Position numbers and translations under genes: made by a program. From an uncultured archaeon (lineage in GTDB: Archaea; Thermoplasmatota; Thermoplasmata; Thermoplasmatales; Thermoplasmataceae), in NCBI GenBank assembly GCA_000965745.1, contig CP009479.1, positions 1,664,001 through 1,728,000 of the forward strand: DNA of 64,000 bases, in the 5' to 3' direction. Under the pieces are notes generated by a model, which did no database searches, was not told the DNA's origin, and saw only the letters and a list, made by a program, of their open reading frames with translations. This document shows, one piece after another, positions 1 to 64,000 of this stretch. The first letter of the stretch is position 1, and each line of letters opens with the position of its first letter.

Positions 1-210
1 AACAAGGTCGTCATTTGCATGGAGGGCGAAGGAGAAATAACACTTTCATCAGGCAAAAAGATTGAGCTCAAATCTCACAACGTTGCAGTCATTCCTTCAT
101 GGGAACAGCACCGGATAAGTTCAGGAAGTTCGGACCTTGTTCTGTTTACATATTCGGATGAGCCGATTTTCAGGGCCATGAAACTGTTTAGAGAGAACCT
201 CTCTAAATAA
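1..210 (+). CDS. Cupin-domain protein, C-terminal part (gentisate 1,2-dioxygenase-like); 5'-truncated by the window edge
   Basis: Frame is open from base 1 (NKVVICMEGEG...VIPSWEQH...LFTYSDEPIFRAMKLFRE), resembling the C-terminal cupin of gentisate-type ring-cleaving dioxygenases. Confidence 0.6.
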   Translation, partial: NKVVICMEGEGEITLSSGKKIELKSHNVAVIPSWEQHRISSGSSDLVLFTYSDEPIFRAMKLFRENLSK

Positions 211-239
211 ACATATTTTCTTGAGCCATACTCCGTAGT

Positions 240-1037
240 TCACAAGGAATTCTTCTTCAGGAACCCGGAGATGGTTTCAGAGTAAAGCTCAGGAATGTCA
301 TAGGAACAGAAATGGGCCGCGTTTTCAAAAATTTTCAGCTCCGATCCCTTTATCTCAGCATTCATTTTTTCCGACAGGGGCAGAGGTGTAAACGCATCCT
401 CCCTTCCCACCATTATCAGCGTTGGCACATTGATTGTGGTCAGCAATTCGATATCGTCGGGTTTGTCGATCATTGCCTGAAGAGTTTCTTTTACCGCATC
501 TTCCGTTATGTCAAGGCTAAGAAGCTTCATGCAGTCCATTACCCAGGGGCGGTCCTCACGTGTTTTTTCAGCCAGTCTTCTTGAAGTGTTCTCAACGAAC
601 TTTCCCAGCCCGTTTTCCTCTATGAACCTTATCTGGCTTCTTCTCCTTTCCTTTATATCTTCGGAGTCCGGATCAGCTTTAGTTCCACTCAATACCAAAC
701 CCGAGACTAATGAGCTATCCTGTTTCCATATTCTCAGGGCGACGTATCCGCCAAGAGAAGCGCCTATGATGCATACTTTATCGACACCAAGGTGTTTCAA
801 CAAGGATATTGCGTCCCGGGCAAATTGGTCAATGTTGTGATTTTCTCTCTTGAAGCCAGATTGGCCATGACCCCTCAAGTCCATGGCTATGACCCTGTAA
901 CCCTTGGAGCGGAAGTAGCTTAGCTGCTCAGACCACATTAGTTTAGACTGGTCGAAGCTATGCAAAAAAAGGAGGGCGTTTCCATTGCCTGAGTCGTAAT
1001 AAGATATGTCTACATCTCCAGTACTGAATGACGGCAT
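240..1037 (-). CDS. Alpha/beta hydrolase (3-oxoadipate enol-lactonase-like)
   Basis: LFLHS, DLRGHGQS, nucleophile elbow GASLGG, Asp in GREDAF, His in NAAH; start ATG 1037 or TTG 1046. Confidence 0.85.
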   Translation of the reverse strand: MPSFSTGDVDISYYDSGNGNALLFLHSFDQSKLMWSEQLSYFRSKGYRVIAMDLRGHGQSGFKRENHNIDQFARDAISLLKHLGVDKVCIIGASLGGYVALRIWKQDSSLVSGLVLSGTKADPDSEDIKERRRSQIRFIEENGLGKFVENTSRRLAEKTREDRPWVMDCMKLLSLDITEDAVKETLQAMIDKPDDIELLTTINVPTLIMVGREDAFTPLPLSEKMNAEIKGSELKIFENAAHFCSYDIPELYSETISGFLKKNSL

Positions 1038-1128
1038 ACTTTGCAATATGATAGATTTATTAGAAATTATTGATTGATAGCTACTAAAATTTTCCTCATG
1101 TGCTGCTTCGCTGGAATGTCACCTGTCG

Positions 1129-2145
1129 CTAAAGCTCAATCTTCAAAAGACGCATAGCAGTCTTTGAAAAAAGGTTCTCAAGTGCTTCACCATCAAGCCC
1201 AAGGTGCTCAATAAGGCCGGGGTAATTGGCCATTCTGACTTTACCTCCATCCGGACCCCATGGATAATCCGTGGAGAAGATCATTTTTTCCTGGCCTACA
1301 ACGTCCAGGCCCAGCTTGAGTGCGGAAAGGTTTCCGCCTATAGCTGTGTCATAATAGAAACTGTCCAGGTAGTCTTTGGGGTTATACCCCTCTACTCCAT
1401 AGGACTCTCCCCTGACATTCAATACCTTGGACGCTTTGGAATCGTACGATTCCTGTATTCTGCCGATCATATACGGAATTACGCCCCCGAGATGGTGCGT
1501 TATGATCTTCAAGCTGGGAAATTTCGAAAGTATGCCGGACAGCATGAGCCGCATCCAGATAAGGCCCGTTTCATAGGGCCAACCGAGAACATGCATAAGA
1601 TCATATTCCTGCTCATAGCTGCGGCTGTTTTTCCCATATGTATCCACCGGATGTATATAGACTGGGACATCCAGCTTCGCAGCCCTTTCCCACGCTAGCC
1701 CAAAGTTGTCAACTGGCACCCCGCAGGCATTTGTTGGAACCATGAATCCCTTAAGGCCCAGTTCCCTGATTGCACGATCCATTTCTTCAAGACCGCCCTC
1801 TTCCAGAGAGTTAAGCGGAATGCTTCCTACGCCCATAATTCTTCCATGGGTATCCGATTCCAGTGCACTGATCTCGTCATTAATTACCCGGACAAGCCTT
1901 AGATTTTCCTCATTAGTAAGCTCGAAAGTGTTTGGCTCGATGATGCTGTGCACCATGGTCACCTGGGCCGCAAACCCAAACTGATCCATCTCCTTGATCC
2001 TGAATTCGGGGTCAATGAAACTCTTATTTTGTGAAGAGAGGTCCATAACGTGTCTTGCTTCGGCAACAGCAGACCCGTTCTTGACAGTACTGAGCTCTTT
2101 CACATAATTTGGAGGTGTCCAGTGAGTGTAAGCATCTAAAATCAT
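1129..2145 (-). CDS. Amidohydrolase-2 family protein (ACMSD/aromatic acid decarboxylase- or hydratase-like)
   Basis: DAYTH metal motif, YIHP, HHLGG, YYDTA, FSTDYPW; ATG 2145 lies about 24 nt after a TATA-like TTTAATAT. Confidence 0.85.
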   Translation of the reverse strand: MILDAYTHWTPPNYVKELSTVKNGSAVAEARHVMDLSSQNKSFIDPEFRIKEMDQFGFAAQVTMVHSIIEPNTFELTNEENLRLVRVINDEISALESDTHGRIMGVGSIPLNSLEEGGLEEMDRAIRELGLKGFMVPTNACGVPVDNFGLAWERAAKLDVPVYIHPVDTYGKNSRSYEQEYDLMHVLGWPYETGLIWMRLMLSGILSKFPSLKIITHHLGGVIPYMIGRIQESYDSKASKVLNVRGESYGVEGYNPKDYLDSFYYDTAIGGNLSALKLGLDVVGQEKMIFSTDYPWGPDGGKVRMANYPGLIEHLGLDGEALENLFSKTAMRLLKIEL

Positions 2146-2266
2146 CAGACCACGAATATCCTGAAAAATATTAAAATGTGGCATGTGGAAAATGATGTCC
2201 TTTCACCCAAGCATTTTATCTTGATATGCGGCGTATTTCAAAAAATGATCAAGGATTCATAGCAAT

Positions 2267-2296
2267 AAAAAAGGGGACCTCAAATGGGTCCACCTT
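2267..2296 (-). terminator. Hairpin plus T-tract after the MFS gene
   Basis: Minus strand reads AAGGTGGACCC-ATTTG-AGGTCCCCTTTTTT just 3' of the MFS stop. Confidence 0.5.
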
Positions 2297-2312
2297 AAAA
2301 GTTTCCAGAGGA

Positions 2313-3656
2313 TTAATTTGCCACTATTTCCTCCTTATAAGTCTCCTTGATGAAGAACAGAGCCATCAAAGCCACAATGTTCAGTCCGGCCATAAGCAAG
2401 CCAATGTATGGCCAGGCATGCGAAGGACCATGCAGAAGGGACAGAATAGCGGGAGCTGCCACAGCTGTCACAAGACCGGCGAGCAGCTGCCCAAAGTTGT
2501 AGCTCAAAGTCACCCCGGAATACCTGACCCTTGAGGCAAACTGTTCAGCGAACAGGGAAGCCACTATGGCTATCTGTACACTGGCAGTTCCGTACATTAT
2601 GATTTCGTCAATTATCAGCAGGGGCAGCGTCGGTTTCACCGATAGGATGTACAGATACGGAACGGACCATATGATTACGAGAATCATGCCCAGCCTCATA
2701 GCTAAAAGCCTGCCTTTCCTGTCCGCAAGCTGTCCCGCGAAGACCTTGATTATTATGCCGACAATGGCAGCAATACCGAGGGCAAAAAGCGCATAGATAG
2801 GCGACAATCCCTGGCTTGCAATAAAACCTGGCGTGAATGCAGCCAGTTCAAATATTGCACCTGCTGAGGCCGCCTGAACAACCATCAGAACAATGATTTC
2901 CTTCCAGTGCGATTTAAAGACCTTCAGTGCAGGGAGGCTCTCTGTTCTTTTAGTTTCCTGAAGTTCCGAGAATATCTTAGTATCGGTGATCTTGAGGCGT
3001 ATGATCAGGGCAGCAATTATTCCAAGTGCCCCTATGTAAAAGAGTATTCTCCATCCCTGAGTGAATACATAACTGTGAGGAAGAGAGGTGATCATGAAGA
3101 ACAATATCAATGCAGGGGCTGTAACGCTTGCGGATTGTCCTATGCCAAGTGCGCTTCCCCACAAACCTCTTCTCTTTGATTTGGCAGCACTCTCCACGAT
3201 CCATGCTCCATCCCCGACCATTGTTCCAATACCCATTCCTGCAATGAACCTGAAGACTATCAGCAATATGATACTGGTCACTCCCAGAACGGAGAAGCCA
3301 GGGAGCAAAGAAATGCCTATTGCACCTGCTGCAGTGGTACCTAATGCAACTGCACCGACATTTCTCCTGCCACTTGTATCTCCATACTGGCCGAATATGA
3401 AAGCTCCGATAATTCCAGCCACATACCCTACTACATACGTGCTGAGACCCAGAAACAGGCCCAGATCAGGCGCTACGCTAGGAAAAAACAGACTCGGCCA
3501 TATTATACCGGAAACAAGTGCAGATGCTATGTTGTTGTAGTTGTGGAAAAATATGCTGACGAAAGACCCTCCAGTCGTTCTCCACGTACTGCTGTACTTA
3601 TACTTTTCAGTTCGCCCACTATCAAAGGCGTCCCCGGAAACATCCTGATTTTTCAG
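2313..3656 (-). CDS. MFS transporter, metabolite:H+ symporter (MHS/ShiA-like); probable CTG start
   Basis: FGQYGDTSGRR and DRKGR loop motifs, FAEQFASRVRYSG. The frame stays open 78 codons upstream of the tracked GTG and encodes TM1-2 (IIWPSLFFP). No ATG/GTG/TTG lies in that stretch; CTG 3656 sits 6 nt after GGTGA. Confidence 0.8.
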   Translation of the reverse strand: MKNQDVSGDAFDSGRTEKYKYSSTWRTTGGSFVSIFFHNYNNIASALVSGIIWPSLFFPSVAPDLGLFLGLSTYVVGYVAGIIGAFIFGQYGDTSGRRNVGAVALGTTAAGAIGISLLPGFSVLGVTSIILLIVFRFIAGMGIGTMVGDGAWIVESAAKSKRRGLWGSALGIGQSASVTAPALILFFMITSLPHSYVFTQGWRILFYIGALGIIAALIIRLKITDTKIFSELQETKRTESLPALKVFKSHWKEIIVLMVVQAASAGAIFELAAFTPGFIASQGLSPIYALFALGIAAIVGIIIKVFAGQLADRKGRLLAMRLGMILVIIWSVPYLYILSVKPTLPLLIIDEIIMYGTASVQIAIVASLFAEQFASRVRYSGVTLSYNFGQLLAGLVTAVAAPAILSLLHGPSHAWPYIGLLMAGLNIVALMALFFIKETYKEEIVAN

Positions 3657-3932
3657 ATAAGTTCACCGGAAACCGTATCGACCAGTATTATTAAATATTA
3701 TTCTTCTAAAATTTTATTAGCCTTATGTTGTTCAAATGAAGCATGAAGGACATGCATATCCAAAGTTCTGTGGCTATTCTTCCCACTATCATGCTGCTTT
3801 TGGTGCAGGTACCTCCAACAAGCAAGTATTAAATATTTGAAAACACATTAATTGTTTAACTACGGGACTGAACTGTATAGCACTCACCCTCGCAAGTTGA
3901 AGGGACAGTAACCGTACTTGAAAGGGAATAGT

Positions 3933-4451
3933 ATGAGGGTCAGAGATCTTATTATCGAAGACATACCGAAAGCGGATGTTTCTACAAGCATCCTTGATGC
4001 CTGCACGATCATGATAGAGAGACGTGTGACAGGAGTAGCTGTTTACCAGGACGGGCAGCCGATAGGCATGGTTACGGAGAGATCACTTCTAAGAAGGTTT
4101 GTTCCATTAAATAAGCCCCCAGACAAAGTTTCCTGCAGAGAAGTAATGGTTCCAATGCTGAAGGTAAGCTCAAAAGCCACAGTCAGAGACGCGGTTGATC
4201 TGCTGATAAAAAATGGGAGAACGAGGCTCGCAGTGTACAATGATGGGGAGTTCAAGGGCTGGGTTCTGCTTTCCGATTTGGTTCCCTATGCGATGAAAAG
4301 AGACATGATTCACATGTTCGGATTCCATGGCATGGAAAAGGGACATGATATAATGTGCCCTTCCTGCCAGTCTGAATACCTTGCCATGTCTGTTATGGAG
4401 GACGGCGTAACGGTTAGGTGGGAATGCCCCAAATGCGGGCATACCGAGTAA
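3933..4451 (+). CDS. CBS-pair protein with C-terminal zinc ribbon
   Basis: Two CBS repeats (GMVTERSL, GWVLLSDL) followed by CPSC...CPKC. Confidence 0.85.
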   Translation: MRVRDLIIEDIPKADVSTSILDACTIMIERRVTGVAVYQDGQPIGMVTERSLLRRFVPLNKPPDKVSCREVMVPMLKVSSKATVRDAVDLLIKNGRTRLAVYNDGEFKGWVLLSDLVPYAMKRDMIHMFGFHGMEKGHDIMCPSCQSEYLAMSVMEDGVTVRWECPKCGHTE

Positions 4452-4530
4452 TTTCATAATCCGATCAGGATCATATCTGCATTGGAAGATCCTGTTAGCC
4501 TTCAAAACATTCTTTATAAATTCAATTTAA

Positions 4531-4800
4531 CAAAATTGAGCGGGAAATCCCCTTCCGAAAGGGAGGGATGAAAGTGAAATCTTTTCCTATTTTCCAGAAA
4601 CAACACGTGGCTCACCAGCAGACAGAATGGAAGAAGGGTCGGATAACGTGTAGCTCCATGCGTTCCTGTGTCCGTAAAGTCGAATGGATAAGTGTGGAAG
4701 GCAAAGTACCCCCGGGCCGGAGGGAATTCATGCCTGCGGAGGTTCCGCTGGTAACCGTGGAAGCAGGAAGCCCCTTTCGAAGGATAGGGGAGGAGGTCAC
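4531..4800 (+). mobile_element. Non-autonomous IS200/IS605-family miniature element (270 bp), copy 1
   Basis: Follows TTTAA (4526-4530). Left end CAAAATTGAGCGGGAAATCCCCTTCCGAAAGGGA contains a hairpin. Right part encodes a TnpB-tail-like remnant (VPPGRREFMPAE...EAGSPF) and ends GGAAGCCCC...GGGGAGGAGGTCAC. The left end is 33/34 identical to copy 2. Confidence 0.85.
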
Positions 4801-4861
4801 CTGGTTGCCCTTATATTTTAGGCTCACCCTATTTGTGAAAAACACTCATTATGGCTCTGCC

Positions 4862-6226
4862 ATGATTCCAATGGATCTTTTTGACAGGTTTCTGTTCGCC
4901 TTCACAATAGGTTCCCATATAATCCTGGTGACTATGAGCATAACTCTGATAGTTCTTATTTCTGCATCGGAGTTCATCGGTACCCGGAATAACAATTCCT
5001 ACTACATGGCTCTCTCAAGGAGGCTTACCAAGGTCTTTGTTGTTTCGTTCGGAGTCGGGACTGCCAGCGGAATTGTCATGGCCGTGGAGCTTGTAAACCT
5101 GTTCCCCGGTTTTATGACATTGGTTTCCAAAACAGGTGTAATAGCCCTGTTTTATGCTGAGGTTTTCGCCTTTTTCCTTGAGACAATGGCCCTGGTTATC
5201 TATGTATATTACAGAAATGCGTTCAAGGGGAAATACACCCACTGGGTCATATCATTGTTTGTAGGTGCGGGGACAATAGGCTCTGCTGTTTTCATAACGA
5301 TGGTGAATGCCTGGATGAACAGCCCCAACGGATTCAACATACCCTTGTATGTATCTTCCGGCACTCTTTCTTCAATAAATCCATGGGCCCCCTTCATCAC
5401 GCCCACAACACTTGCACAGGTGGCACACGTCATAACAACAACGATATTCACCGGTTCGATGTTTATAGGCGCATATTTTGCCCTTAGGTATATCAGGACT
5501 AAAGACCCTGATGAAAAGACATTCTTCAGGGGCGGCCTTAAGCTGTCCGGAGCAATGTCAATAGTTTTCATAATTCTTTCAGGCCTTACCGGGAGCCATG
5601 AAATGGGCACTCTTCTTGTGAACCAACCGTTAAAGTATGCTGCACTGGACCTGAACCTGCATCCCGGGTCAGGGATGCCTGAAAGGCTCTTCGGCTACCT
5701 GGTCAACGGCCAGTTTGTCGGAGGGCTGGAAATTCCCAATATCCAGGCTCTCCTCGCACAGTTTGAGACTGGGATTAGCTACCTCCCCGGCCTTCTCCAG
5801 TATCCCCAGACGGATTGGCCTCCTCTATGGGTTCACACAACATTCGACATCATGGTTACAGGAGGGCTACTTCTTGGCCTGTTCCTGTTCATTTACTTTG
5901 TTATGTGGGCAATGAAGAAGAAACCATACGAGAAAAGATTCATTCTTTACGGGCAGGGAGTGCTTGGTGCTGCATCTTTGATCGTGTACGAACTGGGGTG
6001 GATCACTGACGAGGTTGGAAGGCAGCCCTGGATTGTCTACAACGTCATGAGGGTAAGTTCTGCAGCTAACTACACTACCACTCTGCTTGTTCCGGGGCTG
6101 TTCATAGTTGCATTCTATATCTTCCTGATTCCCGTAACCTTCTACTTCTTCTCGAGGGTATTCAACGGAACTCCGCTTTCGGTTGAATTGAAGAAAGGTT
6201 TTGAAGAAGGGGGTGTGAACTATTAA
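4862..6226 (+). CDS. cydA: Cytochrome bd ubiquinol oxidase subunit I
   Basis: GSHII (heme b595 His), VGTASG, EVFAFFLE, NAWMNSP, QPLKYAA, FDIMV, ELGWITDEVGRQPW. True start ATG 4862 or 4871; the tracked extension from 4568 lies within the mobile element. Confidence 0.95.
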   Translation: MIPMDLFDRFLFAFTIGSHIILVTMSITLIVLISASEFIGTRNNNSYYMALSRRLTKVFVVSFGVGTASGIVMAVELVNLFPGFMTLVSKTGVIALFYAEVFAFFLETMALVIYVYYRNAFKGKYTHWVISLFVGAGTIGSAVFITMVNAWMNSPNGFNIPLYVSSGTLSSINPWAPFITPTTLAQVAHVITTTIFTGSMFIGAYFALRYIRTKDPDEKTFFRGGLKLSGAMSIVFIILSGLTGSHEMGTLLVNQPLKYAALDLNLHPGSGMPERLFGYLVNGQFVGGLEIPNIQALLAQFETGISYLPGLLQYPQTDWPPLWVHTTFDIMVTGGLLLGLFLFIYFVMWAMKKKPYEKRFILYGQGVLGAASLIVYELGWITDEVGRQPWIVYNVMRVSSAANYTTTLLVPGLFIVAFYIFLIPVTFYFFSRVFNGTPLSVELKKGFEEGGVNY

Positions 6227-7166
6227 CGGCATATTTTTCATAAATTTCTTCGTTTTCTCAATATTCGCTGCCCTGCTCATAACCGAGCTGATGGGATCAG
6301 TACTCCTTCTCCTCTTCTGGAAAGCTTCAAGCAAGAGGGTCCTGGATTACATAGTGCCAATCTGGGAAGTGACGGGCACCTTCGGTGCTTTCTGGGTAGT
6401 TATCACCGATTTCGCATTTCCCAACATACTCATTCCTGCCTCAAAGCTGTATGCGGTCGCACTAATGCTGTTCCTGATCCTGTTCGTAGCCAGAAATTCC
6501 ACGATAGTGTTCGGGGAATACATCATAAAGAAACGCTGGCTCGACCATAAGAAATTATACCAGATGTACTCGCTTTCAACAATTGCACTGGGGATAATAG
6601 CACTGACAATATTCTCCTCAATAATCAGCGGCAGCGGAATAAACATCGAGGCCGGATATTTCTCAGTCCCACAGTGGATAGGTTCCGCGGGAAGCATACC
6701 TTTCATTCTTGGCGCCCTTCTGATAGGTGTTGGGCTCGCACCCGTATTCTATGGGCTGCACCCGTTCAGGAAGATTACCCTGCCGGTAACGGCTGCTGGC
6801 GTTGCACTCTCTTCCATTTCATTCTACTTTTCCTCTCCTGGCCTGGTAACTCCTCTGATTGCTGTTCCCATAGTCCTGACCATTCTTGTCCCGGTACTGT
6901 TCATGTATCAAAAGACTGCTGCACTTGTTTCCAACAAGCTTGTATTCTCCATTGTCGCGACTGCAATACTCTTTTCAATGAGCTTTCTCGTGTACCCGAC
7001 AGCTTTCGGGAGAACCCTCAATGTGGATGACTTCACTACATCCGGGCCGATGTCTGGAGCTTTCCTGATAATCACAGCAGTAGGCGGAATCATGCTGGCA
7101 GTGATGGTCTATTTCTATCTAGTTGCGGTCAAGAGATCTCAGCTCGCCAGGGAACCTGCAGCTTGA
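6222..7166 (+). CDS. cydB: Cytochrome bd oxidase subunit II (divergent archaeal type); probable ATT start overlapping the cydA stop
   Basis: Follows cydA; PIWEVTGTF matches the CydB PxWD/E motif; polytopic. A hydrophobic TM1 continues upstream of ATG 6291 to ATT 6222, which follows GGGGGTG. Confidence 0.8.
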   Translation: MNGIFFINFFVFSIFAALLITELMGSVLLLLFWKASSKRVLDYIVPIWEVTGTFGAFWVVITDFAFPNILIPASKLYAVALMLFLILFVARNSTIVFGEYIIKKRWLDHKKLYQMYSLSTIALGIIALTIFSSIISGSGINIEAGYFSVPQWIGSAGSIPFILGALLIGVGLAPVFYGLHPFRKITLPVTAAGVALSSISFYFSSPGLVTPLIAVPIVLTILVPVLFMYQKTAALVSNKLVFSIVATAILFSMSFLVYPTAFGRTLNVDDFTTSGPMSGAFLIITAVGGIMLAVMVYFYLVAVKRSQLAREPAA

Positions 7167-7478
7167 GCCATCAATCATAAGTTCATAGCATGCAGGGCTG
7201 CCAGGTTCATCTGTAATTCAGCAAACTATCCAACCCGGCTGATGCGTTAAACTGCCAAGGGAATGGTAGAGGGCTGTTATCGGCCAGAATTGCTGGGACC
7301 TGTTCCAGCGCATCAGAATCATACAAGACTGTGCACCCGGCATTTGCGGGAATCATCGATACATCCACCCCTATTTACGGACCTTTTGAAAGGACTGAAC
7401 AATAGCAGGCCATATATTATCTGCATAATCTTAATTATTAAGTGTAGAGCTTTAACTTGAAGCTGCGATTCATTGTCT

Positions 7479-7838
7479 ATGAGATTTGCTATAGCAGTTT
7501 CAGGAATCAAGGTATCAGGGCCGGGAGAAGCGGGTGAGATCCTTGTCTATGACATGGATGAGTCTTCAAAGCTATTGGAGAGCTATGAAAATCCTGCCCT
7601 CACTGTCCTGACGGCAAGAGGCATTGCAATGATAAAATCAGTCATTGACAAAGGGGTTGAGAAACTCGTGATCAGTGGCATAGGAGATCACGCATTCGAG
7701 TATGCCGCGGGAAGAATAGAGCTCCTAAACGGGCATGGCATGTCCAGGGACGAGGTGCTTGCGAAAATCCTGAAGGGAGAGCTCGAGCAAGTAAAAGTTG
7801 CCTCTCACAGAGTTGGGCATCACCATACGCATTCCTGA
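7479..7838 (+). CDS. NifB/NifX (FeMo-cofactor-binding-like) family protein with His-rich tail
   Basis: MRFAIAV..., YENPA, ARGI, LVISGIG, C-terminal GHHHTHS. Confidence 0.7.
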   Translation: MRFAIAVSGIKVSGPGEAGEILVYDMDESSKLLESYENPALTVLTARGIAMIKSVIDKGVEKLVISGIGDHAFEYAAGRIELLNGHGMSRDEVLAKILKGELEQVKVASHRVGHHHTHS

Positions 7839-7882
7839 TCAACAACGTTTATATTATTCTGTCAGGAAACCTTCATTTTTAC

Positions 7883-7982
7883 TTAAACAGTATAAAAGGT
7901 AAGGTATAGTGCTAAAGAGTCGGTACAATATATTTTTATTACAAGGTGACAAAAAATGGACACCTCTAATAAAAATAGAGTG
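7883..7982 (+). repeat. 100-bp exact direct repeat, copy A (promoter, RBS and first 9 codons)
   Basis: Identical to 9377-9476; contains TATAAAAG, GGTGA and ATGGACACCTCTAATAAAAATAGAGTG. Confidence 0.95.
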
Positions 7983-9209
7983 CTGGTTGCCATGATTGCA
8001 GTTGTTATGACGCTCTCTGCTCTCGCAGTAATTTTCGAGAGCCCTCAGAGCAATAGCGGCTTTGCATCTGGCGGCCATAACTTCAGCAATATAAATGAAG
8101 TGACGAATTCAGCAAATGCTGTAAACGATAAATCAGTTGCAGCTATGGTCTCTGCCGCAGTCACAACTGCACAGACCTATGCCGTAACATTCACGAACAT
8201 TGGCCTGCCTTCAGGTATGACCTGGACAGTAACTATAGATGGTTCTACGACTTTGAGCAGCACCGGCACGTCAATAACGTTCCAGCTTCCCAATGGGTCC
8301 CATGCCTTTTCTGTCGGGAAACCACTCAACTACGTTGCGGACCCTGAAAGTGGAGTAGTATTTGTTTACGGGTCCGCTTCAACGCAGTACATCACATTTT
8401 CACTTCTTGAGTATGATGTAACATTCGTTCAGACCGGGCTTCAACCGGGGGCAACATGGTCTGTTGACCTCAATGGAGTTGTCAAGACCTCTACGACAAA
8501 CCAGATCTTCTACAGCATGGATAACGGCAGCTACAGCTACTCGATAACTGGGCCGGCAAACTATGCGGCAAATCCGGGCAGTGGTAAGGCAATAGTTTAC
8601 GGTGGCAATGTTACCATAGATGTTTCATTCATCAGCACCCTGCACAAGATCACCTTCAACTTTGGAGGTGACATCGCAGGAACAAGCTGGACACTTACCT
8701 TTGCCGGGGACAGCTATACAGTTACCGGGAGCAGCCTTGCCCTTATGAAGAACAACGGCATGTATGGCTATTCTGTATCTACCGCGAATGAATATGCCGC
8801 CACCCCGTCAAGCGGTTCAGTGCTGGTTCTTGACAAGGACGCATCTGTAAACATAACAATACAGGTGAAGACATACACGGTGACCTTTGAGCACGTTGGC
8901 ATGGAAGTAGGAGTTCCCTGGCAGGTGACATTCAACGGCGTGGTGCATAATTCCACATCCTCAATCATAACCTTTGAAACGCAAGCGGGAAATTACAGCT
9001 ACACGGTTTCTGATGTAAATGGGTACACAGTATCCTCAGGCACTGGGGATGTGAATGTGGCAAGCCAGAGCCAGTATGTCAACGTTGAGTTCAACAAGAA
9101 TCCTGACATCTGGACCATGCCTCTGTTGATCATCGCGGGAGCTGCTATAGGGATTGGTGCAGGAGTTGGAATCGGTCTTCTGTATGTAAGGAGGATAAGA
9201 CCTCCTTAA
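7956..9209 (+). CDS. Membrane-anchored surface protein of four beta-sandwich repeats; protease-less paralog of the downstream thermopsin
   Basis: Signal/anchor, four roughly 77-aa YxVTFxxxGLPxGxxWxV repeats, C-terminal TM and basic tail; collinear with the N- and C-termini of 9450..12935. Confidence 0.85.
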   Translation: MDTSNKNRVLVAMIAVVMTLSALAVIFESPQSNSGFASGGHNFSNINEVTNSANAVNDKSVAAMVSAAVTTAQTYAVTFTNIGLPSGMTWTVTIDGSTTLSSTGTSITFQLPNGSHAFSVGKPLNYVADPESGVVFVYGSASTQYITFSLLEYDVTFVQTGLQPGATWSVDLNGVVKTSTTNQIFYSMDNGSYSYSITGPANYAANPGSGKAIVYGGNVTIDVSFISTLHKITFNFGGDIAGTSWTLTFAGDSYTVTGSSLALMKNNGMYGYSVSTANEYAATPSSGSVLVLDKDASVNITIQVKTYTVTFEHVGMEVGVPWQVTFNGVVHNSTSSIITFETQAGNYSYTVSDVNGYTVSSGTGDVNVASQSQYVNVEFNKNPDIWTMPLLIIAGAAIGIGAGVGIGLLYVRRIRPP

Positions 9210-9376
9210 TCTTTTTTTACCACACCGGCGTTATAATACTCAACCTTTTTTCCCCAACTGATTCCTGCCAGAAAACAGATGTTGTGCCAGTGCTGGACTT
9301 TTCTGACTAGGGGCATTGACCGGAATTCCATGGTGAAAATGTTTATAACCTGATATCCACTCTTTCAGTTTCTCCT

Positions 9377-9476
9377 TTAAACAGTATAAAAGGTAAGGTA
9401 TAGTGCTAAAGAGTCGGTACAATATATTTTTATTACAAGGTGACAAAAAATGGACACCTCTAATAAAAATAGAGTG
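9377..9476 (+). repeat. 100-bp exact direct repeat, copy B
   Basis: Identical to 7883-7982 (offset 1494 bp). Confidence 0.95.
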
Positions 9477-12400
9477 TTGGTTACGATAGTGGCGACTGTA
9501 ATGGTACTGTCGGCCCTGGTGGTTTTCTTTGAATCCCCGGGTCCCGGCAACGTTCAGGCGGCCACTGCCGGCAATCAAGTGCTCAATATAGTAAATGGAG
9601 ACAATCAGAACTCGCCCTCTGTGACATCTCAGCCACTGGACGATGCTACTGTTCTAAAACTACTCAGTGAGAACGGAGTTCCCACGAAGTATGCTTACCT
9701 TCCAAACTTCAACTTCAACAGCACATCTTCTGCAGCAGTGAATCCACTTTATGAGAGATCACCCGCACCAATAGGGGTATCTGACTATGGGTATTCTACG
9801 AATTCCGGTGTGAAGACGACCTACTCATACGACACAAATGGATTCCTGGGGTCATTCATGTATGAAGGAATGGACCCTTTCTACCTGCAGAACAACAATC
9901 CGGGAACAGTTGCAATTCAGCTCAACTCTGTCCTTAACCACGTAACTGTCCAGGGCAACTCTAGCTACGTTTTCTGGATACAGAACGTGATGCTGTTCAC
10001 GCCGAGTGAACACACCATGCAGATCGTGGCAAACATATGGAGTTTCTCAACCCCAGGAATGCAGTTCCCAGGCAATGCGATCCTCTCAGGTAACGGAGCG
10101 GTTATACCCGGACTTTTCTACTATTCTGTGGGCCCGCTTCTCACCAATCTGCCTGAAGCGTTTACAACAATTGTTTATGCTGACTCCGTGATGAATGGCC
10201 TGAACAATGCTGTGGATTTCAAGTATGAAGTAACGGGAACGGAATCCAGCTCTACTGTCCCCATCACGACCTATGACACAGTGACTTTCAACTCGGTGGT
10301 TCCTGGAGCTGTTCTTCCTGCACCGGCCGCAAAGTTCCACGTAAGTGGTACAGCTACGACACCGGCGGGCTACCTCTATGACTCAGAACTAGTTGTAACA
10401 GGGCCTGGAAGCGGCAGCACTTCCACAATGTACGCAGCCAACGGCCAGCTAAAGCTTCAGTTCAAGAACAGTGCTGGAACATACAATAACGTTCCAGCCG
10501 CTTACAACTTCGGCTCGAATACCGGCGAAACAATACAGGGCCTCTCTTCCTGGTGGACCTCGACCCAGAGTCCAATAGCTCATCTAAGCCTTGGTCCGTC
10601 GATTCTGGTCCCACTGTGGGGTTCAGATGTGACCCGATCCGGCGCAACTAATGTGCAGGGAACACTCGATCCGCCGAACTCATTCATGTTCATAAGCGCG
10701 GGAACTTCCTTTGACAGCACGACAGCAGCCTGGGCTCCAGTGAGTCAGAACGGCTCTTTTACCTTTGCACTGCCCGGCGGCCTGACATACTCTGCCAAAG
10801 TCATGATGAGTGAGTTTGTAGCGCAGACCTTCAACCCGATGTTTGCAGAAGAAGAGACTAATGAGACTGACGGAGGAGGGCCACCGAGTGACGTTGGGGG
10901 CGGCGGAGATGAAAACGAAACAGCGGCTTACTTCAATGTAACACTCAGTTTAGACAAAAGTACGGGAATATACACACCACTTTATGCATATGGCAATGAC
11001 CAGGTCAAGTACCTTACGCTCGGAAACTCCAACGTTACCGGACCCGTGAGTGCTAAGAACCTGACGCCTGGCATGATAGCCGGAGCAGGAACACCTGGAG
11101 ATCCATACCTGATAGAGAACAACCAGTACAGGCAGCTTGACCAGCTGTTTGCACGGACCAATGGCTTCATGTTCCCGGTATTCTCAGGAATAATGCTTGT
11201 TGGCACCAACGCATCGGTTGAAATCAATAATCCTGCACCTTTCGCAGTCCAGTATCCCGCAACCATGGCGTCAACGCTCCAGAACTTTGGCCTGCCCTAT
11301 TCCAACAACCTGAACCTGATGTTCTACAACACATCAAGTGTCGCAGTGTTTGGAGGGACGTCAATAACGGGATGGTTCAGTTCGTCACTGGCAGGATTCC
11401 CTGCAGCCAGCCTCATGTTCTGGAATTCGACTGATTTCCTGGTAGGGGGCAACCACTTCAATACCATGAGCAATGGCCTGTTGGTGTACAACGGTAATGG
11501 GGCTGATTCCAACGGTGTCGTCTGGGGCAACTATTTCGTCAAGAACCATATATCAGGCAGCACCTACGCACCACATCTGCTCAATGGGACTGATCCGGTT
11601 GGTGTCATGATTCTTGGCTCCGGGAATCTGGTTTACAATAACTACTTTGGTCTTGAATCGTCTGCCTACAGCCCGGACACCGACATATACACAGGTGGCC
11701 AGGCGAGCTATTCCAACAACTGGGACCTCGGATCCAAGCTGCCTACTAACTACACCAATACTGTCTTAGGGCACGTTCTCACAGGAGTTATTGTGCAGGT
11801 ATCATACCAGGGAGGAAATTACTGGTCCAGCTTCGACGGAAATATTCCCTTCACCGACAGCGGCAGGATTGCAAGCGGTGGAGACTACTACCCCCTGATA
11901 GTCCCAAAATATGACGTGACATTTGCAAGCACTGGACTTCCATCAGGGCTATCCTGGACCGTTACCCTGGATGACACCACAGTCATTTCGACCTCCTCCA
12001 CGATAGTGATTCAGGCTGAAAACGGAACGCATTCCTTCAAGATAGGAAAACCACAGAACTATATGGCTACCCCATCAACAGGCACTGCAATTGTGAATGG
12101 AGAGAACATAATCAAGGATATCACGTTCTCCCTGATTGAATTCCAGGTTACCTTTACGCAGTCCGGACACCCTGCAGGGGCACTTTGGACTGTTAACCTG
12201 AATGGTGATGTCAAAACCTCCACTGGTAGCACTATCACATACATGAAGGACAATGGCACATACAGCTACTATATTACCGGGCACTCCCATTACACAGCAA
12301 CGCCTGATTCAGGGAAGATACTGGTCTACGGTGCTGATGCTTTAGAAAGCATTACATTTGTGAATACGACTTATTCTATTGTGTTCATGGCGAGTGGCAT

Positions 12401-12935
12401 GCCTTCCGGAAGCCATTGGGGAGTGACTGTAAACGGTATAGTGCACACCACTGACGCAGCGAGCATGTCTGTAATGGTGTCAAATGGAACCTATTCCTAC
12501 ACAATTGCACCACCTGCAGGATATGACGCTTCACCTGCAAGCGGAATGCTCCTGATCCTTGGGAGCGATGTGACGGTTGAAGTCCAGTTCACCGAAAAGA
12601 CTTACCCTGTCGTGTTCGATGTCAGAGGAATACCCAGTGGAACAGAATGGGGAGTGACCTTCAATGGCCAGGATTTCAACACGACTACGTCCTCCATAAC
12701 CTTTGACGTGGTGAATGGAAACTACAACTATACGGTTACTTCGGTGAACGGGTATACAGCACAGGTAAGCCAGGACAGTGTAACTGTAAATGACCAGGGC
12801 ATAACGGTAGAGGTTCAGTACCAGCAGAATCCCAACCACCTCATGACTGCAGGCCTGATGGGTGGAGGGGCAGCAGCCGGCATTGGTGCAGGCATAGCAG
12901 TTGCCTACATGTTATGGAGAAAGCCCCCAGCCTGA
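9450..12935 (+). CDS. Thermopsin-family (peptidase A5) surface protease with four C-terminal repeats and TM anchor
   Basis: PAPIGVSDYG, IQLNSVL, FWIQNV, DSELVVTGPGSG and GSNTGET are thermopsin motifs; beta-helix-like middle region (GGNYWS...GGDYYPL); repeats and anchor at the C-terminus. Confidence 0.9.
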   Translation: MDTSNKNRVLVTIVATVMVLSALVVFFESPGPGNVQAATAGNQVLNIVNGDNQNSPSVTSQPLDDATVLKLLSENGVPTKYAYLPNFNFNSTSSAAVNPLYERSPAPIGVSDYGYSTNSGVKTTYSYDTNGFLGSFMYEGMDPFYLQNNNPGTVAIQLNSVLNHVTVQGNSSYVFWIQNVMLFTPSEHTMQIVANIWSFSTPGMQFPGNAILSGNGAVIPGLFYYSVGPLLTNLPEAFTTIVYADSVMNGLNNAVDFKYEVTGTESSSTVPITTYDTVTFNSVVPGAVLPAPAAKFHVSGTATTPAGYLYDSELVVTGPGSGSTSTMYAANGQLKLQFKNSAGTYNNVPAAYNFGSNTGETIQGLSSWWTSTQSPIAHLSLGPSILVPLWGSDVTRSGATNVQGTLDPPNSFMFISAGTSFDSTTAAWAPVSQNGSFTFALPGGLTYSAKVMMSEFVAQTFNPMFAEEETNETDGGGPPSDVGGGGDENETAAYFNVTLSLDKSTGIYTPLYAYGNDQVKYLTLGNSNVTGPVSAKNLTPGMIAGAGTPGDPYLIENNQYRQLDQLFARTNGFMFPVFSGIMLVGTNASVEINNPAPFAVQYPATMASTLQNFGLPYSNNLNLMFYNTSSVAVFGGTSITGWFSSSLAGFPAASLMFWNSTDFLVGGNHFNTMSNGLLVYNGNGADSNGVVWGNYFVKNHISGSTYAPHLLNGTDPVGVMILGSGNLVYNNYFGLESSAYSPDTDIYTGGQASYSNNWDLGSKLPTNYTNTVLGHVLTGVIVQVSYQGGNYWSSFDGNIPFTDSGRIASGGDYYPLIVPKYDVTFASTGLPSGLSWTVTLDDTTVISTSSTIVIQAENGTHSFKIGKPQNYMATPSTGTAIVNGENIIKDITFSLIEFQVTFTQSGHPAGALWTVNLNGDVKTSTGSTITYMKDNGTYSYYITGHSHYTATPDSGKILVYGADALESITFVNTTYSIVFMASGMPSGSHWGVTVNGIVHTTDAASMSVMVSNGTYSYTIAPPAGYDASPASGMLLILGSDVTVEVQFTEKTYPVVFDVRGIPSGTEWGVTFNGQDFNTTTSSITFDVVNGNYNYTVTSVNGYTAQVSQDSVTVNDQGITVEVQYQQNPNHLMTAGLMGGGAAAGIGAGIAVAYMLWRKPPA

Positions 12936-13080
12936 TATTTAAATAATCCAACAAATTTTTTTACTCATTTTCAGGCATTAAAGAACAGTTTCCCCGTGTC
13001 AGGACGATTCGCGTTCCACGTTGTTAAGGCTACCGTTTGAATAGATACATGAGAATAGAACCGAAGGCAGGTATTCGATT

Positions 13081-13461
13081 GTGAAGGCTAACAGGTTATC
13101 TGATTACGTCTGGGTCATGATCGGAGTAGCGTCATTTGTGATTGCAGGGGTGTTGGTCCTGGCAACCCTGTTCGGGCCATTCAGGCCTTACTACTATGGG
13201 TACTATGGAATGATGGGGAGTTACGGCATGGGATTATTCCCCATTGTCTGGTTCGGCGCAATAGCACTCGTGATCCTGCTTGTTTACCTTCTCTTTTCCC
13301 TGACCCAAAAGGGGTATGGCCCAGATAGCACCGCCAAACCGAAAGACATACTGAAAAAGCGCCTGGCAACTGGAGAAATCAGCAGGGATGAATTCGAGGA
13401 GAGAATTGCCGCACTGGATAATTCGGAAGATCATCATACCACAGGCAAGAAGGTCGATTAG
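13081..13461 (+). CDS. SHOCT-domain membrane protein
   Basis: Two TMs around a GMMG motif; ILKKRLATGEISRDEFEER is the SHOCT signature. Confidence 0.85.
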   Translation: MKANRLSDYVWVMIGVASFVIAGVLVLATLFGPFRPYYYGYYGMMGSYGMGLFPIVWFGAIALVILLVYLLFSLTQKGYGPDSTAKPKDILKKRLATGEISRDEFEERIAALDNSEDHHTTGKKVD

Positions 13462-13462
13462 C

Positions 13463-14041
13463 ATGAGAATTCACAAACTTTTCGGAATAGCAGGCATCAT
13501 TACGCTAGTTGTTGTCGGAATTCTGCTTTCAGCCTTTCCGCAATTATATTCTGCCGTCCCGCAGCAGGACACTTCAACGATCACGGAGAATCAGCTAAAT
13601 GAATCTCTTGCTGCACCAGCCGGTGTCGTTGTTTCAAATAATTCGATAAACATCACAATCGATGCTGCTGTACTGATAGAGACCGGCCCCATGGGAGCGA
13701 ATGCAAGCATGTTTTCTTTCCTTGTCTATGGACAGGATAATCCTGTCCTGAACGTCAAGCAAGGGGTTTCAGTAAAATTCATGGTTGTAAACATCGATAC
13801 AGACGCAATACATAACTTTGCGATTACAACAATGGCGCCACCATACCCTGACATGGGACCGGGCATGATGTTCAACAGTGGTGAAATGTTTAACACACCC
13901 TACCTGGATCCCCATGCTGGACCGGGATACTCAATCTACAATGGTACATTCCACGCTGGGCACACTGGTAGTTACTGGTATGTGTGTGATGAATTCGGGC
14001 ATGCGTCAGACGGCATGTACGGCTGGTTGAATGTTTACTGA
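13463..14041 (+). CDS. Rusticyanin/sulfocyanin-like type-1 blue copper protein, membrane-anchored
   Basis: N-terminal TM; NPVLNV...HNFAITTMAPPYP and YWYVCDEFGHASDGMYG supply the His/Cys/His/Met ligands with rusticyanin spacing; start ATG 13463. Confidence 0.85.
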   Translation: MRIHKLFGIAGIITLVVVGILLSAFPQLYSAVPQQDTSTITENQLNESLAAPAGVVVSNNSINITIDAAVLIETGPMGANASMFSFLVYGQDNPVLNVKQGVSVKFMVVNIDTDAIHNFAITTMAPPYPDMGPGMMFNSGEMFNTPYLDPHAGPGYSIYNGTFHAGHTGSYWYVCDEFGHASDGMYGWLNVY

Positions 14042-14094
14042 AGCCTGCAAACGTCACAGTTGATGCCCCGGAAGTTCGGGACACCTGTGATGAA

Positions 14095-14817
14095 TCAGCG
14101 CTGCCTCCATCTTGTAAGATATCTTGCCAGTGCGTAATAAAAAACTGTCTGCGCGACCATGAAATACGCCATTCCCATGTGGAAGGGTGCTAGATGGAAA
14201 ACTCCCTGTGCCAGTATAGCAGCAGGAGTGGCAGGCGATATTGCGAGAGCATAGATGGCCACCTGCGGCAGGTACGTATAAGGATAGAAGGTGGGAGGAA
14301 GCACTGTCATCACCACCGAGAGAATGCCCGCTATACCCCAGACGTTTCTTATATGGCCTATGCTGCTCGCTATTATGAAGGATATAGCTGAAGTTGACAT
14401 CACAAGAGTTATCAGGATCAGTGCCAGAGCAAGGGCGCTGATGAGAGTGAAAAGGTGATAGTATGTCCCAAGCGCAACGTAGAGGATTATGCCCGGAAAT
14501 GAAAACACAAGGTAGCTCATGGTGAGTCCAAGTATGTAATCCACAGGCGTGATAGAACTTGCCACAAAGAGGTCCTGAATTCTCAGTTGAAGCCTGAAAA
14601 AGGCTGCATCACCGGAGCTGGACAATGCAACTGATGCCACAAGCCCGATAAAACCACCTATTATGGCATACTTAACGAGGGTTCCTGCCGATATTATGTA
14701 TATTATGAAAAGAAGTGTCAGTGGTGCACTCAGGGATGCAATAATGTAGGACGGCCCGCGAATTATTGTCCTGAAACCATAGTACCATGCCAGAAGGCCG
14801 ACAAACCTAAGATTCAA
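14095..14817 (-). CDS. ABC-2 type exporter permease
   Basis: Six TMs, PPTFYP motif, overlaps the ATPase gene. Confidence 0.85.
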   Translation of the reverse strand: MNLRFVGLLAWYYGFRTIIRGPSYIIASLSAPLTLLFIIYIISAGTLVKYAIIGGFIGLVASVALSSSGDAAFFRLQLRIQDLFVASSITPVDYILGLTMSYLVFSFPGIILYVALGTYYHLFTLISALALALILITLVMSTSAISFIIASSIGHIRNVWGIAGILSVVMTVLPPTFYPYTYLPQVAIYALAISPATPAAILAQGVFHLAPFHMGMAYFMVAQTVFYYALARYLTRWRQR

Positions 14818-15646
14818 GTGCCATCCCTCTGCTTATAAAAAGGTCATCCAGCGTGATTCGTTTGATGTTGTAACCTTCACCGAGGTACTTTTCCGCGTCC
14901 TCTTCCTTTACGTATTTAATGTATAACCTTCCTATCTGGAGGCCCTTTTCCTGCGGGACTGTGGTTTCGACTCTTACAAGCCCCTTGAATCTTGAGAGAA
15001 GAGACTTTACGTTTCCTTTTTCGAGCACTTTCCCACCATGGATCATTACCACCTCATCGGAAAGTTCGTGCGCCTCGTCCATATAATGTGTTGTCAGGAT
15101 CACGTTCCCTTCGAGCTGCCTGATTGCAGACCAGACTTCCATTCTTGAAAGCGGGTCCAGGCCGGTTGTCGGCTCATCGAGAAATATCGTATCAACATTA
15201 GCTGAAAGGGCCATTGCAACGAACACCTTCCTCTTCATGCCTCCGGACAGGGTGTCCGAGGGCTTATGCTTGAATTCGCGCAGCTCAAGCTGGTCGAGGG
15301 AGATGTTCGCGTTTCGTTCCGCCTCTGACATGGACATGCCCCTCCCCACCAGGTACAGCTTGACATGCTCAAATGGAGTAAGAATACCTATCGGAGATGC
15401 TTCCTGTGGAATACTTACAATGTTCTTTCTGATTTGAGAAGCATTCTTCATTATATCCAGGCCATTTATCTCAGCTTTTCCGGAAGTTGGTTCAAGCTGA
15501 GTCGAAAGGATTCTGATAAGGGTTGTCTTGCCTGCACCATTCATCCCGATTACCGCGGTCACTCTTTCATCAAGGTCTAAAGTAATTCCATGAAGGGCAA
15601 CTGTCCCATTGCGGTACCTTTTAACAATCTCATCAGTCCTTATCAT
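14807..15646 (-). CDS. ABC exporter ATP-binding protein
   Basis: GMNGAGKT, LSGGMKRK, FLDEPTTGLD, TTHYMDEA. Confidence 0.95.
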   Translation of the reverse strand: MIRTDEIVKRYRNGTVALHGITLDLDERVTAVIGMNGAGKTTLIRILSTQLEPTSGKAEINGLDIMKNASQIRKNIVSIPQEASPIGILTPFEHVKLYLVGRGMSMSEAERNANISLDQLELREFKHKPSDTLSGGMKRKVFVAMALSANVDTIFLDEPTTGLDPLSRMEVWSAIRQLEGNVILTTHYMDEAHELSDEVVMIHGGKVLEKGNVKSLLSRFKGLVRVETTVPQEKGLQIGRLYIKYVKEEDAEKYLGEGYNIKRITLDDLFISRGMALES

Positions 15647-15767
15647 GAATATTCTCTTCCAGTAATACTGCCAGCCAGATTCAGAAATATCATAACCGGT
15701 TTAAAACTATTTGATGCGCCCATAGATCATAGCCTCAACAGGTGGTGCAGAATGTACCAACAGACTT

Positions 15768-16046
15768 ATGAACTCCTCTTTTTACAATATTCATGTGGAA
15801 GAAACCGGAAATCACAGCGCAGTGCACATAAGATACCTGGTTCGACTTGCAGTTGGGACCATTGTTCTCTTTACAGGCACAGATCTTCTTATAGCAGGGG
15901 ACAGCATGAGATCAGGTTACGGACGCTCTGTCTTCTCATTCCCTTTCATACTTTCTGGCCTGGGTGCGGCGTTCATAATCTATTCACTGTTTATCTTCTT
16001 CAACGTTGTCAGGTCTCCAGGAATTCTCGGAAACCCAGAATCTTAA
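15768..16046 (+). CDS. Small two-TM hypothetical membrane protein
   Basis: Two hydrophobic segments; occupies otherwise empty space. Confidence 0.5.
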   Translation: MNSSFYNIHVEETGNHSAVHIRYLVRLAVGTIVLFTGTDLLIAGDSMRSGYGRSVFSFPFILSGLGAAFIIYSLFIFFNVVRSPGILGNPES

Positions 16047-16085
16047 GCTGAATATCAAAAAAAATGGAATAAAAAGGTGAGAAAA

Positions 16086-16256
16086 TCAGCCATATTCGGG
16101 TTGTTCTTCATCTTCATTAACGTATGACACCTCACGCTCTTCCTGCCTTTGCCTCTCACTCACAAGAGTCCATCGATCGTCTATTCGCCTAAAAACGAGC
16201 GGCTTTGTTTGGTGTATCGTAATTTCTTCCCTCTTTTTCAGCCTCCAGAGAGCCAT
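16086..16256 (-). CDS. Small hypothetical protein, 56 aa (not in the ORF track)
   Basis: MALWRLKKREEITIHQTKPLVFRRIDDRWTLVSERQRQEEREVSYVNEDEEQPEYG*; AT-rich upstream region and T-tracts immediately downstream. Confidence 0.55.
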   Translation of the reverse strand: MALWRLKKREEITIHQTKPLVFRRIDDRWTLVSERQRQEEREVSYVNEDEEQPEYG

Positions 16257-16431
16257 TTACAGAACGCCTAATCTACTCATTCTAATCTGCTATTTCAACT
16301 TTGCTAATAATATATATTTTCTGAATATATTAACATGATTAAATACACTACCATATACACTAGTTTCTCTAGATCATTACATTTAGGATTAAGATAAATT
16401 TGTTAATATAATGCCCTGATAATCTGTAGGC

Positions 16432-16557
16432 ATGGCGAAGATAGCGCACAAGAAAACAGAGAAAAAGGCTGGCGTGTGAGAGTCGTGTTGTGTTGAAGGT
16501 TTTTTTATGGGGTTGGGCAATCACTGCAACTACCATGGGATACAAGGCGTAGAATGA
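16432..16557 (+). pseudogene. Small Cys/His-rich ORF interrupted by an in-frame TGA (or a recoded peptide)
   Basis: MAKIAHKKTEKKAGV-TGA-ESCCVEGFFMGLGNHCNYHGIQGVE*; TTAATATA about 22 nt upstream of the ATG. Confidence 0.35.
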
Positions 16558-16595
16558 GATGGTTGATGAAAGATGAATATGGCCATGACCAGGCC

Positions 16596-16838
16596 GTGAT
16601 ATCCTCCCCGCCCTATCGAAGGGGCTTCCCGCTTCCCAGACCTGAGTTACCCATGCAGGTGGCCCTGATCGCCGCAGGCGTAACTTCAGGAGCGCCCCTT
16701 CCTGCCTTTTCCAGTGATCGCATCTGAAATCTCTCACCGAGGGATTCATTTCTTCCTTCTTATATCCGCTGCCTGCGGGCAGGTCAGAGATCTGTACCTT
16801 CCATTCCCTTTCAGAAGGGGATTTCCCGCTCAATTTTG
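16596..16838 (-). mobile_element. Non-autonomous IS200/IS605-family miniature element (243 bp), copy 2
   Basis: Minus strand: TTTAA|CAAAATTGAGCGGGAAATCCCCTTCTGAAAGGGA ... GAAGTTACGCCTGCGG ... GGAAGCGGGAAGCCCCTTCGATAGGGCGGGGAGGATATCAC; same ends as copy 1 with a divergent interior. Confidence 0.85.
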
Positions 16839-17299
16839 TTAAAAAGAACCAACCGGTACTCCTATTTCATGCTTTTTTCACTTGGACAGAAGCGCAAGTT
16901 TGGTTGAAATTTCCAGGAACTTTGAAGACAGTGTCTTCAACTTCATACCTTCTTTGCCTGGAGCTCCCGCTGTACCGGCAAGTTTCAGAAAGGAGTTCCG
17001 ACATCCGCCATTATCTCAGTTGAGTTCATGGTACGCTTTCCTTTCAGGCCATCCTTCAATGGTGGATCTACTGTCAAAAAACACTGAACCTGGAGATTAT
17101 GGGAGCAATTAAGCACATACTGTCACATTATAAGTTTCTCCTCGGGGCAAATATATTCAAAGAGTGCTTTATCATTATACTTTCAGACACTTCGACACTT
17201 CTATTCCTCATGATGTATCCTGAAAATCGGTCAACCAATAAGTACTAAAAGTCGATCCTGAAAGGTTATTAGTGCCTCACCTGACGAGGTGCGGGGTGG

Positions 17300-18748
17300 A
17301 TGCAATCAATGGTAGAGCGCAAGAGCATGGTGCTGGTCAGTGTTCTGCTCGGGACACTGATGTCGGCCATAGATGCAACAATAGTGATACTCGCAATTCC
17401 AACTATTACAGACGACCTGAGCACCTCGCTCTTTCTGTCAATATGGACTATTATCCTGTATCTCCTGGTTCTAGCAGTGCTTACAACACAACTTGGGAGC
17501 ATGAGTGATACATACGGAAGAAGAAAGCTATTCATTGTGGGCTTTGTGATTTTCACCATAGGTTCCGGGCTATCAGGCGCATCCCCGGACATACTGCTCC
17601 TGATAATCTTCAGAGGTCTTCAGGGGATTGGTGCAGCAATGATCCAGGCAAATGGTGGCGCAATTATCGCAGACACCTATGAAGCAAAGGAACGTGGAAG
17701 GGCTTTTGGCTTCATCTCTCTCGGCTGGAACATCGGCGGGGTCCTTGGAATCGTGCTAGGCGGCATAATCACCACATTCGTGGGCTGGCGCTTCATATTC
17801 TATATAAACATTCCCATTGGAATTCTCGGTGTTTATCTCGGCTGGAGATACATCAAACCAAGCGAGAGGCTCCCTTCGAAAATAGACCTAAGGGGGATGC
17901 TGTACCTGGCGGCCTCACTCTCGGCCATTTCCTACGGGGCAACAGACATCGCAGGGCAAGGAACCAGCCTGTTCAACATCTCACTCATTGTTGCAGGATT
18001 CCTGATTCTCGCCCCATTCATTCTTGCAGAAAGAAAAGTACCCAACCCTATTATAAACCTCAAGGCATTCAGCAACAGGATTCTCACATTCTCTCTCATT
18101 GCGGCCATGTCGCAGGCAATTGGATACATCTCCGTTGTCTTCATTCTGATTATGTATCTGCAGGGAATCCGTGGGTTGACGCCTTTTCAGGCAGGACTTC
18201 TTCTTGTCCCGGGCTATGTGATCGCAAGCTTCCTGTCACCCAGGATGGGGCACTACTCAGACATAGTGGGTCCGAGAATAATGGCCACATTGGGGATATT
18301 TCTAATGGCAGTGGGCGTGCTGTTTTATTTCTTCCTTGGCGTCAACACTACCTACTGGGTCGTAATTGCGGGGTCCTTAGTGTCTGGCATAGGGGCATCA
18401 ATGTTCTGGCCGGCAAACAATTCCTCTGTAATGTCCAGTGCGCCCATGGAGATATACGGCTCAATATCTGGGCTTCTTAGAACACTCTCAAACATAGGCA
18501 CTCTATTCAGTTTTGTAATGGCAATATCGGTGGCCTCTGCATCGGTTCCCAGGCAGGTTGCCTTTGAGGTTTTTGCGGGAACAAGCAATCTCGTTGGCGG
18601 CGTGACTACGAAGTTCCTCGGAGGGATACACTCAGCACTGCTCATATCAATACTGATTCTCGTGGTTGCAGGCATGCTCTCAATTCTCAGGGGAAGCAAG
18701 CAGATAAAAGAGGAAACAAAAAAAGGACCGAAAGTAACGAATAAATAA
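17300..18748 (+). CDS. MFS drug:H+ antiporter (DHA2/EmrB-like, 14 TM)
   Basis: IDATIVILAIP, SDTYGRRK, RGLQGIGAA, WRFIFYINIPIG. Confidence 0.9.
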   Translation: MQSMVERKSMVLVSVLLGTLMSAIDATIVILAIPTITDDLSTSLFLSIWTIILYLLVLAVLTTQLGSMSDTYGRRKLFIVGFVIFTIGSGLSGASPDILLLIIFRGLQGIGAAMIQANGGAIIADTYEAKERGRAFGFISLGWNIGGVLGIVLGGIITTFVGWRFIFYINIPIGILGVYLGWRYIKPSERLPSKIDLRGMLYLAASLSAISYGATDIAGQGTSLFNISLIVAGFLILAPFILAERKVPNPIINLKAFSNRILTFSLIAAMSQAIGYISVVFILIMYLQGIRGLTPFQAGLLLVPGYVIASFLSPRMGHYSDIVGPRIMATLGIFLMAVGVLFYFFLGVNTTYWVVIAGSLVSGIGASMFWPANNSSVMSSAPMEIYGSISGLLRTLSNIGTLFSFVMAISVASASVPRQVAFEVFAGTSNLVGGVTTKFLGGIHSALLISILILVVAGMLSILRGSKQIKEETKKGPKVTNK

Positions 18749-18756
18749 GGTTTGAG

Positions 18757-20625
18757 TTACCAGTTCCTGAGCCTTTCCTCAAGTTTCTGATACTCTACCC
18801 ATAGAGTCTTTGGAAGCCTGTCTCCAAAAGATTCCAGGAAAGGCTTGACTTCTTCAAGTTCCTTCAGGAATCCTTTGCTGTCCACATGAACAAGCTTTTC
18901 CATGTCTGCTCTTGAGGTTTCCCCGTACTCGAAAGTGTCAAGATCCGGAACATACCCAATTGGAGTTTCAACTGCATCAGCTTTGCCTGAGACTCTGTCA
19001 ATTATCCATTTAATCACGTACATGTTTCTGGAAAAGCCCGGCCAGATGAAATCTCCGTTCTTATCTTTCCTGAACCAGTTAACGTTGAATATTGCCGGCG
19101 GGTTGCCTATTTCCTCTCCCATCTTTATGTGGTGGGCGAAGTAATCTGCCATGTTGTATCCAAGGAATGGCCTGATTGCCATCGGATCATTTCTCAAAAC
19201 TCCCACCTTGCCAATCGCAGCGGCTGTCGTCTCAACCCTTTGCATTGCACCTATGAGAACTCCGTGCTCCCACGAATATGCCTGATATACCAGGGGAATC
19301 AGGTCCTTTCTTCGTCCGCCGTACAGGATCGCTGAAACGGGAACCCCGGAGGTGTTGTTATACTCCTTTGAAAGTTTCGGGTATTGCTCTATTGGCGTGG
19401 TGAACCTTGAATTTGGATGTGCTGCTTTCCCTTCCCCATTGAACCTGTTTCCTTTCCAGTCATAGAGAACTTCCGGGGACCCATTCATCCCTTCCCAGTA
19501 TGGAAGCCCTTTGTCGTCCATTGCAACATTCGTGAAGATTGTGTTGGAATGAATTGCGGTCATCGCATTAGGGTTGGTTTTTTCGTTTGTTCCCGGGACA
19601 ACTCCAAAAAATCCATTCTCAGGGTTTATCGCATTGAACTTGTTTCCCTTCGGATTCATCCAGATGATATCATCGCTCACCAACTCGGTGCTCCAGCCCT
19701 CTTTCCTGAATGATTCCGGAGGCTCCAGCATAGACAGGTTGGTCTTGCCACTGGCGCTTGGAAACGCTCCTGATATGTAAGTTACCTTGCCGGCGGGATC
19801 CTTGACGCCGATGAGCATCATATGCTCGGAAAGCCACTTTTCCTTCCTTCCACGCACTGTTGATATTCTCAGGGCGTGGCATTTCTTGCTCAGAAGCGCG
19901 TTTCCGCCGTAGTTGGAATTAATGCTGATTATCAGCCCCTGGCCCTGGTTTTCGTCAGGGAAATGGCATATGTACCTGTTCCTGGAGTCAAGGTTCTTCA
20001 TGGAATGTATTCCAAGAACAAAGTCTCCCGATCTGGACATTTCCCTTATCGCGCTCTCTCCTCCACGTGTAATGATCATAAGGTTTGCTACTACATATGG
20101 GCTGTCCGTTATTTCTATGCCCCCCTGCGCATAGCTTGAGCCAATGGGTCCAAGCCAGTATGGTATGACATACATTGTCCTTGATCTCATTGAATCCTTG
20201 AGGAGGGAGTACAGTTTCTGCTTGGCCTCATCACTGTGCATCCAGTTGTTTGTGGGCCCGACATCCTCCTTGCTCCCGGAAGTGCAGATGTATGTGTCGC
20301 CTTCCGATCTTGCAACATCCTGTGGATTGCTCCTGTGAAGGTATGAATTTGGATACTCCTGTTGGTTGAGCTCAAGAAGAGTCCCATCATCTTTGAGCAT
20401 ATTGATGAGGTCTCTTTGTTCCACTTCGCTTCCATTCATTATGCGGATGGATGAAGGATTAGTAATTTCCGCTGCTTCAATAATAGCTGATTTCAATCTA
20501 TCGGCAAACTCTCCATTCAGGGATTCAGCAAGTTTCATCATGTCGTTGCTGTCTATCCGCTCGAGATTTTCCTTGGTCATCTGGTTGCTTAGGTCAGGCG
20601 CGTATTTTCGCTCGAAATCTAGCAT
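18757..20625 (-). CDS. pckG: Phosphoenolpyruvate carboxykinase (GTP)
   Basis: DVARSE, YGGNALLSKKCHALR, EHM, AFPSASGKTN, DDI, AHPNSRF, GGRR, NWFRKD, WPGF. Confidence 0.97.
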   Translation of the reverse strand: MLDFERKYAPDLSNQMTKENLERIDSNDMMKLAESLNGEFADRLKSAIIEAAEITNPSSIRIMNGSEVEQRDLINMLKDDGTLLELNQQEYPNSYLHRSNPQDVARSEGDTYICTSGSKEDVGPTNNWMHSDEAKQKLYSLLKDSMRSRTMYVIPYWLGPIGSSYAQGGIEITDSPYVVANLMIITRGGESAIREMSRSGDFVLGIHSMKNLDSRNRYICHFPDENQGQGLIISINSNYGGNALLSKKCHALRISTVRGRKEKWLSEHMMLIGVKDPAGKVTYISGAFPSASGKTNLSMLEPPESFRKEGWSTELVSDDIIWMNPKGNKFNAINPENGFFGVVPGTNEKTNPNAMTAIHSNTIFTNVAMDDKGLPYWEGMNGSPEVLYDWKGNRFNGEGKAAHPNSRFTTPIEQYPKLSKEYNNTSGVPVSAILYGGRRKDLIPLVYQAYSWEHGVLIGAMQRVETTAAAIGKVGVLRNDPMAIRPFLGYNMADYFAHHIKMGEEIGNPPAIFNVNWFRKDKNGDFIWPGFSRNMYVIKWIIDRVSGKADAVETPIGYVPDLDTFEYGETSRADMEKLVHVDSKGFLKELEEVKPFLESFGDRLPKTLWVEYQKLEERLRNW

Positions 20626-20743
20626 ATGCCTCTAAAATCCGCATTTTATTCTTAATAATTTGCACCGATCAGTTATGTAATGGCACGATTTTTCTCGTCT
20701 ATTGTCGATTTTTCTTAGATTAACCGGACAACTGCTGGCTATT

Positions 20744-21268
20744 CTATCTGACAAGGTACAGAAAATCGCCAGCCCAAGCCACAACAATCCCGATAATAAA
20801 CATCATTATTATCCAGAAGAAATAGTTCCCTTTAACAGATTTTCCTATGCCGAAGCCGAGCACTGCAAGTGATGCTTCCGCAGAAGCTATTGCAACGATC
20901 GGATCGGATGGAAGCATCACACTGGTAACGAGCGGTATCAGAGCACCCACAAAACCAAAGAACCCTGCAGAAGCTGCTCCTGCAACTGATTCAAATATGA
21001 TATCCCTTCCCAGCTTGCTCTTGATGAGGTATGTGGGCGACCTCAGGTTAAGCTGCCTTGAGGTCCTCGATAGCTCTCCTCTCAGCTCAGAATACTGGGC
21101 TATAAAATAACTGAATGTCCCCACAAAGGATGACCCGTATGCTACCCTGAAAGCAAGCCCCAGGTAGATGTGGTCCCCCCTCAGTATGTCCCCGGCAACC
21201 AGCATTAAAGCCGTGATGATGCCGTCGGACAATCCTATTGTTATTGGAAATATTAGCTTATACCTCAT
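20744..21268 (-). CDS. VIT1/CCC1-like metal transporter family protein
   Basis: GLSDGII motif, multi-TM, coupled to the DUF211 gene. Confidence 0.7.
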   Translation of the reverse strand: MRYKLIFPITIGLSDGIITALMLVAGDILRGDHIYLGLAFRVAYGSSFVGTFSYFIAQYSELRGELSRTSRQLNLRSPTYLIKSKLGRDIIFESVAGAASAGFFGFVGALIPLVTSVMLPSDPIVAIASAEASLAVLGFGIGKSVKGNYFFWIIMMFIIGIVVAWAGDFLYLVR

Positions 21269-21549
21269 TCTATGTGTCTAACACTCTCTGTTAGTCTTCT
21301 CCCTACTGCAATCTCATCAACAGAATGAATCGCAGCTCCAGTTCTTTCAATGGTCTCAATAAGTTTGTCAAATTCTATGTTCGTCCCCTCTACCGTGATG
21401 TTTGTCCCCATGGTCTCCATGTCCATCTCGGTAACACTGATATTCAGGGCTTCAACGCCAGGGACAGCCTCTATGGCTTCTGCTAATTCGATCAGGGTAG
21501 GTCTGTTAAGACTCTTATCAACATCAAGAACAACACGTCTAACATTCAT
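21265..21549 (-). CDS. DUF211 family protein
   Basis: RRVVLDVDK, EMDMET, GAAIHSVDEI. Confidence 0.85.
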   Translation of the reverse strand: MNVRRVVLDVDKSLNRPTLIELAEAIEAVPGVEALNISVTEMDMETMGTNITVEGTNIEFDKLIETIERTGAAIHSVDEIAVGRRLTESVRHIE

Positions 21550-21822
21550 TTTACATCAGTTCAACAAATTCATTTCTTGCGGAGAATATGCTATCCGCTA
21601 CACTAATTCGCAAAAATCGTTTACCATCCGATACAGCGCTCATGTGCTGCATCCCTTCCGGCCACTTCTGGTCATGGAAAAAAGGAAACTCCTATTCTGT
21701 AATAGATTGTTATTCCCCAATTTTATCCTTTGTGAAAGATTATTTTTTTATGCTTAATAAACCTTGCTTCGAATTCAAGCGAAAGGTACTGGCAGTGGCA
21801 TCTGAAAGGTTCATGATGGCAG

Positions 21823-22839
21823 TTATATCCAGCCATATCTCCTGAACAGGAGAATCAGGGTTAAACCCAATCCTCCAAGTATTGCAACGAAAATATAGAA
21901 GCCAAAGCTCAGGTGGGTTAACGGAATATTTATGCCAGAAGTGAAATTTGTCCCGAAAACACTTGCCAGCAAGGAAAGGGGCAGGAATATGGTTGCAACG
22001 AGTGTCAAGAGCCTCAGGACCTCATTTGTTACTGCTGACATAAGGTTGAGATACAGGCTACGTATGTCGCTCGACCTGCTGATGTAGGAGTCCACCATCT
22101 CGATCAGCTGAAAAGTGTGGTCATAGATATCCCTGAAATTCTTCAGGTTACCTGTCTGCACAAAAGGTACTCCCCCTTTCATTATGTTACTCAGGATATC
22201 TCTTGTCGGCGTGATCGTATTTCTCAATTCAGATAGTTCAGCCCTTATGTCCGAAAATTTTGAACTGATCTCCCTGACGGTAACTATCCTGTTCTTTCTT
22301 CTGGCAATCGTGGAAACTGCACCTTCATCAAGGCGATCGAGCTCATCATCCCATGAATAGAGTATCGGGTAGAACGAATCAACGGAGTTGTCAAGCAGGA
22401 GATAATAGATCAGATCGGTAGATGGAGTCTTGGAAAACGGGCTCAAGCCACGGACCCTCACTCTCTTGTCCACTATATCTACAATATTTATCTTCTTTTT
22501 ATGTATTGAGATGAGCCACTTCTTGGAGTGGAACACGAACAGCTCCTCCATTTTCAGTGAAGCCCCATTTTCATCGATTTTCTCAGGTGTTTTGATGACA
22601 GAGAATGTATATTCTTCATAGTCCTCTATCTTTGGCCTCTGGTTTCCAGTAGTTACGTCCTCTATAGCATACGGGTCAAGCTTGAAAAACTTCTCGAAAT
22701 ATTCAAGCTCGTTCCCGGTTTCCATTGTAATGTCTATCCACAGAATCCTGTCCTTGCCAAGGGCAGACTCCATGTCGTCGAGAACGGACGGGTCCGCAGC
22801 AGTTGCAGTTGTGCCTTTGAGAATGATATAACTGATCAA
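21823..22839 (-). CDS. corA: CorA-family divalent cation transporter
   Basis: WIDI, AIED, QRPKIE, LTLVATIFLP, variant signature GTN in place of GMN, two C-terminal TMs. Confidence 0.9.
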   Translation of the reverse strand: MISYIILKGTTATAADPSVLDDMESALGKDRILWIDITMETGNELEYFEKFFKLDPYAIEDVTTGNQRPKIEDYEEYTFSVIKTPEKIDENGASLKMEELFVFHSKKWLISIHKKKINIVDIVDKRVRVRGLSPFSKTPSTDLIYYLLLDNSVDSFYPILYSWDDELDRLDEGAVSTIARRKNRIVTVREISSKFSDIRAELSELRNTITPTRDILSNIMKGGVPFVQTGNLKNFRDIYDHTFQLIEMVDSYISRSSDIRSLYLNLMSAVTNEVLRLLTLVATIFLPLSLLASVFGTNFTSGINIPLTHLSFGFYIFVAILGGLGLTLILLFRRYGWI

Positions 22840-22907
22840 TATCGAATCACCAGCTTATGAAATATAATATGATCACACAATAAAAATCTTTGAACTGTGA
22901 AATAAAA

Positions 22908-23654
22908 TTAAAGCTCAAACAAGGTTCCCCGTTTTATCTCTTCCCTGGCATCAAATTCCGGGAATTCGTCAAAATTGAGCAGGCTTGATGACACCACGCC
23001 CTTCCAGCTCTTGCATTCAATTCTGTACAGCTTGTCAAACTCCTCGTAGTTGCCTCCTCTTGAGCCTTTGTCAGTAAAATAGTATGATCTTGCCCCTTCC
23101 CTCTCCCCGGATCTCTTCATGATAATCAGGAAGATGTTGGACAGTGCATACTCAACTCCGTCCGTGTCAAGATTGGCAAACACATGTTCAAGCTCACTAC
23201 CAACATCTGATGTCTTCCCCGCAAGGTATTGCAGGAAAACCTCGCTGTCTGTCGTCGCCTCAAGATCTTCTCTGGATTCGCCTGTGTTCATCGAGTACTT
23301 GTCAAACCATCCGTTATGGGAAAGGAAAAGCTGGTACCCTCTGACAGAAACTGAAAAAGGATGATTACTTAACATTCCGCCTGGCTGGTCGTCTGAAGTT
23401 TTCCTCGAATGGAGCATCATGGTTCCCTGCTGGACTGCGGGAACTTCAGACACGTATATCGGCGAAGTGTTTCTTACATGGGAAATGCCAGCTTTACCTA
23501 TGTTAACATACCCCCACCCATCCCCATGGGTCAGGAATCTGTAATCACTTTCAGGATCCGGCAGAGGGTCTTTCAGGGAGGCTTTCTGCAAACTCTTGAA
23601 TATTCCTGCAAAATCTTCGGAGAATTCTCCCTTCAGTAGGGCCATCCTGCACAT
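22908..23654 (-). CDS. Class II glutamine amidotransferase-like Ntn hydrolase
   Basis: N-terminal MCRM, HGDGWG, HSRK, NHPF, SHNG, TDSE. Confidence 0.85.
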   Translation of the reverse strand: MCRMALLKGEFSEDFAGIFKSLQKASLKDPLPDPESDYRFLTHGDGWGYVNIGKAGISHVRNTSPIYVSEVPAVQQGTMMLHSRKTSDDQPGGMLSNHPFSVSVRGYQLFLSHNGWFDKYSMNTGESREDLEATTDSEVFLQYLAGKTSDVGSELEHVFANLDTDGVEYALSNIFLIIMKRSGEREGARSYYFTDKGSRGGNYEEFDKLYRIECKSWKGVVSSSLLNFDEFPEFDAREEIKRGTLFEL

Positions 23655-23729
23655 GGGAAGTCTAATGGAAACTGAGGTTATAATCTGTTCTGAAGGAATA
23701 TTTATGCAAAGCTACAGATAACACATCTA

Positions 23730-24818
23730 ATGACAGGCAGTTTGAATTATTACAAGGTGAAAATGCCCCTGGTCGACCCATTTACCACAAGCTTCGGCAC
23801 TGAAACAGAAAAAGAGGCGTACATATTCGAGTTAAAGAAAGACGGCATTTCAGCGTTCTCAGAATCGGTTACCTCAATTGGCCCCTTCTACAGCTACGAG
23901 GACAACACAACAGCTTTCCACATCATAAAGTCATACCTGGCAGAATTGGTCCTCGATGCCCCACAACCCGCCGAGTTTATCGCGCGCTCCAGCAAGGTTA
24001 AGGGCCACAACATGGCAAAGGCAGCGCTCGAAATGCTGCTCTGGGATTACCATTCCAGGAAAAGTGGCAAACCACTTCACGAATACATTGGGAAATCAAA
24101 GGGTTATGCTGACGTTGGCATCTCCTTGGGAATCGACAGGAAGGAAGCGACACTGAAAAAAATACAGGCGGCATTGGACAGAGGCTACAAAAGAATAAAA
24201 GTCAAGATCTCAAAAGGGAAGGAAATGGACATTCTGACACCCATACGGGAAGTTTACCCTGATATAGCACTTAGTGTCGATGCAAACACAGATTACCGCC
24301 TCAGGGACCTTGAGATTCTGAAAAAACTGGACAGATTCAACCTCGTTTACATTGAGCAGCCGCTTGAACATGATGACATTCTTGATCATGCCAGGTTGAG
24401 AAAAGAAATCTCCACGCCCATATGCCTGGATGAGTCCATAACATCTGCAGAACGTGCGGAACAGGCTTTGGAGGTGGAGGCTTGCGAAGTGATAAACATC
24501 AAGCCTGGAAGGGTGGGCGGTTTCACTGAATCTTTGAAAATAGCAGAACTGGCAAGAGAACGGAAGGCTCATGTCTGGGTCGGAGGAATGCTTGAAACTG
24601 GTATCGGTAGGTCATATAACGTTGCCCTGGCAAGCCTTGAAGCTGTAGATTACCCGGGGGACACGTCTCCCAACGACAAGTATTTCGAAAGGGATTTAGT
24701 CAGGAACCCGTTCTCAATGGAAAATGGAACCATAAGGCCGAACAGCGGAACCGGGATCGGTGTTGATATTGACTTCGAGATGATCAACAAGGTCAAGATT
24801 GAGGCTGGAACTTTCTGA
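23730..24818 (+). CDS. menC: o-Succinylbenzoate synthase / N-acylamino acid racemase (enolase superfamily)
   Basis: PFTTSFG, KIKVK-like RIKVKI, DAN, EQP, LDES, NIKPGRVGG, WVGGMLETGIGR, PGDTS: the NSAR/OSBS subfamily pattern. Confidence 0.85.
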   Translation: MTGSLNYYKVKMPLVDPFTTSFGTETEKEAYIFELKKDGISAFSESVTSIGPFYSYEDNTTAFHIIKSYLAELVLDAPQPAEFIARSSKVKGHNMAKAALEMLLWDYHSRKSGKPLHEYIGKSKGYADVGISLGIDRKEATLKKIQAALDRGYKRIKVKISKGKEMDILTPIREVYPDIALSVDANTDYRLRDLEILKKLDRFNLVYIEQPLEHDDILDHARLRKEISTPICLDESITSAERAEQALEVEACEVINIKPGRVGGFTESLKIAELARERKAHVWVGGMLETGIGRSYNVALASLEAVDYPGDTSPNDKYFERDLVRNPFSMENGTIRPNSGTGIGVDIDFEMINKVKIEAGTF

Positions 24819-24933
24819 AACCCCCTATCAAATCAATTTTGGGGGTGCGCTTATTTCAAGTTATTTCTAACAAATACAATAACTTAATAATAGTAGATTA
24901 GGATCGCCATTCACGCCAAGAATACAGGCATTC

Positions 24934-26547
24934 ATGCAAAGGATTTACGGCACAGGGGGCGGCTTCATTTTGGTGGCAATTTTAATCGCCCTCGCGGTCA
25001 GGACTATTGTCATATCTAGTAGCCCTACATTTCTTCTTGGTGGTGATACACCAGGTTATGTTGCCTACACGAGGGAAATAATCCAGAATGGCTTCCTCGT
25101 TCCCGGCCTGAACACCCTTCATTTTCCCGGGAGTTTCTGGGTTTACCCGCCAATCCTCCCGTATTTCTGGAGCATTGTCTCGAACGCATTGGGCAACAAC
25201 CCCCTCACGCCGTTCTATGTAATAGAGATAAGCGGGATAGTCGCCGACTCTTTTGTCATAATTCCACTTTACAAGACCGCCAGAACAATATTTGGCAATG
25301 GGGTGGCAAAGGCTGCAGCCTTAATGTTCACAGTTTACCTTCCTGATCTATACGCCCTGACATGGGGCGGAGTTCCTCAGCTCTTTGCAACCCTGATTTT
25401 TGCTTGGGTCATTTACTTCACTGTCATGATTTCCAGGCAGGAGACCAGGTCAAGAAAGAACGCTGTTGCCCTGGGCATCACTCTTGTTATACTGACATTC
25501 ACGCACGATCTGACCATATTTGTGACAGTTTTTGTCCTAACTTTTGTCCTTGTTGCTTCTATACTCCTGAAAAAAGTTAAGGTTCCAGGGCTAAGACCGA
25601 ATGTTGCTCACCTAAACTCGATAGTAAAAAATATCCCATTGTCATTGCTGATAGGGCTTCCAGCCATACTTCTCTGGTATATCCCGAGATACTGGTGGAT
25701 CATCGATGCCGGAGCCCCTTACATTGATGCAAATCTCCCTGCAATATTTCCCCAAAACGTGGGGACACTCCAATTGATTTTCCAGGGCGTGAATGGCTAT
25801 CTTTCCCCTCTTGGCTTTGCCATATTCCTTATCCCGCTGGTTGCCTGGAGTTTATACGTTGCTGTCAGGAGGGATTTCGAGAAATCCGGGGTAATCCTGT
25901 TATTCGCATTGTCTCCTATTCTGATAAGCATAGTTGATTTTCATGACCCCACTATTGTGGCCAGGATGGGATATTACACCTTCCTTCCCTCACTTATTCT
26001 CGCAAGCTACGGAATTATAAGGCTCAAGGAAATGTACACCAGGGAGTCAAAGGCCGAACGCGGCTCATATTCCATAAAGCCTTCCGGAAATCAGAAAAGG
26101 GTCATCGCAGTAATGTTGCCCCTGATTCTGGTATCGGCGCTGGGCGTATCAGCCAATATGAATTCGCACACATTCTACAATTCATACGTCGACAGCAGCC
26201 CAAGCCAGGTGATTGATTACTCCACACTGAACTGGATACATTCTAATGTGCCAAAGAATTCAACATTCGCCTCCTTTGGCGAGTTTGGATACTACATAAT
26301 GGGTTATGACGGCAATCCGACGCTTGTGTACCAGAATCTGAAGTATCTTACACAACCCACGGAATGGAATGAAAGCGTGGCAGCCTACGCGCTGGTGTAC
26401 CAGCCAAGCCAGAATCTGACTCTGACCGAACATTTGATTACCAAGTATAATGTGTCCTATGTAACAAGTATTGTCAATGTTTCAGTTCCAGGGTTTTACA
26501 AGGAGATCTATACCGACAACAGCACAACAATCTATTACGTCAAGTAA
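24934..26547 (+). CDS. Polytopic membrane protein, GT-C fold glycosyltransferase-like
   Basis: GGDTPGY and YPP in the first loop, about 12 TMs, C-terminal extracellular domain rich in N-x-S/T sequons. Confidence 0.6.
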   Translation: MQRIYGTGGGFILVAILIALAVRTIVISSSPTFLLGGDTPGYVAYTREIIQNGFLVPGLNTLHFPGSFWVYPPILPYFWSIVSNALGNNPLTPFYVIEISGIVADSFVIIPLYKTARTIFGNGVAKAAALMFTVYLPDLYALTWGGVPQLFATLIFAWVIYFTVMISRQETRSRKNAVALGITLVILTFTHDLTIFVTVFVLTFVLVASILLKKVKVPGLRPNVAHLNSIVKNIPLSLLIGLPAILLWYIPRYWWIIDAGAPYIDANLPAIFPQNVGTLQLIFQGVNGYLSPLGFAIFLIPLVAWSLYVAVRRDFEKSGVILLFALSPILISIVDFHDPTIVARMGYYTFLPSLILASYGIIRLKEMYTRESKAERGSYSIKPSGNQKRVIAVMLPLILVSALGVSANMNSHTFYNSYVDSSPSQVIDYSTLNWIHSNVPKNSTFASFGEFGYYIMGYDGNPTLVYQNLKYLTQPTEWNESVAAYALVYQPSQNLTLTEHLITKYNVSYVTSIVNVSVPGFYKEIYTDNSTTIYYVK

Positions 26548-26661
26548 TCATTTCTCAAGCGGGCTAAATCTGTTCCGCTATGGTAGATGTATCTATGGCA
26601 ACGCTTTTAATGGGAAGGACGATCTGGTTTCATATTAAGAGAAGCGGTGGTGGAATAGGAT

Positions 26662-29091
26662 ATGTCAGCAGAAAGAAGCAAATCTGTCATCGGGTCCAGC
26701 ATTTTCCAATTCCTGAACGACCGGAGCACCCTTTTCATATTCTATGCAGCTTTCTTTCTCCTTGCAGCAATCGTTGCCTGGGGTTTCCTCGGTTATACGG
26801 ACCTCCCTGCAATAGTGTCAATATGGATTCTGATATTACTCAGCGCTGTATACCTGATATATGCAGTGGCGCTTACAAAGCCGATACCTCTTGTTGAGAA
26901 ACTTCCCTTTGTATCATTTGCACTCTCATTATGGCTGTTTATACTGATATCCAAAATGTTCTACCCGGCTGCGATACACGATGAAATCACGATAGACTCG
27001 TACGCAGCCTATCTGTTTCTCCACCATATCGATCCATACGTGTCGGCTAACATGATCAACGTGTTCAATTTCTTTCATTTCCCATTATATTACGCGACAC
27101 CCCTTCGTGCAGGAGGTTATGTTTACTACCTTATCTACCCGGCGTTGTCTGTGTATGCATTCATCCCATCAGTCGCCCTGGGAATTCCGGACTACTGGAT
27201 ACCGCTTCTGTTCAACGTGGGCACATTTCTGATACTCGTGTATTATTACAGGAAAAGGAAATTCACTGCCACCATACCATTCATAGCGGTCCTGGTCTTC
27301 GTTGAGGCTGAGCTTGTCATAGGGGCAGTCACCGGTGAGACTGATGTGATCTGGGTTTTCTTCCTGGCACTCTCCTACATTTTCAGGAAAAAGCCCTGGA
27401 TGGCCGGGGTATTTTTTGGGCTCTCGATCGCCCAGAAGCAGATACCGGTCGTCATCGCCCCCTTTCTTCTCTACATGATTTACATTGAGAGCGGAAGGGA
27501 CAAAAGGTCGTTTGTAACGCCCGTAGTGGCTGCGGCCACAGTATTCCTGGCTCTTAATGCCCCGTTTATACTGATGAATCCGGGTGCCTGGTTTTCAAGC
27601 ATGCTTCTGTCCGTGGGGCAGCCGATCATCGGAGTGGGCTTCGGTTTCGGCATTCTCTCCTTTGCAGGTTATGCCCCTGTTTCATCCGTCATCTTCTCAG
27701 ACCTTCTCGTAACTTCCCTGGCCTTCCTTTTCGTATTTTACATCAGATATTACAGATCCGTAAAATATGCATTTTTTGCATTTCCGATTGTCATATTCCT
27801 CTTCAACTTCAGAAGCTTGGAGAATTACCTCATTTACTGGCCACTACTCACTATGCTGGTGCTTCCCGACTTCATAAAAGACCGGGAGAGTGGGGACTCA
27901 GAAAATGCAAAACCTGAAACATCGAAGAGGCGCAGGCCATTCCTCTCAGGAACCTCAGGTTTACTCAAGAAAACTAATTTCACAGTGTTCATCATGCTGG
28001 TCATCATACTCGCCGGAGGTGTTTCAACAGGTTACGTAAACCACGAAAACTCCGCATACAGGAGCCAGCTGAAAATCAATGGAATCACACAGTTTCAGGA
28101 CCAGATAATGGTGAATTCCAAGATCACCGCAATGACAGTGAATCTTACTTACAGCCCGATGGATAACTCCAAATCAAATATTCCGGTATTCTTCCGGATA
28201 ATGCCGAATGGGCCCCTAAATTCGAACATAAACGCCCTGCTGTGGAGTGCAAAGAACCCATATGTCAGGCAGGGAAACAACTCACTTACAATTTACCCGG
28301 ATTTCTACTCTGATATGCTCCCTGCCAACACGAGCTTCATCCTCGAAGCTTACTATGGAAACATAACCGCCTATTACAAGGCCGTCTCTCCAGTATCGCC
28401 TGCCAACCCACTGCAGGACCCGTTTCTGTTGTACCCCACCACCGATGAAAAAGCGCCATTTCCGGGCTGGAACCTGACCAAGTCAGGAAATGATGGAAAC
28501 ATTGTTTATTCATCATCACACCTAAGTCTCGGGCTCCGCGATTCCAATGGGACAGGACAGGGGTGGAATTCAATTTCGATTTCGACTCCGGTGAATTTCA
28601 CCTACCTTGCGGATAATAACTACACACTCTCGTATTCGGCTTCGGGGACAAATGGAAGCTATATCGGCAGAACGGGCACAATCCTCAGGTTTTCAGGAAT
28701 TCTTCTCACCTTCAACGCCGGGCAGGAGAAATTCTGGTACGGGTACAATGCCTCGGCCATCAATAAAAAATATTCTTCGTTCAACCGCATAAACGCAAGC
28801 GTAGTGACTTCCAATACTGTCCTCAATTTCAGCACCATAAGGGAGTATCTTTCGACTCTCGGATGGGGTTTCAGCCATGCAGTCCTAAGCTACGCCGTGG
28901 TATCCACCACGGAATCGGGCCTGAATTTCTCCCTCTCAAACATCTCTCTTTCGGATAACGGAAAAGCCATCAGGCCATTTCAATCGGAAGGCGGGTTCGT
29001 GTTACAGCCATACACAGCAAATATTTATTCTTCCAGCCCCGATCTGCAGGCTGTGCAACTGGTAAGGCCACAAGAGGTGGTCAGCTGGTAG
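26662..29091 (+). CDS. GT-C (GT87-like) membrane glycosyltransferase with large extracellular domain
   Basis: HDE motif, IDPY, YLIYP, GETD, AQKQ; C-terminal sequon-rich domain. Confidence 0.65.
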   Translation: MSAERSKSVIGSSIFQFLNDRSTLFIFYAAFFLLAAIVAWGFLGYTDLPAIVSIWILILLSAVYLIYAVALTKPIPLVEKLPFVSFALSLWLFILISKMFYPAAIHDEITIDSYAAYLFLHHIDPYVSANMINVFNFFHFPLYYATPLRAGGYVYYLIYPALSVYAFIPSVALGIPDYWIPLLFNVGTFLILVYYYRKRKFTATIPFIAVLVFVEAELVIGAVTGETDVIWVFFLALSYIFRKKPWMAGVFFGLSIAQKQIPVVIAPFLLYMIYIESGRDKRSFVTPVVAAATVFLALNAPFILMNPGAWFSSMLLSVGQPIIGVGFGFGILSFAGYAPVSSVIFSDLLVTSLAFLFVFYIRYYRSVKYAFFAFPIVIFLFNFRSLENYLIYWPLLTMLVLPDFIKDRESGDSENAKPETSKRRRPFLSGTSGLLKKTNFTVFIMLVIILAGGVSTGYVNHENSAYRSQLKINGITQFQDQIMVNSKITAMTVNLTYSPMDNSKSNIPVFFRIMPNGPLNSNINALLWSAKNPYVRQGNNSLTIYPDFYSDMLPANTSFILEAYYGNITAYYKAVSPVSPANPLQDPFLLYPTTDEKAPFPGWNLTKSGNDGNIVYSSSHLSLGLRDSNGTGQGWNSISISTPVNFTYLADNNYTLSYSASGTNGSYIGRTGTILRFSGILLTFNAGQEKFWYGYNASAINKKYSSFNRINASVVTSNTVLNFSTIREYLSTLGWGFSHAVLSYAVVSTTESGLNFSLSNISLSDNGKAIRPFQSEGGFVLQPYTANIYSSSPDLQAVQLVRPQEVVSW

Positions 29092-30155
29092 ATCTTTCGG
29101 TAGAAATTCCAACATACAATGAAGCAGAAAACATAGGCAAGCTCATTGATGAGCTCGAGAGGCTGCCGATCGATCTGGAAATCATTGTAATAGATGACAG
29201 CAGCCCGGATGGCACTTCACAGGTCGTAGAAGACCTGAAAGATAAGTACAGCAATCTCAAGCTGGTCGTCAGGCCGAGCAAGAAGGGCCTTGCATCAGCT
29301 ATTCTCGAGGGAATGCAGGTAGCAGAATCTGACAATATAGCCGTGATGGACGGTGACATGCAGCATCCTCCTGACCTTCTGGAAGAGATGCTTACCAGGA
29401 TCAGAAATGGAAACGACCTGGTGATAGCATCAAGGTATACAAGCGGTGGAAACCCGGGCAAACTGAGCCTGACAAGAAAGCTTATCTCCAAGAGCGCGAC
29501 TCTTATGGCACATGTGATGCTGCGCGAGACAAAGATTGTGAAGGACCCGCTATCGGGGTATTTCGTTTTCAGAAAAGATGTGGTAAACGGGGCAAATATC
29601 AGCCCGACAGGTTATAAAATTCTGCTGGAAGTCCTCATGAAGGGTCACGCAAACAAAATGGAGGAAATCCCATACACCTTCAGGCCCAGATTCATGGGAA
29701 GCAGCAAACTCTCGATCTGGGAGGATCTGAACTACATCCACCTGATCCTCAAACTTGCAGAATACAGGCCACTGAAATTCGTAATAGTCGGCGTCACTGG
29801 AGTAATCATAAACGTGGGAATACTCGGGCTGCTTCACACCCTTGGGATAAGCATCCCAATAGCGGGTGCGGTTTCCATTGAGTCTTCCATACTCTCAAAT
29901 TTCGCGGTAAATAACGCCTGGACTTTCAGGAACAAGAAGGATGGCGGCCTTATATCCAGGCTTCTTAAGTACAACCTTGTAACACTTCTTGGAGCGGTTA
30001 TCAACTATGCGGCATTGAACGCCCTGGTTCTCCTGTCAGTGCATTATATATTCGCGGACCTCATAGGAATCGCCCTTGGTTTTCTTGCCAACTATCTGGG
30101 GAGCGAACTCTTTGTGTGGTCGCCTATGGGATCTAAAAAGAAGCATGAGAACTGA
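29085..30155 (+). CDS. Dolichol-phosphate mannosyltransferase-like GT2 fused to a GtrA domain; probable CTG start
   Basis: The conserved N-terminus (VEIPTYNEAENI, IDDSSPDGT) lies upstream of tracked ATG 29313; CTG 29085 is 5 nt after GAGGTG; MDGDMQHPP, ASRY, C-terminal GtrA TMs. Confidence 0.9.
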   Translation: MVDLSVEIPTYNEAENIGKLIDELERLPIDLEIIVIDDSSPDGTSQVVEDLKDKYSNLKLVVRPSKKGLASAILEGMQVAESDNIAVMDGDMQHPPDLLEEMLTRIRNGNDLVIASRYTSGGNPGKLSLTRKLISKSATLMAHVMLRETKIVKDPLSGYFVFRKDVVNGANISPTGYKILLEVLMKGHANKMEEIPYTFRPRFMGSSKLSIWEDLNYIHLILKLAEYRPLKFVIVGVTGVIINVGILGLLHTLGISIPIAGAVSIESSILSNFAVNNAWTFRNKKDGGLISRLLKYNLVTLLGAVINYAALNALVLLSVHYIFADLIGIALGFLANYLGSELFVWSPMGSKKKHEN

Positions 30156-31058
30156 TTATTCTCCCCCTTTGCCGACTATCCCTATGTATTTGTCCTCAAG
30201 ATCGTCGTAACTCGTCACTTCATCGACGTTCCAGCCGCTTTCAACAAGGTACTTGACAACGGAGTGATTCTCTGTGCCGGTTGATTTTCTTATTATCAGC
30301 CTGCCCCCTTCAGTCCTGTATTCCTGAACAAAAGGACTGTTAATTACCATATTCTCCGGCACTTTGGATACCCGGACAGTGATGATGTCGCTTCTTCTTA
30401 CTGCCCTGGAATCGTAAGCCAGTTTACCGCCGTTTATGATGGTGACTCTATCACACACATCCCTTGCCTCATTCAGGAGGTGGGTGCTGAGGATAACTAT
30501 GTGCCTCTCTTCCCGCGATATTTTGCTGATTATGTCCCTGATCTCCTTCATCCCCTTTGGATCGAGGCTAGTTGTTGGCTCGTCCAGAACCAGTATTTCC
30601 GGGTCGCATGCCATTGCGGCAGCTATACCGAGCCTCTGTTTCATGCCCCTCGAGTAGTTGCCCGTCCTTCTGTGAAGATATCCTTTTATTGAAGTCATTT
30701 CCGCGACCCTCCTTATCTCGTCCTCACAGTCGCTGGAGTCCATCCCCCTGATTCTGCATACGAACCTGAGCGACTCATACCCGGTAAGATACGGATAGAA
30801 TTCCGGCTGTTCAATGAGTGACCCCACATCTTTCAGCACATTTTTAGGATCGTTGGCCACACTCCTTCCATTTATGAGGATCTTCCCGGAACTCGGCCTC
30901 ATAATGCCGGTGATTAGTTTCAGCAGGGTCGTCTTTCCCGCCCCGTTGGGGCCAAGTATCCCCATGACCATTGGCTCATCAATATCCAAAGAAACATCGT
31001 CCAGTGCCTTAAGGGACCCGAAACGCTTTGACACCGAGGAGATGCTGATTGACACCAT
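30156..31058 (-). CDS. ABC transporter ATP-binding protein
   Basis: GPNGAGKT, YSRGMKQR, LDEPT, STHLL. Confidence 0.95.
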   Translation of the reverse strand: MVSISISSVSKRFGSLKALDDVSLDIDEPMVMGILGPNGAGKTTLLKLITGIMRPSSGKILINGRSVANDPKNVLKDVGSLIEQPEFYPYLTGYESLRFVCRIRGMDSSDCEDEIRRVAEMTSIKGYLHRRTGNYSRGMKQRLGIAAAMACDPEILVLDEPTTSLDPKGMKEIRDIISKISREERHIVILSTHLLNEARDVCDRVTIINGGKLAYDSRAVRRSDIITVRVSKVPENMVINSPFVQEYRTEGGRLIIRKSTGTENHSVVKYLVESGWNVDEVTSYDDLEDKYIGIVGKGGE

Positions 31059-31894
31059 CAGTGGACCTCCCTTCTTTCAAATACAAAGAGTGCAGCAACA
31101 AACCCAATCACCGTGTAAAGCAGCATCACAAATGATGATGTGAGCACCTCATGGATTCCCGCGGGAGTTATGGATCCGGCTGAGGAGAAATTGCTGGTGG
31201 ATACGTTTATGAAGACACGCTGAACAATGCTGGACGCATTGCTGAGGAGGAAGAACGCGTTGTAGCTGTAAAGAAGCTGCAAGAGAATTTCCACAACGTT
31301 GAAGACGAGGAAATAGATGATAAATACGGTGATGTAAGCGTACAGGTTCTTGCTGAAGATACTGCTGATAAGGAAGGTCAGGGAAGTAAGCGAAAGAATG
31401 AAGAGTATAAGCAGCCCGTAGGAGATGTAAAAACGCGGGAACGGGAAAGCATGGAACTCTATTCCGAGGACAGCTGCCTCAAAAGCTATGTAGATTGAGG
31501 TAACTACAAGAGTCACAGCGAAGGCAGCGAGGTACTTTCCACCAAGGAGTGTAAATCTGCCTATCGGCAGGGAAAAAATGTGGTATGAGGTCTTGTTCTC
31601 GATCTCGCTTGATACCGCAGGGGACCCAAAGAATACAGAGGCAAAAACAGGGACGTCCAGAAGGATAAATGCCCAGAGAAACGCGAAAACATTCTCCTTC
31701 TCACTCACAGGAAGGTTCTGAAACTGCGTACCACCCAGGAATGACGGGAGATTGTTGGAATACCTGAAGGACAGGTAGGTCATAAGTGACGAAATAAGCA
31801 GAATAAGTATCAGCATGACATAAAAACTTCTAGATCTGTAATAGTTTGTGAAATAGTGTGTAAAGACTGTAAGAAAACGACCCCTGCCTGCCAT
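31058..31894 (-). CDS. ABC-2 type permease
   Basis: Six TMs, SSEIENKT...LPIGR...GKY, C-terminal FERREV. Confidence 0.85.
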   Translation of the reverse strand: MAGRGRFLTVFTHYFTNYYRSRSFYVMLILILLISSLMTYLSFRYSNNLPSFLGGTQFQNLPVSEKENVFAFLWAFILLDVPVFASVFFGSPAVSSEIENKTSYHIFSLPIGRFTLLGGKYLAAFAVTLVVTSIYIAFEAAVLGIEFHAFPFPRFYISYGLLILFILSLTSLTFLISSIFSKNLYAYITVFIIYFLVFNVVEILLQLLYSYNAFFLLSNASSIVQRVFINVSTSNFSSAGSITPAGIHEVLTSSFVMLLYTVIGFVAALFVFERREVH

Positions 31895-32715
31895 CAGGCA
31901 CCAACCTTGCCAAGGTATTGTGTCACGTAGCCCACAAGTTCGCTCAAGGTATAGTTCCCCGTAACGGTGACCATCAGGCTTCCCGGCTTTGAGCTCACAG
32001 TAACATTGTAGGTTCCGTTTTTAACAAAGTGAAAGGAACCAAGCGACGTATTCCCCGACAGACTGACATAAACGTTGCTGTGGCCATCAGAAATGTTTCC
32101 GGTTATGTAATTAACAGAAGAGAGGTTCTTCGGTTTTACATAAAAGCTGTAGTTGCTTGTTCCATCAAGATATGAAGTGGCCACAGATGAAAAGGTGTTT
32201 CCTGAACCTGCAGAACTTATGGAATCTTTGACCGCGCCAAGATTCCCGATGACCATGCCTGCTGTTCCGGCATTGGCAGCGAACAGTGTGCTGTTGTTTC
32301 CGGGAAGCGATTGTGACACAATTGCCAGGATTGAATTATTAAGCGTGAAGCCTGAAGAACCGAGTGATGAAATGCTGAAGTTGGATACGCTGTAAACAGT
32401 TTGAGACATGTAAGAGGTGTAAGGGGTGATCTGCAAAGGGCTGCTGGAATTTGCATAAGTTGCATTTGCAAACAGTTCGATCTCATTTATGGTGAATGGA
32501 AGGACCGCACCTGCAGAACCGTTTGAAACGAATAGGTATATGGCTGTGGAATTCAAGTGGGCTTCTGCCACTACCTCCGAGTGAAGTGGAACATAACTGA
32601 AGGGATTCGCTTCAGACTGAGAGGAAGTGTATTGGGAAGCAAGCAGGTATGTTGCTGGCACAACAATCGCGACTGCAGCCACTATGACAATTATCTTTGT
32701 TAGCAGCGGGTTCAT
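31894..32715 (-). CDS. Membrane-anchored secreted hypothetical protein (first gene of the ABC operon)
   Basis: N-terminal TM, Ser/Asn/Thr-rich body, coupled to the permease. Confidence 0.7.
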   Translation of the reverse strand: MNPLLTKIIVIVAAVAIVVPATYLLASQYTSSQSEANPFSYVPLHSEVVAEAHLNSTAIYLFVSNGSAGAVLPFTINEIELFANATYANSSSPLQITPYTSYMSQTVYSVSNFSISSLGSSGFTLNNSILAIVSQSLPGNNSTLFAANAGTAGMVIGNLGAVKDSISSAGSGNTFSSVATSYLDGTSNYSFYVKPKNLSSVNYITGNISDGHSNVYVSLSGNTSLGSFHFVKNGTYNVTVSSKPGSLMVTVTGNYTLSELVGYVTQYLGKVGA

Positions 32716-32752
32716 GGAATCCAATCAGAAACAGGTACTTAAACCGGACGAT

Positions 32753-34120
32753 TTATGCCGCAGACGCGCCAGAAACCATCAGGTCTGAGATTTTATCAAA
32801 ATCCCAGCTTCCGGAGATTTTGCTTTTCCCAAAATTGAGGTCTCCCAGGTACCCCTTTTCCATCATCATCCGTACAATATGGACTGCGTAGGCTGGGGCA
32901 CCAGTTGCCCCCGGAGAGTTGTAATTGAGGATATGCACAGACCTTTTGCCGAATTCAACTATGGCCTCAGGCACAAATCCGGACTTGTCGATAAGCGACC
33001 CCCTTACACCTGAAAAACCCCTGCTGGAAAGAAATCCTGTCTCGATTCCGGGAATGAACTCTCTGACCCTTCTCGCCATTTCTGACTTATAGAATGAACT
33101 TTTCCACTCCGATGATACCAGCGATACAAATTCTCTGTTGAAAACCAGGTTCAGCTTTGGCCTGATGGGCCTTTCCATGAGTGAGGACAATATGTTGCCG
33201 TCTGCAGGAGAGATTCCTTCATACACTTCCGGCCCTCCAACCAGAACTGCGTTTGGCCCGATCTCCTTCAAGCCATTCGCCCTGCTAATGAAATGGGGAT
33301 CAAGAAACGGGTATTTCGTATGGCGTGGAACGGAATATATATTCCTGCTGATTAGCCCGCCGTATTCCGGCACTACCCTCCAGTATTCCCCCCTGAAGAA
33401 AAGAACAGAGTAGTTGGCTGCATAACCCATTCCATGTGCAATTTTGAGGGCAGACCCGCCAGCGGCATTCATGACTAAACCGGCGGATATTCCGGTCGTC
33501 CTGCCATTGATGATGCATTTGATCAAGCAGCCGTCGCTATTCTCTTCTATTGCCAAAACCTCTGCGTTGCTGGTAATTAATGATTTGCTGTTTCCCGACC
33601 TCATGAAGAGCGCTTTTGTCAGGGCACCAAATTCGGTTGAAACATCCGTCTTTGAATAGAATGCTCCATCACACTTCACTTCCGGCTCTATTCCAGAAAC
33701 CTGTTCGCCTGTAAGTATGGAAAAATCATCACTGGAAAGCCCGTTCTGCAATGACCATTCGGAGTATCTTTCAAGTGCCTTCATATCCTCCTCTGACTTC
33801 GCAACTTCTATGGTGCCGCATTCCAGCCATGGAGACCCGGATGCGTGTGCAAGCTCCTTCCACAGTGAGTATGAAATCCCAGCTGATCTGGCCTGTACAC
33901 GCTTCCTGGACGGATCAAGATAGAAAGGGCGGTGAATGACCCCGGTGTTCCTGGAAGATGTGTGAACTGCAACATCGCTCTCTTTCTCAATCAGGATAAC
34001 ACTCTCTTCACGTAGAGATGTGATCCAGTGGTAAAGAGATGCTCCGAGGACGCCCCCGCCTATTATTGCAATATCGTATCTTTTTTCTTCTGTCACGGAG
34101 CTGGTCAACTTAAGCACCAC
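32753..34120 (-). CDS. FAD-dependent oxidoreductase, L-2-hydroxyglutarate oxidase (LhgO)-like
   Basis: IIGGGVLG, IEKE, HTSSRNTGVIH, FRGEY, PFLDPH, IGPNA, NSPGATGAPA. Confidence 0.85.
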   Translation of the reverse strand: MVLKLTSSVTEEKRYDIAIIGGGVLGASLYHWITSLREESVILIEKESDVAVHTSSRNTGVIHRPFYLDPSRKRVQARSAGISYSLWKELAHASGSPWLECGTIEVAKSEEDMKALERYSEWSLQNGLSSDDFSILTGEQVSGIEPEVKCDGAFYSKTDVSTEFGALTKALFMRSGNSKSLITSNAEVLAIEENSDGCLIKCIINGRTTGISAGLVMNAAGGSALKIAHGMGYAANYSVLFFRGEYWRVVPEYGGLISRNIYSVPRHTKYPFLDPHFISRANGLKEIGPNAVLVGGPEVYEGISPADGNILSSLMERPIRPKLNLVFNREFVSLVSSEWKSSFYKSEMARRVREFIPGIETGFLSSRGFSGVRGSLIDKSGFVPEAIVEFGKRSVHILNYNSPGATGAPAYAVHIVRMMMEKGYLGDLNFGKSKISGSWDFDKISDLMVSGASAA

Positions 34121-34184
34121 AAGCCGTCTGGCATATAGAATATGCCAATCCAGTTATCAATATTCCGCCGCAGGCAGGGGGCTG

Positions 34185-35339
34185 CTATGCCGAAATGTAC
34201 AGTTTAGTCGGGGAGAACTCGTAGTGACCAAGGACTTCATTAGCGGTTAATCTGCCTGATGCGGTCCTGAGGGTGAGCTCGTGAAGTTTTACTGCAGCCT
34301 CGTCCAGGTTGAACTCGAAACGCAGGAGCCCGGATATGTCAAGGTCTATGTGTTCAGACATTGTCAGGGCAGTTTTCGGGTTAGCAGTTATCTTGACGAC
34401 TGGCTCAATCGGGTTTCCCACTATATTGCCCTGTCCAGTGGTAAACAGGTGAACAACAGCCCCAGCTGCTGAAAAAAGGGTTACGCATTCAGCAGCGGCA
34501 GAGGATGAATTCATGAAATTCAGCCCTTTCCTGGTTGGCTCATCCGCGTAATCAAGAACATCAACTATAGGAAGATTTCCTGCTTTCTGTATGTTCCCAA
34601 GCGCCTTTTCTTCTATTGTGGTCAGTCCACCCTTAATGTTTCCCTGTGTGGGCTGTGAACCTAAAAGATCAGCACCTTCCCTTCTAATTTCTTCCTGGTA
34701 CCTGTTGAAAATATCCATGAACTTATCTCTGATTGACGGGTCTGCTATCCTCTCCGCAAGAATATTCTCGGCACCGGTGATCTCGGAGGTTTCCCCGAAA
34801 ATAAGGGTAGCACCCTGATCCTTCAGTATTTCAAACGTCCTTCCAACCGTGGGGTTGGACGCAAGCCCGGAGGTTGTATCACTCTCACCGCACTTCGTGC
34901 TGATTACAAGGTCTGCGACATCCTGCTCTTTCTTTACAATATCAGATGCATCCTGAACCATTTCCTTTGCCCACCTGGAAGCTTTCTCAACAACCTTCAG
35001 GTCTCCTTTCCCCTCTATTCCGATAGCTTCCACGTGCTTGCCGGTTTGCGAAATACTGTCAGCTATCCTCTGTGTCCAATTGTCTTCAATGCCTATTACA
35101 ATAGCAGAGGCAACATTCGGGTTTCTTCCCATTCCACCCAGTGTTTTGAAAAGGAGTTCAAGGTCCCTGCCGAACTGCAACCTCCCGTAAGGGTGTGGGA
35201 TTGCCCTTGTTCCGGATATGTGCTTTTCCACATTCTGTGCAGCAGCGTTTGATATGTCATCAACAGGTATAATCAGCACGTGATTCCTGACACCGACTCT
35301 TCCATTCTCCCTCTCATACCCTAAAAATGAATGGTTCAG
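34185..35339 (-). CDS. suyB: (2R)-sulfolactate sulfo-lyase beta subunit (UxaA/GarD family); probable CTG start
   Basis: FLGYERENGRVGVRNHVLIIPVDD (upstream of the tracked start), PHPYGRLQFG.DLEL, TKCGESDTTSG, SSSAAAE, TMSEHID, C-terminal LYISA closely follow SuyB; CTG 35339 is 5 nt after GAGGTG. Confidence 0.8.
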   Translation of the reverse strand: MNHSFLGYERENGRVGVRNHVLIIPVDDISNAAAQNVEKHISGTRAIPHPYGRLQFGRDLELLFKTLGGMGRNPNVASAIVIGIEDNWTQRIADSISQTGKHVEAIGIEGKGDLKVVEKASRWAKEMVQDASDIVKKEQDVADLVISTKCGESDTTSGLASNPTVGRTFEILKDQGATLIFGETSEITGAENILAERIADPSIRDKFMDIFNRYQEEIRREGADLLGSQPTQGNIKGGLTTIEEKALGNIQKAGNLPIVDVLDYADEPTRKGLNFMNSSSAAAECVTLFSAAGAVVHLFTTGQGNIVGNPIEPVVKITANPKTALTMSEHIDLDISGLLRFEFNLDEAAVKLHELTLRTASGRLTANEVLGHYEFSPTKLYISA

Positions 35340-35340
35340 A

Positions 35341-35634
35341 TTACCACCTCATGGACTTAATGTTATGCGTGTGGACATGGTTTCCCGGCTGTATTTCATG
35401 AATCGCCCTTCCAATCTCCTGGCCATACTCAATTACAGGCTGGTCGCCGGAAATTCTTGTTATGGACAATTTGTGCCCAAGCGGAATTCCTTCACTCACC
35501 TCAACAGTCAGGGTTGCTCCAACATCCAGGTACTTACCCTGGGCAGTTGTGCCCTTCTCAAGATCGACAGTAGCCACCCCGACATGATCACGGGAGTTAT
35601 GCACAAGAAATACAACATTTTCCATGATGATCAT
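35341..35634 (-). CDS. suyA: SAF-domain small subunit, sulfolactate sulfo-lyase alpha
   Basis: FLVH...DHVGVA, IPLGHK, YGQEIG, HVHTHNIKSMRW; directly upstream of suyB; start 35634 or 35625. Confidence 0.75.
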   Translation of the reverse strand: MIIMENVVFLVHNSRDHVGVATVDLEKGTTAQGKYLDVGATLTVEVSEGIPLGHKLSITRISGDQPVIEYGQEIGRAIHEIQPGNHVHTHNIKSMRW

Positions 35635-35966
35635 ATTTATAATTTTAAATGGTATTAAAACTTATTTTAACGTGACTTACTAAATATTTCTAAAATCAAA
35701 AAGGTTAATAGCTTGTTGAACGGTTCAGAAGCAGGAATATTGAGGATTATCTTAAATTTCACATATTGATATTATAAGTTATTTGACCAACTCATTCATC
35801 CGTTCTTACCCGCTGATGTACAGTTCGATTTTCGGTATGGCTGAAAAATAACATAAACCTTGGTTTTTTCTGATTATGCATTATATCAGGTCCAACCGAA
35901 ATTGCTATTTATTGTATATATTTCTAAAAGTGATATTTTAAATAATGAGTATGAAATAATCAACCA
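35635..35966. promoter_or_regulatory. AT-rich divergent promoter region between suyAB and the GntR gene
   Basis: Non-coding and AT-rich, with TATA-like boxes near both starts. Confidence 0.55.
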
Positions 35967-36623
35967 ATGGAAAACAAGAGTACACTCACTGAAGCAGCGT
36001 ACAGACACATATTTGAAGGTATCGTTACCGGAAAGTACAGGGTGGGTCAAACACTAAGCATCGACAAACTATCTGCAACACTCAACATGAGCAAAACTCC
36101 CATAAGAGAGGCACTCGTGGAACTCGAGGGGGAAGGCCTGGTTTACAGGAGAAGCAGGTACTACAACGTTATGTATCTGTCAAAGGAAGACGTCATTGAC
36201 CTGTATGAAACTAGAATCATACTCGAGGCTGAGGCTGCAAGGCTCTCCTCACTGAGGGCCACGGATCAGCAGATCGAGGATATGAGAAGCACACTTAAAG
36301 TGATAAACGATTTGACAAACCAGGAAAACCCCGACCCGTTGCTTTTAACAGAAATGAATGGGAAGTTTCACTGGCTGATCGCATCATCCTGCGGAAATAA
36401 GACGATAGCAAAATACTGCACTGACATACGGTTACGGCTTAAAGCCGTCCGGACAAGCCTCTTCACCAGCATGGACAGGAGGGAGGATGAAATCAGGGAA
36501 CATGAACACATCTTCAAGGCCATTGAGAAGAGAGACGCCGATGAGGCTGTCAAAAGAATGCTCCAACATGAGAGGAACGTGATGAAATTCGTGGACAGGG
36601 TAGTTCTTCCAGAATTATTCTGA
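35967..36623 (+). CDS. GntR/FadR (FCD) family transcriptional regulator
   Basis: wHTH MSKTPIREALVELEGEGLV; FCD motifs NGKFH, EHEHI. Confidence 0.92.
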   Translation: MENKSTLTEAAYRHIFEGIVTGKYRVGQTLSIDKLSATLNMSKTPIREALVELEGEGLVYRRSRYYNVMYLSKEDVIDLYETRIILEAEAARLSSLRATDQQIEDMRSTLKVINDLTNQENPDPLLLTEMNGKFHWLIASSCGNKTIAKYCTDIRLRLKAVRTSLFTSMDRREDEIREHEHIFKAIEKRDADEAVKRMLQHERNVMKFVDRVVLPELF

Positions 36624-36719
36624 TTCCTGTTTATTTCTTCCTTATAAAATAAGAATTCATGTTTTCCATGATCATGCATCGATAAGGTTTAATCCTATTT
36701 TCGCTAGGTACATGTAATA

Positions 36720-37700
36720 ATGGATGCTGTGGAGTACCTTACCGGACGAAGGCTTAAGATGCACGAAGTCTACACCAGTGAGATTTCGATCTCCTTCTGT
36801 GCATCTGCAAGAATTCCCGGTAAGAGCCTATTGGACTCCCTAAGAAGCATTAATATAATAGCAAATGAAACAGGCTTCCCGTATGAAATTATACTTGTAT
36901 CTCCCCCCGGAAACAAGCAGATTCGCGACTCACTAAAGTCCATACTCTCTGATCTGGACAATTTCTACATCCTGAAGCAGAACACAAGCAGCAACGGACA
37001 TGCTATGAGGATGGGCTTTGAGTCCAGTTCAAACAGGTTCTTCATTCCATTCAATGCAGACCTAGTTTATGACATTCGTTACGCAGACCTCATTCATTCT
37101 TTTCTGATGAAGAGGGAGAAGAAACTGTTTCTCTCGGAACTCCCGGTTATTCACAGAGATCTGATAACTGATGTTGGGGGATACCGTGATCTTTCGCATG
37201 GACACGACATAGACCTGTACAGCAGGATCGCGATGATGTATGGTGTTGTTGCCTATCCTGCCATGTTCAACAGGATCCCACTGGTTTCACCCCCTCCCAG
37301 CGAAGATACTCTGCCAGGCACATATGGCAGGGGCCACTCCAGCATCCGGATGCTCATGGATCATATAATTGCCTGCAACTATGACGTTGATGACCTTATG
37401 GTCCTGTACACGGAAGGCAGGGGCCAGGAGAGATTGACCATGCGTATCTACTTTTCAATTCTCTATGCGATATCCAGGATCTCCAGGGTAAAACCATACA
37501 GGTTCGATCGGAACAATTACCTGATCCTGATGGAGAATGTTTTTGAATCTCTGGTATTGAAGGACTTTGCAAGATACGGGATGGAGGATGTGAAAGCCAA
37601 CATGATGCTGACAAAGGAGGAAATCAACTACCTCAAGGCCAGAAGCAGGCTTTACAGGGACGTTATCTACTCGATCAACCAGTACGTTATTGAGGTATGA
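36720..37700 (+). CDS. Divergent GT-A/GT2-like protein
   Basis: YEIILVS, FNADLVY (DxD-like), VGGYRDL...DIDLYSR. Confidence 0.55.
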   Translation: MDAVEYLTGRRLKMHEVYTSEISISFCASARIPGKSLLDSLRSINIIANETGFPYEIILVSPPGNKQIRDSLKSILSDLDNFYILKQNTSSNGHAMRMGFESSSNRFFIPFNADLVYDIRYADLIHSFLMKREKKLFLSELPVIHRDLITDVGGYRDLSHGHDIDLYSRIAMMYGVVAYPAMFNRIPLVSPPPSEDTLPGTYGRGHSSIRMLMDHIIACNYDVDDLMVLYTEGRGQERLTMRIYFSILYAISRISRVKPYRFDRNNYLILMENVFESLVLKDFARYGMEDVKANMMLTKEEINYLKARSRLYRDVIYSINQYVIEV

Positions 37701-37743
37701 CCCGGGGCCTTTAATCCATTTTTTAAAGAAAAATAATAATAAT

Positions 37744-40650
37744 ATGGGCTTATCCCTTTTTGTGCATTTACTTAATAAATTCATATTAGTGTACATTTTT
37801 ATATTGTTATTAGCCCCGGTTGGTCATTTACCTTCTTCCGGTAGGTCCGGCAATCTCGGGCCGTATGGAATAAGTAGCTTCAGCACAACCGGTTTTCAGA
37901 ATATTTCAAACAGCACCGTGATAGGAAACAATCTTTCACGATCCTACTACAGGATTTCAGGAAACCTCAGGATCGCGAAAAACGCTTCCCTAGAGCTGAT
38001 AAACACGGTCCTCATTTTCTCATTTCTTTCGGGGAACCATTCGTCCCTGCTTGTCCAAGGAAAACTGTCACTCTACAACTCAGAAATAACCATGTCTCAG
38101 CCCAATGGAGACCCCAATGCCCTCCAATTATCGGTTGCGGGGCAGAACAATACTGGCGCGAAGGTGGAATTGGTCAGCTCATCTGTAATGATTAACGGCA
38201 GTGTGAACGTCACGGGGTCAGACTTTTATGCCATTAATTCCACCATGACTTCACTCGGTCCGGGCAACTACCTTGGAACATCATTCTGGAACAGCACAGT
38301 ATATACTTACAACAGCACGTTTTCGGGTGAGAGGAGAGGGCATCCTGTCAGTGAATACACTTCCGGGAAATCCTACGGGCCAAACAGCTGGTACAGCAAT
38401 ATCGGGGACATTCCGCTGCATGGGATGGTAACAAAATCACCCGGCACTCTTGTCAATGAATTCAGGATTAAGCTCACGTACGGAGGCTACACTTACGGAA
38501 ATGCCTCTTACCTTCTGTTCAACGTTTCTGGGAAAACGGCTATGGAATACACACTCAAAAGCACGGGTTACACATTCAATGAAACAACGGTTGTATTGAC
38601 TTCACAAATTAACAGTACCCTGCCGGATGCGGGCTCGCTGGTGAATAACGGCAATTTCAGTGCATTCTTCACACTTGTTCCGTATCATACTAACACAACA
38701 ATATTCAACATCAGCATAACATTCCTCTCCAACGATTCAGTAGCACTTTACGGTGAGCAGTTCTATGGGCCGGTCCTGCATAATACCGAATATTATGCGG
38801 TAAAAAGCGGGTTCATGCTGAACTATGGCGGTAAGTATGTCTATGGCAGGATGCTTAACCCCGAAAAGAATTCATTCTTCCTGTGGAACGGGTCAAACCT
38901 CTACTTTGTTGGTTCCTACGCAATAGACCCGGGTGAGCAGGGGGTTTCAGCGCCGTTTGAGATTTACAGTTCAGGGGTCTATGTCTACTCCCTTCAGAAA
39001 ATAGTGGACATTGCGCCCGAGGGCATCCTCAACGGCACAGTCAATGCTGTCAGGGCGGATAACATAAATTCATCCCTCAATACCTACGCCAATCTGCACA
39101 ATGAAAACATGCTTGTCTCGCTGTCCAGGTTCGGGCTGGCTTACGGCAACCAATCATCATCGGGCTCAATCGTGCTGCCCCTTTTGAGGGTTGCAGAAAC
39201 TCAGTCATCTGCAAATTACTGCGGAAACTATGTCGATGTCACTGATGGACAGTACAGTTATTTCTCAGAAAACTCCTCATTCGTGTTTCTACACAATGCT
39301 ACATCCTTTGATGCCCACATTGTTATCCCACTGCTTTCCGCCGGCATAACACATGGTGCAGCAGTCTACGGGGACCCTGTCAATTTTACTCTGGAGGTTA
39401 CCTCGCTGTATGCACCTGCAAACAATGTCACCTTGAACGTCGGTGTATACAACTCGACACCAGTCCTGGATATCAGGAAGATAAATACAAATCTCACCAG
39501 CAATAACACTGAAATCTTCAACTGGACGATGAAGCCACGGCCTGCGCTGAGCCCGGGGGAGTACTCCCTGGTTGTTAAATTCTCGGGCATAAGCTATGCA
39601 TATAACAGGAACAGCACCCTTGTCAACCAGTCCCTTACACTCTTCTCGAACGTTAATCTGGGACTGGCTTACAATTACTCCTGGGAAGGGAACGCCAGCA
39701 GCATATCGCTAAACACTACGTTGTCAAACAGGGGCACTCAGTATGCAAACAACACAGCGCTGTTGGTCTATTTTTACGCCAAAACAGAGTTTCTCGGAGT
39801 GTATTCAACGTACATGGATGTCGGGCCGGGGCAGAAGATTACGAGGAATATTCTTTTTCAAGCAAATGTTCAGATAACCAACGCGACAATTGAGCTTGAA
39901 ACAAACAGCTCGATTCTACCCTACAGTGGGCCGGTTCTGAGAATCCCTGCACAGTTTAAATGGAATGGCGGAAGCCCGCCACGGCACTTTACTGTCAGGA
40001 TCGTCAGCAAAGGGCTTCCAGAGGGTACCATGTGGTCGGTAGTTTCCAACAACACGCTGTTCCAGACGCTCTCAACACATATGACCCTGACACTGCCGTC
40101 CGGAAGCAACAGTATAAAGGTGGGGAGTCCGGCTGGATATCATCCTGAGACAAAAGAAATGCACCTGGACCTGTCGGCGAATACCACCGTGTACATCACG
40201 TTTCTAGAGAACCTTTATGCTGTAACGTTCACGGTGTCGGGCAAAGTCCCTTATTCGGGCTGGGGAATAACATTTGGAAACCACACCTATGTACTTGACA
40301 ATGGCACATTTGCATTTGACGTTCCGGATGGAATATACAACTACACAGTAACAACGGGCCCCGGGTTTTCTGCCTATGAGAGCAATGGAACCTTCACTGT
40401 CGACAACGGCAACGTATCAGTCAGTATCATCATCCATGCTGACAAGAGAACCGATAATAATGGCAATCTCTTGAGGACGGTTGAGGAAATCTCCATAGTA
40501 GCAGGTATTTTTGGCGTGCCTGCCGGCAGCCTTTACTACAGGGGGATGAGGAAATCGGCATATCTCTGCGAGAAATGCTGGCGATCCCGCTCCTCGCGAT
40601 TTGGCAGATGCAGTTGCTCTCTGGAGAACGAAAAAAATAACGGGGAGTGA
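37744..40650 (+). CDS. Large surface glycoprotein with C-terminal repeats, TM anchor and Cys-rich cytoplasmic tail
   Basis: Signal peptide from ATG 37744, many sequons, two GLPxGTxWSV-type repeats, TM, then CEKC...CSC. Confidence 0.75.
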   Translation: MGLSLFVHLLNKFILVYIFILLLAPVGHLPSSGRSGNLGPYGISSFSTTGFQNISNSTVIGNNLSRSYYRISGNLRIAKNASLELINTVLIFSFLSGNHSSLLVQGKLSLYNSEITMSQPNGDPNALQLSVAGQNNTGAKVELVSSSVMINGSVNVTGSDFYAINSTMTSLGPGNYLGTSFWNSTVYTYNSTFSGERRGHPVSEYTSGKSYGPNSWYSNIGDIPLHGMVTKSPGTLVNEFRIKLTYGGYTYGNASYLLFNVSGKTAMEYTLKSTGYTFNETTVVLTSQINSTLPDAGSLVNNGNFSAFFTLVPYHTNTTIFNISITFLSNDSVALYGEQFYGPVLHNTEYYAVKSGFMLNYGGKYVYGRMLNPEKNSFFLWNGSNLYFVGSYAIDPGEQGVSAPFEIYSSGVYVYSLQKIVDIAPEGILNGTVNAVRADNINSSLNTYANLHNENMLVSLSRFGLAYGNQSSSGSIVLPLLRVAETQSSANYCGNYVDVTDGQYSYFSENSSFVFLHNATSFDAHIVIPLLSAGITHGAAVYGDPVNFTLEVTSLYAPANNVTLNVGVYNSTPVLDIRKINTNLTSNNTEIFNWTMKPRPALSPGEYSLVVKFSGISYAYNRNSTLVNQSLTLFSNVNLGLAYNYSWEGNASSISLNTTLSNRGTQYANNTALLVYFYAKTEFLGVYSTYMDVGPGQKITRNILFQANVQITNATIELETNSSILPYSGPVLRIPAQFKWNGGSPPRHFTVRIVSKGLPEGTMWSVVSNNTLFQTLSTHMTLTLPSGSNSIKVGSPAGYHPETKEMHLDLSANTTVYITFLENLYAVTFTVSGKVPYSGWGITFGNHTYVLDNGTFAFDVPDGIYNYTVTTGPGFSAYESNGTFTVDNGNVSVSIIIHADKRTDNNGNLLRTVEEISIVAGIFGVPAGSLYYRGMRKSAYLCEKCWRSRSSRFGRCSCSLENEKNNGE

Positions 40651-40683
40651 AAGGGTAAAATAGAAAAGTGGCAATAATGTGGC

Positions 40684-41139
40684 GTGGGAATATTACACAG
40701 AGCCCTTTTCATTGACAGGGATGGAACAATCAACAAGGACTGCCCCTACTGCATAGACCCTGACGACCTTGTGCTTTATGACGACACTGTGCGATTGATG
40801 AAACAGTACAAGAAGAACGGTTATCTCATAATAGTCGTGACAAACCAGTCGGGTATAGCGAGAGGATATTTCAGCGAAGAGCAACTGAAGCTATTTAACG
40901 ACAGGATGACTGAAGAACTTTTCAAGAGGGGGGTGGAAATCGATGACATATATTACTGCCCCCATCACCCCGATGATAACTGCAACTGCAGAAAACCCAA
41001 AACAGGGATGGTCGAGAGGGCGGTCAAGGAACATGATATCCTTCTTTCCCATTCCATCTTGGTGGGAGACAGGGACGACACCGACGGGGAAATGGCAAGA
41101 AAACTTGGCATCCATTTCAGGCAGGTAAATTATCCATGA
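40684..41139 (+). CDS. gmhB: HAD IIIA phosphatase (GmhB/histidinol-phosphatase family)
   Basis: FIDRDGTIN, VTNQSGIARG, CPHHP..CNCRKPKTGM, VGDR. Confidence 0.85.
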   Translation: MGILHRALFIDRDGTINKDCPYCIDPDDLVLYDDTVRLMKQYKKNGYLIIVVTNQSGIARGYFSEEQLKLFNDRMTEELFKRGVEIDDIYYCPHHPDDNCNCRKPKTGMVERAVKEHDILLSHSILVGDRDDTDGEMARKLGIHFRQVNYP

Positions 41140-41191
41140 TAGTGCATGACCGACAATAATTAATAGTGGGGAATATGATCGTCCCCAAGGC

Positions 41192-41665
41192 ATGCAGAGT
41201 GATCAACCCACAGTTGAATCCGGAGATTTTCTCGACCAGCTGAGCTGGGGATTCGTCAGGAGAAACATAGTCAGGGGGTTCAAATTTGCTGTTGCCGGAG
41301 GAACCGGTTTTCTTATAGCAGAGGGCCTGATTTTCATGGGTCTGGTGCTTGTGGGGGATAATTACCTTCTCCAGATCAACGCTGTAGCCGCAATACTGAG
41401 CATAGCCGGGGGGTTCTTTATCAACGAGCACTGGACATCACGCAACGAGGGTGACCATGGCGGCAGTGTCGGCGGCTTGCTTTTCAGGCTGTTCAAATTT
41501 GAACTTGTTTACGGCCTCGGCAACATCATATCAATCGCTGTGCAGCTGTTTCTGTTCTATTACTTCTCAGTTTATCCGCTCATTGGGAACATCGCCGGAG
41601 CAGTTGCCGCGCTTCCAGCCAATTATTTCGTCAGCATGGTTGTTGTCTGGAGAATAAAGCTCTAG
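41192..41665 (+). CDS. GtrA family membrane protein
   Basis: KFAVAGGTG, FFINEHWT, NYFVS..VVW; four TMs. Confidence 0.8.
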   Translation: MQSDQPTVESGDFLDQLSWGFVRRNIVRGFKFAVAGGTGFLIAEGLIFMGLVLVGDNYLLQINAVAAILSIAGGFFINEHWTSRNEGDHGGSVGGLLFRLFKFELVYGLGNIISIAVQLFLFYYFSVYPLIGNIAGAVAALPANYFVSMVVVWRIKL

Positions 41666-44472
41666 AATTTCGGATCATTCTGCGGAGTTGAATTGAGCTC
41701 CTCCAGTATAACGTCACCGAGGATGTCCCCGAAATTGTTGCTGTCATTTCTTACATCCTCTATGAACTTCTCATTGTCCTCCCTGTACTCAAGGAATCTC
41801 TGGAATTTTCTTCTTTCAAACTCGAAGTGCTGGGCGTGGTAGGTTGGAGTGTCAACATACATGTCGATCTTGCCTGTGTTGACTGCGGGCCTGAGATAGA
41901 CATAAAGCACAATAGTTTCTATATTCTCCTCCTTCACCCCTCTCTGAACTGAAAGCATCTTCCTGTAGAGTGAAAGCTGCCTGCGATAGTTCGTATCGGC
42001 AGAGTCGCTATTCTTCCTGTACCTCAATTCTTCCTCGATCCTTCTGGAGGTCTTGAAATCCACGATAATGTAATGCTGCTCGCCATTTTCCTCGAAACTG
42101 TATATTGCGTCTATGAACCCTTTCACCTTGAGGCCTGAAACAGGCAGGCTGAATACTGACTCGGCATCGCTGTTCATCGCAGCCTCCGCCTCAACTCTTC
42201 CGACCTTGTGCTGGCTCATGACAGAATTGTGAAAAGTGAGGAAGTTGTCAAAGGCCATTTTCTCTTCCGGTGTGGGATTCTCAGGCACCTTTTTCCCTCC
42301 AGACCTGATAAAAGCCTCAATGAGTGTGTGAATCTTAGTCCCCATATCCATGGATTCGCTCCTGAAGGGAACTCTGAGAATGTATTGTTTGAGAAGTTCC
42401 ATGGGCCGGTCGACTTTGCTGAGTAGCGAATGGCTGATATTTCCGGGTGAGGAGAAATAATTCCCTATTGCTTCCCTCAACCAGTTCATCCTCCCCTCCA
42501 TTGCTGCCTTAGCCTCTTCGTACCTTCCCTCAACAAAGAGAGAGTATGCCAGTATGTGCCTGGACTTGAAGGGATCATCAATCTTCTGTCCTGAAAGATC
42601 AAGGTCTTTCACTTCAGGCGTCCCGACCTCGAACCTCTGGGCGGCCTTGGGATCCACTACCAGCAGGAGCCTTTGCTTTGCCCTGGTGACTGCCACGAAA
42701 TCGACCCTGAGGTTCTCAAGGCTCAACTCACTCTCATCACTTGTAATACCCCTTGACGCAAGGATTGCATTGACAACAGAATCAAGCGTTGATAGCCTGC
42801 GGTTACTAGTCTGGACGGGCCAGTATATCACGTTGTCAAATTCCAGCCCTTTTGCCTTGTGAACAGTGGTTACAACAAGGTTTGATTTGCCGGTGAGTTC
42901 GATCTGGCCTTCATTGGCAAGCCTCAGGAAGTCCATGTACGAATCCAGAGTCCCGTTTATTTCATCAAAATATTCTGTAGTAGATTTGTACATCCCCTTT
43001 GCAGTGTTGTAGTATTTCTTGCCCATGGCCACGGACTTCGGGATGATGATCTCCTGGAAGAGGTCCTCTATTCCGGTGTGGTCTTTTCCATATCTCTCCA
43101 GCTTCTTGACAAATTCAGTGAGGTCAATTATGCTGATGGCCTCGCTGTAGTTCTTGTACTGAATAATCCTGCAGATCTCAAAAGCCTCCTTGAGTGTGAA
43201 CCCGGAAAAAGGTGAAAATATGCATTCTCTCAGCGAGTCGGTTGATCTTTCAATAAACCCCCTCAGGAAAGTGACAATGTCCCTTCTTGCTGAAAAGGAG
43301 AACCTCGAGGATGATGTGCTCTCATAGTCGATACCATTGATATCCAGCATGTGTGTGATCCTGTCCGCCTGCGCGTTGTTCCTGACTATTATTGCAGTCT
43401 TCTCCTCGGAAAACTGTGGGACTTTGTCCTTAAGGTACTTCAGGGAATCGAGGATTGATATTTCCGGCTTCCTCGTTATTATTCTGCTTATCTCACCCTT
43501 TTCCTCCGTTGCGGATGCATAATCAGGAAGTTCGTGGTAGCTCTGCGGGTCCGGGACGTTCTTAAGGAAAAACTCCTTCGCATAGGAAACAAGATTGCTA
43601 CCGGACCTGAAGTTCCTGACCAGATTAAGCGGGTTCAGGCTTTTCTCGGAGCTGAAGCGCCTGAAATTTCTTACGTTTCCCCCCTGAAATCCGAAAATTG
43701 CCTGTTTTACATCGCCAACCAGGAAGAATTTCTCCCCGGACTTGTCAATTATCCGGGCCTCCATGTCATTGATGTCCTGGAGCTCATCGACGAAGACATA
43801 GCGGTATTTCCTGGTCTGTGACAATTTGAGGTACTCTATCAGCATGTCCTCGTAATCTATCGTATCGGTGGACTTGACCTTCTCATAGTCCCTGAATGCT
43901 TCCTGGAAGAATTTCAGGAGGTGTTCCGCCTCATTAAGCTGCTCTTCATACTTCTCCCAGTTTCTGGAATAATTTGACCCGAGTATCTCTTCAAGGTGTC
44001 TCATCACAGAAATCGGGTTTATATCGTTCGGGGTTACGCCGTAGCTCTTGATGTACCTGATCGCATTGACAAATTTTCCGACAGTCGGGATTGAGCCGTA
44101 TTCATCATTGAGTATGGTCTCCTTCGGGTAATTGAGGGCCTTGTTGTCCACTATGCTCCTCATTACGGCATATCTCGCAAGATTGTCACTTATCACTCGC
44201 AGTTCCCTGTTTCCATTGTTGAGGACTGAGAATGCATAACTGTGGAATGTGTGAACCTCGGGGAGAGCTGATGAAATTTTGTATTCCATGAGCTTCTGGA
44301 ATATCCTCTTTTCCATTTCGTCCGCAGCCCTTTCGGTAAAAGTAATGCAGAGCATATCCTCAGGGCTCACTCCCTGCTTAATATAATCGCAAATTGCCTC
44401 TGAAAGCTGGTGCGTCTTTCCCGAACCGGGATTTGCAACCAGCATGTAGTTGGAAGAAGGATTGTATTCCAT
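41662..44472 (-). CDS. UvrD/Rep SF1A helicase fused to a C-terminal PD-(D/E)XK (RecB/AddA-like) nuclease
   Basis: ANPGSGKT, ITFT, TFHS, VDELQD, VGDVKQAIFGFQG, NFRS, TVHKAKGLEFD, VAVTRAK; nuclease GFIDAI...VDFKTS...QLSLY; start probably ATG 44472. Confidence 0.92.
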   Translation of the reverse strand: MEYNPSSNYMLVANPGSGKTHQLSEAICDYIKQGVSPEDMLCITFTERAADEMEKRIFQKLMEYKISSALPEVHTFHSYAFSVLNNGNRELRVISDNLARYAVMRSIVDNKALNYPKETILNDEYGSIPTVGKFVNAIRYIKSYGVTPNDINPISVMRHLEEILGSNYSRNWEKYEEQLNEAEHLLKFFQEAFRDYEKVKSTDTIDYEDMLIEYLKLSQTRKYRYVFVDELQDINDMEARIIDKSGEKFFLVGDVKQAIFGFQGGNVRNFRRFSSEKSLNPLNLVRNFRSGSNLVSYAKEFFLKNVPDPQSYHELPDYASATEEKGEISRIITRKPEISILDSLKYLKDKVPQFSEEKTAIIVRNNAQADRITHMLDINGIDYESTSSSRFSFSARRDIVTFLRGFIERSTDSLRECIFSPFSGFTLKEAFEICRIIQYKNYSEAISIIDLTEFVKKLERYGKDHTGIEDLFQEIIIPKSVAMGKKYYNTAKGMYKSTTEYFDEINGTLDSYMDFLRLANEGQIELTGKSNLVVTTVHKAKGLEFDNVIYWPVQTSNRRLSTLDSVVNAILASRGITSDESELSLENLRVDFVAVTRAKQRLLLVVDPKAAQRFEVGTPEVKDLDLSGQKIDDPFKSRHILAYSLFVEGRYEEAKAAMEGRMNWLREAIGNYFSSPGNISHSLLSKVDRPMELLKQYILRVPFRSESMDMGTKIHTLIEAFIRSGGKKVPENPTPEEKMAFDNFLTFHNSVMSQHKVGRVEAEAAMNSDAESVFSLPVSGLKVKGFIDAIYSFEENGEQHYIIVDFKTSRRIEEELRYRKNSDSADTNYRRQLSLYRKMLSVQRGVKEENIETIVLYVYLRPAVNTGKIDMYVDTPTYHAQHFEFERRKFQRFLEYREDNEKFIEDVRNDSNNFGDILGDVILEELNSTPQNDPKF

Positions 44473-44665
44473 GCTGATTCTGCCATGCCTACTACGTATT
44501 AAGAGATTATCAGGGCCCATGGAAATGGGGAATGCAACCACTTATCGGCCTAGAATAAGGGCATACTTCGCGTTGCATTGAAAGATACCAAATGTTATGG
44601 CCATACAACTTCTGCCCTAACCTTTCAGGCGCCATGTTCATGCGTCTGATTCAGCATCAATAAGC

Positions 44666-45112
44666 ATGGCCAAGAGATCCATTCCAATCCTTACACTGAT
44701 TGCCGTTGAAGCCATAACCGCAAGTCTGGGCATAATCTCGGGGATTGTTCTTCTGTCGGACCCCTCCGGGGATACAATGGGAATGGGCTTCATGATACCG
44801 ATGATTCCATTAATCAGCGATTTCACCGCAGTTGGTGCCTGGCTTCTCATTGTGTTTGGGATATTTCCCGGGGTGCTTGCATACGGTCTTTGGGCAGGAA
44901 GGAGCTGGAGCCTGTTCGGCTCATTTTTCCTCGGTGCCATTGAGATTGTCTGGATAGCTGTCCAGGTCATATTGCTGTATAGTGTTGGTTTCAGCATCTG
45001 GCAGGCAATTATTCCGTTGATGGCTGTATTCGCAATCTTCATGTTTTTTGCACCAGGAATAAGGGCACATTTTCCATACTGGCAAAGAAAAAGGCTTGCG
45101 GACCGAAGATGA
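44666..45112 (+). CDS. Four-TM hypothetical membrane protein
   Basis: Hydrophobic pattern, DPSG motif, WIAVQ. Confidence 0.7.
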   Translation: MAKRSIPILTLIAVEAITASLGIISGIVLLSDPSGDTMGMGFMIPMIPLISDFTAVGAWLLIVFGIFPGVLAYGLWAGRSWSLFGSFFLGAIEIVWIAVQVILLYSVGFSIWQAIIPLMAVFAIFMFFAPGIRAHFPYWQRKRLADRR

Positions 45113-45241
45113 AAGAATTCCTGTAATGAAATGACCCATGAAGGCCGTGGGTTGTGAAACGCAGCCTTCTTTCCACGGGGCAATGAATAAGGGTGATTTG
45201 GCCAATCAGATCTGAGAAAGATAATCTGGATTCTGGTAAGG

Positions 45242-45817
45242 CTAGAGCTCCTTCAGGATATCCTCTGTTATCCTGACCCTGCCAATTCTTTTCAGCACAT
45301 AGTTTATGGCGTTATGGTGTGCTTCCTCAGACAGGTCTGTCATGGCATCCTCGGGGAAAATCTGGTTAAAGCCGTATTCGTATGCGAACCTGGCAGTGCT
45401 CTCTACTCCGTATGTTGTTGCAATCCCGCCAAGCACTATGGTGTCTATCCCTCTTCTCCTGAGTTGCAGTTCCAGGTCTGTTCCGTAGAAAGCCCCCCAC
45501 TGCCTCTTGGTTATGACCACATCCCCATCCTTTGGCCCGATTTCAGGAACAATATCGGCCCAGTCTGCGGGAATATCGCCTCTGCCACTCATCTGGCTGT
45601 CACTCTTTACCTTCAATGCAGTGCCCGGTGTAAAATTCACATGGACAAGAAACACAGGCATGCTGTTCTTCCTGAACGCGTCTGCAAGCATGGATGCATT
45701 TTTCACTACCTCATTGGTCGGCAACGGTTTCCCTTCCCTGCCAACAATTCCCTTCTGAAGGTCAATGAGAACAAGTGCTGTGGTTTCTTTGTTTATGTTG
45801 AGTGCTTCCTGCGTCAT
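45242..45817 (-). CDS. Isochorismatase-family hydrolase (YecD-like)
   Basis: LIDLQKGI, KRQWGAFYGTDL, GIATTYGVESTAR. Confidence 0.92.
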   Translation of the reverse strand: MTQEALNINKETTALVLIDLQKGIVGREGKPLPTNEVVKNASMLADAFRKNSMPVFLVHVNFTPGTALKVKSDSQMSGRGDIPADWADIVPEIGPKDGDVVITKRQWGAFYGTDLELQLRRRGIDTIVLGGIATTYGVESTARFAYEYGFNQIFPEDAMTDLSEEAHHNAINYVLKRIGRVRITEDILKEL

Positions 45818-45917
45818 GCTCGGTAATTGAGAACTCCGTTAAAGCAGTTTGTTGCCATGAAAAAAGTATTTAAATTTTCTCAAGAGGCTGAAAAATCCGG
45901 TTTTCCGAGAGAAAAGA

Positions 45918-47135
45918 ATGAATAAGAGATGGGATTCTCCGATTACGGAAAGCAAGGACATCATACTTTCACTGGCGTTCGTCACATTCTACGTGAATTC
46001 AGCGGTTCGTTTCTTCATACCTGCGGTAATGCCACTGATAATCATCTCTCTCCACGTGTCCCTCGCGTATGCTGCGGTTCTGGTTACATCCTACTGGGTG
46101 GGATACACGATCATGCAGATACCCTCCGGGATAATCAACGATAAATTCACATCCTCAAGGGTAAACAAGGTATCTTTCCTGGCAATGTCCGCCGTCTTCA
46201 CCCTGTTCTACTTTTACATGGGCAATTTTACTGCCCTTCTCTTGATTCAGTTCTCGCTGGGCATTCTTTCAGCCCTTGTGTACATATCAGATGTAAGCCT
46301 CATTCAGACCTGGTTTACGCACAGGCAGAGAACAATATCAGTTGGGATCTACCAGACAGCGTTTTTCCTCGGCGCATCCCTGGGTGAGTACATAACTATA
46401 ACACTTGCCTCGGTGTCGGTGAACCTCCCTATTCTCGTCATATCCATATTCCTCTTTGCTCTCGGTTTTGTGAATCTTGTATTCATAAAGGACCCGGAAC
46501 ACGTCCAGAGGCGTGTTAGAAAACGCATCAAAGTTTCTATCTCATCAGGAATTGCCTATGTTAGCCTGATCAGGTTCTCTGCGAGTTTTGTCTATCTGGG
46601 TTTCCTGTCTCTATTTACAACATACCTTGTTACAAGCGGGAAAATATCATACGCGGGAAGCGCAAACTATTCATGGCTTGCCGCAGTCGCCGGGCTGGTC
46701 GGTTCTCCCCTTGGCGGGATATTGACTGACAGATACGCAAAGACAAAGCTTTACCCGGCACTCATTTCAAACGTTCTGATAGCCTTCCTTGTTATTTTGA
46801 TCGCATTTGTGACAAACATCACCATTATAGTCCCGCTGGCCCTCATGATGGGATTCCTCTACGGTATCTACGCATCACCCTCAATGAGCCTGGCGACTGA
46901 ACTGAGTAAGAGTGATGAAGAGATCGGTTCAGCAAGCGGATTTCTCAATTTCTCGGCACAGATAGGCGGCAGTGTTTCACCACTCATAATTGGTTTCATG
47001 GCTGAGGCAACGGGGAACTATTCACTCTCATTTGTCATCATTGGAGTAATCTCCCTGATTTTCCTCTCCCCACTCGCAATGCTTATCAGGAGTAAAAAGG
47101 AAGGCACAATTTATGTCAGGACTGCAGAAGAGTGA
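45918..47135 (+). CDS. MFS transporter
   Basis: 12 TMs, QIPSGIINDK, GILTDRY. Confidence 0.85.
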   Translation: MNKRWDSPITESKDIILSLAFVTFYVNSAVRFFIPAVMPLIIISLHVSLAYAAVLVTSYWVGYTIMQIPSGIINDKFTSSRVNKVSFLAMSAVFTLFYFYMGNFTALLLIQFSLGILSALVYISDVSLIQTWFTHRQRTISVGIYQTAFFLGASLGEYITITLASVSVNLPILVISIFLFALGFVNLVFIKDPEHVQRRVRKRIKVSISSGIAYVSLIRFSASFVYLGFLSLFTTYLVTSGKISYAGSANYSWLAAVAGLVGSPLGGILTDRYAKTKLYPALISNVLIAFLVILIAFVTNITIIVPLALMMGFLYGIYASPSMSLATELSKSDEEIGSASGFLNFSAQIGGSVSPLIIGFMAEATGNYSLSFVIIGVISLIFLSPLAMLIRSKKEGTIYVRTAEE

Positions 47136-47187
47136 AAGAAGCTGCAAAAATGCCAAACTAATTTAGCCTAAACTGATTATATTAATT

Positions 47188-48096
47188 ATGCCGAAGAAAA
47201 ATGATGACGAATGGTTCAAATCCAAATGGGGAAGCGATGACCAGCTTGGGACCCTGAACCTGCTAAACCAGGACAAAGTCCTGGAAACATTGAAACTTGT
47301 CAGAACCGGAAAGGTCATCCAGCTCGGGCACCAGATGTACAACGGCATGCCGGGAAGGCACGCTTTCCACGGCCCTTTCTATTACCTCATATCACAGAGA
47401 GTGTACGACAACAGGCCTCCCTTCAGGGAGCCAACCAAAAACGGATTCGGCGGAGCACTTGGAAGGGTGGAGATGAGCGACCATACTGGGACGCATCTTG
47501 ACGCGCTGAACCACATCTCCAAGGATGAAAAGTACTACAACGGGATAGATTCACATGAGGTCACCGGGAACACCGGCACATCAAAACTGGGAATTGATAC
47601 CTCTCCAGCCATAGTCACACGCGGAGTAATGGTGGATGTCACCAAGGGCGCCAACAATATCGCAGAAAGGGGAAAGCCCATATCAGTAAAGCAGGTTGAG
47701 GAATTTCTAGACGCACACTTTCTTGATGTGGTTGCGGGAGATGCAATATTCTTCTACACTGGTGTGTCAAGGCTCTGGGACAATTCTGACCAGTACAATT
47801 CCTATTTTGAATCTTCTCCCGGGATAGGCATGGAACTCGCGAAATGGATTGCGTCAAAAGGTGCTTCGGTTTCAGGAGCTGATGTGCCGTCTTCTGAGGT
47901 CGTACCTGCGGAAAAGCCCGGTGAAAGGTTGCCTGTTCACCAGGAACTGATCACGAAGAACGGAATCAGGCTAATAGACAACATAAAGCTAGACGAGCTT
48001 GCAAAGGAGAAGGTGTATGAGTTCCTTTTTGTGTGTTCACCACTGAGAATCAAGGGAGGAACTGCGTCACCGGTTGTACCTCTTGCAATATTCTAA
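47188..48096 (+). CDS. Cyclase / kynurenine formamidase-like metal hydrolase
   Basis: WGSDDQLGTLN, HTGTHLDALNH, TRGVMVD, GGTASPVVPLA. Confidence 0.9.
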   Translation: MPKKNDDEWFKSKWGSDDQLGTLNLLNQDKVLETLKLVRTGKVIQLGHQMYNGMPGRHAFHGPFYYLISQRVYDNRPPFREPTKNGFGGALGRVEMSDHTGTHLDALNHISKDEKYYNGIDSHEVTGNTGTSKLGIDTSPAIVTRGVMVDVTKGANNIAERGKPISVKQVEEFLDAHFLDVVAGDAIFFYTGVSRLWDNSDQYNSYFESSPGIGMELAKWIASKGASVSGADVPSSEVVPAEKPGERLPVHQELITKNGIRLIDNIKLDELAKEKVYEFLFVCSPLRIKGGTASPVVPLAIF

Positions 48097-48259
48097 TTTT
48101 TACACACCTTGATTCTTATGCCGGATTAAGTGCAAAGTGTGAGATGGACAATATCAGTGCATTCCTGAATAGTTAGACTTTACCTATTATGGATGCCATT
48201 TTCAACCTTTTAGTTTCCAAAGAGAAAGTATTATATGTTACCAATTCCCATGATAGGCC

Positions 48260-51076
48260 ATGACCATTGGAGACGAAGGCAGCAAAAGGCCTGAACCGGT
48301 GGTTGGAGGCCAGAGGCCGAGCGGACCTAACAGGACAATGACGGCAATAGTCGCAATTTTGGTTGTCATCATTGTTGTTATGTCTGTTCTGTATCTCACA
48401 AAACCAACATCAAGCACAGCCCCTTCAGTAAATCAGTCTGTATCCGGCGATTTATCCGCCACAGTGGGGACACCTTTTCATTACACTGTAAATGTGGGGA
48501 CCTCCTTCAAAACGGTGCAGGTATTCTTTGGAGATGGTAGCTCAGTAACAGTCCCGTACAGCGGGAGCAACTACGTAAATGTCACGCACACTTATATGCA
48601 GCCGGGGCAAGGCATTGTGTCCTACCAGGTTACATATAACAACGGAGCAACTGCAGTTGCTGCAGGAAACCTTTACCCCATCAAGGTACTGGCTTCTGCG
48701 ACTACTGTATCGAATCAGCAGTCTCTCGGTGTTGTGAACTATAACTACGGTGCATCCAGCCCGAGCATAGCTTCCGGACAGCCTGTATTCAAAGTGGGAT
48801 CATTTGTGAACTTCACCGTTGGATACTTTGGAGAGCCGGCCAACTCCAGCTACCAGATTGTAATGCAGAATATTTCTGTCAGCTATGGAAGTGGAAAGGA
48901 GTATTCCATGCCGTATAACTGGAATGACAGCCAGCAGATGTATCTGGCGGGAACTCATCCCGATCTGAACTTCACGTTCAACAATTCAGGTGTTTACAGC
49001 GTGAACGTAATAACATACACTGCTGAGGTCAACGGCACAACCGGCAAGATCCTTTCACCGCTATCCGCTACCAGCTACTTCTACAACGTTGCCATATTTG
49101 ACAACGGAGCCATCAGCGGAGTATCTACAAGCGGAGTTTTCACAAGGGTTGCAACTACACCATACGACTCTCTGGATCCAGCAATCGGATATGGAGTGAA
49201 TGACTATCAGATCACGCTAGCAACATACCAGACACTTGTTACTTGGAACGGATCCCATTCTACCCAGTTCAAGCCGGAACTGGCTTCGCAGCTTCCCAGC
49301 ACATCCAACGGCGAAATCAACACCAACTACGCCAACTATACCCGCACTTACATGAACGGTGCCGGCGTACAGGTGACCTACAACGTGAACATCACCCCGG
49401 GTGAAAACTACACTTTCCAGATAAGGAACAATGCAACCTGGCAGGATGGAACTCCTGTTACGGCATGGGACGTGATGTACTCATTCACGAGGACGCTGCT
49501 GTTCGACCAGGGCTCTCCGGGAACACCGGGCTGGATTCTGGCACAGTATCTGCTGCCCGGCGGTAAGCTATCCGCCAACACGTTCTACAACATCACGCAG
49601 AACATGACTGTAGACAACTCATCCAACTCGATAACACTGCACTTCCAGGTTCCTATGAGCACTGACCTTGCTTTCAACCTGGTAGCCGCAATTGGATCTC
49701 AGATTACAAGCGCTTCATGGCTTGAAGCCCATGGAGCCGGAATAACATGGAATGCAAGTGGTTTCCAGGCATACCAGAGCCATGGGCTTGTTGCAAACTA
49801 CCTGACCTATCCGCAGAATCATGTGATGTCAGATGGACCGTTTGAGATAGCATACATCGTACCATCCTCGGAAGTTGTGTTGGTGCCTAATCCGCACTAT
49901 GTTGCTCCGGGACCCTGGATGCCCAAGGCGACCGTTTCAAAGGTTATACTGATGTACACATCGCAGATATCATCCATGCAGCTCATGATGCAGTCTGGCC
50001 AGGCTAACAGCGCTGCCATACCGTCGGCAAACTGGCAGGGAGTCCAGAGCCTTCAGGCGCAGGGAAAAGCTAACGTCTATAACTTCACCATGCTTGGTAT
50101 CTACTACTTTTCATACAACATGAACATAAACATTACAGGCATGCACAAATTCGCCAGCCAGGCAAACGTTCCGCAGTACCTCTTCACAAATCTGACGGCG
50201 AGGAGGGCTTTCTCGTATTCCTTTGACTATTCCTATTACATCAGCCACCAGGTTGGGAATGCCATATATGGAATAGATTTCGCAAGTGAGTACGCGGGAA
50301 TGCTGCCAAAGGGCATGCTTGGATATCAGTCCATCGCTGACCTGAATGCGAGCACCGGAGGACAGGTTCCGTACTTCAACCTGCAGGTTGCAAAACAGAA
50401 CTGGAATAACCTCGTTAATGGTACGTTCAACAAGAACAGCCCGGACCCAATTACATGGTCCCCATCTCAGAATGAGTTCCTGTACAATGGCCATCCGCTG
50501 AGCATACCAATTGCAATATTTGCAGGAATTCCACAGGAAGTTGCTGGAGCAAGCACTTGGGAGTCCTACCTGCAGCAGGTCATTCCTGGAATAACTCTGC
50601 CGCAGCTGGTGCTTTCAGCGAACATTGTGATATCTGCGACAGCCCCGAACGGTGGAACGCCATGGCCAATATGGTCTGCAACCTGGTATCCGGACTATCC
50701 GTACCCGAGCGACTACCTTGGCCCGATGGCTGAACCTACAAACAATACGTTCATACCGGGGCCAAACAGCTTCACGCCATACACACTGACGCAGACTGGC
50801 CACATAAACCAGGCAGCAAATGCAACAGCGATGGTGAACTGGTACGAGGCAGGATACTATGAGGCAAACACGACACAGGCACTTGTGTATTTCCACAAGA
50901 TGAATGCAATGCTCGTTAACATGACCGCAATGCTGTTCCTTGAGCAGCTCAACGGATTCTGGGTCATGAGCCCCAACGTTAACGGGACATATGTGAACCT
51001 GTACCAGTCGAACCTCATGTATTCGAGTGGTGGAGACTTATTACTTAACTGGATAAGGATGAATACAACATCCTAA
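48260..51076 (+). CDS. Large family-5 ABC solute-binding protein with N-terminal PKD-like domains
   Basis: N-terminal TM, FFGDGS PKD-like motif, SLDPA, IRNNATWQDGTPVTAWDVMYSF, GPF, WYPDYPYPSDY. Confidence 0.85.
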   Translation: MTIGDEGSKRPEPVVGGQRPSGPNRTMTAIVAILVVIIVVMSVLYLTKPTSSTAPSVNQSVSGDLSATVGTPFHYTVNVGTSFKTVQVFFGDGSSVTVPYSGSNYVNVTHTYMQPGQGIVSYQVTYNNGATAVAAGNLYPIKVLASATTVSNQQSLGVVNYNYGASSPSIASGQPVFKVGSFVNFTVGYFGEPANSSYQIVMQNISVSYGSGKEYSMPYNWNDSQQMYLAGTHPDLNFTFNNSGVYSVNVITYTAEVNGTTGKILSPLSATSYFYNVAIFDNGAISGVSTSGVFTRVATTPYDSLDPAIGYGVNDYQITLATYQTLVTWNGSHSTQFKPELASQLPSTSNGEINTNYANYTRTYMNGAGVQVTYNVNITPGENYTFQIRNNATWQDGTPVTAWDVMYSFTRTLLFDQGSPGTPGWILAQYLLPGGKLSANTFYNITQNMTVDNSSNSITLHFQVPMSTDLAFNLVAAIGSQITSASWLEAHGAGITWNASGFQAYQSHGLVANYLTYPQNHVMSDGPFEIAYIVPSSEVVLVPNPHYVAPGPWMPKATVSKVILMYTSQISSMQLMMQSGQANSAAIPSANWQGVQSLQAQGKANVYNFTMLGIYYFSYNMNINITGMHKFASQANVPQYLFTNLTARRAFSYSFDYSYYISHQVGNAIYGIDFASEYAGMLPKGMLGYQSIADLNASTGGQVPYFNLQVAKQNWNNLVNGTFNKNSPDPITWSPSQNEFLYNGHPLSIPIAIFAGIPQEVAGASTWESYLQQVIPGITLPQLVLSANIVISATAPNGGTPWPIWSATWYPDYPYPSDYLGPMAEPTNNTFIPGPNSFTPYTLTQTGHINQAANATAMVNWYEAGYYEANTTQALVYFHKMNAMLVNMTAMLFLEQLNGFWVMSPNVNGTYVNLYQSNLMYSSGGDLLLNWIRMNTTS

Positions 51077-51162
51077 CCTATTTTTTTTAAAACCACATTT
51101 TTTAGAATCCATATCCTGTCAGGCGAATATTCATAAGTTAACTGTCAATTCTTGCAACTATC

Positions 51163-52296
51163 ATGCCGGCCCACGCAAAGGAATTCTTTGAGGCTAACCT
51201 GGATGAAATTATATCTGATATTCGTGAGCTAGTCACCTGTGAATCTCCTTCCAACGATCCTGAAGCACTACTGAAATGCTCAAGGCTTATCGAGTCAATA
51301 GTTGAAAAAAGGCTTTCAACAAAGGCAGAAAAGGTGGAAGTCAAGGGGAAGAGCCCGATCCTGGTCTTCAGATTTCCGGGAAATACAAATTCCATGCCTG
51401 CACTGCTTCTCACACATTATGACACGGTGCATTCCATGGGCGTAATCAACGAATTTCCATTCTCATACAAATCGGGAATACTTCAGGGGCCTGGTGTATT
51501 CGACATGAAGACAGGGCTGGTGCAAGGGATATGGGCCTTGAAGTACCTGTGGGATAACGGCCTCATAACCAGGCCGGTCATACTCATGAGCACTCCGGAC
51601 GAGGAAACCGGGAGCAAAGGTTCAAGAAAAACCATCGAAGAAATTGCTGGTCAATGCGAATATGCTGTGGTGCTGGAGGCAAGCGCTGAAGGCATGATTA
51701 AAACCGGTAGAAAAGGCACTGGCCGTTTTACTGTAAAGGTGGTCGGAAAAGCCGCTCACGCTGGCCTTGAGCCGGAAAAGGGAATCAACTCCATTGAAGA
51801 GATGTCGCATATTGTCCTGGAGCTTCAGAAGCTGAATGATAACAAAGAGGGGACAACGGTAAACGTCGGAACAATTCATGGTGGGACGACCTCCAACGTT
51901 GTTCCCGCGGAAGCGGAGATTACTGTAGATATAAGGGTTTGGTCACTGGAAGAGGCTCAACGCATAACTTCCGTATTCAACAGCCTCAAGCCAGCAAACA
52001 AGAATGCCCGGATATCAGTGACCGGGGAGTTCGATCGCCCTCCGATGATCTCAAGCGAGAAAACAAGGAAACTGGTCGACGTGATCAAGGAGATCTCTTT
52101 CGAAATGGGCAAGAAGCTAGAAGACACCTCTGTAGGCGGGGCAAGTGACGGGAACCTGGTTGCACCACTGGGAGTTCCCGTTATAGATGGGTTTGGAGCA
52201 GTTGGTGGAGGTGCACATTCAAGGTCCGAGTGGGTGGATGTAAGTGAAATACCTTTCAGGGCAGCACTGCTGGCAAGAGTGGTAACACAGATCTAA
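51163..52296 (+). CDS. M20 metallopeptidase (carboxypeptidase G2-like)
   Basis: ESPS, HYDTV, GPGVFDMKTG, DEETGS, AAHAG, GGASDGN, GAHS. Confidence 0.92.
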   Translation: MPAHAKEFFEANLDEIISDIRELVTCESPSNDPEALLKCSRLIESIVEKRLSTKAEKVEVKGKSPILVFRFPGNTNSMPALLLTHYDTVHSMGVINEFPFSYKSGILQGPGVFDMKTGLVQGIWALKYLWDNGLITRPVILMSTPDEETGSKGSRKTIEEIAGQCEYAVVLEASAEGMIKTGRKGTGRFTVKVVGKAAHAGLEPEKGINSIEEMSHIVLELQKLNDNKEGTTVNVGTIHGGTTSNVVPAEAEITVDIRVWSLEEAQRITSVFNSLKPANKNARISVTGEFDRPPMISSEKTRKLVDVIKEISFEMGKKLEDTSVGGASDGNLVAPLGVPVIDGFGAVGGGAHSRSEWVDVSEIPFRAALLARVVTQI

Positions 52297-52480
52297 GCGG
52301 TACGGTCTCGCTCTCTGGTTTCAACCTATATTGGTGGAAATAGATCGGTGTTAGTAAACATCTCAACATTATGTTCATTCCGATATTCGTTAATCATATG
52401 ACGAATTCCTCTCTAAAGCCTTTGCAATGGCGTATATCCCCACACATAGATTTAAGTATGACAATTTTTATGAAGGCGCT

Positions 52481-54274
52481 ATGGCAAAATTGCACCATAA
52501 ATTTCTGATAGTTTGGGTAGCAGCGGCTTTTCTTGCAGTAAACTTTATTGCAGTAGCTCATGCGGCCACCCAGCCTGCACCCAGTGGAGAGCTGGTCATA
52601 GGAACAGCTCTTGACACAACATTAAGTGATCTTAATCCACTGACAACAGGGAACAGTCTAGCCAGCGATCTCGTGAAACAGATGTACGCTGATAATCTGA
52701 TGTACATGTGGCCGGATGGAAACCTTACACCATGGCTGGCAAACAGTTACACAGTTACTGAACACAGCAATGGATCTGAATCAATACAGTACAACTTGAA
52801 TCCCAACGCTGATTGGGTAAGTGGTTCAAACGTGACAGGGCCGTTAACATCGAAGGATGTCAAATTCACCTTTGACCTGTTAATGGCAAACAACACGCTT
52901 GACAGCACTGGTGTGACTTCAAATCTAACCTCAGTTGTTGCACCCAACAACACAACAGTTGTGTTCAATTTCAACGCTTCCAGCCCGCTTTGGCTCACAT
53001 ACACATCGCAGCAGGTCATACTCCCATCTTCATGGGCATCCTATGATAATGGAAATCTCGCCTCCCTCGGAGGATTCACCAACCTGAAGGCAAAGATAGG
53101 ACAGGAAATAACAGCAGGTCCTTTCTACCTTAGTAAGTCAACACAGCAGGGAGCAACCCTGACGGCAAACACTCACTTCTGGATGGGTTCACCCAAAATC
53201 GCCAAGGTTTACTTCGAGCAGTTCAAATCGACAGCGGCTTCAACAGAGGCACTGAAAACCGGTGCAATAGCAGCTGAATTCCCGTCGCTGAGCGATTACA
53301 ACTCTCTGTCACTAACAGCAAACATAACAAATGTAGTGTTTCCCGAGCCCTGGATATTCAACCTTTGGATGAATGACCAGGTAAGTCCGTTCAACAACAC
53401 ACACCTTAGGCAAGGATTCGCATACGCAATCAACAAACAGCAGATCATAAAGAAGGCAGAAGACGGCCAGGGGGCTGCCGGACCAAGCAACACATCATAC
53501 GGTGGACTTCCAACAGTGCTTAAGCAGGACTGGGCATCTGGCCTGACATACTACGCCTATAATGTCACCAAGGCAAAACAGGAAATCACAATGGCTGGAT
53601 ACAATCTGAGCAACTCAGGATATTTCACCAACAATACAACCGGTGCTACCCTGAACGTAACAATAGTTGACCCGCCAATCGCAGACTGGGAGGCCGCGGC
53701 GACATTCATCGTAGCAGACCTTCAGGCTGTGGGCGTGAAAGCATCTCTGCAGATAACCCCGATAAGCACATGGGCCTCGGATGTCTTTAACATAAGCAAC
53801 TTCCAGAGCGGAATAATGACATATTTCGGATATGTTCCTTCCTACACCAATGCTTACTATGACCTTGCTGACCTTTACTCGTATGACGGAGGAAGCAACT
53901 TCAATGTCGAGAACTTCAACAGTTCTACTCTGAACAGCTATTTCCAGAATGCATCCAGGACGACAAACACATCAGTGATAAGCTCAAATCTATCTAATGC
54001 ACAGCATCTGATCGACAGTCAGGTCCCAGTAATACAGATAGGAAACGCCTACAACTACTATGCCTACAACAACAAGCAGGTACAGGGATTCGTTTCTAAC
54101 CTGACAATCAACGACCCGTACAACCTGATGCAGGTATATGCCGTAAAGGGAGCGACTGGACCAGGTCTCTCTGGCACAACACTGTATGAAATAATCGGTG
54201 GCGTCGTAGCTGCAATTGTCATCATAGGTGGAGTTGCATACGGGGTTAGGAAAAGAGGCAAGAAGGAAGACTGA
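52481..54274 (+). CDS. Opp/Dpp-type ABC solute-binding protein
   Basis: Signal peptide, LNPL, PWLA, DVKFTF, AGPF, LRQGFAYAIN, C-terminal TM; ATG 52481 lies shortly after TTTAAGTA (52451). Confidence 0.9.
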   Translation: MAKLHHKFLIVWVAAAFLAVNFIAVAHAATQPAPSGELVIGTALDTTLSDLNPLTTGNSLASDLVKQMYADNLMYMWPDGNLTPWLANSYTVTEHSNGSESIQYNLNPNADWVSGSNVTGPLTSKDVKFTFDLLMANNTLDSTGVTSNLTSVVAPNNTTVVFNFNASSPLWLTYTSQQVILPSSWASYDNGNLASLGGFTNLKAKIGQEITAGPFYLSKSTQQGATLTANTHFWMGSPKIAKVYFEQFKSTAASTEALKTGAIAAEFPSLSDYNSLSLTANITNVVFPEPWIFNLWMNDQVSPFNNTHLRQGFAYAINKQQIIKKAEDGQGAAGPSNTSYGGLPTVLKQDWASGLTYYAYNVTKAKQEITMAGYNLSNSGYFTNNTTGATLNVTIVDPPIADWEAAATFIVADLQAVGVKASLQITPISTWASDVFNISNFQSGIMTYFGYVPSYTNAYYDLADLYSYDGGSNFNVENFNSSTLNSYFQNASRTTNTSVISSNLSNAQHLIDSQVPVIQIGNAYNYYAYNNKQVQGFVSNLTINDPYNLMQVYAVKGATGPGLSGTTLYEIIGGVVAAIVIIGGVAYGVRKRGKKED

Positions 54275-54307
54275 TAATGAACGGATATGATATCGAGCGT
54301 GTAAGAT

Positions 54308-55309
54308 ATGATTACTAAAAGATATCTGATAACCCGTTCAATCTATGCTATTGCAACGACCTTCGTTGCAATAGTAATAAATTTTTTATTACCAAGATTA
54401 ACACCAGGAAACCCGGCGGTTACTGCCCTTGCAACAACATATCATTATTTGCCGCCTGGAAAATTGAAATTGCTTGAATCCCAGTTTGGCCTCACTAACG
54501 CACCGTTGTATGTACAGTTTGAAACTTATTTCTGGAACCTTCTGCATGGCAATCTGGGATTTTCTTTCCATTATTACCCTGAGACCGTGACGCAGGTTAT
54601 AGCACAGCATCTTCCATGGACTCTTTTCCTTCTGGGAACCGCCACCCTTATCTCATCATTCCTCGGTGTTGTCATCGGCAGGATCACTGGCTGGATGAGC
54701 GGCACTAAGGGAGAGACAACCCTTTCTTCCATATTTATCGCCCTCACCTCACTTCCCTACTTCTGGTTTGCAATCATCCTGCAGCTGGTTCTCGCTGTGG
54801 ACCTCGTCATAAACGGGTTCAGGTTTTTCCCCATCAATGGTTCTTACTCAGTATTTGTTACCCCGGGTGTAAACCTTCCCTTCATCATTAGTGCATTAAG
54901 GCACAGCCTTTTGCCGCTGATCTCAATTGTGGTCACGGCTTTCCCCGGGTTCGCCCTCACAATGCGTAATACCATGGTGAATCTCAATAAAGAGGATTAT
55001 ATAACGATGGCAAAGGCCAAGGGGTTAAGGGAGTCGCATATTGTAAAGAAATACGCGGCACGAAATGCGGTCCTTCCGGTTTCAACACACATTGTCCTGG
55101 CCTTCGGATATATAGTGGCAGGCGCTTTCTTTGTGGAGATTGTTTTCGGTTACCAGGGGATTGGCTACGTGCTCTATGAAGCCGTAACATCACAGGATTT
55201 CCCACTGACGGATGGAATTTTCCTCGTTATAACTCTAACAGTCATAATCGCGAATTTTGCGGCAGACCTGCTCTATGCATACCTTGATCCAAGGGTACAG
55301 TTAAGGTGA
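54308..55309 (+). CDS. oppB: Opp/Dpp ABC permease B
   Basis: PGNP, GNLGFS, EDYITMAKAKGL, ADLLYAYLDPRV. Confidence 0.92.
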   Translation: MITKRYLITRSIYAIATTFVAIVINFLLPRLTPGNPAVTALATTYHYLPPGKLKLLESQFGLTNAPLYVQFETYFWNLLHGNLGFSFHYYPETVTQVIAQHLPWTLFLLGTATLISSFLGVVIGRITGWMSGTKGETTLSSIFIALTSLPYFWFAIILQLVLAVDLVINGFRFFPINGSYSVFVTPGVNLPFIISALRHSLLPLISIVVTAFPGFALTMRNTMVNLNKEDYITMAKAKGLRESHIVKKYAARNAVLPVSTHIVLAFGYIVAGAFFVEIVFGYQGIGYVLYEAVTSQDFPLTDGIFLVITLTVIIANFAADLLYAYLDPRVQLR

Positions 55310-55315
55310 GGCAAA

Positions 55316-56209
55316 GTGATAGGAAATTATCAAAATGAAACAGAAATAAAGAAGAAAGGCGGGCTTGTGGGTTCTGAAAACCTACTTGTGTCCCTTTTCA
55401 GGAATAAGAAGAGCAGAGCAGGACTCATAGTGTTTGTAATCTTTGCCTTTATTGGAATAGTTGGCCCTTTCCTTGCTCCCTACAGTGCATCATACACAGG
55501 AGGAGCTAATTTCCAGCCGCCTACGAATGCACACCTGCTTGGCACCGATTATATCGGCCACGATGTACTGTCATGGTTCCTTGTGGGGACCGGCGTATCG
55601 CTTTACGTAGGGTTGACGGTAGCCCTGATATCCGTTGCAATAGGGTCGATCGTGGGTCTGGCTTCAGGATATTATGGAGGCATCGTGGACAGCGCATTGA
55701 TGAGAGTAGTAGACATTCTACTCATTCTACCTGGATTCCCGCTTCTTGTCATCCTGTCGGCATATCTTCCCCCAACAAACACTACCACGATCCTCATTCT
55801 GGCAATATTAAGCTGGCCCTTCATGTCAAGGGTGATCAGGTCTCAGGTACTGACTCTAAAGGAACGCCCCTTCATCAAGGCGGCTGTTCTTTCAGGCATG
55901 TCCGGCTCAAAGATCATCTTCAAGGAGATATTCAAGCATGTGATGCCACTGATCGCGATCAACACCGTCTACCTCATGGTTGCAGCAATCGTGGCTCAGG
56001 CAGGATTGGCATTCTTTGGACTTGGAGACCTCAATTCAGTTAATTGGGGCACGTCATTATACTGGGCCCAGACCGAAGATGCTGTGATCTACAATGCCTG
56101 GTGGTGGATTGTTCCCCCCGGAATCTCCATTGCAGTGCTTGGTATAGCAGCTAATCTTTTCGGGTCAGGGCTCACGGAAGTGTCAGGTGAAAAGGCAGGT
56201 GAAATCTGA
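55316..56209 (+). CDS. oppC: Opp/Dpp ABC permease C
   Basis: HLLGTDYIGHD, MRVVD, RSQVLTLKE, WWWIVPPG. Confidence 0.92.
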   Translation: MIGNYQNETEIKKKGGLVGSENLLVSLFRNKKSRAGLIVFVIFAFIGIVGPFLAPYSASYTGGANFQPPTNAHLLGTDYIGHDVLSWFLVGTGVSLYVGLTVALISVAIGSIVGLASGYYGGIVDSALMRVVDILLILPGFPLLVILSAYLPPTNTTTILILAILSWPFMSRVIRSQVLTLKERPFIKAAVLSGMSGSKIIFKEIFKHVMPLIAINTVYLMVAAIVAQAGLAFFGLGDLNSVNWGTSLYWAQTEDAVIYNAWWWIVPPGISIAVLGIAANLFGSGLTEVSGEKAGEI

Positions 56210-57180
56210 TGAATGACTTATTGTCCATAAGAGGTCTAGAAACAGTGTTTGACACCAAGAGGGGAACAGTCAAGGCCCTGCGTTCGCTGGATCTTGATAT
56301 CCACAAGGGGGAAACTCTGGCCCTGGTCGGGGAATCCGGCTCTGGAAAATCCACTCTCGGGCTCTCGATAATGAGGCTTATAGAAAGTCCGGGCAGGATT
56401 GCAGAAGGAAGTATAATACTACACGCTACTGAAGATGTGGATGTCACTTCCCTTAAGGGTGGCAAACTGAGGAGATTCAGGTGGAAGAAGGTTGCAATGG
56501 TATTCCAGTCCGCCATGAATGTCCTTAATCCGGTAATGAGAATAGAAGACCAGTTCATAGACGCATTAGAGGCACATGATATTGACAAGTCAGAAATCTC
56601 CGGAAGGATAGACCATTATCTGAAGCTTGCGGGCCTTGGGCCCAAGGTAAGGAGGCTTTACCCGCATGAACTGAGTGGCGGGATGAGACAGAGAGTGAAT
56701 ATCGCCCTTGCACTCAGCTGCGAACCGGATCTACTTATTGCGGATGAACCTACTACCGCACTGGATGTTGTGGTCCAGAAGGAGATACTGAAATCCCTGA
56801 ACACATTGAAGAAACAGCTCGGGCTTACCATAATTTTCATTACCCATGATATATCGGTGGCCGCTTCCGTGGCAGACAGGATGGCCATTTTCTATGCAGG
56901 CAGGATTGTGGAGATAGGGCCTAAGGAAGAGGTCATAAACAGGCCGAGGCATCCGTACTCCAAGGCACTTCTTTCATCCATAATCACCCTGAATACAAAG
57001 CGGGGTCAGGATCTCATTTCGCTAAAGGGGAATCCGCCTGATCTGATCACGCCCATTGAAGGCTGCAGTTTCCACAACAGATGCCCTTCTGCCCGACCAG
57101 AATGCCTGAAATACAAACCGGTTGAGAGTTTAGTATCGTCCGACCACTACGTAGAGTGTCTATACCCGATTGGTGAATAG
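56209..57180 (+). CDS. oppD: Opp/Dpp ABC ATPase D
   Basis: GESGSGKS, YPHELSGGMRQR, ADEPTTALD, HPY, C-terminal Cys cluster. Confidence 0.95.
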   Translation: MNDLLSIRGLETVFDTKRGTVKALRSLDLDIHKGETLALVGESGSGKSTLGLSIMRLIESPGRIAEGSIILHATEDVDVTSLKGGKLRRFRWKKVAMVFQSAMNVLNPVMRIEDQFIDALEAHDIDKSEISGRIDHYLKLAGLGPKVRRLYPHELSGGMRQRVNIALALSCEPDLLIADEPTTALDVVVQKEILKSLNTLKKQLGLTIIFITHDISVAASVADRMAIFYAGRIVEIGPKEEVINRPRHPYSKALLSSIITLNTKRGQDLISLKGNPPDLITPIEGCSFHNRCPSARPECLKYKPVESLVSSDHYVECLYPIGE

Positions 57181-57192
57181 GATTGATGTTTC

Positions 57193-58203
57193 ATGTTTGC
57201 TAAATCAGAAAGGAAAGTTGAAGAGAACGTTTCAAGCAGCTCGGTCTCAGGCACTGATGTCATGAGATTCGAGAATGTGACAAAGATTTACAAAAGCGGC
57301 CCCATCGTGAATTATGCACTTGACGACGTGAGCTTCAGCCTTAGAAAGGGGGAGACCATCTCCATAGTCGGGGAAAGTGGCAGCGGCAAAACAACCTTGG
57401 GAATGGCAGCGATAAATTTATTGAACTATGACAGGGGAACAATCTATTTTGAAAACATGCCGGTAAAAAAACTCAACAGGAAACAGAGAAAGAAATTCAG
57501 GGCTGGTTCACAGATGATTTTCCAGGATCCATATGGATCTCTTAACCCATACAATTCGGTATATGACTCTGTAGTAGCTCCTCTAAACAGTTTCAGGCCA
57601 GATTTGTCTCGTTCACAGAAAAGGGAGGAGGTCCTCAAAATGCTTGACAAAGTAGGGCTAAGGCCTGCGGAGTCATACATTGACGAATTTCCGAAGAAAC
57701 TGTCAGGTGGCCAGAGGCAGAGAGTCTCGATAGCCCGTGCATTGATCATGCGCCCTGAGCTCATCATCGCCGATGAACCAACTTCTATGCTCGACGTGTC
57801 TGTCAGTTCAACCGTTATGACACTGCTGAATCATCTTAAAGAGGAGATGAATTTCTCCATGCTGTACATCTCCCACGAGCTAGCAACAGCACGTTACATT
57901 TCCGAAAGAATGGCGGTTATGAACCTTGGAAGGATAGTAGAAATCGGAGGGTCAGACAGCATCGTGGATCACCCTTTGCACCCGTACACGAAGCTACTGC
58001 TCACCTCGATGCCCGATGTCAATAACAGCAACTCGGAGGAAATGGACGTGACACTGGATTTCGACATCTACAATGGAGGGATAAAGGGCTGCAGTTTCGC
58101 TACCATGTGCCCCTTTGTCAGGGAGAACTGCAAAGAATCAAGGCCCGAATTGAACAAAGTGGAAGAAGACCACTACGTCGCCTGTTTCTACCCGTTGACA
58201 TAA
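57193..58203 (+). CDS. oppF: Opp/Dpp ABC ATPase F
   Basis: GESGSGKT, QDPYGSLNP, LSGGQRQR, ADEPTSMLD, HPY. Confidence 0.95.
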   Translation: MFAKSERKVEENVSSSSVSGTDVMRFENVTKIYKSGPIVNYALDDVSFSLRKGETISIVGESGSGKTTLGMAAINLLNYDRGTIYFENMPVKKLNRKQRKKFRAGSQMIFQDPYGSLNPYNSVYDSVVAPLNSFRPDLSRSQKREEVLKMLDKVGLRPAESYIDEFPKKLSGGQRQRVSIARALIMRPELIIADEPTSMLDVSVSSTVMTLLNHLKEEMNFSMLYISHELATARYISERMAVMNLGRIVEIGGSDSIVDHPLHPYTKLLLTSMPDVNNSNSEEMDVTLDFDIYNGGIKGCSFATMCPFVRENCKESRPELNKVEEDHYVACFYPLT

Positions 58204-58267
58204 CGAAGGCCTTAGTAATGCATTCAAGGTACAATTCCAGCATTTTTCCTGGAGCAGGAGGGTAAGG

Positions 58268-58822
58268 ATGCAGTCAGATACGGCCGTTGTTATATTGGGA
58301 ATGAGGGTTGGATTGGGCGGCCCCGGGGAAGAACTTGCAGGAAGGATCAGGGTTGCCATGTCAGTCGCATCAAGGATCGACCCAGAATACATAGTACTGA
58401 CCGGAGGGGTTACAAGCCATGAGACCTCAAGCTCCGAAGCCGAAGAGATGTTCACACACATCATAGAGAATTACCCTGAGAGTGACAACACATTTATCCT
58501 GGAGGATGAGGCTCTCGATACTCTTGGGAATGGCATTTTCACACGTGAGAAGCTGAAGGAATACCCTGAGATAACTAAATTACACATTGTCACCAGTTGC
58601 TACCATCTTCACAGAAGCCAATTTATCTTTGCCAGGAGTTTTTCGAACGAATACCTGACCATTGTCGAAGAATGCTTCGACTGCGACTCCAATAACGCAA
58701 CAATGGAGCAGCAAAAGCTGGCCGAAGCCCATGAATTTTTCAGGAGGGCGGAGGAGTCAGGGACCTGCTATATGGATGCACTGCTGGAAACTGAGATATA
58801 CCTTGGAAAGAAGGTATATTGA
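58268..58822 (+). CDS. YdcF/SanA/ElyC (DUF218) family protein
   Basis: VVILG, VLTGG, SEAEEM, LEDEALDTLGN, VTSCYHLHR. Confidence 0.85.
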   Translation: MQSDTAVVILGMRVGLGGPGEELAGRIRVAMSVASRIDPEYIVLTGGVTSHETSSSEAEEMFTHIIENYPESDNTFILEDEALDTLGNGIFTREKLKEYPEITKLHIVTSCYHLHRSQFIFARSFSNEYLTIVEECFDCDSNNATMEQQKLAEAHEFFRRAEESGTCYMDALLETEIYLGKKVY

Positions 58823-58839
58823 ATTTCAGGACAGTTCCT

Positions 58840-60075
58840 CTACGGCCTCCTTTTCTTCATGTAATAATAAGAGGAACCTCCTGCCACTGCAGCAACAGGG
58901 ACGGCCATGACTGCGATGGATGTGGGCTGTCCAAGGCCAAGGATGTTTAATCCCTGACTGCCGACATATATTGTCATGTTGTAATATGCAGTTCCATTGC
59001 TTCCCGCTGCCTTGAGCTCAATGTTGTTATTTCCGTCACTGACTGCAACATCAGTGATCTGGGAAGATGAGACTTCTTTGCCATTCAGGTACCAGGTGTA
59101 TGAATAATTCCCGAATCCCACACCATCGGGGTATGAGGATATAAGCTTAATATCTGCAGCCTTTGAAACTGAAACATGAGTCTTATTCAGAACTTCAGAA
59201 CCAGCAAGGCCCGTAATGTGGACAGTTTTCTGTGAAGAGATCGTCGGCATATGAATGTAGATAGCGGAAACGTTCTTTCCGTGCAGTGTGAGCATACCGA
59301 AGAAGCTGATGTTCTGGTCTGTGCCTGGATAATATGTCCAAATAGCAGCAGGATCGGTCTGCACGACCTGTCCGTTGCCAATGTAGAGCATTGCATGGCC
59401 ATTTCCGACGCCTCCATCAGCTATTACATCACCGGGGGAGATTATGTATTGCGGAAGAATGCTGTCATTTGTCACATAGAAAACCGAAGCGTGGGGGGAA
59501 CCCGTGTAATTGCCGGATGTACCGTTAAAGCCGGGAATGGGCTGGTACATCATTATCTTCTCCTGTGTTGCATTATTTGGAAATACCGGGAGGTCGTATC
59601 CTGCAAGATAGTCTGCAAGCCTGTAGACACCAACTATTCCGTAGCTTCCCGGGAAACCGGACTGGTATGTGCTCAGGTTGTCCCCGGGCGGATTGGAAGC
59701 CAGTGCAGTAAGCCCACCTGCAATAAGGGCTTCAGAGACAAAATGCGCACAGTCCTCCGAATTAAAATAATCCATGTTGTTTTGCATTATCGACTGGTTG
59801 ATTCCTGCAGGGTAATTGATGTTGTGAAAATAGCCCTTATGGACCATTTCAGCATAATTTACAGCAGCTGAAGTGTTGTAGTAATATCCCTGATAATAGT
59901 AACTGTTGCTGTTTGACAGTGAATAAGTGGATGCAATCGGTGCAGTTTTATTCCCCTGATAGTGCACAACGGCAAATGAAAAGACCAGCACGAGGCAGAG
60001 CATGGCGGTAATGGAAACTGTTATTGTGACGGGAATCCTGTTTATGGAACCGGTAGAAGCACTCCGGAACTTCAT
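58840..60075 (-). CDS. Membrane-anchored extracellular putative amidase (Amidase_6 / NlpC-P60-CHAP-like Cys-His hydrolase)
   Basis: N-terminal signal/TM; YNTSAAVNYA; DCAHFVSEALIAGG (catalytic Cys); PGDVI...GHAMLY (His); Ig/PKD-like domain; C-terminal TM and KKRRP; start ATG 60075. Confidence 0.7.
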   Translation of the reverse strand: MKFRSASTGSINRIPVTITVSITAMLCLVLVFSFAVVHYQGNKTAPIASTYSLSNSNSYYYQGYYYNTSAAVNYAEMVHKGYFHNINYPAGINQSIMQNNMDYFNSEDCAHFVSEALIAGGLTALASNPPGDNLSTYQSGFPGSYGIVGVYRLADYLAGYDLPVFPNNATQEKIMMYQPIPGFNGTSGNYTGSPHASVFYVTNDSILPQYIISPGDVIADGGVGNGHAMLYIGNGQVVQTDPAAIWTYYPGTDQNISFFGMLTLHGKNVSAIYIHMPTISSQKTVHITGLAGSEVLNKTHVSVSKAADIKLISSYPDGVGFGNYSYTWYLNGKEVSSSQITDVAVSDGNNNIELKAAGSNGTAYYNMTIYVGSQGLNILGLGQPTSIAVMAVPVAAVAGGSSYYYMKKRRP

Positions 60076-60270
60076 AGCGCATTGATCACTGTAAATATAT
60101 TTAGAACTTGCCACCGCGATGGGTTCACAATAAAATAATGGCTTGGATGAGACGAGCACAGGAAAGACCGAACTTAATGTGGAATGTTATCTTATGTGGC
60201 GAACACCTGCCTCTTGATACCAGCGGAAGTTCAAGGCAAGTAATATATAATAACTTATTTTAAGCCAACA

Positions 60271-61671
60271 ATGAGGGCGGGGCAGTTCATTCAGTGCGGC
60301 ATCAGGGGTTTTGAAAGAGAAGAAAGTCTAAGGCACATTTCGAGACTTCTGCCTGCATCCATTTCACTATTCAGGGGAGATTACAGGGATGAGGAAGACC
60401 TTCAGGCCCTCATCAGGCAGATAAACAGAATCTACAAAGTGGACAATGCCACTCCCGAGCCGTATATTGCAATCGACCAGGAAGGGGGAAACGTCGTAAG
60501 GCTACCCTGGCTAAACTACAGCCCCGGAAATTACCTCCTGGGAAGATTGGACAACACCAACCTTACAAAATTCGCTGGCATGCTGGCCGGTTATGACCTT
60601 TATTCCAGGGGGATCAGGTGGAATCTTGCCCCTGTTCTCGACGTACTTAACTCATACAACCCAGTGCTTCTGGAAAGAAGCTTCGGGGAGGACATCGACC
60701 TCATTGCAAGGCACGGTGAAGCTTATATCAGGGGACTCCAAAGCTATGGTGTGGGTGGGACGGCAAAACATTTCCCGGGGCATGGTGGAGTTCTCGAGGA
60801 CTCCCATTTAGAACTCCCCAAGGACAGGAGACCTCTCAGCAGCATAATGAATGATGCTTACCCGTTCAGGAAGGCCATAGAGGCAGGAGTGAAATCAGTG
60901 ATGATGTCTCATGTTCTTTATGAATCATTAGACCCTGATTTTCCCGCTTCCCTTTCCCCTAAAATATATGATCTGGCCAGGAATGAGTTCGGCTTTAGAG
61001 GATTGATTGTTACGGATTCGGTTGATATGCTGGCAATAAAGGATAATTTTTCACCCCAGGAGATCGTAAAATATTCGCTTGGAAATGGTGCAGACCTGCT
61101 TGAATGTGCTGACCTCGGCACTTCACTTGAGCTGTCCGGGCATGTTCTCAGTGTAGACAGCGAGAAGCTGAAAAGGAAAGTTGAACATATAGCAGGTTTC
61201 CCCCCAAAACCGACACTTAGTTTCAAGCCGCCGGAGGTAATAATGACCTCACTATCAGTATTGTCGAATGAATTTATCAGGGGCGTGCCACTGGACCCAT
61301 CCGAACCTGTAAAGATCTTCTTCCTTGACACGAATCCTGACAGCAACGTAGCAGAGCCTTTCTCTTCCTTTGAATTCATAATGAAACAGCTTGGGGATTT
61401 GCACATGGATATTGACATTGGAAACTCAAAGGATTTTGAGGGCTTCAACGGAAAGGAGCAGCAGATGATACTCGTGGGCAGGAATGAGCACATGAAGGAT
61501 AGAATCCAGGATATCAGGGAAAAAACTGCAGAAAACAGCGCTGTATACATTTCAACTAGTATCTCCAAGGATACCGGAACTGTACCGGATACAATTGGGT
61601 ACATCGCCGCTTTTTCCACAAAGGGATATAGCATCTTAGGGGCTATTTACAAGGCTATGGGCCTGATGTGA
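60271..61671 (+). CDS. nagZ: GH3 beta-N-acetylglucosaminidase
   Basis: IDQEGGNVVR, NLAPVLDV, RSFG, NagZ-diagnostic KHFPGHGxxxxDSH, VMMSH, nucleophile TDSVDM. Confidence 0.9.
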   Translation: MRAGQFIQCGIRGFEREESLRHISRLLPASISLFRGDYRDEEDLQALIRQINRIYKVDNATPEPYIAIDQEGGNVVRLPWLNYSPGNYLLGRLDNTNLTKFAGMLAGYDLYSRGIRWNLAPVLDVLNSYNPVLLERSFGEDIDLIARHGEAYIRGLQSYGVGGTAKHFPGHGGVLEDSHLELPKDRRPLSSIMNDAYPFRKAIEAGVKSVMMSHVLYESLDPDFPASLSPKIYDLARNEFGFRGLIVTDSVDMLAIKDNFSPQEIVKYSLGNGADLLECADLGTSLELSGHVLSVDSEKLKRKVEHIAGFPPKPTLSFKPPEVIMTSLSVLSNEFIRGVPLDPSEPVKIFFLDTNPDSNVAEPFSSFEFIMKQLGDLHMDIDIGNSKDFEGFNGKEQQMILVGRNEHMKDRIQDIREKTAENSAVYISTSISKDTGTVPDTIGYIAAFSTKGYSILGAIYKAMGLM

Positions 61672-61683
61672 AGTCCGGAGCGA

Positions 61684-62775
61684 TCAATAAATTAGATGAT
61701 TTGACCTGATCTCGAGAAATTCATTGAGATCATCGGCCCATCCTTCCACAAGTTCCGCGAACGGGGCATCTCTCCCCCTTGCCTCCAGAAGGCGGTTCGA
61801 GCCGTACAGGAGGCGGATCCAGTCCTCTCTCAGTTCACATTTTTCCGATTCAAGAAGGTCGTACAGTATTCCTGCCCATACTGAAAGGGGATCATAATCC
61901 CGCCTGTCTGTTATGTGGATGTAATATCCCTGGACCCTTCTCCCCTTTAATGGGCCAAGCAGGGGCGTGAATTCGGTCTCTCTCATCATTATTCCCGGGA
62001 ACTCGGTTTTTATCAACGACCACAGTCCGGGAAAACCAACAATGGAGAACGGATGGGGAGTACCACGGCCCAGGCTGGCATTAATACTTTCAAGTAGGCA
62101 CATTCCCGAATAATTGATAACTGAATCCACAGTCGGAAGGTTCCATGAAATCGGAATGTACGAGGGAACAAGTTCATCATAGTACGCCTTTCGTTTATAC
62201 CCGGTCATCCTGATTATTGTGGGTTCGGCCCCAATATTCCGGTCAAACAGGTGAGCCAGCTCACCGATGGTCATGCCGTATCTCACGGGAATTGTGTCGA
62301 TGCCGACGAAAGACCCGTACTTAGGCTCTAACATGGGCCCACTGACGGTGTTGGAATTCAATGGATTCGGCCTGTCAAGAAGCATAAAGCTTGTTGACTT
62401 CTTCTTTGCTGCTTCCATCACTCTGTAAAGCGTGGAGAGGTATGTATAAAAGCGGACTCCTGCGTCCTGCACATCAAAAATCAGTGTATCAATATCGTCG
62501 AGCTCAGAAACGTCCATTTCCTTTGAATCCTCCTTGTAAAGCGATCTCACCGGTATTCCATGGTAATCTTCATCGGGAACGTTCTCGCCATTTGCAAAAG
62601 TGCTGTAGAATCCATGTTCAGGAGAAAATATCTTGACAATATTGGCCCCATTTCTTCGAAGGTAGTCAACGTTCTGGACAAGGCCAAGGGTGACACCTGT
62701 TATGTTTGTGACCATGCCAATCCTGCCACTGTCCCTTGCCGGATGAAAATTCTCCAGGCCGAATCTGAAACTCAT
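61684..62775 (-). CDS. namZ: Exo-beta-N-acetylmuramidase (DUF1343 / GH171)
   Basis: GMVTNITG, FSPEHG, FDVQDAGVRFYTY, LDRPNP, RYGMTIGELA, GRGTPHPF. Confidence 0.9.
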   Translation of the reverse strand: MSFRFGLENFHPARDSGRIGMVTNITGVTLGLVQNVDYLRRNGANIVKIFSPEHGFYSTFANGENVPDEDYHGIPVRSLYKEDSKEMDVSELDDIDTLIFDVQDAGVRFYTYLSTLYRVMEAAKKKSTSFMLLDRPNPLNSNTVSGPMLEPKYGSFVGIDTIPVRYGMTIGELAHLFDRNIGAEPTIIRMTGYKRKAYYDELVPSYIPISWNLPTVDSVINYSGMCLLESINASLGRGTPHPFSIVGFPGLWSLIKTEFPGIMMRETEFTPLLGPLKGRRVQGYYIHITDRRDYDPLSVWAGILYDLLESEKCELREDWIRLLYGSNRLLEARGRDAPFAELVEGWADDLNEFLEIRSNHLIY

Positions 62776-62922
62776 TGGGCACTCACAGAGCGTAAATGGA
62801 TATTAAGTCAGTCCTGCGTGGTTCTTATCAGTACGGTCTGAATAACCTCTCTTTTTGCACCAGTAATACTAGACATTGTTTATTTAGGCTGAACAATTGA
62901 TCCAATCAGGGGTGCCTGCTCT

Positions 62923-64000
62923 ACGAACACATCTGTAAAATTCGGTTCGCTTGTTTCAGAGGGAAAAAAACGGGGAAAAGGTTTTCTCAACATTAAAGAC
63001 GGAATTATAGTGTCCATCACTTCTTCCCCCAGGGAAGGCTTCGAAATTGAGGACTATTCAGAAAATACCGTAGTCCCGGGGCTCATAGACATTCATACCC
63101 ATGGTTACAGGGGTACCGATTCAATGGGCTCGGATTTGAATTCCATATTGAAGTGGGCATCAGACATAACTTCTCACGGAGTGACTGGTATACTTCCTAC
63201 TTCTGTATCTGCCAGCCACAGGAATGTTGTTCACTTTCTTGATCGGATAAGTGATGTAATCGAGGAATCCAACCATAATCACGGGGCCGAAATACTGGGG
63301 TCCAGGCTTGAAGGCCCATACATAAACAGAATCAAGGCTGGTGCCCACAGGAGGGAATATATACGAACTCCAAGCGAATTCGAGATCAATGATATTTCCA
63401 GCTTTCATTCAGCCAACCTGAAGATAGTTGACCTCGCACCTGAGATTTCAGGCGCAACGGAAGCAATGAAGAAACTGGTCAGGAAGGGAATTATTATTTC
63501 AGCCGGCCACACAAACGCCAATTTCGAACAGGCAAAATCATTCTTTTCAAGCGGAGTAAGGCTGCTGACCCACTTCTACAACGCAATGTCCGGCTTTCAT
63601 CACAGGGACGTTGGGATGGTAGGCGCCGGCCTTCTGCTTCCGAACTTCAGCCTCGAACTGATTTCTGATTTCAAACACACCGCCCCGGAGGCGATAGACA
63701 TCGCCGTAAAAAACAAAACCTGGAGAAACATAATACTCATTACAGATTCTATGTCCGCCACCGACCTGGGTGACGGGAATTACAAACTTGGAGACCTTGA
63801 AGCGGAGGTGGTGGATGCAACCTGCTACATCAAGGGTACGAGGACACTTGCGGGAAGCACACTCACACTGGACAAGGGAATAAAGAACCTGTTTGAGCAT
63901 GGTTACGACCTGAGTGAAGTAATCGGATCAGCCACGAAGAATCCCGCAGAGCTTCTGGGCCTGAATGACAGGGGAGTCCTTGAACCCGGTTATCGGGGTG
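62923..64000 (+). CDS. nagA: N-acetylglucosamine-6-phosphate deacetylase (3'-truncated by the window; absent from the ORF track)
   Basis: PGLIDIHTHG, LEGPYIN..KAGAH, LAPE, GHTNA, THFYNAM, ITDSM, LAGSTLTLD, NPAELLG; likely start ACG 62923 after AGGGGTG (first canonical start is GTG 63010). Confidence 0.92.

Follow-up and report, generated by a model that had tools for sequence, protein, structure and literature searches.

The kinase-dependent route for MurNAc, comprising MurK and MurQ, is known from Clostridium acetobutylicum and Tannerella forsythia, and E. coli uses the route AnmK-MurQ-NagA-NagB. Muropeptides are imported by the ABC systems MppA-Opp and YepA-YejBEF. Bacillus subtilis carries a murQ-murR-murP-amiE-nagZ-namZ operon, and NagZ, AmiE and NamZ together digest intact peptidoglycan sequentially (PMC8054146). 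In Fidelibacter multiformis IA91, exogenous muropeptides are a carbon and energy source by way of MurNAc-6P, GlcNAc-6P and D-lactate (PMC11652737). The Upr-like (DUF218) proteins UprA/SanA, UprB/ElyC and UprC/YgjQ are C55-PP-glycan release factors, described in a paper that makes no mention of archaea (bioRxiv 10.64898/2026.10.14.759067). For archaea, Strock et al. 2025 ask whether bacteria are food or environmental peptidoglycan is scavenged, a question left open there, and MurQ, NagZ, MurNAc and catabolism are not mentioned (PMC12352652). The literature searched, which covers few subscription papers, describes neither MurQ/NamZ/AnmK clusters nor such a pathway in archaea.

Here we describe a 21-kb block of 19 genes (the island) in an archaeon of the acid-loving family Thermoplasmataceae, a catabolic island by which some Thermoplasmatales very probably use fragments of bacterial peptidoglycan as food. 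The case is made from gene content, gene families, catalytic residues, predicted topology, absent wall synthesis and co-distribution; the activities, ligand and growth benefit we infer. An earlier note on this DNA had proposed bacterial-peptidoglycan scavenging, and the proposal is supported by the archaeal host, additional MurQ, AnmK, MurK-like kinase and candidate deaminase genes, the conserved gene set and the predicted cytoplasmic location of the catabolic enzymes. The window, a stretch of 64,000 nucleotides, ends within the island, which runs about 10 kb past position 64000; coordinates marked L001 become window coordinates on adding 60000.

51163-52296, plus strand: M20 peptidase (PF01546/PF07687), left flank, not island-specific
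52481-54274, plus: family-5 solute-binding protein (SBP; PF00496) with N- and C-terminal membrane anchors by hydropathy and 20 N-glycosylation sequons
54308-55309 and 55316-56209, plus: permeases of an Opp/Dpp-type ABC importer (importer genes 54308-58203)
56209-57180 and 57193-58203, plus: ATPases of the same importer
58268-58822, plus: soluble DUF218 (Upr-like) protein (PF02698), candidate sugar-1-(di)phosphate-bond hydrolase
58840-60075, minus: surface-anchored cysteine hydrolase of predicted NlpC/P60-CHAP fold (Amidase_6-like) with a PKD/Ig stalk
60271-61671, plus: NagZ, GH3 exo-beta-N-acetylglucosaminidase (PF00933, 2e-55), no signal peptide
61684-62775, minus: NamZ, GH171 exo-beta-N-acetylmuramidase (both domains, PF07075 and PF20732), no signal peptide
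62896-64000, plus: NagA, GlcNAc-6-P deacetylase (TIGR00221 above cut-off), ending 83 bases past the window
L001 4096-5118, minus: BadF/MurK-like kinase (best PDB match 8zo3, a MurK structure; below curated cut-off)
L001 5179-6267, minus: beta-lactamase-fold AmiE candidate (below curated cut-off)
L001 6297-7280, minus: double-SIS GlcN-6-P deaminase candidate (below curated cut-off)
L001 7343-8455, minus: AnmK (NF007148, score 386.8 against a cut-off of 387)
L001 8545-9366, plus: MurQ (NF003915 above cut-off; the two catalytic Glu are Glu79 and Glu110)
L001 9427-10533, plus: S13 DacB (SxxK, SxN and KTG motifs)
L001 10530-11261, minus: Ntn hydrolase
L001 11370-12191, plus: M55 DppA
L001 12204-12920, minus: YkfC-like SH3+NlpC/P60 protein (best PDB match 3h41)
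L001 13002-14279, plus: LysA, right edge (TIGR01048 above cut-off; PLP lysine and CE specificity motif)

All ORFs named in the earlier note are intact and lie where it had placed them, but its contiguous run from M20 to NagA needs amending: the cluster is longer, M20 is a flank and the genes are not co-oriented. The Cys-His protein gene and namZ are on the minus strand, with nagZ divergent from the former and convergent with the latter; this is not one operon. M20 was rejected as an island gene: it occurs in 48 of 103 family genomes, many without MurQ, and is kept in the island-less congener G002, as is LysA; in a congener it directly adjoins lysA and so falls outside the island. Pfam matches above cut-off were obtained for M20, SBP_bac_5, DUF218, GH3, NamZ_N (7e-65) with NamZ_C, and Amidohydro_1; of the families the note had named for checking, GH3, DUF1343/GH171 and PF02698 are thus secured, whereas PF12671 scores below its cut-off. 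The island contains no PTS or regulator gene, and a scan for sigma-70 promoters, the wrong promoter type for this host, gave chance-level results. The presumed SBP start is at 52481, the longest ORF beginning at 52427; in nagA the first canonical start is at 63010, homology begins at about 62930, and the homologous N-terminal ∼25 residues contain no in-frame ATG, GTG or TTG.

The host genome is one 2.23-Mb contig, 99.4% complete with 1.1% contamination and a single archaeal 16S. Profile searches of it returned for MurA an AroA-like match below cut-off, for the Mur ligases a sole FolC-like match, and no transglycosylase. The host is without bacterial-type wall synthesis, as the earlier note had stated for Thermoplasmatales, and has no such wall to recycle. 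Since the organism is uncultured and the genes are of bacterial type, one could imagine an assembly error that placed bacterial DNA in an archaeal genome, or genes acquired recently and without function. This is extremely improbable, and chimerism is refuted: near-identical contigs from two other studies span the stretch, the island GC (0.46-0.51) is close to that of the genome (0.464), both island junctions are common to congener G003, and island genes are found in cultured Picrophilus. The closest MurQ relatives bearing a name are archaeal, plasmid-borne bacterial MurQ reaching at most 45% identity, and all 17 Thermoplasmatales MurQ rows fall on one side of a 100/100 branch in an unrooted tree. 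The trees (LG+G4 without mixture, unrooted) hold only four (MurQ) and seven (NamZ) bacterial rows, from plasmid records and one genome, so that no donor can be named.

Among the 103 family genomes MurQ occurs in 25, including Picrophilus oshimae. DUF218 is present only alongside MurQ (23/23), as is AnmK (14/14); the SBP is found in 16 genomes, 14 of them with MurQ, and the surface hydrolase in 15, of which 13 have MurQ. The earlier note had asked for a test of synteny across Thermoplasmata: the set of genes is conserved across Thermoplasmatales, and 16 related loci, which belong to three families, retain it in varying order. The search for such loci returned just one from bacteria. The ABC importer is syntenic with the catabolic genes in six genomes (G004, G023, G024, G046, G055 and G375). 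The beta-lactamase-fold hydrolase is present in all 16 loci. Relatives' loci add other wall-related genes, namely an Ala-Glu epimerase-like gene in 14 of the 16, an S66 LD-carboxypeptidase and a GlcD/F-type dehydrogenase. G000 has no close homologue of the epimerase or S66, and its stem pathway therefore has gaps. In our preferred reading the island is old, vertically inherited and patchily lost.

Just beyond the window, where the earlier note had asked to check for MurQ, a sugar kinase and NagB, lie MurQ, AnmK, a MurK-like kinase and a candidate SIS deaminase. The kinase is by sequence a member of the BadF family, of the MurNAc/GlcNAc type, with putative MurNAc specificity. The amidase of an amiE-nagZ-namZ locus had been sought in the surface Cys-His protein; that equivalence is rejected, and the AmiE-like candidate is instead the beta-lactamase-fold protein at L001 5179-6267. 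Within the window, NagZ has the Asp-His dyad motif at residues 166-179 and nucleophile Asp249, and NamZ Glu53 and Arg237 lie in motifs matching, and presumably corresponding to, those of the proposed active-site Glu92 and Arg279 of B. subtilis NamZ. By hydropathy the SBP and the Cys-His protein have hydrophobic N-termini and the catabolic enzymes do not, in line with the earlier reading of NagZ and NamZ as lacking signal peptides. DapB, DapF and LysX were not found by profile search of the genome, and in the absence of DapB and DapF, LysA depends on external diaminopimelate.

Enzymes of wall-only chemistry (NamZ, MurQ, AnmK, DacB, YkfC-like, LysA) stand in one block. Use of chitin oligomers or of the cell's own N-glycans for GlcNAc, with the Mur-type genes drifted to other amino sugars, would also employ NagZ, the kinase, NagA and the deaminase, and the SBP model is as near to chito-oligosaccharide binders as to AppA. 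Such a role nevertheless leaves NamZ, MurQ, AnmK, DacB, the YkfC-like protein, DppA and LysA, with their intact catalytic residues, unexplained, and profile search found no GH18 chitinase in the genome; we consider it very improbable and reject a chitin-only role. Several observations count against peptidoglycan feeding: no endo-acting glycan hydrolase came up among the families searched (SLT, GH25), neither the SBP nor the surface hydrolase could be detected in roughly half of the genomes with MurQ, Picrophilus and Cuniculiplasma included, the stem pathway of G000 has gaps, the SBP fold does not separate peptide from oligosaccharide binders, LysA and M20 also occur where the island is missing, and the matches behind the AmiE, deaminase and kinase assignments do not reach curated cut-offs. 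The SBP model is equally near to AppA and to chito- and manno-oligosaccharide binders (TM 0.81-0.82), at no more than 20% identity to any solved SBP listed; its pairing with Opp/Dpp BCDF resembles the muropeptide ABC importers.

The Cys-His hydrolase is the sole predicted exported enzyme of the island. C109, H227, Q239 and D241 are invariant in 85 homologues, and on its predicted model (pLDDT 84) the protein is of the papain-like NlpC/P60-CHAP superfamily, with an invariant Cys-His pair and a polar third residue. The best VIA match of the catalytic domain is a CHAP endolysin (Z 10.7, rmsd 2.5, 124 aligned), followed by Tae3, CwlO and LytE; Foldseek with the full model returned PKD/Ig-domain matches only. 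Amidase_6 (PF12671) is matched at E=1.5e-3 and 19.1 bits, below the gathering threshold of 23.2, and weakly by 59 of the 85 homologues; among language-model neighbours Amidase_6 stands at 0.91. Against 1.8 billion representatives the domain found one full-length relative plus short or partial matches. Of the earlier description as a surface-anchored amidase-like protein, the hydrophobic N-terminus and Cys-His pair stand, but 'amidase' is not established.

In a rival reading the cell attacks no walls itself and salvages only what bacteria shed on growth or lysis: free MurNAc, anhydro-MurNAc, disaccharides and short peptides. The chemistry inside would be the same. This fits the all exo-acting, cytoplasmic glycosidases, the presence of AnmK, which handles a lytic-transglycosylase product, in a genome without SLT, and the 12 of 25 MurQ genomes, including Picrophilus and Cuniculiplasma, in which the surface hydrolase was not found while the cytoplasmic pathway is retained in both genera. 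As profile search found neither of the endo-acting SLT and GH25 families in the genome, it may be other organisms that produce the fragments the cell needs. However, the hydrolase is nearly confined to MurQ genomes and located in the cluster, and cytoplasmic DacB would imply import of cross-linked or pentapeptide fragments, not monomers; we regard salvage alone as plausible but somewhat doubtful. Contact predation or necrotrophy, with the anchored hydrolase acting to weaken living bacteria and the island to digest their contents, including wall precursors (hence the Upr-like enzyme), we think unlikely. The outer membrane shields Gram-negative walls, there is a single tethered hydrolase with no lysozyme or SLT found in the genome, and many island carriers are without it. 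In its favor, the hydrolase resembles endolysins and T6SS amidase effectors in fold, the substrate of Upr enzymes is lipid II, which growing cells use as a precursor, and killing of bacteria is known for other archaeal wall hydrolases (PMC12352652).

Under the preferred reading, feeding on wall fragments, the anchored hydrolase would cut stem peptides or cross-links of wall debris to importable size, as its fold and topology suggest, and the family-5 ABC system would import muropeptides or amino-sugar oligomers. Once in the cytoplasm, the fragment may be dismantled from its non-reducing end by NagZ, the AmiE-like hydrolase and NamZ, as by the trio of B. subtilis. Phosphorylation of MurNAc/GlcNAc and anhydro-MurNAc would fall to the MurK-like kinase and AnmK, MurQ would release D-lactate, and NagA with the SIS deaminase would yield fructose-6-phosphate. 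DacB, the YkfC-like peptidase and DppA could take the stem apart, with LysA converting released meso-DAP to lysine, for which we see no de novo route in this genome. The DUF218 protein probably liberates muropeptide from a form with a sugar-1-(di)phosphate link. Its T85, H113 and R116 align exactly to T125, H149 and R152 of UprA, so that by alignment the Thr-His-Arg of this lipid II hydrolase is kept; E147, invariant in 21 of 21, misses UprA E182 by two columns where the alignment is poor, and probably preserves the Glu as well. Hydropathy shows no TM segment. The restriction of DUF218 to MurQ genomes and its UprA catalytic residues are new.

We further suggest, tentatively, that the carriers are specialised wall consumers, growing on peptidoglycan and making lysine from its diaminopimelate. 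Their tools would be an anchored hydrolase specific to archaea, a muropeptide-binding protein of a new class, and a Upr-like enzyme of the cytoplasm whose role has shifted away from lipid-carrier release and which now liberates muropeptides from precursors linked through phosphate (UDP-MurNAc-peptide, diphosphate-capped strands) or from wall-polymer linkages. If so, bacterial necromass in acidic habitats would supply carbon, nitrogen and lysine across domains, and the archaeal peptidoglycan hydrolases catalogued from Thermoplasmatota would in large part be digestive, not offensive. The island occurs in cultured strains and close relatives cleanly without it are natural controls, so that whether archaea feed on bacterial walls is testable by a growth or isotope experiment. 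The island could also suggest supplements for hard-to-grow archaea, and it offers two uncharacterised surface proteins for study.

Compared with the B. subtilis operon, the island has the same NagZ, NamZ, MurQ and a beta-lactamase-fold amidase candidate, and shares its exo-lytic sequential logic (PMC8054146). It differs in that B. subtilis NagZ, AmiE and NamZ are secreted whereas their island counterparts have no signal peptide, an ABC importer with kinases (MurK-like, AnmK) replaces the PTS MurP, MurR is absent, a stem-peptide arm lies in the same block, and the host has no wall to recycle. With the MurK-MurQ and E. coli AnmK routes it shares the BadF-family kinase, AnmK, MurQ, NagA and deaminase, but both entry routes are in one purely catabolic locus, in an archaeal host with membrane-anchored, sequon-rich extracellular parts. 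Nearly the same sugar-arm genes form the Thermomicrobium roseum plasmid cluster (murQ-badF / hexosaminidase-anmK-serine hydrolase-nagA-SIS) and, with an ABC system, the Deinococcus ABC-namZ-badF-SIS-amidase cluster, although at only 32-42% identity, in bacterial hosts and not established as donor. Fidelibacter multiformis IA91, unlike the island host, is a bacterium that also builds its own wall from fragments (PMC11652737). UprA, UprB and UprC have the same domain as the island DUF218, with Thr-His-Arg aligned and Glu probably conserved; the island protein is instead soluble, predicted to be cytoplasmic, and set in a catabolic island whose host lacks undecaprenyl-linked wall synthesis, and it has neither the membrane anchor nor the outward-facing action on an own C55-PP-glycan of the Upr hydrolases. 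In the literature searched, the island is the first catabolic context found for a Upr/DUF218 enzyme. The accessible part of the table of Strock et al. 2025 has at least 26 SH3+NlpC/P60 rows from Thermoplasmatales and Sysuiplasmatales, none labelled Sec (PMC12352652). One of these rows, MCL6089490.1, is three accessions from an island MurQ (MCL6089493.1), and so one signal-less Thermoplasmatales SH3-NlpC/P60 protein catalogued as an archaeal wall hydrolase traces to the island. That paper treats secreted killing enzymes (PMC12352652); what its question lacked downstream, import and catabolism, is provided by the island.

The open reading frames named in the earlier note are all intact and their assigned families hold, and all but the M20 gene belong to a real, conserved archaeal island, most probably one for the catabolism of peptidoglycan fragments, as its predicted activity would have it. 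They do not form a single co-oriented run; the genes for the Cys-His surface protein (58840-60075) and NamZ (61684-62775) are on the minus strand, and the block is thus not one operon. A search beyond 64 kb for MurQ, a sugar kinase and a deaminase recovered MurQ, a BadF kinase and a double-SIS deaminase candidate within the next 10 kb.

Genes past the window end (positions in stretch L001; add 60000 for window equivalents)
4096-5118, BadF kinase (MurK-like); best solved relative a MurNAc/GlcNAc kinase
5179-6267, minus strand, beta-lactamase-fold serine hydrolase (AmiE candidate)
6297-7280, double-SIS deaminase candidate
7343-8455, AnmK, score at the curated cut-off
8545-9366, MurQ, above the curated cut-off
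9427-10533, S13 DacB
10530-11261, Ntn hydrolase
11370-12191, M55 DppA
12204-12920, SH3+NlpC/P60 protein, closest to YkfC
13002-14279, LysA, above the curated cut-off

Sequence inspection shows that catalytic residues are retained throughout the island enzymes. Permeases aside, hydropathy reveals an N-terminal hydrophobic segment, together with high sequon density, only in the family-5 solute-binding protein (SBP; 52481-54274, plus strand) and the Cys-His protein, and the digestive enzymes are therefore predicted to be cytoplasmic. NagZ and NamZ, in which the earlier note saw no signal peptide, have no such segment. Homology of NagA (62896 onward, plus strand) starts about 27 codons upstream of the first GTG (window 62893-63010); the first ~25 homologous residues have no canonical start, just ATT/ATC or other near-cognate starts in frame, and the three other runs covering the place contain no indel.

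The host is archaeal rather than bacterial or chimeric. Its genome is a single contig of 2,226,687 bases (GC 46.42%), of which the window takes up positions 1,664,001-1,728,000; completeness is rated at 99.4% and contamination at 1.1%, and the one 16S gene fits archaeal primers. Gene content indicates a host without wall synthesis, since the MurA match is far below cut-off, the sole Mur ligase match reads as FolC, and no transglycosylase was found in the genome.

Wall debris would be trimmed at the cell surface or arrive pre-cut, and following import the fragments would be taken apart by NagZ, AmiE and NamZ in the cycle described for B. subtilis (PMC8054146). The sugar arm would end in fructose-6-phosphate, reached from the MurK-like kinase or AnmK by way of MurQ, NagA and then the deaminase; stem peptides would go through DacB, the YkfC-like protein, DppA and LysA. 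The genome contains no DapB, DapF or LysX, leaving LysA with no recognisable internal source of meso-DAP; this argument fails for G032, which we take to be Cuniculiplasma divulgatum S5, because it carries DapB. Neither SLT nor GH25 was found in the host, nor a close homologue of Ala-Glu epimerase or S66. The alternative that the cluster serves chitin is weak, as the host genome has no GH18 and seven wall-related enzymes would be left unexplained. Elsewhere, at window 22908-24818, the island Ntn hydrolase has a paralogue (32% identity) whose gene is oriented divergently to one of the o-succinylbenzoate synthase/N-acylamino-acid-racemase type, which passes the TIGR01928 cut-off. In G032 the orthologue of this second gene adjoins M20 and a GNAT gene next to the wall cluster, resembling a D- to L-amino-acid conversion module.

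The surface protein had been called amidase-like. It misses the Amidase_6 cut-off and is predicted to be anchored; its model (pLDDT 84) comprises an N-terminal helix, catalytic domain, PKD/Ig stalk and C-terminal helix. Structure comparison pairs the catalytic domain with wall hydrolases of the CHAP and NlpC/P60 kinds (Z up to 10.7), making the protein a candidate wall hydrolase of this fold, although the common fold leaves the cleaved bond unfixed. Cys109, His227, Gln239 and Asp241 are kept in 85 sequences (the protein and homologues at 50-70% identity), and the named homologues are archaeal; none was found in Picrophilus or Cuniculiplasma. The SBP shares at most 20% identity with any solved structure listed, and its model is as close to AppA, which binds a nonapeptide, as to proteins that bind chito- or manno-oligosaccharides; what ties it to the pathway is synteny and co-occurrence.

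A 2026 preprint in which archaea are unmentioned (bioRxiv 10.64898/2026.10.14.759067) shows that the DUF218 proteins of E. coli split the bond joining C55-diphosphate to sugar, all three cleaving lipid II, and that UprA requires T125, H149, R152 and E182. In the island protein (58268-58822, plus strand), T85, H113 and R116 align with the first three of these, and E147, invariant in 21/21 archaeal copies, is two columns off E182. It is predicted to be soluble, and is a candidate cytoplasmic enzyme that would release muropeptide bound through a sugar-1-(di)phosphate linkage. Import of lipid II is unlikely, and the candidate substrates are therefore UDP-MurNAc-peptide, diphosphate-capped fragments and GlcNAc-1-P linkage units. 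DUF218 proteins of similar size are present in other archaea too.

The congener G002 (96% complete) shows an 80% match to the window up to the end of the M20 peptidase gene (51163-52296, plus strand) and then proceeds directly to lysA and a large SBP gene, placing the island at ~52.3-72.95 kb window-equivalent, with 19 genes. M20, previously counted in the system, is thus a flank, and occurs in 48/103 family genomes, many without MurQ. LysA persists without the island, yet 8 of the 16 related loci that were tabulated have it inside the cluster. G003, ranked the more distant congener by flank-protein identities, shares both junctions with the host (M20-SBP and dppA-nlpC-lysA), which makes loss in G002 the more economical interpretation.

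Contig depth in runs X4 and X5 drops at the left edge (window 52322) from about 120-150 to about 65-80, which may reflect coexisting strains with and without the island; contig depth is a weak measure, and run X8 has no clear step. On either side of the island lies a large orphan family-5 SBP of about 930 aa (window 48260-51076; L001 14327-17122), a type with at least seven paralogues in the genome. Window 41662-44541 encodes a putative AddA/AdnA-like protein, whose translation reads as a helicase of UvrD type with a PD-(D/E)XK-like nuclease region fused at the C-terminal end.

MurQ scores above cut-off in 25/103 family genomes and 8/20 genera. Synteny across 16 related, partial loci from three families extends to gene set and not to order: NagA, the serine hydrolase, MurQ and NlpC/P60 are in all 16, and NagZ and NamZ in 14. 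Among these genomes, which as kin are not independent, MurQ accompanies DUF218 in 23/23, AnmK in 14/14, the SBP in 14/16 and the surface hydrolase in 13/15 cases; the two MurQ genomes without DUF218 are both <60% complete. Relatives' loci add an Ala-Glu-epimerase-like enzyme (14/16), S66 LD-carboxypeptidase, GNAT acetyltransferases, an S15 hydrolase and a GlcD/F-type dehydrogenase. The last is outside the island in the host (56% identity), and would be a plausible sink for D-lactate from MurQ (compare PMC11652737). MurQ of G022 is identical to Picrophilus oshimae AAT42599.1 over residues 6-100, the part compared.

All 17 Thermoplasmatales rows of the MurQ tree fall on one side of a 100/100 branch, grouping by genus, and NamZ forms two separate Thermoplasmatales groups, which points to probable long residence in the order; with thin sampling neither tree names a bacterial donor. 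In a further family of that class, not belonging to the order (G065, G126, G095; L066-L070), the pathway comes with two paralogues of MurQ, one of archaeal type and the other placed among bacterial rows, and some members also have surface hydrolase and GlcD/F genes. G032 (L019-L020) has two NamZ paralogues of different clades 5 kb apart. namZ also occurs on megaplasmids of haloarchaea (Haladaptatus, Halorussus, Halomontanus, Halosolutus, Natrononativus). In Haladaptatus pallidirubidus (L079 9895-13185) it and a GH3 gene adjoin a sugar ABC system, and it groups with neither Thermoplasmatales NamZ clade. Acidobacteriota and Brevibacillus ORFs (L060 8504-11068; L080) match both the serine hydrolase and NamZ, as apparent AmiE-NamZ fusions.

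We found no description of such a pathway in archaea in the literature searched. Archaeal scavenging of peptidoglycan is posed as an open question in PMC12352652, where MurQ, NagZ and MurNAc are nowhere mentioned; its table includes signal-less SH3+NlpC/P60 proteins from these lineages, one of which (MCL6089490.1) is three accessions from the island MurQ MCL6089493.1, fitting an nlpC-SIS-nagA-murQ order on a contig of equal length. For the peptidoglycan-catabolism reading there are test organisms that carry the island (Picrophilus oshimae DSM 9790, Cuniculiplasma divulgatum) and natural controls among relatives that lack it. The island would work much as bacterial recycling and scavenging pathways do, but differs from them in its lack of enzyme secretion and PTS uptake, and in a host that has no wall of its own.
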